Below are positions 1-64,000 of a stretch of DNA of 64,000 nucleotides, in pieces. The position numbers and the translations under genes were made by a program. The notes beneath the pieces are model-generated. The model saw only the letters and a list, made by a program, of their open reading frames with translations. It made no database searches and was not told the DNA's origin. Position 1 is the stretch's first letter, and each line of letters begins with the position of its first letter. Source of the DNA: Botryllus schlosseri (Eukaryota); assembly GCA_051294905.1 (NCBI GenBank), contig CM119371.1, positions 7,566,001 through 7,630,000 of the forward strand. The letters run 5' to 3'.

Positions 1-1563
1 GGTAACAGAAATCTGCTGTAATATCAATATACTCGTCTGGTCCCTTGCAGCAGTTTTACGTTCCTGAGACCAGTAAATTTGAATCAGGTTTATTTGGTGC
101 GGGAACACGTAAAAAAAAAGTAAGTGTGGATAATGACGAAAATCCAGTCTTTCTTGTGGAGATCATCAGTCAGCAACTGCCTGAATGAAGAGCGCTTCAT
201 CAAAACTTCAGCAGCAGTTGAAGGACTGTACTTTGGGCCATGCTCTTTTGTAGGTTCTTCTATAATCTGAACAAAGATTATGCTGTCATCAACACAGTTA
301 CAATTTGGAAACTTTGAGACGCTATAGTATGACATACTGCGACTTTTCATATTCTTGTCAATTTCTCGAATAATGATGGCCTAGGATAGCGGCGTCGAAC
401 ATAAGGCCAGCGGGCCGCATGCGGCCTACGAAGCAATTCTGAGTAGTTTGAAAAACCCCTGTATTACCCAGCACATTTTCTAACAAATGTTGAGATATTA
501 TTGTAAGAAATACTTCCCGCAAGGCCACAAATGTCAAGATCATAGACCGTGATATAATTATCCGACAGTGGTGTTATAGTTTCACTCTAGTCATCATCGG
601 GAACAAGTTGGTGATACTGACATCCAATTCCCAAAACTCTATAAAAAGTGCACACTGAGTTCATATTTTTATGAAGAAATGTGCCAAAAAGTAGTTATTC
701 GTGAAGTGAAAAAAAAACTGGTCGCACTGCTGTATCACTTCTACTCAAAGGCCCCAGACAGACAGAGAAACCCGAATGACGATTAATAATGAGCCAAATT
801 CTAACGTCTGCGTTTACAATTAAATCACTTGTGTTCCTCAAAGCGCATACGATGAGTTAACGGCAGATTACGAATAAAACAAAGGAAGCATACAAATATG
901 TCAGCTTATTCCGTCGTTAGAGTGAGTGTTTTAGCGGTTGAATTCAAACGATCAATCTTTGAAATTGTTCCAAAATTCCGTTGTTTGCGAGTAAAGGCGC
1001 TGCTAGAATATATCCATATGATATGATCGTGAATGTTATGTAATATAGCAAAATGTATACAGGATTGATAATAAACTATTCAAGCGAAAAGTAAGGTCGG
1101 GTGTTTTGATGTACCGTAACATTTTCGAATGATTTGACTGATCCGGCCCGCGAACGGTTTTAAAGTTTGAATCCGGCCAGCGACGCAAGTTGAGTTTAAT
1201 ACGGATACCCCTGGCCTAGGACTTCGTACCTGAATCATCTTTTCCAGCGTGATTGCAAACTTTTCTGGCAATATTCCTTTGCATCGCACGTCCAATGTAT
1301 TTCGCACGGCATCGTGCTAGAAGCGAGAGGCGAAATGATCCCTTTCTATCACATAAGCATTCGACGTCATGATTCATAATGCCATAACGCTTCCATTTTC
1401 GTGTAGTTCAACGTCAGAAAATGTAATAGATTCTTATAAGCCATAGCTTCTGTTCGCCATTAAACTGTAACGAAAATACATACGTCTTCAGAAACAGGAC
1501 TCTGAATAACTTACCAGATTTGAGCTCGGATACTGCTATACCTACAATGTTTGCTATCAACAC
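1..1563 (-). pseudogene. Possible decayed multi-exon gene of unknown family (exon relics)
   Basis: Splice-flanked segments on the minus strand (about 1400-1230, 638-514, 266-181, 63-1) join in consistent phases to give ...RKVCNHAGKDDS/EFWELDVSITNLFPMMTRVKL*HHCRIIISRSMILTFVALRE/IIEEPTKEHGPKYSPSTAAEVLMKRSSFR/NVKLLQGTRRVY*YYSRFLL. There are two in-frame stops (576-574, 26-24) and one GC donor. A further segment at 1563-1515 has ttgcag...gtaagt signals. No family recognised. Confidence 0.3.
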
Positions 1564-2280
1564 CTGCAATATTCTAAAGCTAGAGTTAAGCTGTGGCTTC
1601 GAAACCCTCAATATCTTACAGCAACGCATCTTGTTATTATCCAATACGAAAACATCGCGTCGATATAATATCTATCTCGGAACATTCAGCCGCACGTGCT
1701 AAGGCTCAGATATGTCTGACGTCTGACGCCACTATGTCTGGAATATGTATGACGTCACAATGTACTGTTCGCTCGAGCAGCTTCGAATTCATGATCAAAC
1801 AATTCATAAGACCATTCGCGGGAAAAACGTGAAGGACGTATACTACTCTCGTCGCAATGGCAAAGGAGCATGGCGGCTATGCGCCAGCTCCAGTGTTTCG
1901 ATATATAGTTTGTATCATACATGCGTTAAGGAGTCTACAATGGTGGCAGAACTGGTCCAACAGATAATTACACAAAAGATCATACATGCAGTAAAACTAC
2001 ATAACATACCGAATTCGCGTGGCATGCTACTATTGCTAGACCTTGATGTATCAAAGGATACTATTTATAAATCGATATAAACGATGGTATCTGCAATGCC
2101 CAAATGTTCGGATACCATTCACCGATTAGCATTCAGCGCGGCCATGGATGTCGTAATTTGCTTGATGATTGAAACATGATGTAATGACGAAAATCACAAA
2201 TATATGTCCATAATAAGACCGTAAGCGTGTAAAATGATCGAATTGTAAGTACGATAGCAATGTTGCAAATAATGATTATC

Positions 2281-2552
2281 CAGTAAATCGCTTTTACGAA
2301 TGCAAAAGTAAATCCGGAATACTGATTATCCAGTAAATTGCTTTTACAAATCAAAAAGTAAATCTGAAATACTGGTTTTCCCGTAAATTGCTTCTACGAA
2401 CTTAATGTGTAATTTTTTTAACCTTTAAAAACAAGTAAATTTACTTTTAACGTGCCCGTATATTAATTTAACGGGCATTTACCGTTAATATAACTGACGG
2501 GACAAATTTACCGGTATAATTTGGGTAAATCTACGAATATTTCTAAGAGTGT
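2281..2552. repeat. About 50-bp tandem repeat (2.5 copies) ending in a possible EnSpm/CACTA-type terminus
   Basis: cagtaaatYgcttttacRaat..aaaagtaaatc.g.aatactg is repeated from 2281 to about 2400. The segment ends TTCTAAGAGTG|TA (reverse complement CACTCTTAGAA), where it abuts a truncated hAT copy. The other end was not found. Confidence 0.35.
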
Positions 2553-2986
2553 ATATCAGCAAAGGTCGACTCAACGCATATGACGGTTACCAAGTTCGGA
2601 TATAGATACAATTGTTAAATCACACCTTAGGGGCAACAAGGTATGGCTGCCCAACTTGCTTGGTGATTTTATGAATAGGAGAGAGTAAATTGCCGTTTCT
2701 TTATTGTGTGCGGCTTTGAGAGAACAGACAGTGAAAGCTTGTTATGAGCGCAACCAGGGCAAGCCCCGGCTAGGCATTCACAAAGCGAAAACACAGAAGA
2801 GAATTCGATTTTCGCAGAGACTTCGCTATGGATGGGCATTTACAAGCGAAAGGCCAAGGATGCGGGTTTCGCTGGGATTCTAGAATGTATTTATTGTTGC
2901 GCGTCTATATATGGTAAACAATTGTTATTGAACAGAATTTCAGGTGGGGCAATGACCCAGTTGCGCTACAGGATGAGCCGCCATTG
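2553..2986 (-). mobile_element. Truncated inverted copy of the hAT (Tip100-like) family found at 7994
   Basis: The reverse complement aligns by eye with 7994-8430 (shared AGTCTCTGCGAAAATCGAATTCTCTTCTGTGTTTTCGCTTTG and GTCGACCTTTGCTG). It ends in GCCGCCATTG, matching the CAGTGGCGG-type terminal inverted repeat (TIR). Confidence 0.65.
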
Positions 2987-5598
2987 GTGAATAGTTAATT
3001 TTGAGACAATTACACTAATTTGATACTAAGATCGATATCAGATTTCAAAATACTTTATCATATTCTTCCAAAATCACAAACCAGATCGTCGGTTGCATGT
3101 GGCCGCATGTTGGTGAGCTCTGGTATAGTGCAAAACCAGACAACCTTGATGTACTGACGTTAACTATTCTCATGCTTTTGGAATGCACTGTGATTTCATA
3201 TGAACTGAGCTGAATTTTTGCTGTATTCATTTTTCCTTCACAATTTCATTCAATTTCAAAGTTTTTGCGAATTCAAAAATTCCAATTCTAATCTAATTTG
3301 GAAAAAGCTGTGTAGCTCTAATTCTAATCTAAATCGGAAAAAATGTCTAGCTCTACTTCTAATCTAATTTGAAAAAGCTGAAAATTTTTCTAGTTGTCCA
3401 AGTCTGCTCCAAGGCATGCTTTTAGACTCCGACTACACAACTCTGGTTGTAAGGAACAGATAGCACAAAGGCATGGAGTCATTGAAGTTCAAGCTTCAAC
3501 TGAGCACAGTTGAGTCCAAGTGTAGTGTTGATATATTTATGAAAACCTGCTATGCCAAAGCCTCAGGTTCCGCAAACAACAGCTCGAACCTACTCAAAAC
3601 ACAGAGGTAAAGTGAAGATGACAAACTAAATGTAGCAACTATAGCAGTGGTTTCCAACCGGTGGGGAACTCATTGTTTTCAGGTGGGGAATAGACCCATT
3701 TGTCAAACACTATATACATGACAGTCTACATATTTACGGAGACACATGCACGATTAACGTTACTAGTTAATTGCTCCAGAATGTATGTAACGAAAATTAT
3801 ATTGAGTGTTGTTCCCAAAATTCATTTTTAACTCACGACCAGTATGACGTGAAATAACGCTTTCGCTAAATTATATGCGATTGTTTTGCGTACTTCTGCG
3901 ATTGTGTGTCTTGTGTACTCAAACAAGAAAATAGCTGCTCCGTAATGACGAACATTTTGGGTAGTGGGGAGTGAAGGCTCGGAATAAATCTGAACTAGGA
4001 ATGAAGACAAAAAGGTTGGGAAGCACTGAACTAGAGCGACAGAATCAGAATTTCGGTACAATATTATCTGTAGGCTACATAGTAGTTTCAAGTATTAAAA
4101 TATGCAACCTTAATTTCCCTGCGTAAAAGAATCCGTATTTTGGCTTTGGGAATAGTCAGGGTAACACATCTGTAAAAAGCAGTTCTTGCCTTTTCATGGC
4201 TGCGGCCCAATTTCCATTTTGCAAATATGCCATCATCCACCACTTAGCCTCGATTGGCAGCAAAATGGCAGTTTTAGACCTAGCTAGAGAGGTAACCCAT
4301 GTAGCCTAATGGCTGCTACGCCACAATTCCCGTGTCATTGACTGACATAAGTTATTGTTTCAACTCACCAGCGGGCTGTGAGTTGAGCATGGGGTGTCAG
4401 TATCATGTACGAGCGGCACGGTGGAATCATACCATTTTTCAAGGTGTATTTGGACCTTGACTTGAATAACTAGAACTTTCAGATTTTTTAAATTAGGGCC
4501 AAATCAATAATTGAACTGTATTTTCCAAACTAGAATAAAATTAGAAATTTAGTCACCCTTTTTTCCAAATTATATTAGAATAGCTGAGTTCGCGAAAACT
4601 TGGACATTGAATTAATTTCATTTCATATGAAATCATAGTTCCCAGCAGGAGAATGGCGAATGTCTGCACCGTAAGCTTGGTTCGTTTCGAACAATAAAGT
4701 TCTTCTGTTGCAGTTACAGGAAACCGGAAAATAGATTAGATTTAAAATTTTAGCATAGAAACATTTCCTAAATAATATTAGAATACGAGCAAAGAAACAT
4801 TTCACAAATTAGATTAGATTAGGATTATTGGTATTTCGCTCCAATTAGACAACTCGAATCATATACTTGACCAAGTCTGTCTGGACCGTATTCGTCTTTT
4901 TGGGACAAATGTTTCATTTCGCATCCGACTTGGATTGTTACTTGGGGCCCACAGTGCGCTTCACTCGGTCACTAGATGTCTATAAAGTGAAGGCGGATGT
5001 TTTCGTAACGAGTTCTCCCTCGACAAATTTGAAATTTTGTCGGTGTCCGATTCCGTCACCATGACAACCAGTGACCAAGGGAGGGGCTCGGGTTTGAATT
5101 TTACGTATTCTCCGTTTCATTGCCTGAGAATGCGAGCCGCCACATTTGTACTCTCGCCTAAATTTCGCCGGTACTGGGCCGTTTCACGTCCTCCTCAATC
5201 TGCAAAAGATATTAAGGTGTCAGTCGATACTAGCATTGGAGTCTCAGTATTTTAAGGTATTTTGGAAATCCCGGGATTTCGAGAAAGCATCTGCCAGAGC
5301 TAAAACAGTGCTTACTTTGCTTTTAAATCAGCGTTACAATATCATATGGCTGTCTTGTACAATGTACGCTACATTGCTGTGATAATCATACCAACTATTG
5401 CAGTGGTTCCCGACCGAGGATAAATTGCACCCTTGGGGGGAATTTTGGAACTTTTAGGGAGGAATCTGACTTTAGGGTTGCATCGGAAGGTGATCCCGGG
5501 TTAACAAGTTATTGTAGGCTGTGTGTAACGGCTTTCTGTAGAAATTCCAACCCCTGATCAAGTGTATATGATACTGGGAATTAAAAGTGAAATATAAA

Positions 5599-5750
5599 CA
5601 GTGTTGGGATGACTCGAGTCAACTTTTTCGTATGACTTGACTTGACTCGAGTCACTTTGGAAAAATGACTTGACTTGACTTGACTCGAAGCTTCGAAAAT
5701 GTGCATTGACTCGTGACTCGGAGTAAAATTTACGAGTCAATTTCAAGTCA
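5599..5750 (+). mobile_element. GACTCGAG-rich hAT (Ac-like) MITE fragment
   Basis: Starts CAGTGTTGGGATGACTCGAGTC and has many TGACTTGACTCGAG motifs, like the copies at 25.4-26.4 kb and 40.6-41.1 kb. No right end or TSD found. Confidence 0.5.
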
Positions 5751-8700
5751 TAAAGTAAACATGTGTCAAATAAATCGCTGTATCTTGTGTATGTTCGGAT
5801 TGTTCCGGATGCGCCGGTGTCACTCGTGAGAGCAACCAGTCATTCAATGATTCTACGTTACACTAATCCTCCATCGTTACATCACAAATAAACTGAACGC
5901 AAACGAAACGATCACAGCTTACGTTGTCGAAGTAGTAGTAGTAGAAGATTTTATCGAAATAGCAATGTGCCTCTGTTTCTTGGACGGCTCAATGCTTACG
6001 TTGCACAGTGCTCAAATTTACCAACCCTCTTGTATGATTTAAATCAAACTATTACGGTTCGTGCGTTTATATTCTTACGGACGAGTAAATGGGTAGTGCA
6101 GGCTATTGTATCAAATCAATTTGTTTCAACTTATCGATGCTTCGCATTAGGTCCTATATTTTGACTAATAATAACTGACTGTAGCATGTAGCTGTACAGT
6201 TACTCGCGTATTTTATTAGCAGTTTTAATAGTGCGCGAGGGCTACAACGTCTTTTTACATGTATATTTACCTACCTATCTACCTATATTTACCCTGCTGC
6301 CCATCATGGACCATCATGGATTGATCGCCTCTGCGTCGCCTCTCTACCATTTTAAGGTGATTTATTCTCATCACCACGAGTTGCTGGACGCCTCTGTACG
6401 ATTGAAGGTGATTTTTTCTTGCTATAGTAGGGTTGCTGAACGCCGCTTTACCATTGAAAGTGATTCTTCGATTCCGTGGGAGCTAATACGATGGACATTT
6501 TTCATTTATCTTTACCTTCAATTTACTGAAATGACGACTCTGGCATTAGTCGGAATGGAATCGTCCGTACGCCGTTAGACCGAATTTCTCTGACCGAGTC
6601 GCTTATCTTGATGACTTTCATGGAACTATTTTTGTTTCGAAATTGACTGGACGTGATTTGCAGACTCAATTGACATTCCTTCCCTTTTCACTCTAAACCC
6701 CATGGTTCTCGGAAGATGTTACACGACCACGCAGGAACGTTTGATTCCGAATTTATGTGGTCAACGATTAGATTGATGTATTGATGATTGACTGGTCTGG
6801 ACGTTACCTCATACATTTACTACATTCTATTGACTGGGTTCAGTCACATGGGGGAGTGTTTACGATTGCGCATGTTATTTGTTATTCTCTATTTGATGAC
6901 GTTTTTAGAGGAATCCGTTTATTTCTATTTCGCTTTTCTAACCATTCTAATTGCCTGATTTTAATCCTGGTTTATTTGATTACTGTTCTACTTTCCCATT
7001 CTCTTGCCTTTATATTTCCTCGTTGCTGTTGCATCATTATCCATTCCATCGAGCAACGGACAAGCGAGCACTATTGCAAAGCACTCTCTTGTATTTGCAT
7101 CTTTGTATTCTCAAAGAAAATCTGATGTTCTCATTGTGTATTATTCGATTTGGGCTGCTTGATTCGTTTTGAATACAAGATTGATACGCAAGGTTAGCGA
7201 GTCCAAGAGCAGATTCAACTGAGCAGACTGGATTCGAAGCCTGCTAAATCGGCACTCATTTACATCGGAGTGACGCTTCGAAACAAGTGCAGTATTGATT
7301 GGCGGAGAATAGCAATACAGCTGCTGCGTAGCTTAATCATAATAACACTGGTCGACATGATTTTTGAGTTCTGGTCAAAATGATTACTGCTAAGCTAATT
7401 TTCGTACGCTGATTACGAATATGAAGTCGCTGTCTACCTGTGACGTCAAGATTTTTTATAATCTGTGATTGAAAATTTTGCATTTCAGTGCTAACCTAAA
7501 ACACCATTTTCTGTGACGTGCTCCTTGCTGTTGGGTCATAGTTATAACCAGTGTGACGTCATCAGAGCTGGTCAAACTACCGTAGAAGTAGAAGTAGCAC
7601 CGTCAATTTCTACTGAAGTAGAAGTAAAAGTAACCTTTTATATGTATATGAAAGAGTAAATATTATAGGTCTAGATTTTGATATCAGTATCAATTTATTA
7701 TTCTTTTCTTCCTTTCAAAACATTACAAGACTGCGATACAATGAAAAGATAGGAAGGCGTCGCAACGACTTGGAGTAGTCTTTTGAAATCAGGACCCACC
7801 TGGGCCTAGGCGATGTAACGAAAAATTATTCAAAGCGCACTGAATGAAAAATAAAGCGACATTGAGGCTGTGAAGCATTTGAAAACAAAAATCTTTAGCA
7901 TTTGGTGTGCCAATGGTTTGGAGAGAGCCACAATGACACGAACAAGACTGTTACCTTTGCTCATGTGGTATTCTTTGGATTCAATGTCAAAGACAGTGGC
8001 GGGTCGTCCTATAGGGCAACTGGAGCATTGCCCCACCTAAAATTATGTTCAATAACAATTCTTTATCATTTATAGACGCACACCAATCTATATATACCGA
8101 AATCACAGCGAATATCGTATTCTTCTTGTCCTTTCGCATGTAAATGCCCATATATAGCGAAGTCTCTGCGAAAATCGAATTCTCTTCTGTGTTTTCGCTT
8201 TGCGAATGCTAGCCGGGGCATGCCCCGGTAGCGCTCATAACAAGCTTTTACTGTCTATTCTCTCAAAGCCGCGCACAATAAAGAAACGGTGATTTACCCT
8301 CTCCTATTCATAAAATTACCGAGCAACCGGGGCACAATAGCTCTGTGCCCCTAAGGTGTGATGTAACAATCGTATCTATAGCTGAACTCGGTTACCGTCA
8401 TATGCGTTTAGTCGACCTTTGCTGGTATATAGGTCGATTTTGATGGTGTTTCCCACCATGAAAACTCTTGAAACTTGGTATGTCATGTCGTGATGGTGAT
8501 ATTTAACACTGCCCCAAGTTTCAGGGTTTCTACTTGCAGTTCAGGGTAGTAATTCCGTTTCCGAAGTTGAGTGTGTGCTGATCCGTCATGTATCGCAAAC
8601 AGATTTTACTCAAAAGCCGGTATTGGTATCCATTGATTTTGAGATCGGTTATATGACATTTGGCACGGTAAGTCTTAATGTTAGTATCGAACGCTGTACC

Positions 8701-9733
8701 AAGTTTTAAGTTTGTCACTGAACTGTGTTAGTGGTAATTTCGTTTCCTAATTCGAGTGAGAGCTGACTCGTCATTTATCGCTAACAGATTATACGCAAAG
8801 CCGGTATTGGTCTCTATTGCAGCGGTTCTCAACCGGGGGTCCGCGAAACTATTTCAGGGGGTCCGCGAGCCCTCAATTTTTTTTAAATGGCTGATAACCT
8901 AATTTTTATTTTATTTTTTGAATTTGAGAAAGCACGAGGCATTTTCGCACCACAGCTGCTAAAACCTCATGACTCGTATCATCATAATAATCGTCTGACA
9001 TGAACTATCGTAGTGTGCAAAATCATTTCCATTGCCAATTTTCCAATAAACTGATACAAACATATTGCTGTTAGAGACGTTTTGTTGGGGTTTGTGGAAA
9101 ATATAAAAAGTATGGAGATAGTAACGTCAATCAGGGTCACTTCGTAATGTCTGCGAAACCTTCTCAATGCGAAGTTGTCAGTCTCATCAAGTTAGTGAAC
9201 AGTCGTTTGAAATAAAAATTTGCGAAATATTTTCCTAATTTGTCCCAATGCAGGGATTGAAACGTCGCCACGAAATCTATTTTATCCTGCGATATACATA
9301 ACTAGTAACCACTATTTGAACAGCTTCTTGGAGGTACAGAACTTCAATATACAATTGAATAATATATTGATATTGAAATGAACCCAAGTATTTTCGGCTG
9401 ACACTCGTCATAAATCGGACAAAGATATACCTGCTCTTGAAGCTCGGCTATCAGATTTGGCACATTCTTATTGCGGATTCCCTATCAACAGGGCTGTTTT
9501 TTGATAAACAAGGAGTGTTTCGTTGCTATCAAAGCATTACGCTCCAACCCTGAAATTCATATCACCAGTTTGGACCCAAACTTGGACCCATTCTTTGGCG
9601 CATAAAATTTGTCTATACTTTTAGATTAGGATTTCACTTTGACGGTAGAAACTCTCTGTTGCCCGTCCCTGCGCTAGATGCCGGACGTGATATGTTCATA
9701 AAATATACGTTTCTTCATTTTGTTGCCATAAAT

Positions 9734-10348
9734 TAGGCTTACCATACGTCCTCTTTTAAGAGGATTTGTCCTCTTTTTTGACTTTTTTGAAAGTGTCCTC
9801 GGAGGACGCCCTTTTGTCCTCTTTTTTGAGATTTTGTCCTCTTTTTTGAAAATTTAGGTCATATTTAGAGGAAATCGCGAGTCATATGCCGCAAATTAGC
9901 GCAGAAGTGAAGCTCCGGTGGGTATTTCGGAGGGGTGATATCAGCTCTGAGCGGAAGTGATGACCTTTTTTTTTTTTTTTTAGTCATCCACCTGGCAATG
10001 TTGAGTGAAAAACGTGTTTTTGAGCTCTGAGCGGAAGTGATGACCTTTTTTTTTTTTTTTAGTCATCCACCTGGCAATGTGGAGTGAAAAACGTGTTTTT
10101 GAGCTCTGAGCGGGAGTGATGACCTTTTTTTTTTTAGTCATCCACCTGGCAATGTTGAGTGAAAAACGTGTTTTTGAGCTCTGAGCGGAAGTGATGACCT
10201 TTTTTTTTTTTAGTCATCCACCTGGCAATGTGGAGTGAAAAACGTGTTTTTGAGCTCTGAGCGGGAGTGATGACCTTTTTTTTTTTAGTCATCCACCTGG
10301 CAATGTGGAGTGAAAAACGTGTTTTTGAGCTCTGAGCAAAAGTGATGA

Positions 10349-10382
<34 letters not shown>

Positions 10383-10501
10383 TCATCCGATCATGAAGCG
10401 GGTGAAATTTACCTGTTTTTGAGAATTCTTCTCCAGTTTTGCTTGTCTGAAATTTCTGAAAAAGTGTCCTCTTTTTTCATTTCCGAAATATGGTAAGCCT
10501 A
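9734..10501. mobile_element. hAT (Blackjack-like) MITE nested in 8820-10902
   Basis: Perfect 13-bp TIR TAGGCTTACCATA / TATGGTAAGCCTA with subterminal TGTCCTCTTTT motifs. Perfect TSD CCATAAAT at 9726-9733 and 10502-10509. Confidence 0.9.
9943..10388. repeat. Minisatellite: 64-bp constant unit plus variable poly-T, five full copies and one partial
   Basis: Units start at 9943, 10023, 10102, 10177, 10253 and 10328. T-runs are 16, 15, 11, 12, 11 and 30 nt, each flanked by GATGAC...GTCATC. Confidence 0.95.
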
Positions 10502-12200
10502 CCATAAATGTTGCGATCACACCAAAAGTCTCGTCGGAAGCGTTATGCGTTAATATTGCATTAGCCTCCATCTATCTTTGCGGAATGGTTTTCGGCACTC
10601 CTCGTTCCTATCAAAACGAAGACGCGGATTTACAAGACACGACCACGTACTTCAAGAAATACAGCAGCAAAATTAGCTTTGAAATTATAAAAGTCTACCA
10701 ATTTTTACATGAATGGTATGGTGTTATTTTCAAGAAAAATCAATATTTTGCTGTTTATCACAAGCCTACAGCTCATATTCACACAAGACAGATGGAGGTT
10801 GCACCATAATAGAGCTAAAATTGAACTAAAACTTGAGGGGGTCCGCGAGGGTCTGTGACGGTCAAAAGGGGTCCGCGAAGCCGAAAAGGTTGAGAACCAC
10901 TGCTCTATTGATTTTAACGATGTTCCTTACCTAGATCCGTCATAAGCTTTTGCACGGTATTTCTTGATTTTAGTATCGAACGCTGTGCCAAGTCTCAAGG
11001 TTGACACTCAATGATTAGGGCAGTAATTTCGTGATCAAGGTCGAGTATGGTAGAGATGTGCTCCGATCTGACACTTTCGCATACAACGCATTGCGGATTT
11101 CACGCTAAAGCCGGTGTATCTGCGGTAACGTTAACTGAGATGATGATATCATTCTCAGTTTGCATTCATATATTTACTTTGATATTATATTCTCCAATGT
11201 CAATTTCACCGTGAAGTTGTGGCCTTAAAGCCATTTGCTTACAACCCCCTGTCAAGCGCGATAGCTATTTCGTATTCGATGGCGGCTAACAGCTGATCAT
11301 GATCACTTGATCAGCGTATTCCTCAGTAAATTTTACGCAAAATTCGGTGTTGGTCTGTTCACATCAATTTTGACAGTGTACTGAATTTAAGGCTTTCATC
11401 CAGGTATTTATTCGGTAATATATTTTCCAAAGACGATTTCGCAGCAGACCTATAGACAGTAATAAAGCCGTATGTGTCGTGTTACGGTCTCCAGTTTCAA
11501 GGCCAAAATCTCCTATGCTGTACCGAGACCGAATTTCCGAGGCTGCTATTCTTAGTTCTTCAGAATGATGTTTTGGATTCATTATGACAGGCCCAATCTA
11601 TGAGATAACAATTGCGTATCTGTCCGAACTCGTTGACCTTTCCAGTTAGGCCTACGTTATCTCTCGAGTTATAGTCATTTCCAGGTCAAGTGCGAACATG
11701 AACCGTGTTGAATCTTTGTTCCGTACGCCGTTTACGCAGTTACCACACTTCAAGTCACAGCTCACCGGCGGACCTCTCGTGGCACATACATTAAAATCAC
11801 TGTTGCCGGTAAATTCATGTTACCGTACCATCATTAGTTACTTGTTTACGTTGGAAAACGCCATTGTGGCGTCATCTTGATAAAAAGTCGCTTGCAGCCC
11901 TTGCCCCACCACCCGATATTGTCACGAGCCACCACTGGTCAAAGATTAGCATAAAATGCAATATCCAATTTAACTTGGCAATATGACCGCTTCTTCATGG
12001 GCCAGTTGTTATAATCCCACTGCCTTCAAAAGTTTTACCGACAGTTGAAGAAGATTTTCTCGGTGAAGAGTCTTTGTCTGAAGAATGTTCTCTGCATGAG
12101 TGTGATCAGCAGGTATATAAAATTAAATCAAGCCGAACGAAATGACTTTGTCATAAATTTGAATTTGGCAAACCAATCTGCTCTTATTGTAGGTTCCATA

Positions 12201-12456
12201 TGTTATGTTCGTGCATTTACGTTCGGTGTCGTAGAACTCTTTCTTTCTATAGGATTAGTAATTTCAGCCAATCATTATTTCCTCGTGTGTCATGCTTGTA
12301 TTTATACCCTGTGTTCTGTTGTCTCGGGGTCTTTTCATTTAACTGTACTCTGGATCGTGTCGCTGCCTTAAAGTCATACTGCTGTTAAATATACTGATTT
12401 CGTATTGTAACCTCGTCGTATTGAGTTATTGTTCAAACAAGATCAAGAACATAACA
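12201..12456 (+). repeat. 5' LTR
   Basis: 10-bp terminal inverted repeat TGTTATGTTC...GAACATAACA, a CCAAT box and a TATTTATA motif. It differs from the 3' LTR by one substitution and a 2-bp indel. Confidence 0.96.
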
Positions 12457-12458
12457 AT

Positions 12459-12478
12459 TGGTGTCAGAAGTCGGATTC
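12459..12478 (+). promoter_or_regulatory. Primer-binding site, tRNA-Leu type
   Basis: TGGTGTCAGAAGTCGGATTC starts 2 nt after the 5' LTR. It is complementary, with one mismatch, to the recalled 3' end of metazoan tRNA-Leu (...GAATCCCACTTCTGACACCA). Confidence 0.85.
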
Positions 12479-12506
12479 ATATTTATTTCTGCGACTGAGA
12501 TACATC

Positions 12507-15500
12507 ATGGAAGCAAGTATATTGAAGCTTCTAGAGAAGCAGCAGGAAATGATGGCGGAGCAACGCGCTCAGCACAAAGAAGAGCTGGCACAGCACAAAG
12601 AAGACATGAAGCAACAAAATGCTCAGCACAAAGAAGAAATGGCGCAATTAACGCAGAGGTTGAATCCCGGGGCATCAACATCTGAAGCTACCGCTCCCAA
12701 GTTTGATTCATTTATAAAATCAAAGGAGAAGTGGGACCAATATCTGCAACGATTCAACCATCACCTTGCAATTTACGGCATTTCCAACATGGAGAAGAAA
12801 AGAGCGTGTCTACTCTCATGGGTTGGACCTGAAACGTACTCGCTCCTACGTAATTTGTTTGGTGCTGCTGATGTCAGTGCGCAATCCTTCGACGCGTTGA
12901 CTGATAAATTGTCTACACACTTCAAGGACTCAATTCATGTGCAAGCAGCCAGGTACGAATTTTACAATTGCAAAATGCAACCGGGACAATCGTACGCCGA
13001 TTGGATCGCAACTCTACGCGGAATCTCCAAGGATTGCAACTTCATATGCTCAAGAGATGGTTGTGATCAGAGCTACGTTGATGAGCTAATGCGCGATCTC
13101 ATCATTAAAGAAACGCCGCACGCGGATGTGAGACGGCATTGTCTAACACAAACCAATCCATCCCTCGACGACGTTCTCAAAGTAGCCACAACATACGTGA
13201 GAACGCTGGAAACTGATAGGGTTATCCAAGGCGAGAGTAGCGGTAAAGACACTTCCGTCGTCAACAAAATGACGGGAAGTTATCAGAAGGGGAGAAAACC
13301 TTCCAAATCCATCCAAGGCAACTTCCCGGAAAGACTGAAATCCTGCAGCCGCTGTTTCATCGATCACCAGAGAAAAGACTGTCAATATCGACATTCAGTA
13401 TGTCAGAAATGTGGTCGTAAAGGTCATATCAAACCTGTGTGCATGTCTACCAAACCTAGTATCAAGCAACAGGTCACATCCGTCAATTTCTGCTCAGTGC
13501 CGCTCCTCTCCTTCGACATCGATCAACTATATCGACGCGTAGGAAACCAGCTCTGGATCAACTCCAGCATCAACGGCATTCCGTTGCCGACACAGTGGGA
13601 CACTGGTGCACCCTCCGCCATGGTGGGATTGACTGGGTACAAAACTTTGGGCTCTCCGAAACTCTCAGCATACCATTGCTCTTTCGTAGCGTACGGCGAC
13701 AAGCCACTGAAAGTGAAAGGTATTTGCACTGTAAGCGTGCAGGTGGGTTCTGAAGTTCGAGTTGGCTTAAAATTGGTAGTTCTCGACGAACACCGTGGGC
13801 AAAACATTTTTGGTCTCGATTGGAGCGATGCTTTCTCCATGACCGCTAAGGGAACGTCTGCTTTGGATGCAATTTCCTCGCAGATGGTCAAATCGCAATC
13901 ATGTAATACTATTGACATTTGTGATTCGAACGACAAATTGGTATCTTTTCAGTCCAAATTTCCCTCCGTTTTCTCTAATGTATTAGGACGATGCACCAAG
14001 ACAAAGGTGACAATTCACTTGAAACCTAATGCCAAGCCCGTATTTAACAAGCCACGTCCCTTGCCGTTTGCAAGGCAAATCGCTGTTCAAACCGAATTGG
14101 ATAGATTAGTCAATCAAGGTATCCTCGAACCAATCAATTACAGTGATTGGGCAGCACCAATTGTTGCCGTCACTAAATCAAATGGATCAGTACGCATTTG
14201 CGGTGACTTCAAAGCATTGAATCAACAAATTCAGATAGATCAACATCCCCTGCCCTCCTTAGATGAAATTCTTCACAAGTTACAGGGTGGTTGTATTTTC
14301 ACGAAAATTGATCTTGCCGATGCTTATTTTCAGCTAGAATTAGATGATGATGCGAAGAATTTGTGTGTCATCAACACGCAATTCGGTCTATTCCGTTATC
14401 GACGCATGTGTTTCGGAGTCGCATCTAGTCCCGCAAATTTTCAACGCTGTATTGATGCCATGATCACCGGCTTACCCGGTGTTGCTAGTTTTATCGATGA
14501 CATAATCGTTACTGGCATTGACGAACGCGATCATTTTCGCAACTTATCGCTACTCTTTGAGCGCCTCACCGAATACGGTTTCACCGTCAACTTCGCTAAA
14601 TGTGAGTTTTTCAAAAGTAGTATCGAGTATCTTGGTCACATAATCGACAAGGACGGCAAACGCCTGTCTCACAAATCCGTTGAAGCAATCAAACAGTTGC
14701 CTAAACCTCAGGATGTTCGCCAGCTACAGGCATTCCTGGGCAAAGTCAACTATTACCGCGCGTTTATTCCTAATTTCACGAATAAGGCCGCTGCCTTGTA
14801 CCGTCTTCTTCAAAAAGACGCGAAATTCATTTGGAATACGGACTGTGACGCAGCTTTTCGCATTCTCAAAAACGACGTAATCGACGCTACGCAGTTAGCT
14901 CATTATGATGTGAACAAGCAGCTCATTTTGTCAACTGATGCTTCTCAATTCGGAATCGGTGCTGTCCTCTCAATCGAGCACAATGGCGAAGAGAGACCGA
15001 TCGCGCACGCATCGAAAACGCTTTCCGATTCGCAAAAATCCTACTCTCAAATCGAGAAGGAAGCTCTGTCAATCATTTACGGAGTCACTAAATTTCGTCA
15101 ATTCTTGTATGGTAGAAAATTTACGCTCGTGACGGACCACAAACCGCTTTTAGCTATTTTCTCGCCGGACAAGAAAATTCCCGTGATTGCAGCGCAACGC
15201 TTACAGCGATGGGCACTAACGCTCATGGCTTATCAATACGATATTCGCTATAAACCGACTAATCAGCACGGAAACGCCGACGGTTTATCTCGCCTACCAA
15301 AGGGTCCAGACCCTGAGTTTGACGAACTGGAAATTCGTGAAAACGCGGAGATCGTTCACGCTATCAATATGGCATTCGATGGCTTGCCGTTAACTCGCAA
15401 TGAAATTCGCGACGCGACGCTAAAGGACAAAACCATGAAATTGGTAAAATTATCTGTCACTCATGGTAATTGGAATCCAAAGGTGCACATTGATGATTTT

Positions 15501-16652
15501 TCTTGGTTTTCGACTCGCAAACATTCGCTTTCTTTGCACGAAGACATAGTCATACTCAATATTGATGGTTTTCAGCGCGTAGTAATTCCGCAGTCACTTC
15601 GCTCGCGAGTCTTATCATTGTTGCACGAAGGACATTGGGGTATCGCGAAAATGAAGCAGATGGGTCGACGTTACATCGCATGGCCTTCCATTAATCGCGA
15701 CATTGAAAATCTCGTTAAGAGTTGCGACGCTTGCCGTAAGGTAATGAAAGCGCCTGATCGTCAGTATCGCGAATGGCCAAAAACTTCTGAAAGCTTTGAA
15801 CGAATTCACTTGGATTTCGCAGGTCCAATAAACAATAAAATGTTTCTTGTCATCGTCGATGCGCATTCGAAATATCCTTTCGTTAAAGTAATGAATATCG
15901 GATCTACCACAACCTTGTGTGTAGTCAACGCTTTGCGGGAAGTCTTCTCTATTGAAGGCTTGCCCATAACAATTGTCACAGATGGCGGGCCGCAATTCAC
16001 ATCGAATGAATTCGATACGTTTTGTTCTAATTTGGCAATCAGCCATATCGTGTCACCGTCTTTTCACCCTGCCTCTAACGGGGAAGCGGAGCGTTTCGTC
16101 CAGACTCTAAAAGCTGGATTGATAAAAAATTGCGACGGGGGAAAAGATCTCAACTTCGCGCTCCAAACACTTCTCGCTACGTACCGATGTGCACCACACG
16201 CGGGCATAGACTGGAAAACGCCTGCCGAGATTTTACATGGTCGGCAGCCGCGCAATTTGTTAAGTTTGTGCTCGCCCTTCGACAAATCGAAGCCCGTTAC
16301 GCCTGGACAATCAGTCACTCATTTTGAGATTGGTTCCTCGGTTTACGCTCGCAGTTACCGAAGCGGACCAAAGTGGGTTGCTGGCGTGGTGACGGAAATG
16401 CTGGGGCGTGTTGTGTACATTATAAAAACAGATCATGGGTATTGGAGAAGGCACAAAAACCAACTCCAACCACGCTTGATTTCACCTGGCAATGATACAG
16501 CCACACAGGAAGTTGCTCAGCCTCAACAGTCCCAAGCTGAGCAACCATTGGTCAGGAATAGGGCACAACGTCCTGCAGCTAGTCCTGCTCGATCGTCGGG
16601 CAGACGTTATCCTGTTAGAAATAGGAAACCCACCGATTTCTATAGACCGTAA
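12507..16652 (+). CDS. gag-pol: Gag-Pol polyprotein, 1381 aa from the first Met after the primer-binding site
   Basis: Two Zn knuckles (CSRCFIDHQRKDC, CQKCGRKGHIKPVC), protease WDTGA, RT (WAAPIV, RICGDFK, FIDD), RNase H (TDASQFGIGAVL), integrase HHCC (HEGH...CDAC) and D-D-E (HLDF, TDGG, EAER). No internal stops. The 12429 start in the ORF track is a TTG inside the LTR. Confidence 0.96.
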   Translation: MEASILKLLEKQQEMMAEQRAQHKEELAQHKEDMKQQNAQHKEEMAQLTQRLNPGASTSEATAPKFDSFIKSKEKWDQYLQRFNHHLAIYGISNMEKKRACLLSWVGPETYSLLRNLFGAADVSAQSFDALTDKLSTHFKDSIHVQAARYEFYNCKMQPGQSYADWIATLRGISKDCNFICSRDGCDQSYVDELMRDLIIKETPHADVRRHCLTQTNPSLDDVLKVATTYVRTLETDRVIQGESSGKDTSVVNKMTGSYQKGRKPSKSIQGNFPERLKSCSRCFIDHQRKDCQYRHSVCQKCGRKGHIKPVCMSTKPSIKQQVTSVNFCSVPLLSFDIDQLYRRVGNQLWINSSINGIPLPTQWDTGAPSAMVGLTGYKTLGSPKLSAYHCSFVAYGDKPLKVKGICTVSVQVGSEVRVGLKLVVLDEHRGQNIFGLDWSDAFSMTAKGTSALDAISSQMVKSQSCNTIDICDSNDKLVSFQSKFPSVFSNVLGRCTKTKVTIHLKPNAKPVFNKPRPLPFARQIAVQTELDRLVNQGILEPINYSDWAAPIVAVTKSNGSVRICGDFKALNQQIQIDQHPLPSLDEILHKLQGGCIFTKIDLADAYFQLELDDDAKNLCVINTQFGLFRYRRMCFGVASSPANFQRCIDAMITGLPGVASFIDDIIVTGIDERDHFRNLSLLFERLTEYGFTVNFAKCEFFKSSIEYLGHIIDKDGKRLSHKSVEAIKQLPKPQDVRQLQAFLGKVNYYRAFIPNFTNKAAALYRLLQKDAKFIWNTDCDAAFRILKNDVIDATQLAHYDVNKQLILSTDASQFGIGAVLSIEHNGEERPIAHASKTLSDSQKSYSQIEKEALSIIYGVTKFRQFLYGRKFTLVTDHKPLLAIFSPDKKIPVIAAQRLQRWALTLMAYQYDIRYKPTNQHGNADGLSRLPKGPDPEFDELEIRENAEIVHAINMAFDGLPLTRNEIRDATLKDKTMKLVKLSVTHGNWNPKVHIDDFSWFSTRKHSLSLHEDIVILNIDGFQRVVIPQSLRSRVLSLLHEGHWGIAKMKQMGRRYIAWPSINRDIENLVKSCDACRKVMKAPDRQYREWPKTSESFERIHLDFAGPINNKMFLVIVDAHSKYPFVKVMNIGSTTTLCVVNALREVFSIEGLPITIVTDGGPQFTSNEFDTFCSNLAISHIVSPSFHPASNGEAERFVQTLKAGLIKNCDGGKDLNFALQTLLATYRCAPHAGIDWKTPAEILHGRQPRNLLSLCSPFDKSKPVTPGQSVTHFEIGSSVYARSYRSGPKWVAGVVTEMLGRVVYIIKTDHGYWRRHKNQLQPRLISPGNDTATQEVAQPQQSQAEQPLVRNRAQRPAASPARSSGRRYPVRNRKPTDFYRP

Positions 16653-16685
16653 ATGTGGGCAACCCTCTAACTTACAAGGGAGGAC

Positions 16686-16943
16686 TGTTATGTTCGTGCA
16701 TTTACGTTCGGTGTCGTAGAACTCTTTCTTTCCATAGGATTAGTAATTTCAGCCAATCATTATTTCCTCGTGTGTCATGCTTGTATTTATACCCTGTGTT
16801 CTGTTGTCTCGGGGTCTTTTCATTTAACTGTACTCTGGATCGTGTCGCTGCCTTAAAGTCATACTGCTGTTAAATATACTGATTTCGTATTGTATAACCT
16901 CGTCGTATTGAGTTATTGTTCAAACAAGATCAAGAACATAACA
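16686..16943 (+). repeat. 3' LTR, preceded by polypurine tract AAGGGAGGA at 16676-16684
   Basis: Near-identical to 12201-12456 and followed by the TSD CCATA. Confidence 0.96.
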
Positions 16944-17054
16944 CCATATTAAAAGTCAAATATATACTTGACACTGAGGCCACTGTTGTTTGGTATATAT
17001 GCATCGAGATAGTGTATACACAGTGTACAGCGAGAACATGTTTATATCCTAGGG

Positions 17055-18541
17055 AAAGGGTCGGCAACCTACGGCCCGCCAAGCGAAATCGTCCGGCCCG
17101 CGACGAAATAACTAGCTACCACGAGAATACGGCCCGCCGTTTCGTAATGAGTTCCGATCTGCAGTGCAGCACTGCTTGGAAAGAATGCGGCATCGCTCTG
17201 ATATAAAGTATCCAACGTCGTGTTAGTCTATTGTTACGCCATAAAACTGGTGCGAAGGCGGTCGACTAGTAGCCAATCTCGTACTAAAAGTAGGAGATGG
17301 AGAATGTCTGTGGAATAGACCCGACTATAGTGCTTATCAAGCGGGTGTGTCGCGCAACCGAGGGTATACCATACTTTTTTAAGGGTTTGCCACTCAGATA
17401 GGGTGCGACAATAAAGGTGCAGTTCCTCTGCTCGGACGCAAATCTAAAACTTTCCCTTTTTCATTATAGATAACTAGCATCCGCAGGTTACTAATCTGTA
17501 GTTTAATTCACCAGAAGACATTTTACGCTAAGACAACAAACCTCAATGGTGTTTTGGACACAATGGTGAAAGCTGAATTTGTCTCACAAACTGAATCACC
17601 GACAGTTAGCCTACCTCAGATATTACTAGAAGCAGAGCATAAATATGGCGATGTCTTGTATATCTGCCTTTCCTAACCCTTTCCTTGAAAATACAAACAT
17701 CGTCGATTCATAATCTTGTCATGAAAAATGGGTATCTAATCTAGCTTTTGTAGTATATTTAACGTCACATCTAAACAAATTGAATATGCAACATCAGGGG
17801 GAAACAACAAAATACATGATGTTGACACGCATTCAAAACAGAACTACGACTCTGGGAGTGTCAACAGTACAAAGAATATTATGCTCACTTTCCTGTAGCC
17901 TACTGGAGGAGAGTAAACCTAGTACCATCAATATACATTTGTAACTGTGATATACGAAATTTAATTACTGAATTTCCATCCGCTTTTCCGACATTCGTTC
18001 TGTACAAAATAAATTCTGACTACTCAGTACTCCATTTAATGTGGACGCCAAAACCATTGCCAGAAAATTTCAATTGGGCCCATTTGAAATGCGATGCAGT
18101 TGAATTGAATGACAAATTTTATACAAAGAGCATATCGCTGAATGACTTTGACAAAGAGTACGTTCTTGAAATGGGTCTTCATCCCGGCTTGACCAACAAT
18201 GCAAAAGAAATGGCAACAAGGAAATTCACGAAGAGCAAGCTAAGATCACGTATTCCAACGCCCATTTAGAATATGGTTTGATTCTTGCTTCATCTGACTT
18301 GTTACCAGAAGTTGAAAACCTTTCACAACGCAAGCTGCGCCAAGTGTCACATTTATCCTACGTTGTCGAAGTGTAAATACATGTCTTTTGCTCTTTTGTG
18401 ATTTGTATGATAGAGATTGCAGCATTTTAGGGTAATATACCGACGTGAGCGATAAATATAGTATTAAGAAAAATTCCGGCCCGCCAAAATGTTGTGGACT
18501 CGAAATTTGGCCCGTTACTAGCAAAAGGTTGCCGACCCCTG
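17055..18541 (+). mobile_element. Decayed, internally deleted hAT (SPIN/Buster, GTF2IRD2-like transposase) element
   Basis: TIR GGGTCGGCAACC / GGTTGCCGACCCCTG and TSD TCCTAGGG vs TCCAAGGG. Fragmented transposase motifs LNHRQ, KYGDVLY, EKWVSNLAFVVYLTSHLNKLNMQHQG and KSKLRSRI. Confidence 0.85.
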
Positions 18542-19094
18542 TCCAAGGGCGTCGCTTATATATTCGTCTCAATTCCCTTTTGTGACATGCATGGTTTCCA
18601 ATATTTCTCGAACCTCAGAATTGGTAATCGGTGTTTTACTGATGACGAAATTGCGGGTATACCTGCCCTATATTACAAAAACTACGGAGTACAGGCTGCG
18701 AATCCAGCCTGCATAGGCTTGGCGCCTATGTTTGAACATGGTTACCGGTTAGTTAAAAATGATGAATTCTTAATTTTGTGAGTAATTATCCTAATATTAT
18801 GTGAATTCAGCCGTCAGTAAAATACATCCGAGCCGGAGCTACTATTCATACAACCGGCTTCAGCTCCAGCTTCACTTGAATTTTATGTAGCTCCGGCTCT
18901 GCTGAAATTGCGCGGCTCCGGGGATCCGGCTCCAAAGCACTGATATAAATCACAATTACAAATGCCATGTCTTTCATTTATTTAATCATCTCAAAATGTT
19001 CAAAACACGACAGAAAGTTGAGACTCTGTGATGATACTGAGAGTGAATACAGCATCTCTGCGATGCGAGTGTTAATATAATCGCGCATTTTCTG

Positions 19095-19942
19095 TCAATT
19101 TTTCAAGGCAATTACCACGCCATGGTTGATCACTTTGATGTTTATGCTACTCGAATCCAAATCTTCTTTTGACCAGGTCCTCTTCACGGTGTGTATTAAT
19201 TCCGTGACTGGATTTTCTGTGGGACTGCCGCCAAGCTGGTAGGACGGAATGGAAAGTAAATGACTGCCCCATTCGCCAAGAGTAGTCTCGAGAACACTCT
19301 TTGTTTCGATTCTCTCTTTATCCTTGTAATCAATTTCTTGGAACTGGGCCCAGTGGAGGTCGCATACTATGTTGGCAGCAGGATGTGATATTTCCCTCGC
19401 CCTCTCAGACAACCTTTTGTTCATTGCAGAAACTTCATCATAAATGGCGGGTAGATCGTCGTCGTCTCTGGAAATAATCTTGAATGTTTTATCAGCATAA
19501 AATAATGCGATACCTTTTTGTTTCAAGACGCGTCTGCATTCCGGTATAAAGGTCTTCACGTCAAGGTAGTGCAAACCGAATATACTTGTGACTACGTCGA
19601 CAGAATGATCAGCAAGTGGCAATTTCTCCGCGGCTGAGCAATGAAACTCGACTTGTTCGGAGTTGTTGCGGCGAACCGCAAGTGCTATCTGTCCGACGCT
19701 AGAGTCTACTCCTATCGCATGACGAAAGCTTTTGCCAGCAGCCTTGTCATTTCACCGCTGCCGCACGCCACGTCGAGTAAACATTCAAGTTTTTTGCCGT
19801 CAAATTTTCCATACTTTTTCAGGTATTCAAAAATCAACTATACGGTAAATTCGTTCAGCCCATCTGGCTTTGCGCTGTTGAATCGCTGTAGAACGCTTTC
19901 AGAACCGTAGTCATCTTCATAACGCTTTGTCGCAATAGACAT
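19095..19942 (-). pseudogene. Class I SAM-dependent methyltransferase (Methyltransf_11-like), disabled
   Basis: Reconstructed protein MSIATKRY...EFTV*LIFEYLKKYGKFDGKKLECLLDVACGSGEMTRLLAK(fs)FRHAIGVDSSVGQI...CSAAEKLPLADHSVDVVTSIFGLHYLD...ECRRVLKQKG carries SAM-binding motifs. In-frame TAG at 19840-19838 and a 1-nt frameshift near 19730. AATAAA at 18982-18977 and a putative 5'UTR intron at 20065-19967. Confidence 0.88.
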
Positions 19943-20514
19943 ATTTGCTAAGTTTCCTTTATGTACCTGACGATTTTCGTGCAATCTATGCGATGCTGCC
20001 ACTAATAATATAACATTGCTGCTGTAATATTGAGTTAAATTACGATTCAATGAGTTCGTACTCACCCGTGGCTCATTTCCGCAGAGCGGTATGTCATTTC
20101 CCCGTTCATTTGCTCGTGTGAAATTCAGAGAATAAATATGCTAGGGGTGTCAAACATACGGCTCGCCAGACGATTTCATCCGGCCCGCAAAGCATTTCTG
20201 AAAACTGGCAGCATATTTCTGACAATTGTAGAGATTTTGAGTACGAAATACCTTCATCAAATAATCCCTCAATACAGAAATGTTGAGTATGCGTTGAAAA
20301 TCTATAGAGAGCGTTGGTGACGATTTCAGCATGGATACGCTTAGCTCCAAAGACAACGATGTGACTGCACACACACGCTTCGTTGCCTGCGAATCTGTGT
20401 CGATGTTTGCGGTCTCACAGAGACGTTGGTAACTGTGAATTGCGCCAAGCATGCATCAAGCCTAAAAGCTGTTTTGTCGCACAATACAAATCCAAGCGCT
20501 TCTATCCTGTGGAT

Positions 20515-22084
20515 CAGTGGTTCCCAAAGTGGGTGCCAGCGCCCCCTAGGGGCGTTCGCGAGCGCGGAGGGGGCGCTGGCCATGAAATGGGCGATTAGGG
20601 AGCGCTGGCTAGAAAATGGGGCGGTAGGGGGGCGCTGAAAGCAAATGCAGGGAGTGAAGGCTTAGAATGAGGCAACTGCTGCGTACAGTGTTAAAACGAT
20701 TGATTAATAAAGCAACTGGATTCCCAGGAAAAATGCATAATAGATTAGGGAAGGGCAATTTAGGGTCGTCCGTCTATTTAATCAGCCGTATCGGTAAAGT
20801 CCATTATTACTTGACAATGTTATTCCTGCTCATCAATAGACTAATTTAGCAGCCGGAAGCATCCCCGACAAGCGTGGTTCATTGTGTGCTGTCGTGAGAA
20901 CTACGATGTGTATTTGAGCAGTTATTGCTCACTCAAGATGTGATGGCTTTTTAAGAGAAACTGTCTTGCGTGATTTTATTATCTGTTTCAAACGATCGTG
21001 GAATTTCCAAAGCGCTGTCACCGTGGCCTTCGACACGGCGTTCTGGTTGCGAGAAACGACATCACTCCTACTTGACGGTCGTATTTCTCAAAATTTAAGG
21101 GTAGAATACATCCATTCTTAGTAATGATAGAGGTGAACATGGCACTGTCTGTTTTCGGTGACAAGTCAGTGATAATTCACCGGAATTTTGCAACACAACA
21201 AATGTTCCAATTCTCAAGCTTGCTTTGAGCTACCGGTCCAATTCGAATACCTGATTTTGATGGAGAAACACGAATCAATCATCTCACAAAATTACAGGAG
21301 GATGGTGATTTGGTTCCAGGATATATTCCAATTAGAAATTCATCGCCGGATATTCAATCCATTCTGTGTAGTTTCCGGGCATGAAATGTTTGAGCAGCTG
21401 ATTACAATGTAGTTAGGGTAACATACGTCCTCTTTTTGACTTTTTTGAAAGTGCCCTCGGAGGACGCCTAAATGTCCTCTTATTTGAGAATTTGTCCTAT
21501 TTTTTTAAAAAATTTTGGTTAAATGTATGTGGAAATTTGACTGAGATATAGGAAATCAGCGCTCGGCGGATTTTTTGGGACCTGAGCCAGGAAAAATGAC
21601 CTTTTTTCTACTAACTCAGAAAAAAATCACCATTTTCCGGATTTTATTCAAGTATTGTAAGTCTGAAAATCTTTAAAAAGCTTCCTCTTTTCAGATTCCC
21701 AAAATATGTTAGCCCTGATTGAAGTGTAGAAAAATTTTGAGTTGAAAAGTTCATATCTCTAATCAATCGTTCTGGGTACACAATTGAATAAAAAATAAAC
21801 ACTCTGGTAGGAGTCAGGGTTGGCTTTATTTCGTCGTTGTCCTTCCCCGCTTATATTTGATAGAACGTGTTCTCAGCGCCGTGACCAAGCTCCTGACTCA
21901 CATCAGAAACCGACTTGCCAGAAGGCGTACATGAAGTGAACACTGGAGATTTTAGATTGATTTTGTTCCAGACTGATATTGTTCGTATCCAAATTCAAAA
22001 CCAATATGTCGAGAATGATGGGGGAGGGTGGCACTTCTTCCGTTGTCCAGGATGCGGCAGCTCAAAAAAGTTTGAGAGACACTG
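20515..22084 (+). mobile_element. Decayed hAT (Charlie/Buster, SCAND3-like) element
   Basis: Termini CAGTGGTTCCCAAA / TTTGAGAGACACTG and TSD CTGTGGAT vs CTGTAGAT. Transposase C-terminal relic ERVLSAVTKLLTHIRNRL...GDFRLIL. Confidence 0.85.
21414..21717. mobile_element. Older Blackjack-like MITE of the same family as 9734-10501, nested in 20515-22084
   Basis: Shares ACGTCCTCTTTT, GACTTTTTTGAAAGTG and CTCGGAGGACGCC with 9734-9850. Degenerate TSD (6/8). Carries a single ATGACCTTTTTT motif. Confidence 0.75.
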
Positions 22085-24316
22085 CTGTAGATGGTAAAAC
22101 TGGCATCAAGGGGTCTCACGAGAATATGAAACTTTTGATTTCAAATTTGGAATATAGTACTCAAACTACTCAAACGTGTAAAGTTTCCGTTGATTTGAAT
22201 TCATAAATATGCTACTGGCTCGCCTGTCTAGAAGTACAAGGTATCCCTGTTTCATGTATGAATGGGACAGGAGAAATCATTGAATTAAACGTAAGTGGCC
22301 GATGAGGTAGTATCTTACACCAGGCTTCAAAATCTTTCAGAGCGTGCTCTTATCGACAGATCTAATGTTGTATTTGCACCATTATATATTGACCTGATCT
22401 CATGAAAAAGTTTTCAAATGCTATGATCAAAGATAAATACATTCACGAAAGGTTTCTTAACTGGAGTTAATACAGTAGAGGGCGTATTTTCATTGCACCT
22501 CAAATCAGAACACTCACCCAAAACTGTATTTCTTATTAGTAAGGCGGATTTTGAAAAAAAAAGACTCCCTTTCATTGAAGTTCCATCCAAATTTCTTTGA
22601 AATACCAAGGATCCGGATTATTTGGAGGGTTTAGTTTAGGATAATACCACCTCATCATTGCGGCCGTCTTTTTGATACGAAGGCCAGGAGGTTTACAGGT
22701 AGAGCAAGCAGGTTATATTCGCAAGTCACCATGTTCGAAATCAGTTGAAATAAAAACGTTATATTCATTTGGAAGTATTTCGTGGTAAAACTACAAACTT
22801 CTGATAGACATATGTGCTTGATGATAATAACAATTCTCGTTTATTTAGCATTGCATCATGGGACTGATCAACTCACCTGGCGAACCGCCAGGATCTGGAC
22901 CGCGTGCATATGACATGGCATGCCTGTCCAATTGTTTTACCTATTGACAATTTCGTCCCATCTGAATGGTTCAAATGATAAAATTATGGAAAGTATTTAA
23001 ATAAACGATGGGCTGGACAAGGTCTCACGATAGAAATGGTATACAAGGCAGTTTACAATGTTCGCTATAAATCTGGGTGACAGCGATATATAGCTTCAAG
23101 TTCAGTGCCGCCAGTTACCAATTTCGTATATTTACGGTATAACGATGATTCGAAATTTTCAAATTGTTAAAGATAGTCAGTAGCAAGCTACTTCTACTTG
23201 TTTGGAATACTCAAGTAGGTTTTACTTACCTGTACTAATTACTCATGTTGTTTCGTTTTTAGACTACTTTCACTTATACCTGAACAGTATTCGGACAAAA
23301 CCACTGTACAACTTGGATTTTCAAAAGTAAAATACAGTTGGAAAGAAGATAGGTTAGCGTCACTTCTATGAGAGAGAAGAGCCGTGTAGACTGTACAATA
23401 GCACCCGTATCACGCTCATGAGGGTTCCCAACCAGTTGACCATGAATATATCGGATTGTGGAAGCTATATCCTAGCAACTCCTTTGTTCGCGAACGATTT
23501 GATTTACAAACATACCGCGATTGGCCGATTGAATACATTGGCCACAAAACCGGTGGGTCACGGCGATGTTGTTCCGCTTGGTCTTGCGTATTGTGGGGAT
23601 CCGTAATTAGGCAATCATTGCTTCCCTTTGATTGCTTCTTTTGTACGTTACATTGTTCCCATTTTCGTGTCATTCTATCCTTTTCTGTTCTGCTGTATGT
23701 TAGTGTTCCGTTGTTACATTTACGTCAATATAGCTTTAGTTAATTATGTCGACGCGATCGTCAGTTTACGACACGTATGCATTTGTGATTGCGATAAAGA
23801 TGTCTGTTTGTAAATGCAGACGCTTCCAAGTAGGTTCATTTTTATTAAATCGCGTCGTGGGATCGATGGATACGATACAGAGATTCGAGTCATGGCGTGA
23901 AAAGGCTGATTTTACCTCAACAGCGAACCAATTCGCTCGCGACTCTGAAGAAAGTATTAGAATGAAAATTGTTTTACGCAGATAGCATACTTTGCAATAT
24001 GGAATAGAAGTAGATTTTGTATACTTGTAATACTAACTCAAATAAGTTTGGTGAACCTGTAAAGAATTGTAAAAGGAACATGCAGTCTTGTCATTTCCAC
24101 TGTAATTACGATAGAGGTTAAGAAATTGTAGCATTGATAGAGCTGGTGAGCTGAAAATTTGAATTGTGAGCGACACTATTTCTATTCGTTTTTCAAGCAT
24201 TATAATCCATATCAGCGGTTCTTAACCCAGGGTCCACTTACCTCTGCCTCTTAATTTACAGCATGAACATTACATAATATTTGATTTTTCAAACTCGTAG
24301 AAATATTTAAGTACTA

Positions 24317-25205
24317 CAGGGGCGGGCAACTTTTCCAGTCCGAGGGTAGGATATGGAAAAATGAAGTACTTGGTGGGCCTGATTCCCGAATCGACACATT
24401 AATCACGCATTTGTCCACCCTTACAAGGAATAAATCGTATTTAATGCAAACCTAAAATTTAAAGAAAACAGACAAAAATCAGTATTTCATGAATTTATTA
24501 ACCTAATGTGTTGCAATAGCTGTTGAAGTCAATGAGACGTCTGTGGTCGATAAAAGTTGTCAACAAGTTTTCTGAACTCTGGCTGCTTGTCAGACTTAGA
24601 AACTAGAGCGGGATGTAGGCCGGAGATGGATTGGATGTCTGGATGGATTTTTCCATTTTAGGCCGGAGCTGGATCGGAGCCGGATTCACATTTTATTCTG
24701 ATGCTGCCAGAATCGGATCGGAGCAGCATCGTCTTTTTTAATATGATCAGAATCGCTATTGATGAGTGTGAGTGTTGAAACTGTCAATTTGCCAACACAA
24801 GCCTGTGTTCAATACAAAACTGAGTTTGTATTGTCACGTACCGTGAAATCCACCGTTTTCGCTGTTCTATATCTATTAGTACTAGAAAGAAGTACTAATT
24901 GATGATCGGAGTTTGACGGACCGGATCGCAATAATTTCAAAAATACGGACGAGGGGCTGGACCGGAGCCGGTCCAGAGAATTCAATAAACAGGATCGGAG
25001 TTGGACCAGGGAATTGTCATATTTGCCCCGCACAAGTAGAAACCTCTAGTTAAGATTGCACGTGAACGTCAGTTAGATTGGAACGCAGCATTGTCTAATT
25101 ACAGTTCATGGTCGAAAAGGTGCGCATGCAAATGTATATAGACCCGTGGCTATAATATCGTGTAAGACCGAAAACTGTCTGCGGACCGTATGTTGCCCGC
25201 CCATG
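24317..25205. mobile_element. hAT (Charlie-like) MITE with a nested GGAGCCGGA-rich MITE (about 24604-25048)
   Basis: Termini CAGGGGCGGGCAAC / GTTGCCCGCCCATG, with the body similar to 50913-51467. The inner part is rich in CCGGAGC/GGATCGGA motifs with TAGAG...CTCTA ends. Confidence 0.6.
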
Positions 25206-25426
25206 ATGTAGTAGCTACTAGCTAGTATCAAAATATTGATCTAAGCGCGGGGTCCCACAATTTTAGCAGCTAATCGAAGGTCGTTACTGTCGAATCCACA
25301 AGATGCATCTTCACGACTAACGCAAAATTTCAAAATACACTACAAAAAAGTGCAATTTACGAAAATACATTCAGCTTCCGTGATACAGGGGCTAGTTCGC
25401 CAAGTTGTTATGACTTTTGAAGGTGG

Positions 25427-26393
25427 CAGAGTTGTAACAAAGTCACAAAGCTCCGAGTAACAAGTCAATCTCACTTCAATTGATTTGAATCGAGTCAAGT
25501 CGGGTCATTTTCAATTCATCACCGAGTCAAGTCCGAGTCCAAGTCATCGAGCAGAGACTCGAGTCCAGGTCATTGTGTTGACTGCTCAGTTTTCTGTTAA
25601 AGTCTTGTTAAACCCACTTCTATAACTCTGTTTCGTGATATCGAATGGTTCGCATTTATAATATGATAATTTTCCTTACGTTTAACAGTTTCTGGTCGCA
25701 TTTTCAAGTACCAATAGGGTAGTCACTTTTCTGTTCTTCAAAATTGCAAAGAAATACCGGTCTTGTCCGTCTGAGTCTCGAGTCAAATAACTTGGTCCGA
25801 GTCAGGGATGTAATGATTCGAATTGACTCGAGTCATTTTCTCAAAATATGGAAATGACTCGACTCGACTCGAGTCAATCTGTGTATTGACTCGATTTGGA
25901 CTCGAGTCATTGCTCATGACTCGAACCAAGTCATATGACTCGAGACTTAGATGGCCAAGACCGACATTTCATTGTAATTCCGAAGAACACTAAAGTAACC
26001 ACATTATTGGGATTTTGTCTAATGGTAGAGGTACTTGAAAATACGACCGCAAACTCCTAAAAGTGAGGAAAATTAGTATTATATAAATTCGATATATTCG
26101 ATATCACCAAAAAGAGTTATAAAAAGTGGGTTTAACAAGACTTAACTGGAAACTGAGCAGTCAGCACAACGACTTGAGCTCGGACTCGAGTCATAACACC
26201 AAGACTTTGACTCGACCCTCTGTTCTCTGACTTGGACTTGACTCGGTGGTAAATTGAAAATGACTCGATTCGACTCGGGTCAAAACTCTAAAAGTGAGAA
26301 TGACTTGTGACTCGGAGCCTTGTGACTTAGTTACAACCCTGGTCCGAGTCATGCGCAAGGACTCGAGTCCAAGTCCAGTCAATACACAGATTA
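25427..26393 (-). mobile_element. GACTCGAG-rich hAT MITE (outer, reverse orientation), interrupted by a copy of its own family
   Basis: 25427-25802 and 26350-26393 are the reverse complement of the family seen at 40595-41120. Confidence 0.8.
25803..26341 (+). mobile_element. GACTCGAG-rich hAT (Ac-like) MITE, complete
   Basis: TIR CAGGGATGTAA / TTACAACCCTG. Perfect TSD GTCCGAGT at 25795-25802 and 26342-26349. Confidence 0.9.
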
Positions 26394-26442
26394 CCGGACA
26401 AAAGGGCTTTGCGAAAACAAAAAGGTTCAGAACTATACTGAT

Positions 26443-28070
26443 CTATATCTTCACAAACGTGGATGCATATATTACAAAACGTCGATCTACTCTTGGTTTC
26501 ACTAAATCCCATTTGTCTTTTGAGATATCATACTTTGCAATGGTGTTACAGGTTTCACCATTTGCTACTGCAAAAACCCAGTGATCCATGCAATGAGCAA
26601 AAACCCAACCATGACACGTATTCATAGAGGACACGGACGTCCACTGAGCTGAAGTAACATCGTAACACTCTACGTTGTTAACTTTTTTAGTTTTCTTCCT
26701 CCATCCACCCATCACGAATATCTTTTGATCAGATGCAACCACACCACTTTCACATACAGTATATCTCAATGGTTGAAGATTAACCCACTCTGATAATGAT
26801 GGAGTGAATCTGCAGAACGAAGAAACCATAGAACCATGTTGTCCTATACCTCCGACACAATAGATGGAATCATTCAATGATACCAGACTTGCAAAACGAA
26901 TCGCTGCGGGTTTGCTTTTCAGCTGATGCCATTGATCTACCGAGGGGTGATATGCTTCAACATCACTTGTTACTTCCGGTTGACTTCCTCCAATTAGAAA
27001 TATTGATCCCGACAAAGAGATTGATCGAGGATAGTTTCCATGATCACAAAGCATATCTCTCATTTTTTCCCATCTTGAATTTTTCATTTTGAAGTTTAGT
27101 CGATAGACTGATTTATTCTGACATAAAACATAAATGTATCGGCCAATAGAAATTGTCCCGAATGGTTTCAAATGCTTGAACTTCTCATCATTGAACTTCT
27201 CTACTTCCTCAATTATTGGATTAAAGGCCGGATACAATCAGTCTCATCATCAAAAAGAATGATCAATTCCTCATTGTACCCTTTTTCTGTTTTCTTTAGT
27301 CCCTCCCTTGCTTTTAGAATATGTCCATTGATAAACTTGTACAGCTCCAAGTTGTTGCTGATAATGGGGTGCGTTTTCAAAAGGTCTAGCAACATTGCAG
27401 TAGAGATCTCGTCGAACTTGATTACTTCAAGACACTCATACAAATGTTCCTGCTTTTTCGGATTTTTCTCAACCCATTTAAGCGATAATTTTAGTTTTTC
27501 TTCTTCCCATAATTTAGATTCTTCAAACTGGATTAAATTGATGAATTCCTGTTTTCCAATGTTTCCGAATTCAGGTTGGTGTGAGATTTCCATGATATTT
27601 TCTTTCAAAAATATGCTGCATTTTGCAGAGACGGCTTCTAGTCCATACATCTTGGTGAGATTTCTTGTGGCAAAGTAATTCTCCACAGTAATTGATTCCT
27701 CCAAGGTACCAGATACTGCCCTTTTCACATCTTCCAGCTGAAGCATGTTTGCAACACGAAGAAGTTCAACGATTTTTTTATGAGCCATCTCAAATTTACC
27801 CGAATATATGAAATCGATGCAGTTTTTCACACACTGGGAATCGACATCTTTCAATACAACTTTTGCTTCACGTCTCATCTTCGTGTCGTTCTTCAAAATA
27901 TCTTTGAAGTATGCCGAACCAGCAGACAATACATTTTTGTGGGTATAATAGACATCATCTCCAACTTGAATTTTGAAATCACAATGATCATTTTCTCGCT
28001 TCATTTGATGTAACTGTTTCATCATCGTCACTGCATGTTTCTCCACATCCGGACATGCGATTTGCACCAT
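26443..28070 (-). pseudogene. BTB-BACK-Kelch (KLHL-like) protein with a single coding exon split by one frameshift (pseudogene or assembly indel)
   Basis: 28070-27213 encodes BTB (CDFKIQV...HKNVLSAGSAYFK...IDFIYSG...ANMLQL) and BACK. 27237-26443 encodes Kelch repeats (IFLIGG, IYCVGG, IFVMGG, VECYD..W). Adding one G at about 27229 (CGG GCC) fuses them as DCIRAFNPII, giving about 542 aa. Splice acceptor tttcag lies 11 nt before the ATG. Confidence 0.88.
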
Positions 28071-29402
28071 GATTACCGGCTCTGAAATATACAGGCTAGA
28101 TAATATAGAGGTGTATTGATTTCTCTACAAACACAAAACGTTATCACTGGTATTCGAATACGCCATACGGACATCTAACTTCATTTATAAGTATCACGAG
28201 AATCATGAGGATAAAATCAGAGCACCATGAAAGAAAAATTAGTCATATTTCACTCATTAAATTTTCTATGCCATGACATAAAATTGGATGTCAAAATTTC
28301 AAAGCTACAACATGATAGTTCCTAAATTGCCTATACAGACACAAAAAAGTAATGTCCAATTGTATTACATGCAGGAAATTTTACATTCAGGCTACTAAAG
28401 AGGATGCATTGGTTGTAAAACAAACAAAAAATAGTCTTCAAATACCATTTTGACACACCTGACAATCTCAGATGACACACAGTAAGAGGATCAAGAAAGC
28501 AAACAATAAATGCCACTTTCTAATAATTTCAGTCTGACACAAATCAAGTTGACAAATATGAGCGGGAACTATTGGTTAATACACAGTAGATCTAAAGAGG
28601 ATCCATTCATTTGGTCTATTACATGGAAACAAAATCAAATGCAAATTCATGGAGACCGAATACTAATGCAATAGTTCCGTTATGTATTGTCCTACATCCT
28701 TAAATTACTTACTGAAGTACTTTTCTAAGCTCGCGTTTTTGCCCTACATCACACTGGTTCAATCTTTGGCCAATTTATAAGACACGTCAAAATACCTGAA
28801 GTGACAGCTAAAAACGTGAGTTACGTGTGTGATGATATACTATAATGTTTTATGCATCACAGTGAATCAAGCCTTGATATTATATAAAACATTATAGCAT
28901 ATAATCACACATGTAATAAATAGGTGTGCAAGGTAGCCGATCGCGCGTCAAACTATGCTATCAAAGTCAAGTTCACCAACATAATAAAACGACATAATCC
29001 GCCACGCCTGGATACCAGTATCAGTTTCACGTAACATAAGAATCTGATGGAGGTTCAAAACTAAATGCCATGGTTGGGATACTGGTGTTATATAAATCAA
29101 TAAGTGTGTGGATTTGAATTAGAGAGATTCTATTTATCATCAATATTGATATTATGAAAAACAAGAGACTTTTGACATGAATAAGACCATATAGGAACCA
29201 ATATTAGATTTCATACTTGGGAAATTTTGAATAGTGGCGTAAAGTGATATCCATACATAGCCAATAGGCATTAAGCAGTTGTCAATTAAATTGTTTAAGT
29301 ACTACCTATTCATTGCAATACCATTGCTGTTAAATTAAGTACAGTATAAAGACTTGCTGACAGTGCTATAATACTGTACAATGTGCAGTGTACAGTGTAC
29401 AT

Positions 29403-30021
29403 TAGGGCGGTTCAAAAATAACCTTTTTTCCTGAATCTTGCTGGCTACTTGATTAAATCGTTAGGTTGCCTTAAAAAACGACGCACACCAAATTTGAATT
29501 CATTCCAACCAATATTCGCGGATTTCGTAGAGTTTGAAAATTTTGAATTTGCCTAAAAATGCAAAAAATTTTTTTCTTCAAATTTTCCTTCCAACCTTAT
29601 GAAATTGTTGCGCTGTCTTTAAAGACGATGGAAAACAAATTTGACTCAATTCGAAGCAGTAGAAGTGTAGTTATTTCAGATTTTCTTTGATAATTCTGGG
29701 ATTATCCTTGATTGGTGGATCATCCCAGAATTATCATCAAAAAACTTGAATAACTCCGCTTCTGCAGCTTGGAATTGAGTCAAATTTGTTTTCCATCCTC
29801 TCTGAAGACAGCGCAACAATTTCATAAGGTTGGAAGGAAAATTTGAAAAAAATTTTTTTTTGCATTTTTAGGCAAATTCAAAATTTTCAAACTCTACGAA
29901 ATCCGCGAATATTGGTTGGAATGAATTCAAATTTGGTGTGCGTCGTTTTTTAAGGCAACCTAACGATTTAATCAAGTAACCAGCAAGATTCAGGAAAAAA
30001 GGTTATTTTTGAACCGCCCTA
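29403..30021. mobile_element. Foldback (almost fully palindromic) hAT-type MITE
   Basis: TAGGGCGGTTCAAAAA...TTTTTGAACCGCCCTA with about 300-bp inverted arms around a short loop near 29710. Perfect TSD GTGTACAT at 29395-29402 and 30022-30029. Confidence 0.92.
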
Positions 30022-31102
30022 GTGTACATTCAAGCAAGTTGAGAAAATTCTGGTTTGCTATATGATGTCAATTCATGGCTGGAATTTGGTAGATTAGGTC
30101 AGTGGCTCTGAACGTTTTGGAAAGCAGCGAAGCGCATAATCACCATACAATTACGTGCATTCATCGAACCATTCTCGGTTGGCAAACTCAATTATACTCA
30201 TTTCAGTAATCTTATAGCTTACCAAGTTTTTCTAGTTAGATTACGATGCACTGGGGCGGGTTCAAATTGCTAAGTCCGATATCTTTTTAAAAATTAAATC
30301 TGCTATTTCAGGGAGCGTTGTGATCTCGTAGTTTTGCCGAGGCAGGGCTAAAATCGCTGAACTTGACATTGCATATCATGCAGCTAGAAAGCTGACTCAA
30401 ATCCCGCCCTGTTACGCACACGCCAATCCATATTCTATTCTTCCAACCACTTTCCTGGTTCGACATAGTTAGTGTGAAGAGATCAATATATTAGGGAAAA
30501 AATCACACAACGTATACCATTGCGACAGTAACACCTCCACTAGCCTACTGAACGCGCCTAAAAGATAATTTGGCACTATTTCAGTAAGTTTGCCATTATT
30601 GTACGCTTGCTTGTAGAGCCTTCTTGCAGCGGAGTTGGCATCCCTGGCCGATATCACAGAATAATTATGTTAGTAATAATTATTCGAGTATGTGTATTGC
30701 GTAAGTGATGGCTTTGACAAGAACATGGAGACCGCACATTGCAATTAAAATATATGTTGATTTGTTTATTGAATAAATACCAAGTTAATCGAACGTATGA
30801 ACCCTAAGCATATGTTTAAATAACTGACAACAAATACTTGGGGTGTGTTGGTTTGTATAGCAATGCATTCTTGTTTTCAACGGGCACCGTACGATCCAGT
30901 CGGCTAACATATCTTGGTACAGTGAAGCATCTTTTGGAATGCTAGCAAGCATCTTTAATCACATTCTGAATAGTTCTGAATAGTGCACATGACCAGCCGA
31001 ACACTAGAAATTATTGTACAGAATCCAACAACTTATCTGAGCGGACAGGGTTTTGGTGCACTAAAGCTGACATCAAAATGAGGAAGGGCGCTGCCATCTA
31101 GA

Positions 31103-33963
31103 TAGAGGTCGACCGATTTATCGACCTGGCCGATTACCGAGGCCGATATTTGGTAACATCCCGATTAGCGAGATCGGCATATAAAGGTGGATATCGCGGC
31201 CGATATCTTATATCCAAAAAATTCATAAATATTGGAAATTCAATGCCCCGTGTTCTTAATCTCAAGAAATCGGCGACGTAAAGTGCGTTTCGTGACATAT
31301 TTACCTTTGGAGGTAGAGTCTAACTGGTTGTTCATACAGGGAAACTATGCTTCCTGCATAGGCGCCAGCTTTTATTTTTTACGAGGTGGCGAAGTCTTGT
31401 GGCGTCATAATTGTTCCATATCGATGACGTCATGTAGGTGGTGCGCGTGCAGCGTGTGACATTTTGATACTGGCCTTGCACTCATTATTATCAAACCATG
31501 CATTCGAGATATTAAATGGAATCTTAAAACGGTACGAAGTGCCTGCGCTACCAGTCCGTCCGACGGAATCTGCAGTTGCATCGATGTTATTCCCGCGCAA
31601 TGCCCAGTGTGACTAACTCACTGTCCTTGCAAGTAATACACGACAACTCTCGAATACTTCAAGCAGACAATAATGATGATTACAAACGCATAATTGCGCA
31701 GCCAATCAGTCATTGTTTGTCTCTTACGGTTTCTTGCTTCGCGTTGACCAAGACCAACTCGCATCGCGGCAATTGTTTGATGATTAGAGCATCGGTGCAT
31801 TTCCCGATTCAAGGTCGCGAAGCATTTCGGGAGTACGTCAGTCAATTCGTAAATTCAATCGTCATGTCGACGGCCACCAAGGCATACTAATTGAATTACG
31901 TGTTGATGGCCGCACAAATTTCGTTCTACGGCCACGGGTTGGCCACCCTTGGGCAAGAATTAATTCCACTTTCGGACGCATGCCACGATCTTACCAATAG
32001 AAATCCACTGTCTATCTAATGCCTAATAGTTTAATATTCGATAATGTTATTTTCGATACGAGTACATCCAGCAATCATCAAGTTTATTGGAATGTAGAAG
32101 GTTCCCTGATTAAACGAATCGAATAAAAGCAGAATTTGTTCCACCCATAAACTTGTGATGCATCACGTTAATAATGAAAGGAAGACTGAAAATGACTTTG
32201 TGCGACTTTGTGTGGCTTTCGTCGTGAAAATTGTTTTCTCATTGTATCGGTGTTTAAGCTGTATTGCTGCATCTCCCGTTTAATGTCGCGGGCAAGGCGA
32301 ATCTGCAAAGAAATCAATTACAATTTGCAGGCACACACCAACACAACCTCAATTTTGCGCTACGATTACCTATCACGAAGCTAGCTAGCTCGTGAATGGT
32401 TTTGTAAACGAATATGGGTGCACATAATTTAGATTTCAGAAAAGCAGAACGCATATTTGGGCACTTGGTCGGCAGAGGAGATCTAGGAAGGTGCTTCTCA
32501 GCACACGCTCGGCGCGTAGCCAGTCGAAAAATTAGGGGGGTTTGGATTTTTTTTTCAAATTTACCAATATAGCATCAATTTAATTAGGGGTCAAGTACAT
32601 GCGTAAATGACGATCATATAATCTCTTCGTAACGACGATTTTTGGCGTATGATAAGCTTGCCAGAGTCCGGGAGTGCTGTCAATTAGCGAGTCAGTGATC
32701 TCCGGTGAGCAATTAACCACGCGCGAGTATTACGCAGTCTCGGCTACAGTTTTCGCAAATCAAAATGTCCGAACTTGATTCCACCGATTTCAAACCTTTG
32801 TCGTATTTCAGAACTCGAGACATGATACACATCTTCTGGTCGTTACGTTCAAGTATTAGCGGGATTCAATTTCGCACGTTAAAGTCTGTTTGCAGCGATA
32901 TGATGTTATTCAGTTTCGCGGTTTCGCTTTTCAATCAATATGACATAAAACAATAACTAATTAGCGCAAATTCGACCGCATTGGCTCGAAACCAGCGAGA
33001 GACTGGAACCAAAGCATGCTAGGACCGAGACGCGATAGTTAGCAATGATATCTTTCACTTCAGGCCTATTGCAGATGATATTGTGTAGGTCAGCGATGAT
33101 ATCGTGCACACCAGGCCGAAGCCGCCAATACAGATTCGATAGCGCAGTTGAGCGACGATGTAGTGTAAAGTGGGCCCATTGCAGATGCGATTGTTCAAGC
33201 CTGCGGAACCAGGCTTGATCGAGACGCGATAAATCAGGCTAGCGACGAGCACCCCGCGCACGGAAATGAATGACCTAATTTCGCGACCATCTCAGCGGGA
33301 GATAATCACAGATTCTTCGCGCTAATTGACAACACGTTTCTCGCAAAACCGCCGCGCGGAACACTGATTACACAATTATTGAATTGCAACTGTTGCAATT
33401 GCAAGAGTTAGAATGATCATTTCAAAATGAAGGGGTTTCGCGTTTCAAGTAGGGAAGTTCGACCCCCGAAAACCCGTGGCTACGAGCCTGGCACACGCGA
33501 GTATCGAAATCGAAGATGTCTCTAACGAAGTGGCATCTATTCGCCTGATTACTAATTACTGGTCACAAGTCACTTGGGCGTTTGAGTATTTTGTACGAGG
33601 TGGCCGCCACCTCGTAAATATGGTCACGAGGTGGCTGCGCCACCTCGTAACCTCGTAAGTCGGCGTCTATGGCTTCCTGTATTACAATTTACCTCTACTG
33701 GACTGATAGGCAATTTTGTATCACGTCATGCTTTTTCGTTTATCCCAAATTTCAATGAATGTGGACAATTAGGCAATAATTCTTTTCAATTTCAGTTTTC
33801 TCGTTTTTGGTTCTGGTTTCTCTGGCATTTGCAAGTGCCATCTTGCCTAATATATAATATTTTTGGGGAAATGGTGCTCCTTCCATATCAATATCGGCCC
33901 TGGGAAGGTGTCGGTAATCGATGCCGGTATCGGCCTGCAAAAATCAATATTGTTCGACCTCTA
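31103..33963. mobile_element. hAT (Ac-like) non-autonomous element containing nested inserts
   Basis: Termini TAGAGGTCGACCGAT / ATTGTTCGACCTCTA with CCGAT/ATCGG subterminal motifs. No TSD visible. Confidence 0.6.
32509..33490. mobile_element. hAT (Tip100-like) non-autonomous element
   Basis: Termini GGCGCGTAGCC / GGCTACGAGCCTG. Perfect TSD GCACACGC at 32501-32508 and 33491-33498. Confidence 0.85.
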
Positions 33964-35467
33964 CTCTTTGTTGAGACACTTGATGAACTAAATGCGAGGA
34001 GCCTTGGAGCAAGAAGTTTTGCCTGACTTGTCAAAAATTTCCAGAAATATTCAGCAGCAACCCTGTCGTCGACAAACCGCTAGCGGCTAGCCTATAATTG
34101 TTGGGCAGTCGAATACAAAAGTGATAAGTTCCGTCATTTTCTTTTTGTGTGATAAATCTCGGCTGGTTGATGCGGATTAGATTGTTTCCTCTTAAAAATT
34201 GCGAATAAGTTTCAAAAAGGGCGAAAAACACTGATATAGTACAACGGTTCTCCAATATTTAGATAGCGATCTAAATTTGAGCCTCGCAACCGAAACCTCA
34301 CACACCAAAAGATATACTTTTCAACGTACTACCTTGTTACGGGTATTGATGACATATATACCGACCGTGCAAACTACGGTTGTATGCAAGACAGATGTAT
34401 GAGACAAGTCTGGCGCACGCGGTCAACTTGGGTGCAATATTTCCATTTGGGGTCGCATTTGTACTAGGCCGACTGTCCACTCCGATCACAAGGACAAAAT
34501 TAGTCGGTGCCCACCATCACGACGATGGGACATTTCAATGTCGAAGGTTTTGGTCAACGAGCGACGGTCAATTTTCGTCGACGCTGATGTTTTTGGCACC
34601 ACACTATGCCCAGCTCTATCCTGGCCAAATCTTCATGCTTTCATGTGTGCCTGCGCGCAACAGGATTACAAATTGTCTCTAATATTGGTAATTGCATATA
34701 TTACTTTCAATCTTTTATGCTATTTCACAGCCCTCGTGATAAGATTTACCGGTAGAGCTGATGGAGGAATTGACTTCGAAAATTGAGGACAAGAAATTAT
34801 ATATTTTATATATTTAGAGTTGACCAGTTATGTTACTTTCTTTCATGTCGTTGCTTCTATATAAAGAAAAAGATATTGAAATCGCCCAGCCGTAACAGAA
34901 TAAACTGAAATTGAAACTTATTCTTTCGCGAGACACACGCGATTCCAAATTGGCATTTGTTCATAAGGCGTTTCATTTTCCTCTGCGGTACTCGGATCGC
35001 ATATGTAATACGGGCCTAAAATAGAGAGTAAAATACTACTCCAAGCCGGCCATTTAGACGCCAATCGGGCAATCGGACATAAATATCGACGGTTTTGACA
35101 AACATTCGGCGGCCATTTTCGGCCAAGGTTTTATTTGGAATCACATAAGGAAGCGGTATGGCTGGTGTCGAAATTACAATTTTTGTAAATGATGCGCAGT
35201 TTTTTGGGGCGGCAAGGGAACCGCTCATATATCATTTTTACATCGCGTCAGGCACGAATAAAATTTGGAAGTCGTGTAACTCTTCTTCAATATGCTCTAC
35301 ATTAGGGGTCGATTTGCGAATTAATTTTTCGCCCACTTCGAGCTCACCCCTCAAATGGGGGTTTGGGGAGCTACAGTTACGGTCCTGACATAAGCATTTT
35401 CACGAGTCTAACGTTTTGGTTACAGTCCCCAGCACAGTTACATCAGATATGCACAAAATATCTACAT

Positions 35468-36639
35468 CAGGGGTGGGCAAACTTTTAAGCTCATGGGCCG
35501 CATTCAATATCTGAATCCATTCGTGGGCCGCACTATATAAAATTGGGATTACAAACCAAAACGAATTATTCGTATTTGATTATATAGTGAGGACATGGAG
35601 ATAATATACATGCTATTTGAAACAAACCAAACATTGCTTTGATGATATCGTACACGCGCCAGAAGCAGTGGCGAGATTTCATAGCCTGGTCAACCTCGAT
35701 AACCAATTGGTCAAAACTATGAGATGAAAGTCGGTAGTCGCGATTCATAGTACGTTTCATAGTGAAATTTAAATCTGTGAGCAGCGATCTGTTCATAGAT
35801 TTACTAATTCCACTTTTGGTTCAGTTCCAAGACACACAATGCTGACAGCATCATAACCATATTAGATTCATACATGCTGCTTCTACTATGCACAATAGAT
35901 AAAATACAAATACCCTTATCCTATGCATTCAGACAACAAATCTACCTAAGACACACCCGAATCGTTTTTTTTATAAGAACATCAATGAAATATTTAAAAC
36001 TGGAGAGGCGAATCTGAAATCACACTCGTGATCTGAATTATGTCAATCCAGTTTAGGAATTCTGTGATGTTTAGTAGTTGAAACTTATGAAACTGCGCGG
36101 GCATTGAGATCGGGCTGTCATGCCAGAAATTAAACATAGAAAATAATATAGGAAGTATTTACCTTAGAACAGCGTTTCTCAAACTTTCTAATACACACCC
36201 TCACCCCTTATGGTGGTCAAAGATTTCGCGCGTCCCTTATGGTCATATCACAAACCGCAACCAGGATGCTAACAAACCTAACTGATAGTTTGATGAAATG
36301 GAACATTACGATTGTGGATGAGAGATTTTTAAATATAAAATTCAGACTACATATGGAGCAATAATGGTGAATTGGATGTAATTATGAACATTTTCAGTTG
36401 AGCTCAACGTCGCGCCCCCTTGCAGATGTTTTCACGCCCCTGAGAGGGCGCGTCACTGCATTAAAATTATCATGGTGAAATATACTAAGAAAAAGTTTGA
36501 TAAATTCCTTGCAATAATTCGATTTTTAGTACGTCCTTTATCAATATTTCTAATAAGTTTGTTTAGAGTCTTGCGGGCCACACACAGAACGGTGTTGCGG
36601 GCCACATGCGGCCCGCGGGCCGTAGTTTGCCCACTCCTG
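35468..36639. mobile_element. hAT (Charlie-like) non-autonomous element
   Basis: TIR CAGGGGTGGGCAAAC / GTTTGCCCACTCCTG with GGGCC(G/A)CA subterminal motifs. TSD ATCTACAT vs ATCTACTG. Confidence 0.8.
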
Positions 36640-37672
36640 ATCTACTGGAACCGAATACTGGTTTAACTTCATGCATTCAATGGCCTCGGCTCTCATAGGG
36701 TGATGAACCTGATCGCTGGGGGACGAATCCTCTAGACCTGTCTTAATTCCACGGGTATTTTCATCACTACCCTTTATCCATTCGATTCACAAACGGTGTT
36801 ACGCGATTCACGTACAAACCGCAATTGCTATCATCAAACGCATTACTTAGCTATCTGTTGCTCTCTGTTTAGTACGCACCAACCAGCGTTATGGAAAAAT
36901 CAGTGTGCCACTATTTACTAGATATGTTTGAAGAGTTACGAAAACATTTTTTTATTTTGTTCATTCGAGTTGTTATTTCGTGGACTCGAGTAATGATTGC
37001 TGCTACTTGAATGATGTTGAAATCGCTCACACGTACCGAACCCGAATAATGGAATATTTTCGATTAGCATTGCGGCTCCTGCAGCATGAATTTCCTCAGA
37101 GGATTGCATATGAATTCTTCGCATGGCTTGGATTGCGATAACTTGGTTATTCGTTGCCGGCTATTTCGGTGCCCCGACATATTAGTGTATTATTATCGAA
37201 GATAGAAATTGAAGTGCTATTTTTCCAAAACAATCAAATTTATGTTAATTTTATATATAATTTTGGCCCCCGCTCGAGTTTTTATTTTAAAAATAAGTTG
37301 CCTGATTTTTTTTATATACAAAAATACGTTTTCTCGGGATCGTAGGAATCATTGAACGTACTTTGCGATCCTAAAAATATATCGCAGACCTCATTTTGAA
37401 AACCACCACTCTCTCTGAATTTTCAAACTGCAAGCGGCGAAAGCGTGCACGAAAATGCTAGCAACTCTCACAATACATGAATATGAACTTGAACATATTT
37501 CAAATATGATCAACGTGTAATGTCATTTAGCGCGCGTGCCTTGTGCACGTCCATTTGTTGTAGTTGAATATTGAAGATAGCCAAGAAAAGGACAGAATAG
37601 CATCGCAACATCACAGCGACAGTGCTGTAACTGCAATTAGTTCACACCAAATTCAAAGCATGACATCAGCGA

Positions 37673-40600
37673 TCAAAGCTTAGCCACTCCTTTGTCAGCG
37701 ATACCGCTGGTGTCGGAGACACCTTTCTCGTCTACATGCTCCAGAACCCCGCAACGAAAAAATCGCCTCCACTTTACGGAAAGCCAAGGACCATCACAAA
37801 GAGGAGTAAAAAATCTTCCATCAAACTTCTCCAAGTCGGTTCCTCCTGAATTGAAAGGTTGAAAACAGATTGATATCAACGACTCACGAAGCACGAAATC
37901 GCAGGCTATTTTTCTGAATTTCAGTGCCTTTCATAAAGACGTCGGTATGTTGTTGAGTTCCATAGTTCCATAGTTCTGTAGTGACATAAACATATGCGAC
38001 CAATACCCAATACGAATCCAGTGTATTAAATTTTCACTCTCAATCTCTAATACCACCGAGAGTACATTCAGAAGTAATTCAGAGAGCACATAAACCTCAA
38101 TAGGCGACAGAGTATTGAGCAAGAGGTTAAAATACACAATACAACCACAAATGAAAATAATATTAATTAGGTACAAGCTACTACTTCAAAATGAATTGTT
38201 TCCGGCCTTGTTTTATCATCCCTATAATCATTTGTCTAATAGCGCGATTCAGTAACGACACTGCTGATTTCAATCATTCATCAAGCTGACTCGTGAAACA
38301 TATCATACGCATTTATACATTAACAGGCAATCATGGTAAAATTTTACTTTTCTGAAACAATCACCTTGGAGAATTCGGGTGATCATGGGACCTGGGTACG
38401 CGCTACAGGTTCTTTTCAATTTAATTACAAGTAGAATTAGAGATCTCCAAGTAAATAACAGAATGTATACCCCGCCTAATCTTGCCTAAACAATAAGTAC
38501 AAGTAGTTTAATTTCTTAAACCACTTCAGTAATTAGTGCAAAAGGGCAAAACCAATTTGGGTCACTGACCACTCCTTTATATCAATATATGTAATATTTT
38601 GATGGCGGTTTCAATCCCATGGTGTCCTGTTAACCGTGAAAGATCGATTTCTGTTGTATGAACATGGAGAAAGACTTCGAATATGGCCTCATCCACATAC
38701 CAAAGACGAGCCAGGAAACATTTGCTCCAAAAATCGAACACACTATGCCGAGCAATCCATACAGATACGGAGAGAGTGATCCGAGGAACTGCAACGCTGA
38801 TGAGCTGAAAAGATCAGAAAAAGGTTGATAGATAGTTACAATGGTAGGCCTACATATCGAGGACGGTAAATGTGGGTTAACAGAATTGTTATTTTAGAAC
38901 AGGTATGTCCGGCCCAGTGTCATGTTTTAGCCGCATGCCACAAACGTGGTTTTAAACAGCCGCAAAAATATACGAATGTATTCACTCACAATGAAGAATA
39001 AATAGGTTATCAAAGTCATATTGTCATGTGATGATAATGTGAGTGTTCACCTGGGTTCCAAGGTGTTTAAAATTAGGATACAACGTCAAAGCAGTCTGGA
39101 GCGTCCCTATAAGTTTTGGTTTATTAGAAATGATGGTTGAAATGGGCAATATTTCATAACAAAATGAAACTGCCTGATAATAGAGTAGCGTCAGCTTCCT
39201 GACCGGAAATTGCCTATTATTTATGATCGGCGTTTATTGAGCTTACTTCTCCGTAATTTCGACTAGGGTGGATAAAATTGTTGGGATAAATTTTGTCTTT
39301 AGCTTCGTATCGACGTTTTGTTTTATGTAATGGTTGAGCGAAGCTCGACTGATAAGCCACTTATGTCAACATCCATTTTGTAACAAAAGGTATATTATCC
39401 TTTTCGCTAGGGTACTCATATGTCCTTCTTTATGGGGACTTGTTATTGTTTTTCAATAAATCGAAAACATCCTCCGAGGACGGCCAAATGTCCTCATTTT
39501 TTCACAATTTGTCCTCCTTTATAGCTTGGAGAGCCTTGCGAATGCACAGAGAAAATTGAGAATAGCATAATATATGAAATCTGGATTTGGACAGCAAGGT
39601 CGACTAAAAAAGGTCAACATCGACCCATAATACGCCTACAATATAATTGTCATGATAGTATGCACTATTGTCTGCCTGTACCATGATAAATTATCATGTT
39701 GATTCATTACTATGATGCACCATTGTTCCATAAGATACGTTGATGTGAACTCGGCAACAGATTAATTTCTCAATTATGAGGCCGTATATATGGAATCGCG
39801 TAAATTTTCCAATTGTTATGTAAAAAGTAGAGTTGTACGTGGTTGCATTTGCGTGACATTTAGCAGTGAAATCCTCATAAAGGGGGACAATGTAGCCCAC
39901 GTATCTTGGTAACAAAATATCATTTCTCAAATTACATATGTATTCGTGATGCCATAAGCAATTCTGCGTTACTCGCAAAATGCATCTGGAAACACAACTC
40001 TGTGAAGACTTGTTCCAATCTACTTGAAAGAACTTAATCGAGGAAATTTTATACTTCTCGTTTTCTACGTCAACTTGAAGTATTTTTGGTTTGTCTTGAA
40101 AATCGGTTCATTTGTAAGCAAATAGAAATTTATAGTTGAGTATCATAAATAACTATACTTTCACCGCCGCATACAGTTACTGCGAATATGCAGCCGCTAT
40201 AATATTCGAAAATGAACTATCTATGATGAGGCACACTTACAACAGCATGACACACATATTGTTCTTCGCGCGGGGTCGATAATAATTTAACGTTATGTAG
40301 TGAGTTTTTTGCATGGTTCCCTGGGCAACAAATTACAAATTATTTTAATCATTATCGTCAGCATGAACGCGTATTGGATCCTATAAATATTGATTGCGGA
40401 TATCATCTGCGAGTATATGTGCGCGCGTTTTGTCGGTTTATAGGATTGGTCACTACCATTTCTGAACGGTCAGTAGTGGTCTTGGTCGGCGGTATTCGTA
40501 AACTATTTCTCTGGGGCTTAATTGAGTCGTGAGTATCACAGTTTCACTTCAATGAAGAAGTCGCATCTAACATCAAAATTCCAAATTGAAGGAGCAGGGC

Positions 40601-43600
40601 TGTAATGACTCGAGTCACGATTTTATGATGACTCGACTTGACTCGAATCAATCTGTGTATTGACTCGACTTGGACTCGAGTCATTGCGCATGACTCGAAC
40701 AAAGTCATATGAATCGAGACTCAGACGGCTATGACCGACATTTCATTGTCATTTCGAAGAATAGTAAAGTAACTGCACTATTGAGATTTCGTCTTTGGTG
40801 CTGGTACGTGAAAATGCGACCAGAAACTGCTAAAAATTAGAAAAATTAGTATATTATAAATGCGAACCATTCGACAATACCAAATAGAGTTATAAAAAGT
40901 AGATTTACCAAGACTTTGACTGAAAACTGCTCAGTCATCACAATGACTTGGACTCGACTCGAGTCATAATACCATGACTCGGACTCGAGCTTCCTCTCCC
41001 TGACTTGGACTCGGACTTGACTCGGGGGTGAATTGAAAATGACTCGTCTTGACTCGAGTCAAAACTATAAAATTGAGAATGACTTGTGACTCGGAGCCTT
41101 GTGACTTGGTTACAACCCTGTAAGGAGTAACCAATTCAGCTTCAAAACCCGTGGAAGAAAATTGTGTAAGAGTAAGCAGTGCGATTGTGAATATCTAAAT
41201 GAGCCATGTGATGAGAAGAAACGCCTCGTTCCTGACTACATAAGCTTTTATGAGGTGGAAAGCGCAGTCCCCTGCATGAAGCGCGTATTACGTCTAATAT
41301 GATATGACTACTTCATGTTTATATGACATTATCTATTGCCCATGAAAGATTCATGGGACAATTGAGCGAAAAGCTATACATAGACGACATAAAAAGTTCA
41401 AATCGAATGTGCTGCCTGATTTGCGTATCCCAGTGGTTCTATTTAGCTCCCAAAAAGAATTATTACAAATCTAACCTTTGTAGATCTTCAACAGTGCCGG
41501 TGATGGTGTACATGATAGGTTCCGACGTTGTAAATGAATGGTTGGACGCAGCTTGGAGACAATTCTCCACAGACGTTGGTAGTTCACTGGCGCTTTGCGA
41601 AGTCACCATTCCAGCTATTGCAAACAAGCCAACCCCGAGCATGCCAAATGCGAAACCAATTGAAACGCACTGATGTATTCAGGTCATTAATATGTGTATA
41701 TCATTAAAAAGTATTTCGTCGTGGATATTTAGCACGTAGCTTACCAGCGAATCTATCCAAGGCATGAACAGACCCATGGTGAAGACGCCCACGACTGGCC
41801 CCGCGAAAAATCCATATACGGCGATGGTTATTCCGACAACGTTTGTGGATGGGATTGACACGATATACGCGATCGTCATCACCAATGCGCCGAAAACGAC
41901 CGCTGGTCAATAGAAGATCACCAAATTAATAGCACCAAAATCTAGATGCACGAAACACTGATGAGTTGCCCGTAATTCTTTGTGGACTCATTCACGGTCC
42001 CGAGTTCGTAAATTCCATATGTGATCGAAGTAGTCAGCGTTGCTACTCATGTGGAAGTAAAATATTCAATAGGCCTACATGTTGAAAACTACTTGAAGTA
42101 GTAAAAGAAAGGGTTGAATAGTATTCAAGTAAGTAGTTCTATCCAACCGAAGGGAAGCGAAACATTTCTAAATATTACAGTTCTCTATTCAATATGCCAT
42201 ACACGGCGGCATTTGGTTGTTATAGAACAGTGGTTCTCCAACTTATTTAGACACGACACCCTTTACGAGAGTGTAAAAATTCGCGCCCCCTTATCATATC
42301 ACAAAATGCAACCAGCAGTATGATAGCATTCCCAACGGATAGTTTGATGACATGAAATGTCATGGATGTTTATGAGAGGATTCTCAAATATTACAATCGG
42401 ACTATGCACAGCGTATTATATCTGAATTGGGGTAAATTGCGCGAATGGCGAAACTTTTTTCAGATGATTTTACGCCCCCAATGAGGGCACACTCTGGAAT
42501 TAGGAAAAACTAAATGTTAGTATACTGACGATCTTACATGCATGAGTTTGTTTGAAAATAGACATACCTCAATTACATATATCTCTATATATTTCTAAAT
42601 ATGAAAAACACAAACAAAAATGCATAGGGTTGATCTGATAATATATACTAAGCAAGCTATACTTTCAAATTAATAGTAAACTTTATTTGTATATGATACA
42701 TTGTTTCTTTGTAGGTCGTAAATTAACACTTGCTAAGCCGCATAAGTCCAAAGCGTTGGTAATCTCCGACTAGTTATAATACTGTTCCTGGTAATAACGA
42801 ACAGGCAAATATTTATGATTACAAATTCTATCATGCTCCTTTGCTTCCAACTGGAGTTCATATCTATAGTCTCAACGCAAACCCGATCAAATTTTGAATG
42901 AATGCTATTCGGAATCCCTTACCCCGACCGATGTTACCAAATATCGAACTTCCTAGCATGGCCAAACTGAACAATGCATGCTTATTGCTAACCCATTCGG
43001 GCTCACAAAAACAAAATTACGTGAGCATTGTTCGGCAAGCGAATGGTATACAAATATTTCGAATCACTGAGCACCGTGATTATGTAAGCGGGCCGTAGAC
43101 TGCCGCAGCTCGTGGGGGGAGGGGGGAAGTAACTATATTTCCCAAAAAATAAATCCTTAATTATTTCGACTTTCAAAGCCAACATAATGAGGTATACGTT
43201 ATATAAGACCCACTTAAAACTTTCGAAAGAATCATTTGCTTCTTGTTCGACAGATTCGGTAGATGTGGTAAACAAAAGTCAATCAGGAATACGGCAGATA
43301 GTGAATTCAGTCCCGATGACACCGTACTGAAAATTATTAACAAGTCATCACTGATAAACTTTTACTTATTTGCACATCATTCTCATCGTCACCTCATAGT
43401 CCCACAAAAGGCTGCAGCTACGAACAATCCAGCCATGCCTGGTAAGTCACGGGAAACTTGTATCGCAAGCAAAGGCATCAGTTGATCTGGTTTGTTTATG
43501 ACCCCGGCATGTAACGGGTCACATCCCTCATAGTATGAAAACAGAACAAGCCCGGTAATCATCGCCATAAAACCAAAAAGACTGACCGGTACAATGCTCA

Positions 43601-46600
43601 ACAAAACCGCCCTGAAAGTTGGAGCGGCAGTTAGTAGAATAATAATCAAACCTATCTGACTTTAGCTGACGTATGAAGGTCACCAAACACTAAGCACACG
43701 ACTCACAGTACCGCATTCTCAATATTTATTGGACTAGGGCGGAAATGATGTTTCGACCATCATTTCTTTTCATTCATATTATAAAATTAAATGATATATA
43801 AAGGTCACTAAACACGATGCACACGACTCGCAGTACCTATCTTAATATTTATCGGAGCATGATGGAAATGATTTATTGGCCATTTTTGTAACTTTTCGAG
43901 CCATTTACTATCACTAGAGCAAAGTTGGAAAAGAGTAGGGTTGAGCCGGATTGAACTCAAAACTGAACAGTGAACACAATGACTTGGTCTCGGACTCGAG
44001 TCACTCACTCGGTGGTGCAATGGAAATGACTCGACTTGCCTCGAGTCAAAACTATAGAAGTGAGATTGACTTGTGACTCGGAACCTTGCGACATGGTTAC
44101 AACCCTTCTTAAAACCGGTGAAGAGCCACTGGTCGGTAGTAAATAAACCGAAAACTGGAGAGGACTTATAACTCACAGGAAGGAATGATTGTAACGGTGA
44201 AACAAGCACACTTACTTTCTGGACTTAGCGACTGACTTGCAGGACAACCAGCGTTGTATATAGATTTGGTTGCACAAGATTTCATAGCTTGCAATGGTGG
44301 CCCCACCGGCCATGCATGTCGTGGCTGAGCTCCGCACGGTCGGATCCATATTAAACCTTTAAGGACGTACGTGATGATTCAATATATATGCTCACGGAAA
44401 GATTAAGATTATGTTAAAGAAGTATTCAGTAGCGAAGTTACTTCTATTTCTTAGGAGTAATCAGGTAGGTTTGGCCTACATGCATAGGCGCCGAGTTACG
44501 GGGTGGCGGCCACCTCTTGCAAAATGTCTAAACGCCCGCCGTCTGCGCTGTCGCGTAAATGGCAACTATTTACCATTAACCGATACGCGCGTGAATAATT
44601 GAATACTCAGCTTCGTCGGCGGCGACGAACTGGTGCTTAAAATGCCCTAATAAAGTGTAATCTGTGATTAGTAATCACTAATCATACAATCGAAGCGACC
44701 TCGTTAACGGCGTCGATTTCGACACGCTTGCGCGGAGAAACATCATCATCTCCTCTATTGACCAGACGAATGAATTCACGTTCTTCTTCTCTCAATTAAG
44801 GTTGTATTTGCGCGCATATTAGTTTACAAAATAATTACTGATTTAGTTTTGTGACAGTATTTTTAATTGGAGCGCGAAATAGGAAAGTGTGTTCGTGTAT
44901 GCCAGCGTATAGGAAGTCATTCCTGCGCAAAGTGCGCATATTCCTAACTTTTATCGGGAAATGCAGCAATGCAGCTCAAATGTCGTTATATTGAGCAAAC
45001 AATTGTCGCGATGTCAGACTCGGAACCTCATTGTGATGTACGCAAGTTGAGGAGTTACTGATTAGATGCGCGCTTTCTCGTTTGCTATCATTTGTAAGCT
45101 ACTAATTCGTGTCTGCTTTATACATTCGTATTCCCTCGATGTCACTTATTGTCATTGTTTTATTTGTTATTAATACTGCGCATTGTGCAGTGCATGGCGT
45201 TGGACTACGCTGTCAAATATTGATGCAACAAGAGATTCTCTGTGGCGCAAATTCTGAATTTATTCGATTAGTTTGAGCGGGAACCTTCTATGCTCCAATA
45301 AACTTCATTGCTGGACGGACTCTATCGGGCGCAACCATATCGCGGATCAAATTTCAAACCATCGGGATTTGTATTCCCATTAACAAGGTTGCGGTATGCG
45401 CCCATATTGCTCTTGCTGCAATAACAACTTGATAATTAAAATCACTCCATTTCACGTTCAAATTAGACTAGCTGATCGGGACCTACGTAGGCCGTAGGCC
45501 CCGCGCAGATATTAACCAGCGCGTTGTCGGTATTAAAACATTACGTGCGTAGCCGGTGAGTTTCTCATTTGGGACTAAAAATTCCGTCCATATGAAATGT
45601 CAAATCACAATTCGTATTATCGATGATGCGTACTGCAAATTAGCGAGAATCATTTGCATGCGAAATGGGTCATCGATATCTCATGTGCACTATCATCGGT
45701 GATTTGATTTAGCGCGTCCCCATGCAGGCCTGCGACCGACCGCAAAAACACTTTCGCCAAACAGTAACAATCTCTGAGTGTAATATTGTTTATGTTTATG
45801 TATCGTTTTGATTTAACTTATGTCCGCGTCTGAACAAATTGTGCTCGTTGTCATGGTCGAATCTGGGTATTTAGGTATGACTAGCGCACCCTGTAGTTGT
45901 AATTATTGCAGGTTTGCGGCATGTCCGCGTTTAAAATATTTTGTGAACCATTTTGGTGATAAATATTCTCTAGGCGCAAAGTTGAACAGTGTTTTATTGT
46001 GTGCGTCTGGTAGTTGGAATCTATTCCAGTGCCCATAATATTAATCCAATTATGATTTGCGAACGTAAATCTTGAAATGCAGCAATGCAGTCAAAATCGA
46101 TGTTTTAATCAGCAACCAATTGTCGCCATGCCAGCTACTCAATACTAAGTAAAAACCCATTGTGTTGGCGGTAAGGGATAATTGCTGATTGGCCGCACGC
46201 GTTTGTAATCTTGTTTCTTGTCCGTCTTTCGTGTTCCGGAATTGTTGCGTCGTGTTACTGCTCAGTCAACCGATGAATGCCGAGCGCTCGGCATTCAATA
46301 ACCTAATTTCGCAATGACCTCAGCGTGAGATCGCGCCCCGTGCACAGACGAATCTCGCTAATTGGTTGCGGCTCCGCATAGCACTGATAATACGACATGT
46401 TGAATTGCAACTAAATATCAACATCAGAATGGTCATTTCGGAAGGACGGGGTTTTGCTTTTCAAAAGCAGGGGGTTTCGACACCCCTGCCTACGCGCCTG
46501 TCGCCCCCCCCCTTCAACAATAAAACTCGGCGCCTATGCCTCCATGTATTACTTACTCAAGTGCTCATTTGTACACTACTTCCACCTCTACATAAGAGTT

Positions 46601-49600
46601 TTTGAGGGAAAGCTTTATGCACTTTCAATTATCCAAAGTATAGAAGATGGTTTTGGTATAGGATTGCATCACTTGTGTGGGTGAAATAGTCATGACAACA
46701 GAGCGTAATCGCGTCTGTATCGCGTCAACTGAATATATTTTGGAATATTTCACCAATTTCTAGCTATTTATTCACGTGGAGCCACCATATCTTGAGATCC
46801 GGAAACGAGTTCACATTTTACGAGCTATGAAATTTACAATAGCGGACGATAAATGCAGAATCTGAACATATTTACGGGAAATACTATTGCGCTGATTAAA
46901 AAAGGCCACTCTTCCATCTCGACCCTCGAACCCCTCATGACGTTATAATCTGTTATGTTTGACCTTTTCCTAGTCGGCCTTTCGCCACAATCCACATTTC
47001 GCGTCATTTATGGCGTTTTTAGTTGTCCCTGTACAATAGGGCTCTTCAAAAATGACTTTTTTTTCTCAAATCGTACTGGCTACTTGATAAAATTGTTAGG
47101 TTACCTAATTTAAGCCTACACACCAAATTTGGCTCCATTCCGGCCAGTAACCGCTTTGCTACAGGAGAAGTAAGTTTCAATTTATTATATAAAAATAAAT
47201 AATGAAAAATTTGAAAATTTTCTGTTCACCCCATGAAAGTGTTAGGTGATCTATAGAAACGATGGTCACCAAATCTGGTTCAATTCCAACCAGTGGAAGC
47301 GGAGCTATTGCTGTCGAAAAATTTGGATTTGAATAAAATAGTATTTACGGTGACCGATTCTTTGTTTATTTATTATAGTTGTGCTCACCGTAAATACTAT
47401 TTTATTCAAATCCAAATTTTTCGACAGCAATAACTCCGCTTCCACTGGTTGGAATTGAACCAAATTTGGCGAGCATCGTTTCTATAGACAGCCTAACACT
47501 TTCATGGGGTGAAGGGAAAAATTTCAAATTTTTTATCATTTACTTTTACATAATAAATAGAAACTTTGTTCTCCTGTAGCAAAGCGGTTACTGGCTGGAA
47601 TTGAACCAAATTTGGTGTGTAGGGTTAAATTAGCTAACCTAACAATTTTATCAAGTAGCCAGTACGATTTGAGAAAAAAAGTCATTTTTGAAGAGCCCTA
47701 CTGTACAAGTGTGCAATCACCAGACTGTCATAGCCATAAAGGAGTAAATTTCGGCGTCCTCTGAATAGATTTTCGATTTACCGCGAAATGAGGGACAAAC
47801 CCTTCTATAGGAGGACGTATATTGTAACCCTAAGTCACGATGCCGCATCTTTTAATTCCAACTAGTTTCTAAATGTTTTCGATCACTCGTCCAAATCTGC
47901 TTTTTGAAATTACTTCAGTGCCTTTCAGAACTTCATGTTCTAATACATCTCGAAGTACTTTTACTGGTAATCGAGTTGAAATTGTGTACCAAGGCTGCTT
48001 ACTTTGACCACCTCTGGTGGTAAAGTAGCTTACTTTAGAAAGTTATTTCTTCCGCCGTCTGCCGTCGTCCTGCGCATTACTTCAAATCCACCGATCGACC
48101 ATAAAGCAGCTCCCAAGACAGAAATGACACCCGCAACCATCACCACACATTGTAGTGCGTCAGCCCATAGAACGGCTTTGATCCCACCCTGATAAGAAAT
48201 CGCTCGTAGGAAACATATGTACCTTGCACACGAGCTCAACTGTTGCTTACTATTGCCGTGTAAAACGTACATACAGCGCTTGTTAGAAGAATTGTCCAGG
48301 TCAGCTCTAGAGGAGTAACAGCGTTTAGCGCCAAAGCCGGTATGTAAATGGCGATTGCAAGGAACGAAGTCTGTGGAGATGGAAAAAGTTCTATAATCTA
48401 GTGTTAGTTGGTAAAGTTAAATTGACCATCGCTAATAAGTAAATTTATTACGCCGATTCTTACATATGAGGAAACCGGACTTGGACCGAGCTAATGACGC
48501 ACGCAAATATTTCCCAAGTGGGGAGAATTTGAAATCAGAGCAAATGACGTAACGTAGCGTATATGTTACGCAGAGATTATCAGGATCGATTTTTCAAATT
48601 CAAGCCCAGTTCAGAATTTAGGATTCATGTAAAAATAGATATCTTCTTTCGAATCATCAAGTAATTATTGGAATTTATCCAGGAATCGCATGAAAATTGG
48701 AAAATTCTCGGAATTTTACGTCCAAGTTCTAATCTAGCTTTCGAAAATCCATTTTTATTTCAAATCCGGACAACATCTTGTCGCGGATGCCAAAGTTTAT
48801 TAGTTTTGATATAAGAAAAGGTGCGCGGAATTGGCCTGGTAGTCAAAACATGAATCTGTTTGCAGTGTTACCAACACTCCTAAATGGCATTGGCATGGTT
48901 AAAAACGACAATATCACTATAAGCTCCATTCAAACAACAAACTGCAATAGTAGTATAGCGGTAGTAGTACAGAGTAGATGTATGTTGATATGTATGCTAT
49001 TTTAGGTACTTTCACAACACTCACGCCGGAAAATACACACAGCGTCATAAAGTAACATACCGTGCTGCAGATTCCAAGAACCGAAGCCGCGATTCGTACA
49101 TAGCGATGAAACCGCAGTTCAAGGTACTGCAAGAGGAATTGAACAGTGTGTCAGGAAATTTCCTGACGCTACCGCAATAATCAATCCTATTGACGGATCG
49201 AATAGTGAGCTAGTATTCTCGGAAACCAACAATTAGGACTAAAGTTTCATATGTCATATACATGCATACAACATGCTAAATCAACCCAAATTGCGAATAC
49301 AATCGGATGTATTTTTGCAAGGTAGACGAGCGACATGCATGTGTAGTGTGCACACTGCACATGTTCGCTTGAAAATTACTTTGATTACTACATGCATATT
49401 GCATACGCACAACTACGACACTCGATCTAATACGTTTTCTAACTTATTTATGAGGAAATCCGACTAAGCGTTTCCTTCCATGTAATTGCTGCGTGGAATA
49501 AATTGCGGCTGCGAACGAAAAGAGTTAGTTTTTCGTCATTTAAAGCGGAGTTCCTTGACATATTTCTGAATATATAATGACAGCATGTACTTCTCATTTA

Positions 49601-52600
49601 CTATTGCGTTCATAAGGTTGTTTGTATCAATTCACCAACAATGTTCTTTTTTCGTTTTTTTTTACATACCGCATTAACTAGTTAGCCCGAGTGTATATAT
49701 ATATATAAATAGTGGGTTATAATTGCTTGGCTCGGGCTTAACATGAGCTACCGTTTTAATTATACACTTATATTACAGTTTATGTTATCTTCGAAATTTA
49801 ATAGACACACTCAGTGGTCAGTAGCGACTAGCGACGTGTCACGACTCACGAGACGCTATACATGAAATAATATTTTCGATGCAACAGAAAAATGAATTGT
49901 CACTTATTGATAATTTTGAGTTCGCTTCTTCTGTAATTTGTCCAAGTTATAAACTTGGTATAAACCTCACAATCACAAAACATAATGTCGACTCGCAAAA
50001 AAGGTTATGTCCGAACTTGTAAGTTTCACCACGCCCATTCTTAGTATTGCTACCGGTGATCGTAAAGGCCTTTATCGGCGTTTCCGGTTTGTGCGCCACG
50101 AACACGAACACAGAATCAGGAAATGATAGCTAACCAATACATACTGAGCTAATGGGCTAAAAATTATTTCGTAAATCAACATAAATCTACAGGTATTTTT
50201 GGGAGATCTATTGGACTTGAAAATTTTCTTGGAAACCATTTGTTAGCCAACGTAAGTATAGATACATTGCACCGAAAGATATGAAAACACACAAATAAAA
50301 ATAGTAGGAGCCGTATGAAGCCACACCAAGAGAGTTTGCCAGGCCACCGGCCAATGTCTTATCATCGGAACCTCTCACCTGATACACACTGCTTATTTGA
50401 AGCCGATGAAATAACGGCACGTAATACAATACGGCCATGGTCGAGGTGATGTAAAATCCCACCATATACCAGGCGGACACCAATCCATGATAATACACTT
50501 CGGTCGGAAATCCTATCACTGTCAATGCCGACACAAAGGAGACTGCTATAGATATTGCCACCAGAACCTGCGTCAACAAGATTCAATAATAAAGTTGGTG
50601 TTCGTTGAAATACCCCAAGAAGACCGCATAGGCCTATTATGAACATAGGAACGAACGAAATGGAATCACGCTTCAAATATGCATGAATCAATCGATCCAA
50701 GAACATTGCACGTGGATATGACTTATCATTCCCGAACATTGCAAACAGATTTTGCGCTATAGCTTCAGTCAGCTATAACAACACACTGTCCACCGACAAA
50801 GCGGCATCAATTGACATGGAAGACCCGTTTCATCATCGAATCAATGAAGCTGCTAGGAGCAATTTGCATCTCATGCAATGAAACCGATTCAAGAAGCGAA
50901 GTTCAGCATGAGATGGGGCGCGCAACTTCACCGGTCGGCGGGCCGGATATGAGAAAATGAAGCACTTGGTGGGCTGAATTACAGAATATATACATTAATA
51001 GCGTATTTATCCACCTATAAAAGGGATAAATCATTTAAAATGTAAACCTAAAGTTCAAATCATGGATACCAAAAACAGTATTTAATGAATTTATGAACAG
51101 TAGCTGCTGAAGTCAATCAGGCATTTGTGGCCGGTCAGAGTTGTCAACAAGCTCTTTGAGCTCTGACTATATGTCCTATGTAGAAACTCTTAGTAAAGAC
51201 TGCACGTAAACATGAGTTATATTGAAACGCAGCCTTAAATGGTTAATGTTCATTTTCGAAATGTATGTAGGCCTACACCCAAGCAGAGCAAGTAGTTTCA
51301 TGCCCATCTTTCTCGGATTGGCAAACTTGGATTCATCCTGTGACGCATGAAATGTGTCACTACTTTCAGAATATAATATCACTTTCAGGGTCAAAACTCT
51401 CTTCGGATCGGACAAAATCCCTTCACGGGTCGGATCCTGACCCCCGACAGTATGTTGCCCGTCCCTGCCATATCGTATACGTCGGCTATATCGGGTGGAA
51501 ATTCTCGCAAATACGAGCTCATAAAACACGTGTTTTGTAAAGTATTTACACAATTATGGCCTAATTGTACAACTTATCACCAGTTTTATTAAAAGGCCTC
51601 TGCTTAAAACACTGTTTAAAACATGTTTTAACCAAAGTGTTTTAAACAACCCCTTGTTTCAAATGCAACCCGCATGACCATTTCGTCGCACTTTGTGCGC
51701 ATTATGCTGGTCGATTATTACGGACAGAAATGTCTTCCGATAATCATTCGTGGTCGCGTAAAACATGCTTTTCGATGCTGAGATATGACTAACGTAAGTT
51801 TGGAGGCAGCAACGGTATAAATAAAGAACTTAAACTATATTTTCCGTTGTCAACGTATTACTAGGCGTGACGGAGTATTAATATTATTATTATTATTAAT
51901 ATGGTTAAAAGTTGTAGTGGCGCTTATCTCCCTTAAGGGTCTGGTGCACCACGGTCCGAAGTTACCGACTGGTATAAGTACCCTTGCAATGTATTTCAAC
52001 CTCGTCTATATACGAATCAAATCTTAAAGGATTCGACGACACGACAGCACGAATTCAGCCACAGGGGTTAATAGCTCGGGCTGGACTAATAGGTTATAAG
52101 TCGTGAATGGGATGTCATGATTACGGCATGACTCAATGAGAAAGGACCGTTGAAAATCGTATCTTGCACAATTCAGTAGAAAGTGGTCGACAGTTTCGGT
52201 GATATTACTATGGAGACATAGCGGAGTATCTGAACATCCTATTTTGAACGAATGGGCGTTAAGCCTACAATGGCCGGAGCGCAGACGGAACATGATCACC
52301 TCGAATTGCCGACATGCATGCATTGACGGGAATTTATTTGAAATGCAACTATGGAAACGCTTATAATGCATCCCTTTATCTTCGCATGCGTACAGTTCCT
52401 GCCAGAGAGTTTGCAAATATTGGCGGACAAGTGACTTAGCTTCTCCGATGGTCATTGGTCACCTCAGGGACCTGACGATTCTGGCCAGACAAAGCCCCGG
52501 ATGTTGCTTCGCGGTCGGCGATCTCGTTGCCATGGATACCTTTGTGACTGGGAATCCATCCAAATTCTACCTCTATACCTCTTCCAGTAACCCGCTCAAG

Positions 52601-53923
52601 CAAGGGGAAAAACTTGTTAAAGATATCTGTCGGCGCAGTGAGAGGGTCGGATATCGTGTTCAACACACTAAGCGAGTCTGAAAGAATCACATATTTGTCT
52701 TCTTTGCATCCATAATCGGAAACCCAGGCCAGTGCATGAAGAATCGCTAAAAGTTCAACATGGAATACGGAATGATAAACATGACAAGTTCTACTAACCG
52801 ATACCGAACGAGAGGGGATATAGAAAGCGTAAGCGGGTTCTATTGAGGTCTGGGACCCATCTGTATATATCTCGATAGCATTCAAATATATAGTATTCAA
52901 ATATATAGCATTCAAACATATAGTCGTGGAAACATGCTTTTATGACATCTTGAGTAACATTCTTCGGGTGTAAACGTAGCAGTTGCGTATTGACGATTGA
53001 TGGCTGGGCCAGCCACGGAGCTTGATAGTGGGAGAGGGTTTTCTCCACTGAAATTTCCCGAAACAACGGGACGTTGGAGTGAATGTTATACGTGACAAAG
53101 CTAGGTCTAATTAGCCCATATATCTCGTGCCATGACTCTTGCAATAGCCCAAGTGCGGAATGTTGAATTGTTGATCTGTATTTTGTTTGAGTAGATAACA
53201 GCGATAGTTCATACACAGATATTTATGTCTAATCTGAAGAGGGGGCTCATTGCATGCTGCTTGTAACGCACAGACCGGGGAGCTGCGCATTGCTCCACAA
53301 CATAAACGCAATGCTTTGTTCTGCACTACTTCGATCTTTTTCAAGTGGCATTTAGGAGAGAAGTAGTATGCTGGCATACCGTAGTCAATAACAGACCTGA
53401 TTAGAGACCTGTATAACTGTAATAATGACGATTTGTTACATCCCCAGCTCGTACCACAAAGTGCACGCAACATGCGTAACGGGGTATATCTGCAGTACTC
53501 AACAACATCGACCCTCAGTAATCGATTCCATTCACTACAATTGATACTCGACTCATATTCGAGTACTTGCGTCCTTGTGCATATGGCTCCACTGAAAATA
53601 AACATATATTCGACCACAGATGTTCTTCGTTTGCGCCGAAATCCCTCTCTATGTTCGACGTGCAACAGCTCGCCGCAATAAATGATAACATATTTTTCAT
53701 ACTGGCGAAACGGCTCTTCCTCCAAAATAGTAGTTGTCCGTAGTTTGCTGTTTCCTGTCTCGGTATGCGAAAACAGCTCCTACCGTTGTAGATAACGCAA
53801 AAAGTCCTGTAAACATACATCAAGACACAACTATTTGATCATACTAACTATTCAACGACTATGCCGCTACGTACCGATGAAAATTACGAAGTCGACAGCT
53901 CCAAATGTATCTGCTTTGTGCAT
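37673..53923 (-). CDS. SLC5A8-like: Sodium:solute symporter, SLC5A8/SLC5A12/SLC5A6/NIS clade; 13 coding exons, 594 aa
   Basis: Exons (all introns GT-AG, phases consistent, total 1785 nt): 53923-53875, 53806-53703, 50567-50379, 49126-49061, 48370-48251, 48188-48034, 44356-44216, 43611-43393, 43326-43214, 41902-41745, 41669-41476, 38804-38701, 37845-37673. Motifs YYFGGR, SFVSALTVIGFPTEVY, YLELRF, GGIKAVLWADALQ, YEGCDPL, PDQLMP, LPGMAGLFVAAAFCGTMSTVSSGLNS. Exact ortholog not determinable. Confidence 0.93.
40595..41120 (+). mobile_element. GACTCGAG-rich hAT MITE, complete intronic copy
   Basis: TIR CAGGGCTGTAA / TTACAACCCTG, colinear with 25803-26341. Imperfect TSD TGAAGGAG vs TAAGGAG. A further 3' fragment lies at about 43960-44106. 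Confidence 0.85.
44483..46538. mobile_element. hAT (Tip100-like) non-autonomous element in an SLC5 intron
   Basis: Perfect 15-bp TIR CATAGGCGCCGAGTT / AACTCGGCGCCTATG and TSD CCTACATG vs CCTCCATG. Internal duplicated block (AAATGCAGCAATGCAG at about 44960 and 46075). Confidence 0.88.
47037..47700. mobile_element. Foldback (almost fully palindromic) hAT-type MITE related to 29403-30021
   Basis: TAGGGCTCTTCAAAAATGAC...GTCATTTTTGAAGAGCCCTA with about 320-bp arms. Perfect TSD CTGTACAA at 47029-47036 and 47701-47708. Confidence 0.92.
50913..51467. mobile_element. hAT (Charlie-like) MITE, same family as 24317-25205
   Basis: Shares GAAAATGAAG.ACTTGGTGGGC and the TATGTTGCCCG.CC.TG end. The left terminus is degenerate. 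Confidence 0.6.
51879..53473 (-). mobile_element. 5'-truncated, frameshifted non-LTR retrotransposon (I/Nimb group) with RNase H, in SLC5 intron 2
   Basis: RT thumb region (SWGCNKSSLLQLYRSLIRSVIDYG...QNKALRLCCGAMRSSP), RNase H (IYTDGS, ELLAI, SDSLS, WIPSHKGIHGNEIAD), C-terminal RLRSGH...ETVDHFLLNC and a (TAA)n tail at 51879-51900. 14-bp TSD GCGTGACGGAGTAT (51865-51878) vs GCGTAACGGGGTAT (53474-53487). Confidence 0.92.
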
Positions 53924-56262
53924 CGCCGATGTTGCATTGACAATTGCTGGATATATGGCAATTTCTTGTTGGACAAATAGGTTGTAATGTCATGCATAGT
54001 TAGTCCTTGACATAGTACTAGTATAGTAGGTTCGCAAGTAACGAGACTACTTCTTGGTATTGAACCAATGTGCGATTTGAAATGAATATGAACGAGGAAG
54101 CAGTTACGTAACTGCTCACTTTGACACTATAGGAGTTTTAATTCACTAATTTTGATTGAAATAGACATGCAATAGTTAAATGTTTAGCAGAATTTTGTGG
54201 TTTAAATTCAAAACAAGATGAAATTGTAAGAGGCTATTCCCGAGTTTGACACTACAATCATACCAGCGTTTGTACAACTTAGGTAGTGCTATACATTAAA
54301 TCACCATTACATCACAATGCTGTTCCACATTGCAGTCTGCCTATGCTACACAAAATATATCCTACCGCGCTACCGACACCTAGTAAATCTTGCGAACTAC
54401 TTCAAGGAGAATGCTTCATATACCGGTACGCCATTGACGTCAGAGAGAAGAAAAAGAACCACTCTGGAGGGTGACCATTGCCCGTCAGCCAATAGAATAA
54501 AACTAAGCCGACGAGAACAGCCCGGAAATGAAATTGTGAAGGCCAAACTGGAGATTAAACAATGATTTGAGTACTCGAATCTGAATTGAGTATTAATTTG
54601 AATGATTCGAGTCGAGTAGTAAGAGATGATTTTTTCGAGTACTAAATTTATACGCTATTCGTCACTGAAAGTTAATTTATCAACGGGAAATAAATTTACG
54701 ATACTATTTTCCACTGTTGGAGCCTTGAAGCCTTGATTGTCCATATTGCAGCATACAAAACATAGTGAGAAGCTGAAAACGTTACTAAAAATAGCACATT
54801 TGCGAGGTCATGATCATCTCACAACATTGTCACAAAGTGCAAAGAAATCGGTTCGGTTGAAAAATATAACACAGCATCTTTAATGTAATGAATGACAGGA
54901 ATCATATTATATGTTGTGGTATTATATACTCTATTAATGGCATAGAAGGTACATATTTTAACTTTGACATATTACATTCTGTTATGACGTCATGATGAGT
55001 GGTACTCGAATACTCGACTCGACTCGAATCATAATGTATGATTCAAAATCGAATAACTCAGGTACTCGATTTTGCCAGCCATATTCGCGACTCTGTGTAC
55101 CTGTCATTATTACGTCACAACGACAAAATTATTTCTATATTTCGAACTTGGTTAATCTCATTTACTGGCGGTCACTCCTGAAGAGGGCCAGTCGAAATGC
55201 TTCGAGTGGTATAAATTTGGCAACATGAATGTATTGTTTGCTGTAATATTGAAGTTCTGTACTACGAAAAGCCTATTTTTTGACTTGGTAAACAATTTTG
55301 ACAAATTTTGACCTAGCGCCACAATTTTCACAAAATCTTGAATTTTCTGACATTCCCTAAAAAATTACCTTGATTATCAACATTGAGAAGAAGTCGCTGA
55401 CATGAGCACCAAATTCCAAGAAGGCAGAAAAGGCAAAATGAAGTCATTTACAGCAGCGGAAACGCCAATGCGAAACCGTTATGGAGAATATATAATAGTT
55501 ACGCAAATTGCAATCCAAATATCTGTGTTTGCACCGCTGTATTATTTTCGACTCATAAGATTGGGGTTCGGAAACCCTGGCCCGCGTGCCATTGGGTTAT
55601 AATTCCTAGAAACTATCTACAGCAATTAGCCATATATATAATGCCGCGTCAGTCATAATTGCGTCAATAGGTCTGGAAACACGTACCTCACTCCAATCTT
55701 AAGTTGCCTATTTAAGCGAACCACGTTCCGTTCAAATCCGCGTAGGTCAACAGTATAGCCGCTAATGTAATGAAACGTGGCTTTAAAGGATGCAGTGTCC
55801 TCAGCGCGTCCACCTCCGCGGAGAAGTTAATATACTTAGACAAATATTGGCCTCAACAAGAACAAATAGGCCCTTTCCTTACCCTGATAAATGAGCAAAC
55901 CATTTTCTACGATGTCTAAATACCATGATTGCTTATATATCAAGTCTAGTCGCGACAAGTCATGAATTCAATATACAGTCTGGTCAATTACTTTATAGTT
56001 TCATTTTAGTTTGTTTATCAAACATTAGCGAGCTTGTTTTTCATAAGCTTGATCAATATAAATATATATTCGTAGTTATGATATCTAGATCGCGATACAT
56101 AAGTCGCCGGTCTCTCAGTGCGAATAAGCATTTGATGTTGTTGGCAATAAACATTGAAAGGGAATACAGCTCAAGGATGAGATGCCTGATCGGGCAAGAA
56201 TCTGAATATGTATCAAAATATATTGCAGGTCAATAGGGTAAAACGGAAATATTTCGTTGGAT

Positions 56263-56362
56263 ATGGAAGGCAGGACATCGACGAAAGCCTATCTGCTGGC
56301 TGCACTGGTGTTTCTTGTGGGGCAATGCGAGGAATCAAAAGCGGCTACCACTACGAAACATG
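56263..56362 (+). CDS. First coding exon of a probable secreted or membrane protein (signal peptide)
   Basis: MEGRTSTKAYLLAALVFLVGQCEESKAATTTKH has a charged N-terminus and a hydrophobic core, ending in a phase-1 donor G|GTAAAT. Acceptor ttgcag at 56228. No downstream exon found in the window. Confidence 0.55.
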
Positions 56363-56725
56363 GTAAATATTCCCGCGCTAATATCAAATTCGCCGTGTTT
56401 GGGATCGACCCCTTATACCGAACAGTGAACAATTCATTTATTTGCCCCAACCTTCGGATATACGTTCTGTATATCTAAAAATAGCTTGCGATTTACGTGG
56501 GTGACGAATGGCTTAGCTAGACTAGGTAGTAGATATCACGGGCAATCGGCTGTCGTCGAATTGGACATGAAGACATAAAAAGTTGAATTTGTTCATTTCT
56601 CGGTTGTCATCTCTTGCATTCCTCACGCAATGCATGCATGGGCAACGCCAAATCACTAGTAAATCAAAGGGGTATAGATATACGCCAACTTATATCGTTT
56701 TGACTCGCCGCTAAACACTCTAGGG

Positions 56726-58605
56726 CAGTGGTTCTCAACCGCCGGTCCGCGGACCGGTGCCGGTCCGCGACGACTATTCTGCCGGTCCGCCAGACATTTT
56801 GTAATTTTATAGTTCAATTGCAAAATAAAATAAGTTGAAGTTAGCTTTATTGATAAAAGAAGCAACACACCACATTTAGAACTGAACAGAAACATCCTTA
56901 TTTATTCGTACCACGCATTTCGTAGTACGTCTGGTGATGTGGTAGTGGGGAATGAGCAAAGGTGTTTGTCGCGACTCCGAAACGCTTCTTTTCTCGATAT
57001 TATCGAAGAGAAGAAGAACATTTAAGTTGGTGTATTCCAGGGGTTCCCCACCTAGTTTCACGACCCCAACGGGTCAGTTTGCCTATTCTACGGAGTCGCG
57101 GGACAGAAATGCAATACCAATGACCATTACAAGAATGTCATTGAACCGGGTGCTATCTGCAGTTCATTTCTGTTTATTCTAGTTAATTTTGCAAAATAGA
57201 AAATAAAACGACCTCTAAAAATTGCGATCTTGGCAAACAAGGTATCATCAGACCAGTCGAAGCGTCGTGCTGAAGCGCCACCCACTATAACGTAAGGTTG
57301 GAGTCTGGTCACCTCTATTAAAATTACAATGTCGTGAGCCTAGAGATAAATGGGATGGCAATTTTCCTTCCAAGTGACCGATAGCGCTATGTGATAATGG
57401 TTCCCAAACTGGGTTCCGAGGTTCGTTTGGGGTCCAGGAGACATTTTTGGACCGCGAAGCACGTTGCGAAAAATTCAAACTATCCAGAAAAAACTAATTG
57501 TTGAATTATAACAAAATTCAGGCAACTGATTGTTAAATCAAACTCGATGGTGGCGGACATGACATAATATCATTAATGAACATGAAGTGGAATATTTCGG
57601 TGCTAAATGATTCAATTTTAAATTCAAGTCTCGCCTCGCGCGCTTTAGTGTCACCATGTATTTCTCGATTTTTGACCAACGCGCGACTTCACGAGAAGTT
57701 CGCTGGCAAAAAGATCACTGGCGGCATGTTGGCCGGAACCATCGATGTTGATATTTTCAGCCACCGAAATAGTCGTCACCGAATAGTCCTAATTGAAGCC
57801 GCGCGTGGTACAAATGCGACCCGCGGAGAAAAATAATGCCCCCCGCGTGTTAAAATGCGAATTGAAAAATGAATTTTCCTTTTTTTAGTCTGTTACGTGT
57901 ACGTGACTCCTATAATATTAAAGTAGCCACAATCATTACCTGGGTTCACGAGTAAGCAACATGCTTCAACAAATTAATTGCTGTAATATTGACAAAATTT
58001 ACTCCCCCATAACTTCGCGATTCACCCGACAAGAAAGTAGCTGTGTACACGGATTTTCATAACACGTATTGGTGCTTACTAAGCCGAAAGAAACAAATTA
58101 ATAAGTCTCACATATGCCGTTAGCTAATTCGGCTCATTCGTGAATTCGTAGTAATACCGATTGTGAATTGGATGTATAAAGTGTAGTGTTGAAATTACCG
58201 GAAGCGGTACGAGGGGTCTGAAGGACTTTTTCCTCCAGATATTATATGTTGATCACCCTATGACGAGCAAGACCACCGTTTTTAGGTGTTTTGTGTAAAT
58301 TTGGTAAGGGACCGTGAGTCATACAAAAGATTGCCAAGGGACCGTTTCGTGAAGTAGTCGGTAGTCGTGTAGTTGGTCAAACCACGGCCTTATCAACACA
58401 CTACCGCAGAATTTCATGAATGACGTCATGAACACAAATAGAACCATCAAAATGCCACTCTCCAGTAGCATTCTTGCAAAAAATGGTTGCATGCTTTTAT
58501 CGCAATTGCATTTCGGGTTCATTCCATTTTTGAAGGTCCACCGGTCCGCCGACTATTTTTTGAAATTTTACCGGTCCGCGAGCTCAAAAAGGTTGAGAAC
58601 CACTG
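56726..58605. mobile_element. hAT (Charlie-like) non-autonomous element with nested inserts
   Basis: Perfect TIR CAGTGGTTCTCAACC / GGTTGAGAACCACTG with CCGGTCCGC subterminal motifs. Perfect TSD CTCTAGGG at 56718-56725 and 58606-58613. Confidence 0.9.
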
Positions 58606-59001
58606 CTCTAGGGGCATCAAGCCTACAACCCACGCGGGTCGCATTCGACTCGTCAAACGATTTCATCCAGCCAGCGAAGCAATTCTGACTGGATTGAAAA
58701 ATGCGTTACGTTTTTTAATGAGAAATACTTTGATTTGATTAAATAATCCACCAAAACAGCAAATCTCGAACATGTTCATAATAGACACATTAACTAGCGT
58801 TACTATACGTCCTCCATTAGGAGGAAATTTTCCAACTTTTTCTGGAAATTGAAAATGTCCTCCGAGGACGCCTAAATGTCCCCATGTTTGTCAATTCATC
58901 CTATTTTACAGATTTTGCAGCTAGGCTAATGGACAGGAACAACTGAAAATTGGCACAAATTCCGCAAAATAGGTAATGCGGACGCTCGGGCAGGTCATCA
59001 G

Positions 59002-59454
59002 TAGGGCTGGGCATAACGATCCGACTAAGCTTCTCGCCACTGAAAGTTAATTAATAAACAATATTTATAGTTTCGATATTAATTTTCACTGTTGATGCCT
59101 AGAAACCTTGATTGGCGGTATCGTAGGTTCGTAGCATGCGAAACATATATGACAAGGCTACGAAGGTTACTGGGCAATGGACATAGCACATTTCTTTTCC
59201 GAAGTCATGATTATCCCACAACATTGTCACCAAGTCGAATGAAATCGGTATGGTCAGGGAAATACCATACCTATAATTTATGAGATGGATAAAAGGCATT
59301 ATATTCTTCGTGGTGACATAAACGGTGCATATTTGAACTTTGACTATCATATTGCGTTATGACGTCATAATTGGTCATACTAGATTACTCGACTCGAAGC
59401 ATATCACGTGATTCAGAATCGAATCACCTAGGCACTCTAGTTTGCTCAGCCCTA
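59002..59454. mobile_element. hAT (Ac-like) MITE nested in a decayed Blackjack-like MITE (about 58796-59615)
   Basis: TIR TAGGGCTGGGCA / TGCTCAGCCCTA. Perfect TSD GTCATCAG at 58994-59001 and 59455-59462. Confidence 0.88.
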
Positions 59455-59934
59455 GTCATCAGGGAGTCGGATCACAGCAATGACCTGATTTTAGTCAACA
59501 CAGCAAGATTTCCAGTAAATATTTCCAAATCAGCTATCATCAATTTCATAACACTGACTTTAATAATTTTTAAAAAAGTGTCTTCCTTTACGGTTTCCAA
59601 AATATGGAAACCATACATTAACCATCCGACGAAGTTGCAGTTTCACTTTTAGTCACTATTATTAGCAATTCGGTGACACTGAAACCAATGTACCCTCTAA
59701 TATTTTTACTAGTCCACGCGTAGCCTATACTCACCAATTCACTGCGCGGTCATTTGGATAACAGTGTGTAAACACTAAAAAGCCATCACTTCGGCTTTCT
59801 TGTGCGCGGCACAGATTTTCCTGTGCGCGGCGACTTCGTCACCAGTGCGTGACCGCGCACGCGCGCAGTTAGAGGGGGCATCGAATGATCCCTTATTCCG
59901 AAATGGCCAAACAAAGTCATCATTGAGTTTAGAG

Positions 59935-60225
59935 CAGTGGTTCCCAAATTTTTTCGGTGTGAGAGTCAAATTTATAATTTAGGAGTACAGTCGGGGCTGC
60001 ACGAATACCAAGGCTATGAAACGGACGCAAACAGTCATCATGGCTATTTCGGAGTAGTTTTATTGCCCTAGCGAGATTTCAAAACTGTACACTGTTTACC
60101 GCTGCTTATCTGCTGCATTGGGTGTCCGTTGAGTGAATCAGCTTTTCTCGCCTAAACGCACGATACGCGAGAAATTTCTTTAGTTTCATGACTGAATCGG
60201 TCAATATGATCGGGAATTGCATGTA
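59935..60225 (+). mobile_element. Left arm of a Charlie-like hAT MITE, apparently interrupted at 60226
   Basis: Starts CAGTGGTTCCCAAA after GTTTAGAG. No matching right TIR was found in the remaining 4 kb. Confidence 0.55.
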
Positions 60226-63200
60226 AGTAGTATAGTAGATCGGTCGTGACTTGGTGTTTTTTGCATGGGGCTCTTATGGGCGGGGTGGCATATCGCCTGG
60301 AAACCCGGGGTGGCATATCGCGCTTTTAGACCCCCCTCTCGGTCGCACATCGCCATTGGTTCTTATGGGTGCGCTCGCATGTCGCACTTTTAGATATAGG
60401 CATCTCTCGCACATCGCATGGAAAACTCGTGGTGGCATGTCGCACTTTTAGATATAGGCATCTCTCGCACATCGCATGGAAACTCGTGGCGGCATGTCGC
60501 ACTTTCGAGTATAGGCATCTCTCGCGCGGTGTTGAATATGTACGAGTCACCAACAATAACCGCACCAACGGAAACGCGGCTTGCAATAGGATTACGCGTG
60601 CGACCTATATTTCGAATGACCTGCGCACCGAATTATTTCTCGTCCAGCCGCTACTATCGATTATTACACTATTCCTGAATCGTAATGAAAACTCGCGGTC
60701 GTGATTCGTACTTTCCCGTGATTCGTAATGGATTCTTATGGACGCGGTCGTGATTCGTACTTCGGGTATAGGCGGCGGCGGTGATTCGCCTGTCATGTAT
60801 TCTTACGGATCTGTGGTGACTCGCCATGTGTTCTTATGGGTGCGGTCGTGAATCGCCCTTTCGGGTATAGACATCTCTCGCATGTCGTATTGGATACTCG
60901 TGTTGGCATGCGACTCTTATGTCTTATGGGTGCGTTGGCATGCGGTTAGCGTTATTCTTATGGACGCGGCGGAGATTCGTACTTTCAGCAAAAAAGGTGT
61001 GGAATAGTTTATAAAATCTTGGAATCACTCGCAGAATTATATTTTGGTAATTATTTTGTCACAGAGCCGGCGTAGACGGCGCTTCCAACACCAACAATAA
61101 CCGTCCACACAAACTAACACTTCAAAAAAGGTGTGAAATATTTGTAAAATGCTACGATCACTCACAAGATAATGTCCCAGACATAACCATCATTCGCGAC
61201 TTGATGTTACATACATACCAATCGCTCACAAGGTAATATTTTGATAGTTTGATACGGAACTTGATTTCACTCGTAAGATTTATTAAGTAACGAATAACAG
61301 ACCGCCAGTGTCGGTAACTTGAATAGCGACAAATTGTCACTTATTTCCGCTCTAACCCTAATCCTTTGTGAAGTGAACGCTTATTCAAAAGGGTGTGATA
61401 TAATTTTAAAATCCAACGACCACTCACCGGATAATGCTTCAGACATATAGCAATCTCTCATACCCGCTCACAAGGTAATATTTCGGTAATAAGTTTGTCA
61501 CAGAGCCGTCGCAGACGGTGATTCGAAAACCAACAATTTGTCACTCGCCCGCGATCGCTATATGTTTCACACCTCCAGAATAGTGGCTGACTTTAGTTGC
61601 GTGATAAGATCCATGAAAATATTCAATCAATGTGTTAGTTTATCAACTTGAAATGAAACTCACTACACAAATCAAGTCGATTCGTATCTGAATGTTTTAA
61701 ATCGGTACAACTCTAATCCTTTGACAAATCCCTTAACGCGTTTTTGTTGAATCGAACGTAACCCGAATATTACTGACGCCGACTTTCAGCCGCATCGAAT
61801 TATTCGCACATTCCGCGCCACTGTTTTCACACTTATAGAATCAATACAAGAATCAAGAATCACAAGTATGTGCATTACACAGTTATTGTCTTTATTAACT
61901 TGAAATCAAACACTTAACAAAAACACGCAACTAATCATTTGGCAACTCTAGCATTACCAAAAAATTCCAGTATTGTTGATTGAAAATCCTTGAGTCATTA
62001 TTATCAAAAATGTTATAGTACCGCATCGGAATCCATTCGCGGATGTACCAAAGGTAAATCCAGATAATCCAAAATGAAATATTTGGACTTTGACAAACAT
62101 GACTACCAACTGTGATCCAGTCACATTTCAAGATCATACTTTGAAACAATCCTTGAAACTTACAACTCTATTCACGACTGAGTTTTCCGTTTATCAAATA
62201 GAGTTTCAGTAAATACTATCGCTATGGTGTCGCTATATTTTAATGTATAGAATCAATCAATGAAATAACACCTGTTGTAAATATTTCTAACTTGACAACC
62301 ACTTGTCCATACCGCGATCGACTTGTGACGCGATGAGTTAAATCGGAATATTTCAATCTATTTGTCGAAACCTTGAACAAACTATCAGGTTATTTTTTGT
62401 TGTAATCGAGTGAACGGAATTAGTAATACGTCTCAACATTTTAACATCTTGCCACCAACAAAAGAGTAAAATACAAAAACCTTGTCAAGTCAATCCGTTT
62501 GTAACTCACCGAACCAAAGCAAAAAGTGTCCATGCGAAAAGTAGACAAGACTACACCAGTAATCACTACAATCCAAAATCCATAGCAAGTTCGGTTTTAG
62601 GCGTATACCACCAACTCGTCTTTTTATTTGTTCAACTGTAAAAGTCGTTACTATTCTGTAAGATAAAGTAATTACTACTCGGTATATTTTATAAACCAAA
62701 GTAAATACTACTCGGTGTCTGGTTTGAGATTAACATATTACATTTGAGTATACCGGATTTGAATGGCTGACCAACGTAGTTGAGAATTTATTTCTTACAA
62801 TCAAACGCCGGTGTTACATCGAATGGTATCATACTGTAAACATAAGGATTGACACATTGATTTGATATATGAGATTTTGTAATGTTCGACCACGTCTTGA
62901 TTATTAAATTATTCACGATAATTAGACCCGGTGTTGTGGTAAAGGTTATTAGAAAATATCACTTTTGACATCGAGCACCAGTCGAAGTGGGTGAACAATA
63001 CTTAATCCTTTCAGTGACTCCCTGTTGTACGTGCTAAATGTAAAACATTACGAGGTTAAACTCTAAGACTTTGATCAGCACAAGAGCAATTTGGACTATC
63101 TTTACTGGCTGTAACCTATTCTACTAGACAAAACTCGCAGCATTAATAAAATCAAAATATGTGCTACACTGAAATCTACAAAATGTGTTTGTATTGTTGC

Positions 63201-64000
63201 TAGTAGCGATCATGCATTATCATTTGAATCTTCTAAAGTAATTGTAATGATAAAACCAAACTACTCAAAGTCATTACCAACACAAAAAACGATTTCTATG
63301 ATATTCGTCAAACGCATCATACCCCAGTATGCAGAAATTATTTGTAGAGTGCATACCAACAAAGAAATCAGGAACACAACCAACACCGAAAATGATAAAT
63401 GCGTTTCGTGCTACTATTGATACAAGTTCATTTCTATCAGGTGAAATAAACGCCATCACAAAACTCAGAGCATGCAAAGGTCTTGATTGATATGAATTTC
63501 GATTTGTGTCTTATGATACCGGCAAGCATTTTAGAAATATTATGATTCGTTAAACCAAAGTCGTATGTCCGATTAATAATTGATTGGAAACTTGATCACG
63601 TACCTCGATCATTACAGAAGATTATAACACCATTGTCGGACAATCTTTTACAAAAGGATCGAAACCAAGTAACCCAAAGTCGTTGCCGTCGCATAAACAA
63701 TTTGTACGACGTTTGATAAATGTACCCGATACTTTGGTGTACTAGAAATATTTGTAAAACACACTCTGGTAAAGAAATCGAAAAGATATCCTACACCTAA
63801 ATCTGATAAAACCATTTTACACTTTTTGTTCGTCAGTAGTATCCATTTGAATTTTTCCATTTCCTCTCGTCAAAGTAGATGTAATCATAGTCGCTAAAGA
63901 ACTCACTTGGATGTGTTTGAATTCTAGACATAGTTATGATTTACTCGACGCAAGACCCAAGAACAACAGTAGTTTACAGCCGTGCACACATATCCAAAAT
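60226..64000. mobile_element. Candidate left end of a Polinton/Maverick-like large element or endogenous DNA virus
   Basis: Begins AGTAGTATAGTAG, followed by about 750 bp of GC-rich repeats (57-58 bp unit starting at 60377, 60435, 60492; many TCTTATGG and GTCGTGATTCGTAC motifs), a second repeat block at about 60990-61550, then packed intronless decayed ORFs on the minus strand. No pPolB, integrase or capsid gene is visible within the window. Confidence 0.45.
63200..63931 (-). pseudogene. Two tandem paralogous ~100-aa frameshifted ORFs of unknown family
   Basis: Copy A (ATG 63931): IQTHPSEFFSDYDYIYF...LGVGYLFDFF...RTNCLCDGNDFGLLGF. Copy B (ATG 63529): IKTFACSEFCDGVYF...FGVGCVPDFF...HRNRFCVGNDFE*FGF. 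Both need frameshift correction. Confidence 0.5.

Follow-up and report, generated by a model that had tools for sequence, protein, structure and literature searches.

Near its right-hand edge, this window (the whole 64-kb stretch of DNA analysed) contains a transposable element that starts and never finishes. A hAT-type terminal inverted repeat (TIR) opens a miniature element (MITE), and some 290 bases later the sequence turns into DNA of a different kind that runs off the window. What is this second sequence, and which enzymes placed it there? The features that define the insertion site are as follows.

59927..59934, plus strand: GTTTAGAG, predicted as the hAT MITE's left target-site duplication (8 bp, as in the closed MITEs) and lying directly before the TIR
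59935..60225, plus strand: left portion of the hAT-type, multi-copy MITE that received the insertion, with an unclosed TIR, depth above that of the unique flank and sister copies that diverge behind 60222
60220..60225, plus strand: CATGTA, a predicted 6-bp target-site duplication directly ahead of the motif; five of its six bases agree with the sister MITEs
60226..60231, plus strand: (AGT)2 terminus, the Maverick/Polinton end motif, at most 3 bases from the MITE break

The TIR that opens at 59935, with GTTTAGAG before it, has no reverse partner downstream in the window when up to 3 mismatches are allowed, which bears out an earlier reading of the sequence alone that this MITE is never closed. 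Four other hAT MITEs in the window are closed (3645-4028, 8820-10902, 20515-22084 and 56726-58605). Their 8-bp duplications are exact in two cases and carry one mismatch in the other two, and TA occupies positions 4-5 of the left duplication in three of the four. The name hAT is our assumption for these MITEs, based on features of their TIRs and duplications. A further open TIR lies at 5401. No close sister of the MITE at 59935 was found in the 64-kb window, and its relatives were instead read from public sequencing runs, where it is multi-copy. The stretch beyond it is present in 20 of the 23 runs listed, seawater metagenomes among them, which suggests a marine animal as the host. Contigs from four of the 23 (X1, X5, X16 and X17, from four studies) were aligned to 58500-64000. 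X1 may be the source sample of the window.

These contigs locate the break. Among the matches listed, loose contig ends lie behind 60222 in X1 (241), X16 (13) and X17 (158), with none in X5, and the sister-MITE contigs of the first three runs carry on past 60222 as ATATATTGCTATC. In the window, CATGTA occupies 60220-60225 and AGTAGTATAGTAG begins right after it, at 60226. At 60223-60225 the window reads GTA, followed by AGTAGT, where the sister MITEs read ATA, so the MITE must break between 60222 and 60225. The simplest reading would be that a single base changed at 60223 and that the MITE breaks at 60225/60226; alternatively, the break could fall at 60222/60223, leaving GTA ahead of AGTAGT. 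No contig among the matches listed bridges the junction between MITE and element. The insertion into the hAT MITE is real.

The first bases beyond the break are those of a known terminus. AGTAGT had been named as the start of an element before the break was known, and in three of the four runs other MITE copies proved to leave the window sequence at most 3 bases away from it. The hexamer occurs 41 times in the window, counting both strands (3.2e-4 per base), and the chance of one landing in the 4-base break interval is about 1e-3. Of the two boundary motifs that mark membership, (AGT)2 or (AG)3, the visible left end of the element carries the former. The pair (AGT)2//(ACT)2 is the commonest end motif among vertebrate Mavericks in the excerpted text of PMC8097293, and the Maverick machinery comprises a protein-primed polymerase and a DDE integrase in that of PMC6431247. 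With its 5′-(AGT)2 end and its insertion as a unit, the element resembles the Maverick/Polinton elements of both excerpts. As a clue to the mobilising enzyme, a six-base motif is weak evidence. No left flanks of other copies ending at AGTAGT appear among the matches listed, and the terminal 18-mer has no match in viral contigs. It has nine in metagenome contigs, none of which extends past 18 bases.

Behind the terminus lie two layers of short repeats, both in the plus orientation.

60266..60993, plus strand: first repeat layer, GC about 0.5, made up of direct repeats only: a 58-bp unit (60377-60525) and shorter, degenerate ones
60984..61547, plus strand: second repeat layer, with 60-70-bp blocks duplicated at 77-85% identity

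The roughly 1.3 kb of layered repeats described in the sequence-only reading stand out clearly from the background: the stretch yields 32 self-matching diagonals against 1-6 in ten local shuffles, and 26 of the 32 fall within 60266-61547. The 58-bp unit is present in 2.6 copies at 94% identity, and the motif TCTTAYGGR has seven of its eight plus-strand occurrences in the window within the first layer. There is no long tandem array in the stretch and no inverted copy of it within the 64-kb window. A search for local DNA hairpins in 20 windows on two strands gave no z below -1.3, none better than shuffles. The change of character reported earlier is modest in composition (GC 0.43, then 0.505, then 0.39 and 0.34).

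The repeats give way to a plainer arm, which can be divided by sequencing depth.

61548..63099, no strand assigned: AT-rich non-coding arm of high depth; one 33-bp motif occurs twice (61639 and 61891) and a 33-bp unit forms a tandem pair (62652-62716)
63100..64000, no strand assigned: inner non-coding arm of lower depth, running off the window, with an old 155-bp duplication (63253-63406 and 63662-63817)

Contigs from all four runs give depth in each bin of the stretch, and the sequence is multi-copy up to the window edge in each of them. Relative to the unique flank at 59604-59787, summed contig depth at 61260-61811 is 83-96 in X5, 87-111 in X16, 71-95 in X17 and 490-641 in X1, and at 63284-64000 it is 7-18, 6-25, 3-17 and 73-122, respectively; these sums differ from copy numbers and serve only to establish repeatedness and to compare outer with inner parts. 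The outer 2.7-2.9 kb is common to more copies than the inner part. The two copies of the 155-bp duplication share 65% identity, with a score of 77 against a best of 38 in 100 shuffles. A variant lacking the 382 bases between 62999 and 63382 occurs in all four runs. Depth falls several-fold at 62900-63100 in all four, and the deletion variant begins at 62999; this interval may separate a part common to every subfamily from an inner arm that varies. What occupies 60226-64000 is one end of a large, multi-copy element that carries a Maverick-type terminus and sits in a hAT MITE.

Does this element carry genes? The sequence-only reading had seen tightly packed, decayed open reading frames here, a description that is not supported. 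The longest stop-free stretch in 61600-64000 is 101 aa, a length matched by 29% of 500 random sequences, and it overlaps the old 155-bp duplication. Stops number 295 against an expected 309 +/- 15, and there is a mild excess of stop-free stretches of at least 60 aa (nine, against a mean of 5.2 in random sequences). In 60226-61600 no frame exceeds 124 aa, and the one of that length lies inside the repeats. The AATAAA near 61891 is present, as noted earlier, but it lies on the minus strand within the 33-bp motif duplicated at 61639, and that copy lacks the hexamer.

Searches by family point the same way. No Pfam family reached its cut-off in 12 frame translations spanning 60226-64000, and there was no match at all in the six frames of 60226-61700 or for the 101-aa stretch; in the same window, the scan did find the rve integrase domain of an intact Gypsy polyprotein. 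No Maverick core gene (polymerase, integrase, ATPase, protease or capsid) reached the cut-off in 60226-64000, the visible part of the element. The sole Pfam match in the six frames of 61600-64000, to PF21694, was rejected, as it scored 15.3 bits (E 0.021) and fell short of the cut-off of 27. Matches were likewise absent from PHROGs (none of six frame translations) and Rfam, and the Atlas held no usable match for the 101-aa stretch. Word searches against proteins of 30-439 aa retained none of 678 candidates for residues 380-800 of frame translation P0001 and none of 1,969 for P0002; the latter also gave pattern matches in viral contigs (4) and metagenome contigs (74), none confirmed. Look-up by sequence found no look-alikes in the same genome or in relatives, and one bacterial match (3 of 180 words) was rejected as unrelated.

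The full HMMER search covered only the minus frame P0005, with P0003, P0004 and P0006 covered by family scans only. It returned five matches of 41-102 aa, all unnamed and in clusters of one or two. Placed on the window, one changes frame, another jumps the 382-base deletion and a third follows the window for 57 residues and then enters another frame; the remaining two run through window stops. All five look like the products of automatic gene calling on non-coding DNA in sister copies. On present evidence, at least 3.8 kb from the terminus seems to be gene-less, with no coding signal.

We propose that 60226-64000 is probably the outer 3.8 kb of the left arm of an element about 13.6 kb long, gene-less or nearly so and almost wholly made of one inverted repeat, with Maverick/Polinton ends and mobilised by Maverick enzymes. 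Such an element would accommodate the sharp insertion into the hAT MITE, the (AGT)2 end, the repeat-rich subterminal DNA, the multi-copy status and the lack of coding signal. A mirrored right arm would end near window-equivalent 73851. The predicted right end would read ACTACT, then CATGTA as the second half of the 6-bp duplication, with the MITE resuming as TATTGCTATC and closing with its TIR and GTTTAGAG. It would have Maverick-type ends and probably work through Maverick enzymes, and we do not call it an autonomous member of that group.

The panhandle model and slide-back priming are the background to the mechanism that we envisage. The element would retain only the cis signals of a Maverick: its terminal motif would act as an origin of protein-primed replication, and the subterminal repeats would be putative protein-binding sites. 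Its polymerase would come from an autonomous Maverick that shares the germ line, and would copy from one end, displacing a strand. As the two arms would be complementary, the displaced strand would fold into a single long panhandle with a ready duplex origin and could be copied again. The helper's integrase would then insert the product, making the 6-bp duplication. The element may have originated by copy-back, in which the polymerase switches template and returns along the new strand; the gene block would thereby have been replaced by the mirror of one end. More tentatively, we speculate that it might be a natural copy-back satellite: a genome-length palindrome, replicated by the helper's protein-primed polymerase, held near helper size through packaging in the helper's capsid and outspreading its helper in the germ line.

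The strongest competing explanation is a gene-less DNA transposon of the foldback type from a different superfamily (Mutator- or P-like), mobilised by a transposase of the cut-and-paste kind; its AGTAGT start would then be coincidental. In the excerpt from PMC4079207, foldback elements, most of them Mutator-like, combine long TIRs that contain tandem repeats with a non-coding middle, and the visible anatomy here, a repeat-rich and non-coding end, fits that description. Tetris and Galileo, as excerpted from PMC4079207, PMC3688188, PMC3573991 and PMC4168063, resemble the proposed element in their long repetitive TIRs, non-coding middle and non-autonomous state. Tetris, however, makes 8-10-bp duplications and has TIRs of up to 1,735 bp in the excerpt from PMC4079207, whereas the element here ends in a Maverick motif and its arm is longer, gene-less over at least 3.8 kb. 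The coincidence that this explanation needs, (AGT)2 at the MITE break, has the chance of about 1e-3 given above. We regard a foldback transposon as unlikely.

An ordinary Maverick end, autonomous or decayed, would consist of a long TIR and an accessory region, with core genes past 64000. The end motif and the insertion suit it, and the depth drop after about 62900-63100 might mark the inner end of a TIR. In the excerpt from PMC8097293, the core genes of vertebrate Mavericks sit inside accessory regions, so that they could lie out of view here. The frame lengths tell against this explanation (none above 101 aa in 61600-64000 or above 124 aa in 60226-61600), and the gene calls on look-alike DNA are out of frame. 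Decay is a poor account of the absence of genes, since close copies at 63163-64000 differ by only 0 of 249, 4 of 384 and 6 of 252 bases (0-2.4%). That divergence is too small to erase genes beyond recognition, and a true gene in this interval should therefore remain readable. An ordinary Maverick end is thus improbable, somewhat more so than a foldback transposon.

In a last explanation the repeat would be genuine, but the assembler would have created its size, mirror structure or position, or else it would belong to a Helitron or satellite block and to no TIR element. Assemblers can produce giant palindromes, and no contig among the matches listed spans the junction or the stretch. Against this, the MITE breaks cleanly at a known end motif, long tandem arrays and local terminal hairpins are absent and all bins of the stretch have depth in four runs from four studies. 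Such an explanation seems very improbable.

The gene-less Maverick derivative that we favour changes how the locus was first understood. It had been read as one end of a Polinton-like endogenous virus of 15-25 kb. A large multi-copy element with a Maverick-type end, lodged in a MITE, is retained from that reading, and a gene-bearing virus is not, as the visible 3.8 kb has no coding signal. The accompanying hedge, that this could be another kind of large element, was closer to the mark.

Non-autonomous Polintons are already known. Kapitonov and Jurka reportedly described such derivatives in 2006 as Maverick ends without core genes, moved in trans. These are said to be shortened deletion forms, unlike the full-size palindrome proposed here. 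Copy-back and snap-back defective viral genomes have one end duplicated in mirror image, have lost genes and depend on a helper. Unlike them, the element here is present in an animal germ line as integrated, multi-copy DNA, and its dependence on a helper is putative. Vertebrate Mavericks, in the excerpt from PMC8097293, show 6-bp duplications, and intact elements measure 12.7-24.6 kb with TIRs of 46-1,447 bp; the predicted 13.6 kb or so falls within this size range, and if the palindrome holds, its inverted repeat would extend over several kb, in contrast to the TIRs. Unlike Mavericks and Polintons, the element shows no genes in the 3.8 kb from its end. The literature searched, which left out most subscription papers and Repbase, yielded no description of full-length palindromic Maverick derivatives.

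Most of the interest lies in the palindrome and in the link to a helper, both of which we infer. Replication and possible packaging of animal Mavericks have so far been largely inferred as well. If the proposal is true, a family reduced to its ends, without genes, would reveal which cis signals are sufficient, and a full-length palindrome would make the folded single-strand intermediate directly testable. A copy-back satellite, if that is what the element is, would be the DNA counterpart of copy-back defective genomes, turned into a heritable transposon family. A single locus viewed from one end adds little beyond what its nesting offers: an insertion into a known empty-site sequence allows an exact test of duplication length.

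The remainder of the window contains other mobile and repetitive DNA. An intact polyprotein of the Gypsy type, with 1,413 codons and reverse transcriptase, RNase H and integrase domains, occupies 12411-16652 on the plus strand, flanked by direct repeats (12201-12456 and 16686-16943) of 98.8% identity; judged by its sequence, the whole is a young LTR retrotransposon. On the minus strand, 52024-53779 holds broken open frames that resemble, as we take it, the end of a non-LTR retrotransposon that carries reverse transcriptase and RNase H. Also on the minus strand, 26443-28124 encodes a BTB-BACK protein and, after it and in another frame, a kelch-like open frame; no intron is obvious, and the locus is possibly a frameshifted, intronless copy. 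An inverted pair 5 kb apart (2552-2986 and 7994-8429) extends over 438 bp at 85% identity. Two copies of an element of roughly 650 bp, itself palindromic, lie at 29396-30028 and 47030-47707 (65% identity), and at 9943-10366, inside the MITE at 8820-10902, units of about 80 bp are repeated in tandem at 92-95% identity. Finally, the exon identified in the sequence-only reading at 56263-56362 on the plus strand has an ATG, 33 codons, a hydrophobic stretch like a signal peptide and a GT donor; if it is real, the hAT MITE at 56726-58605 and the element at 60226 sit in its first intron.
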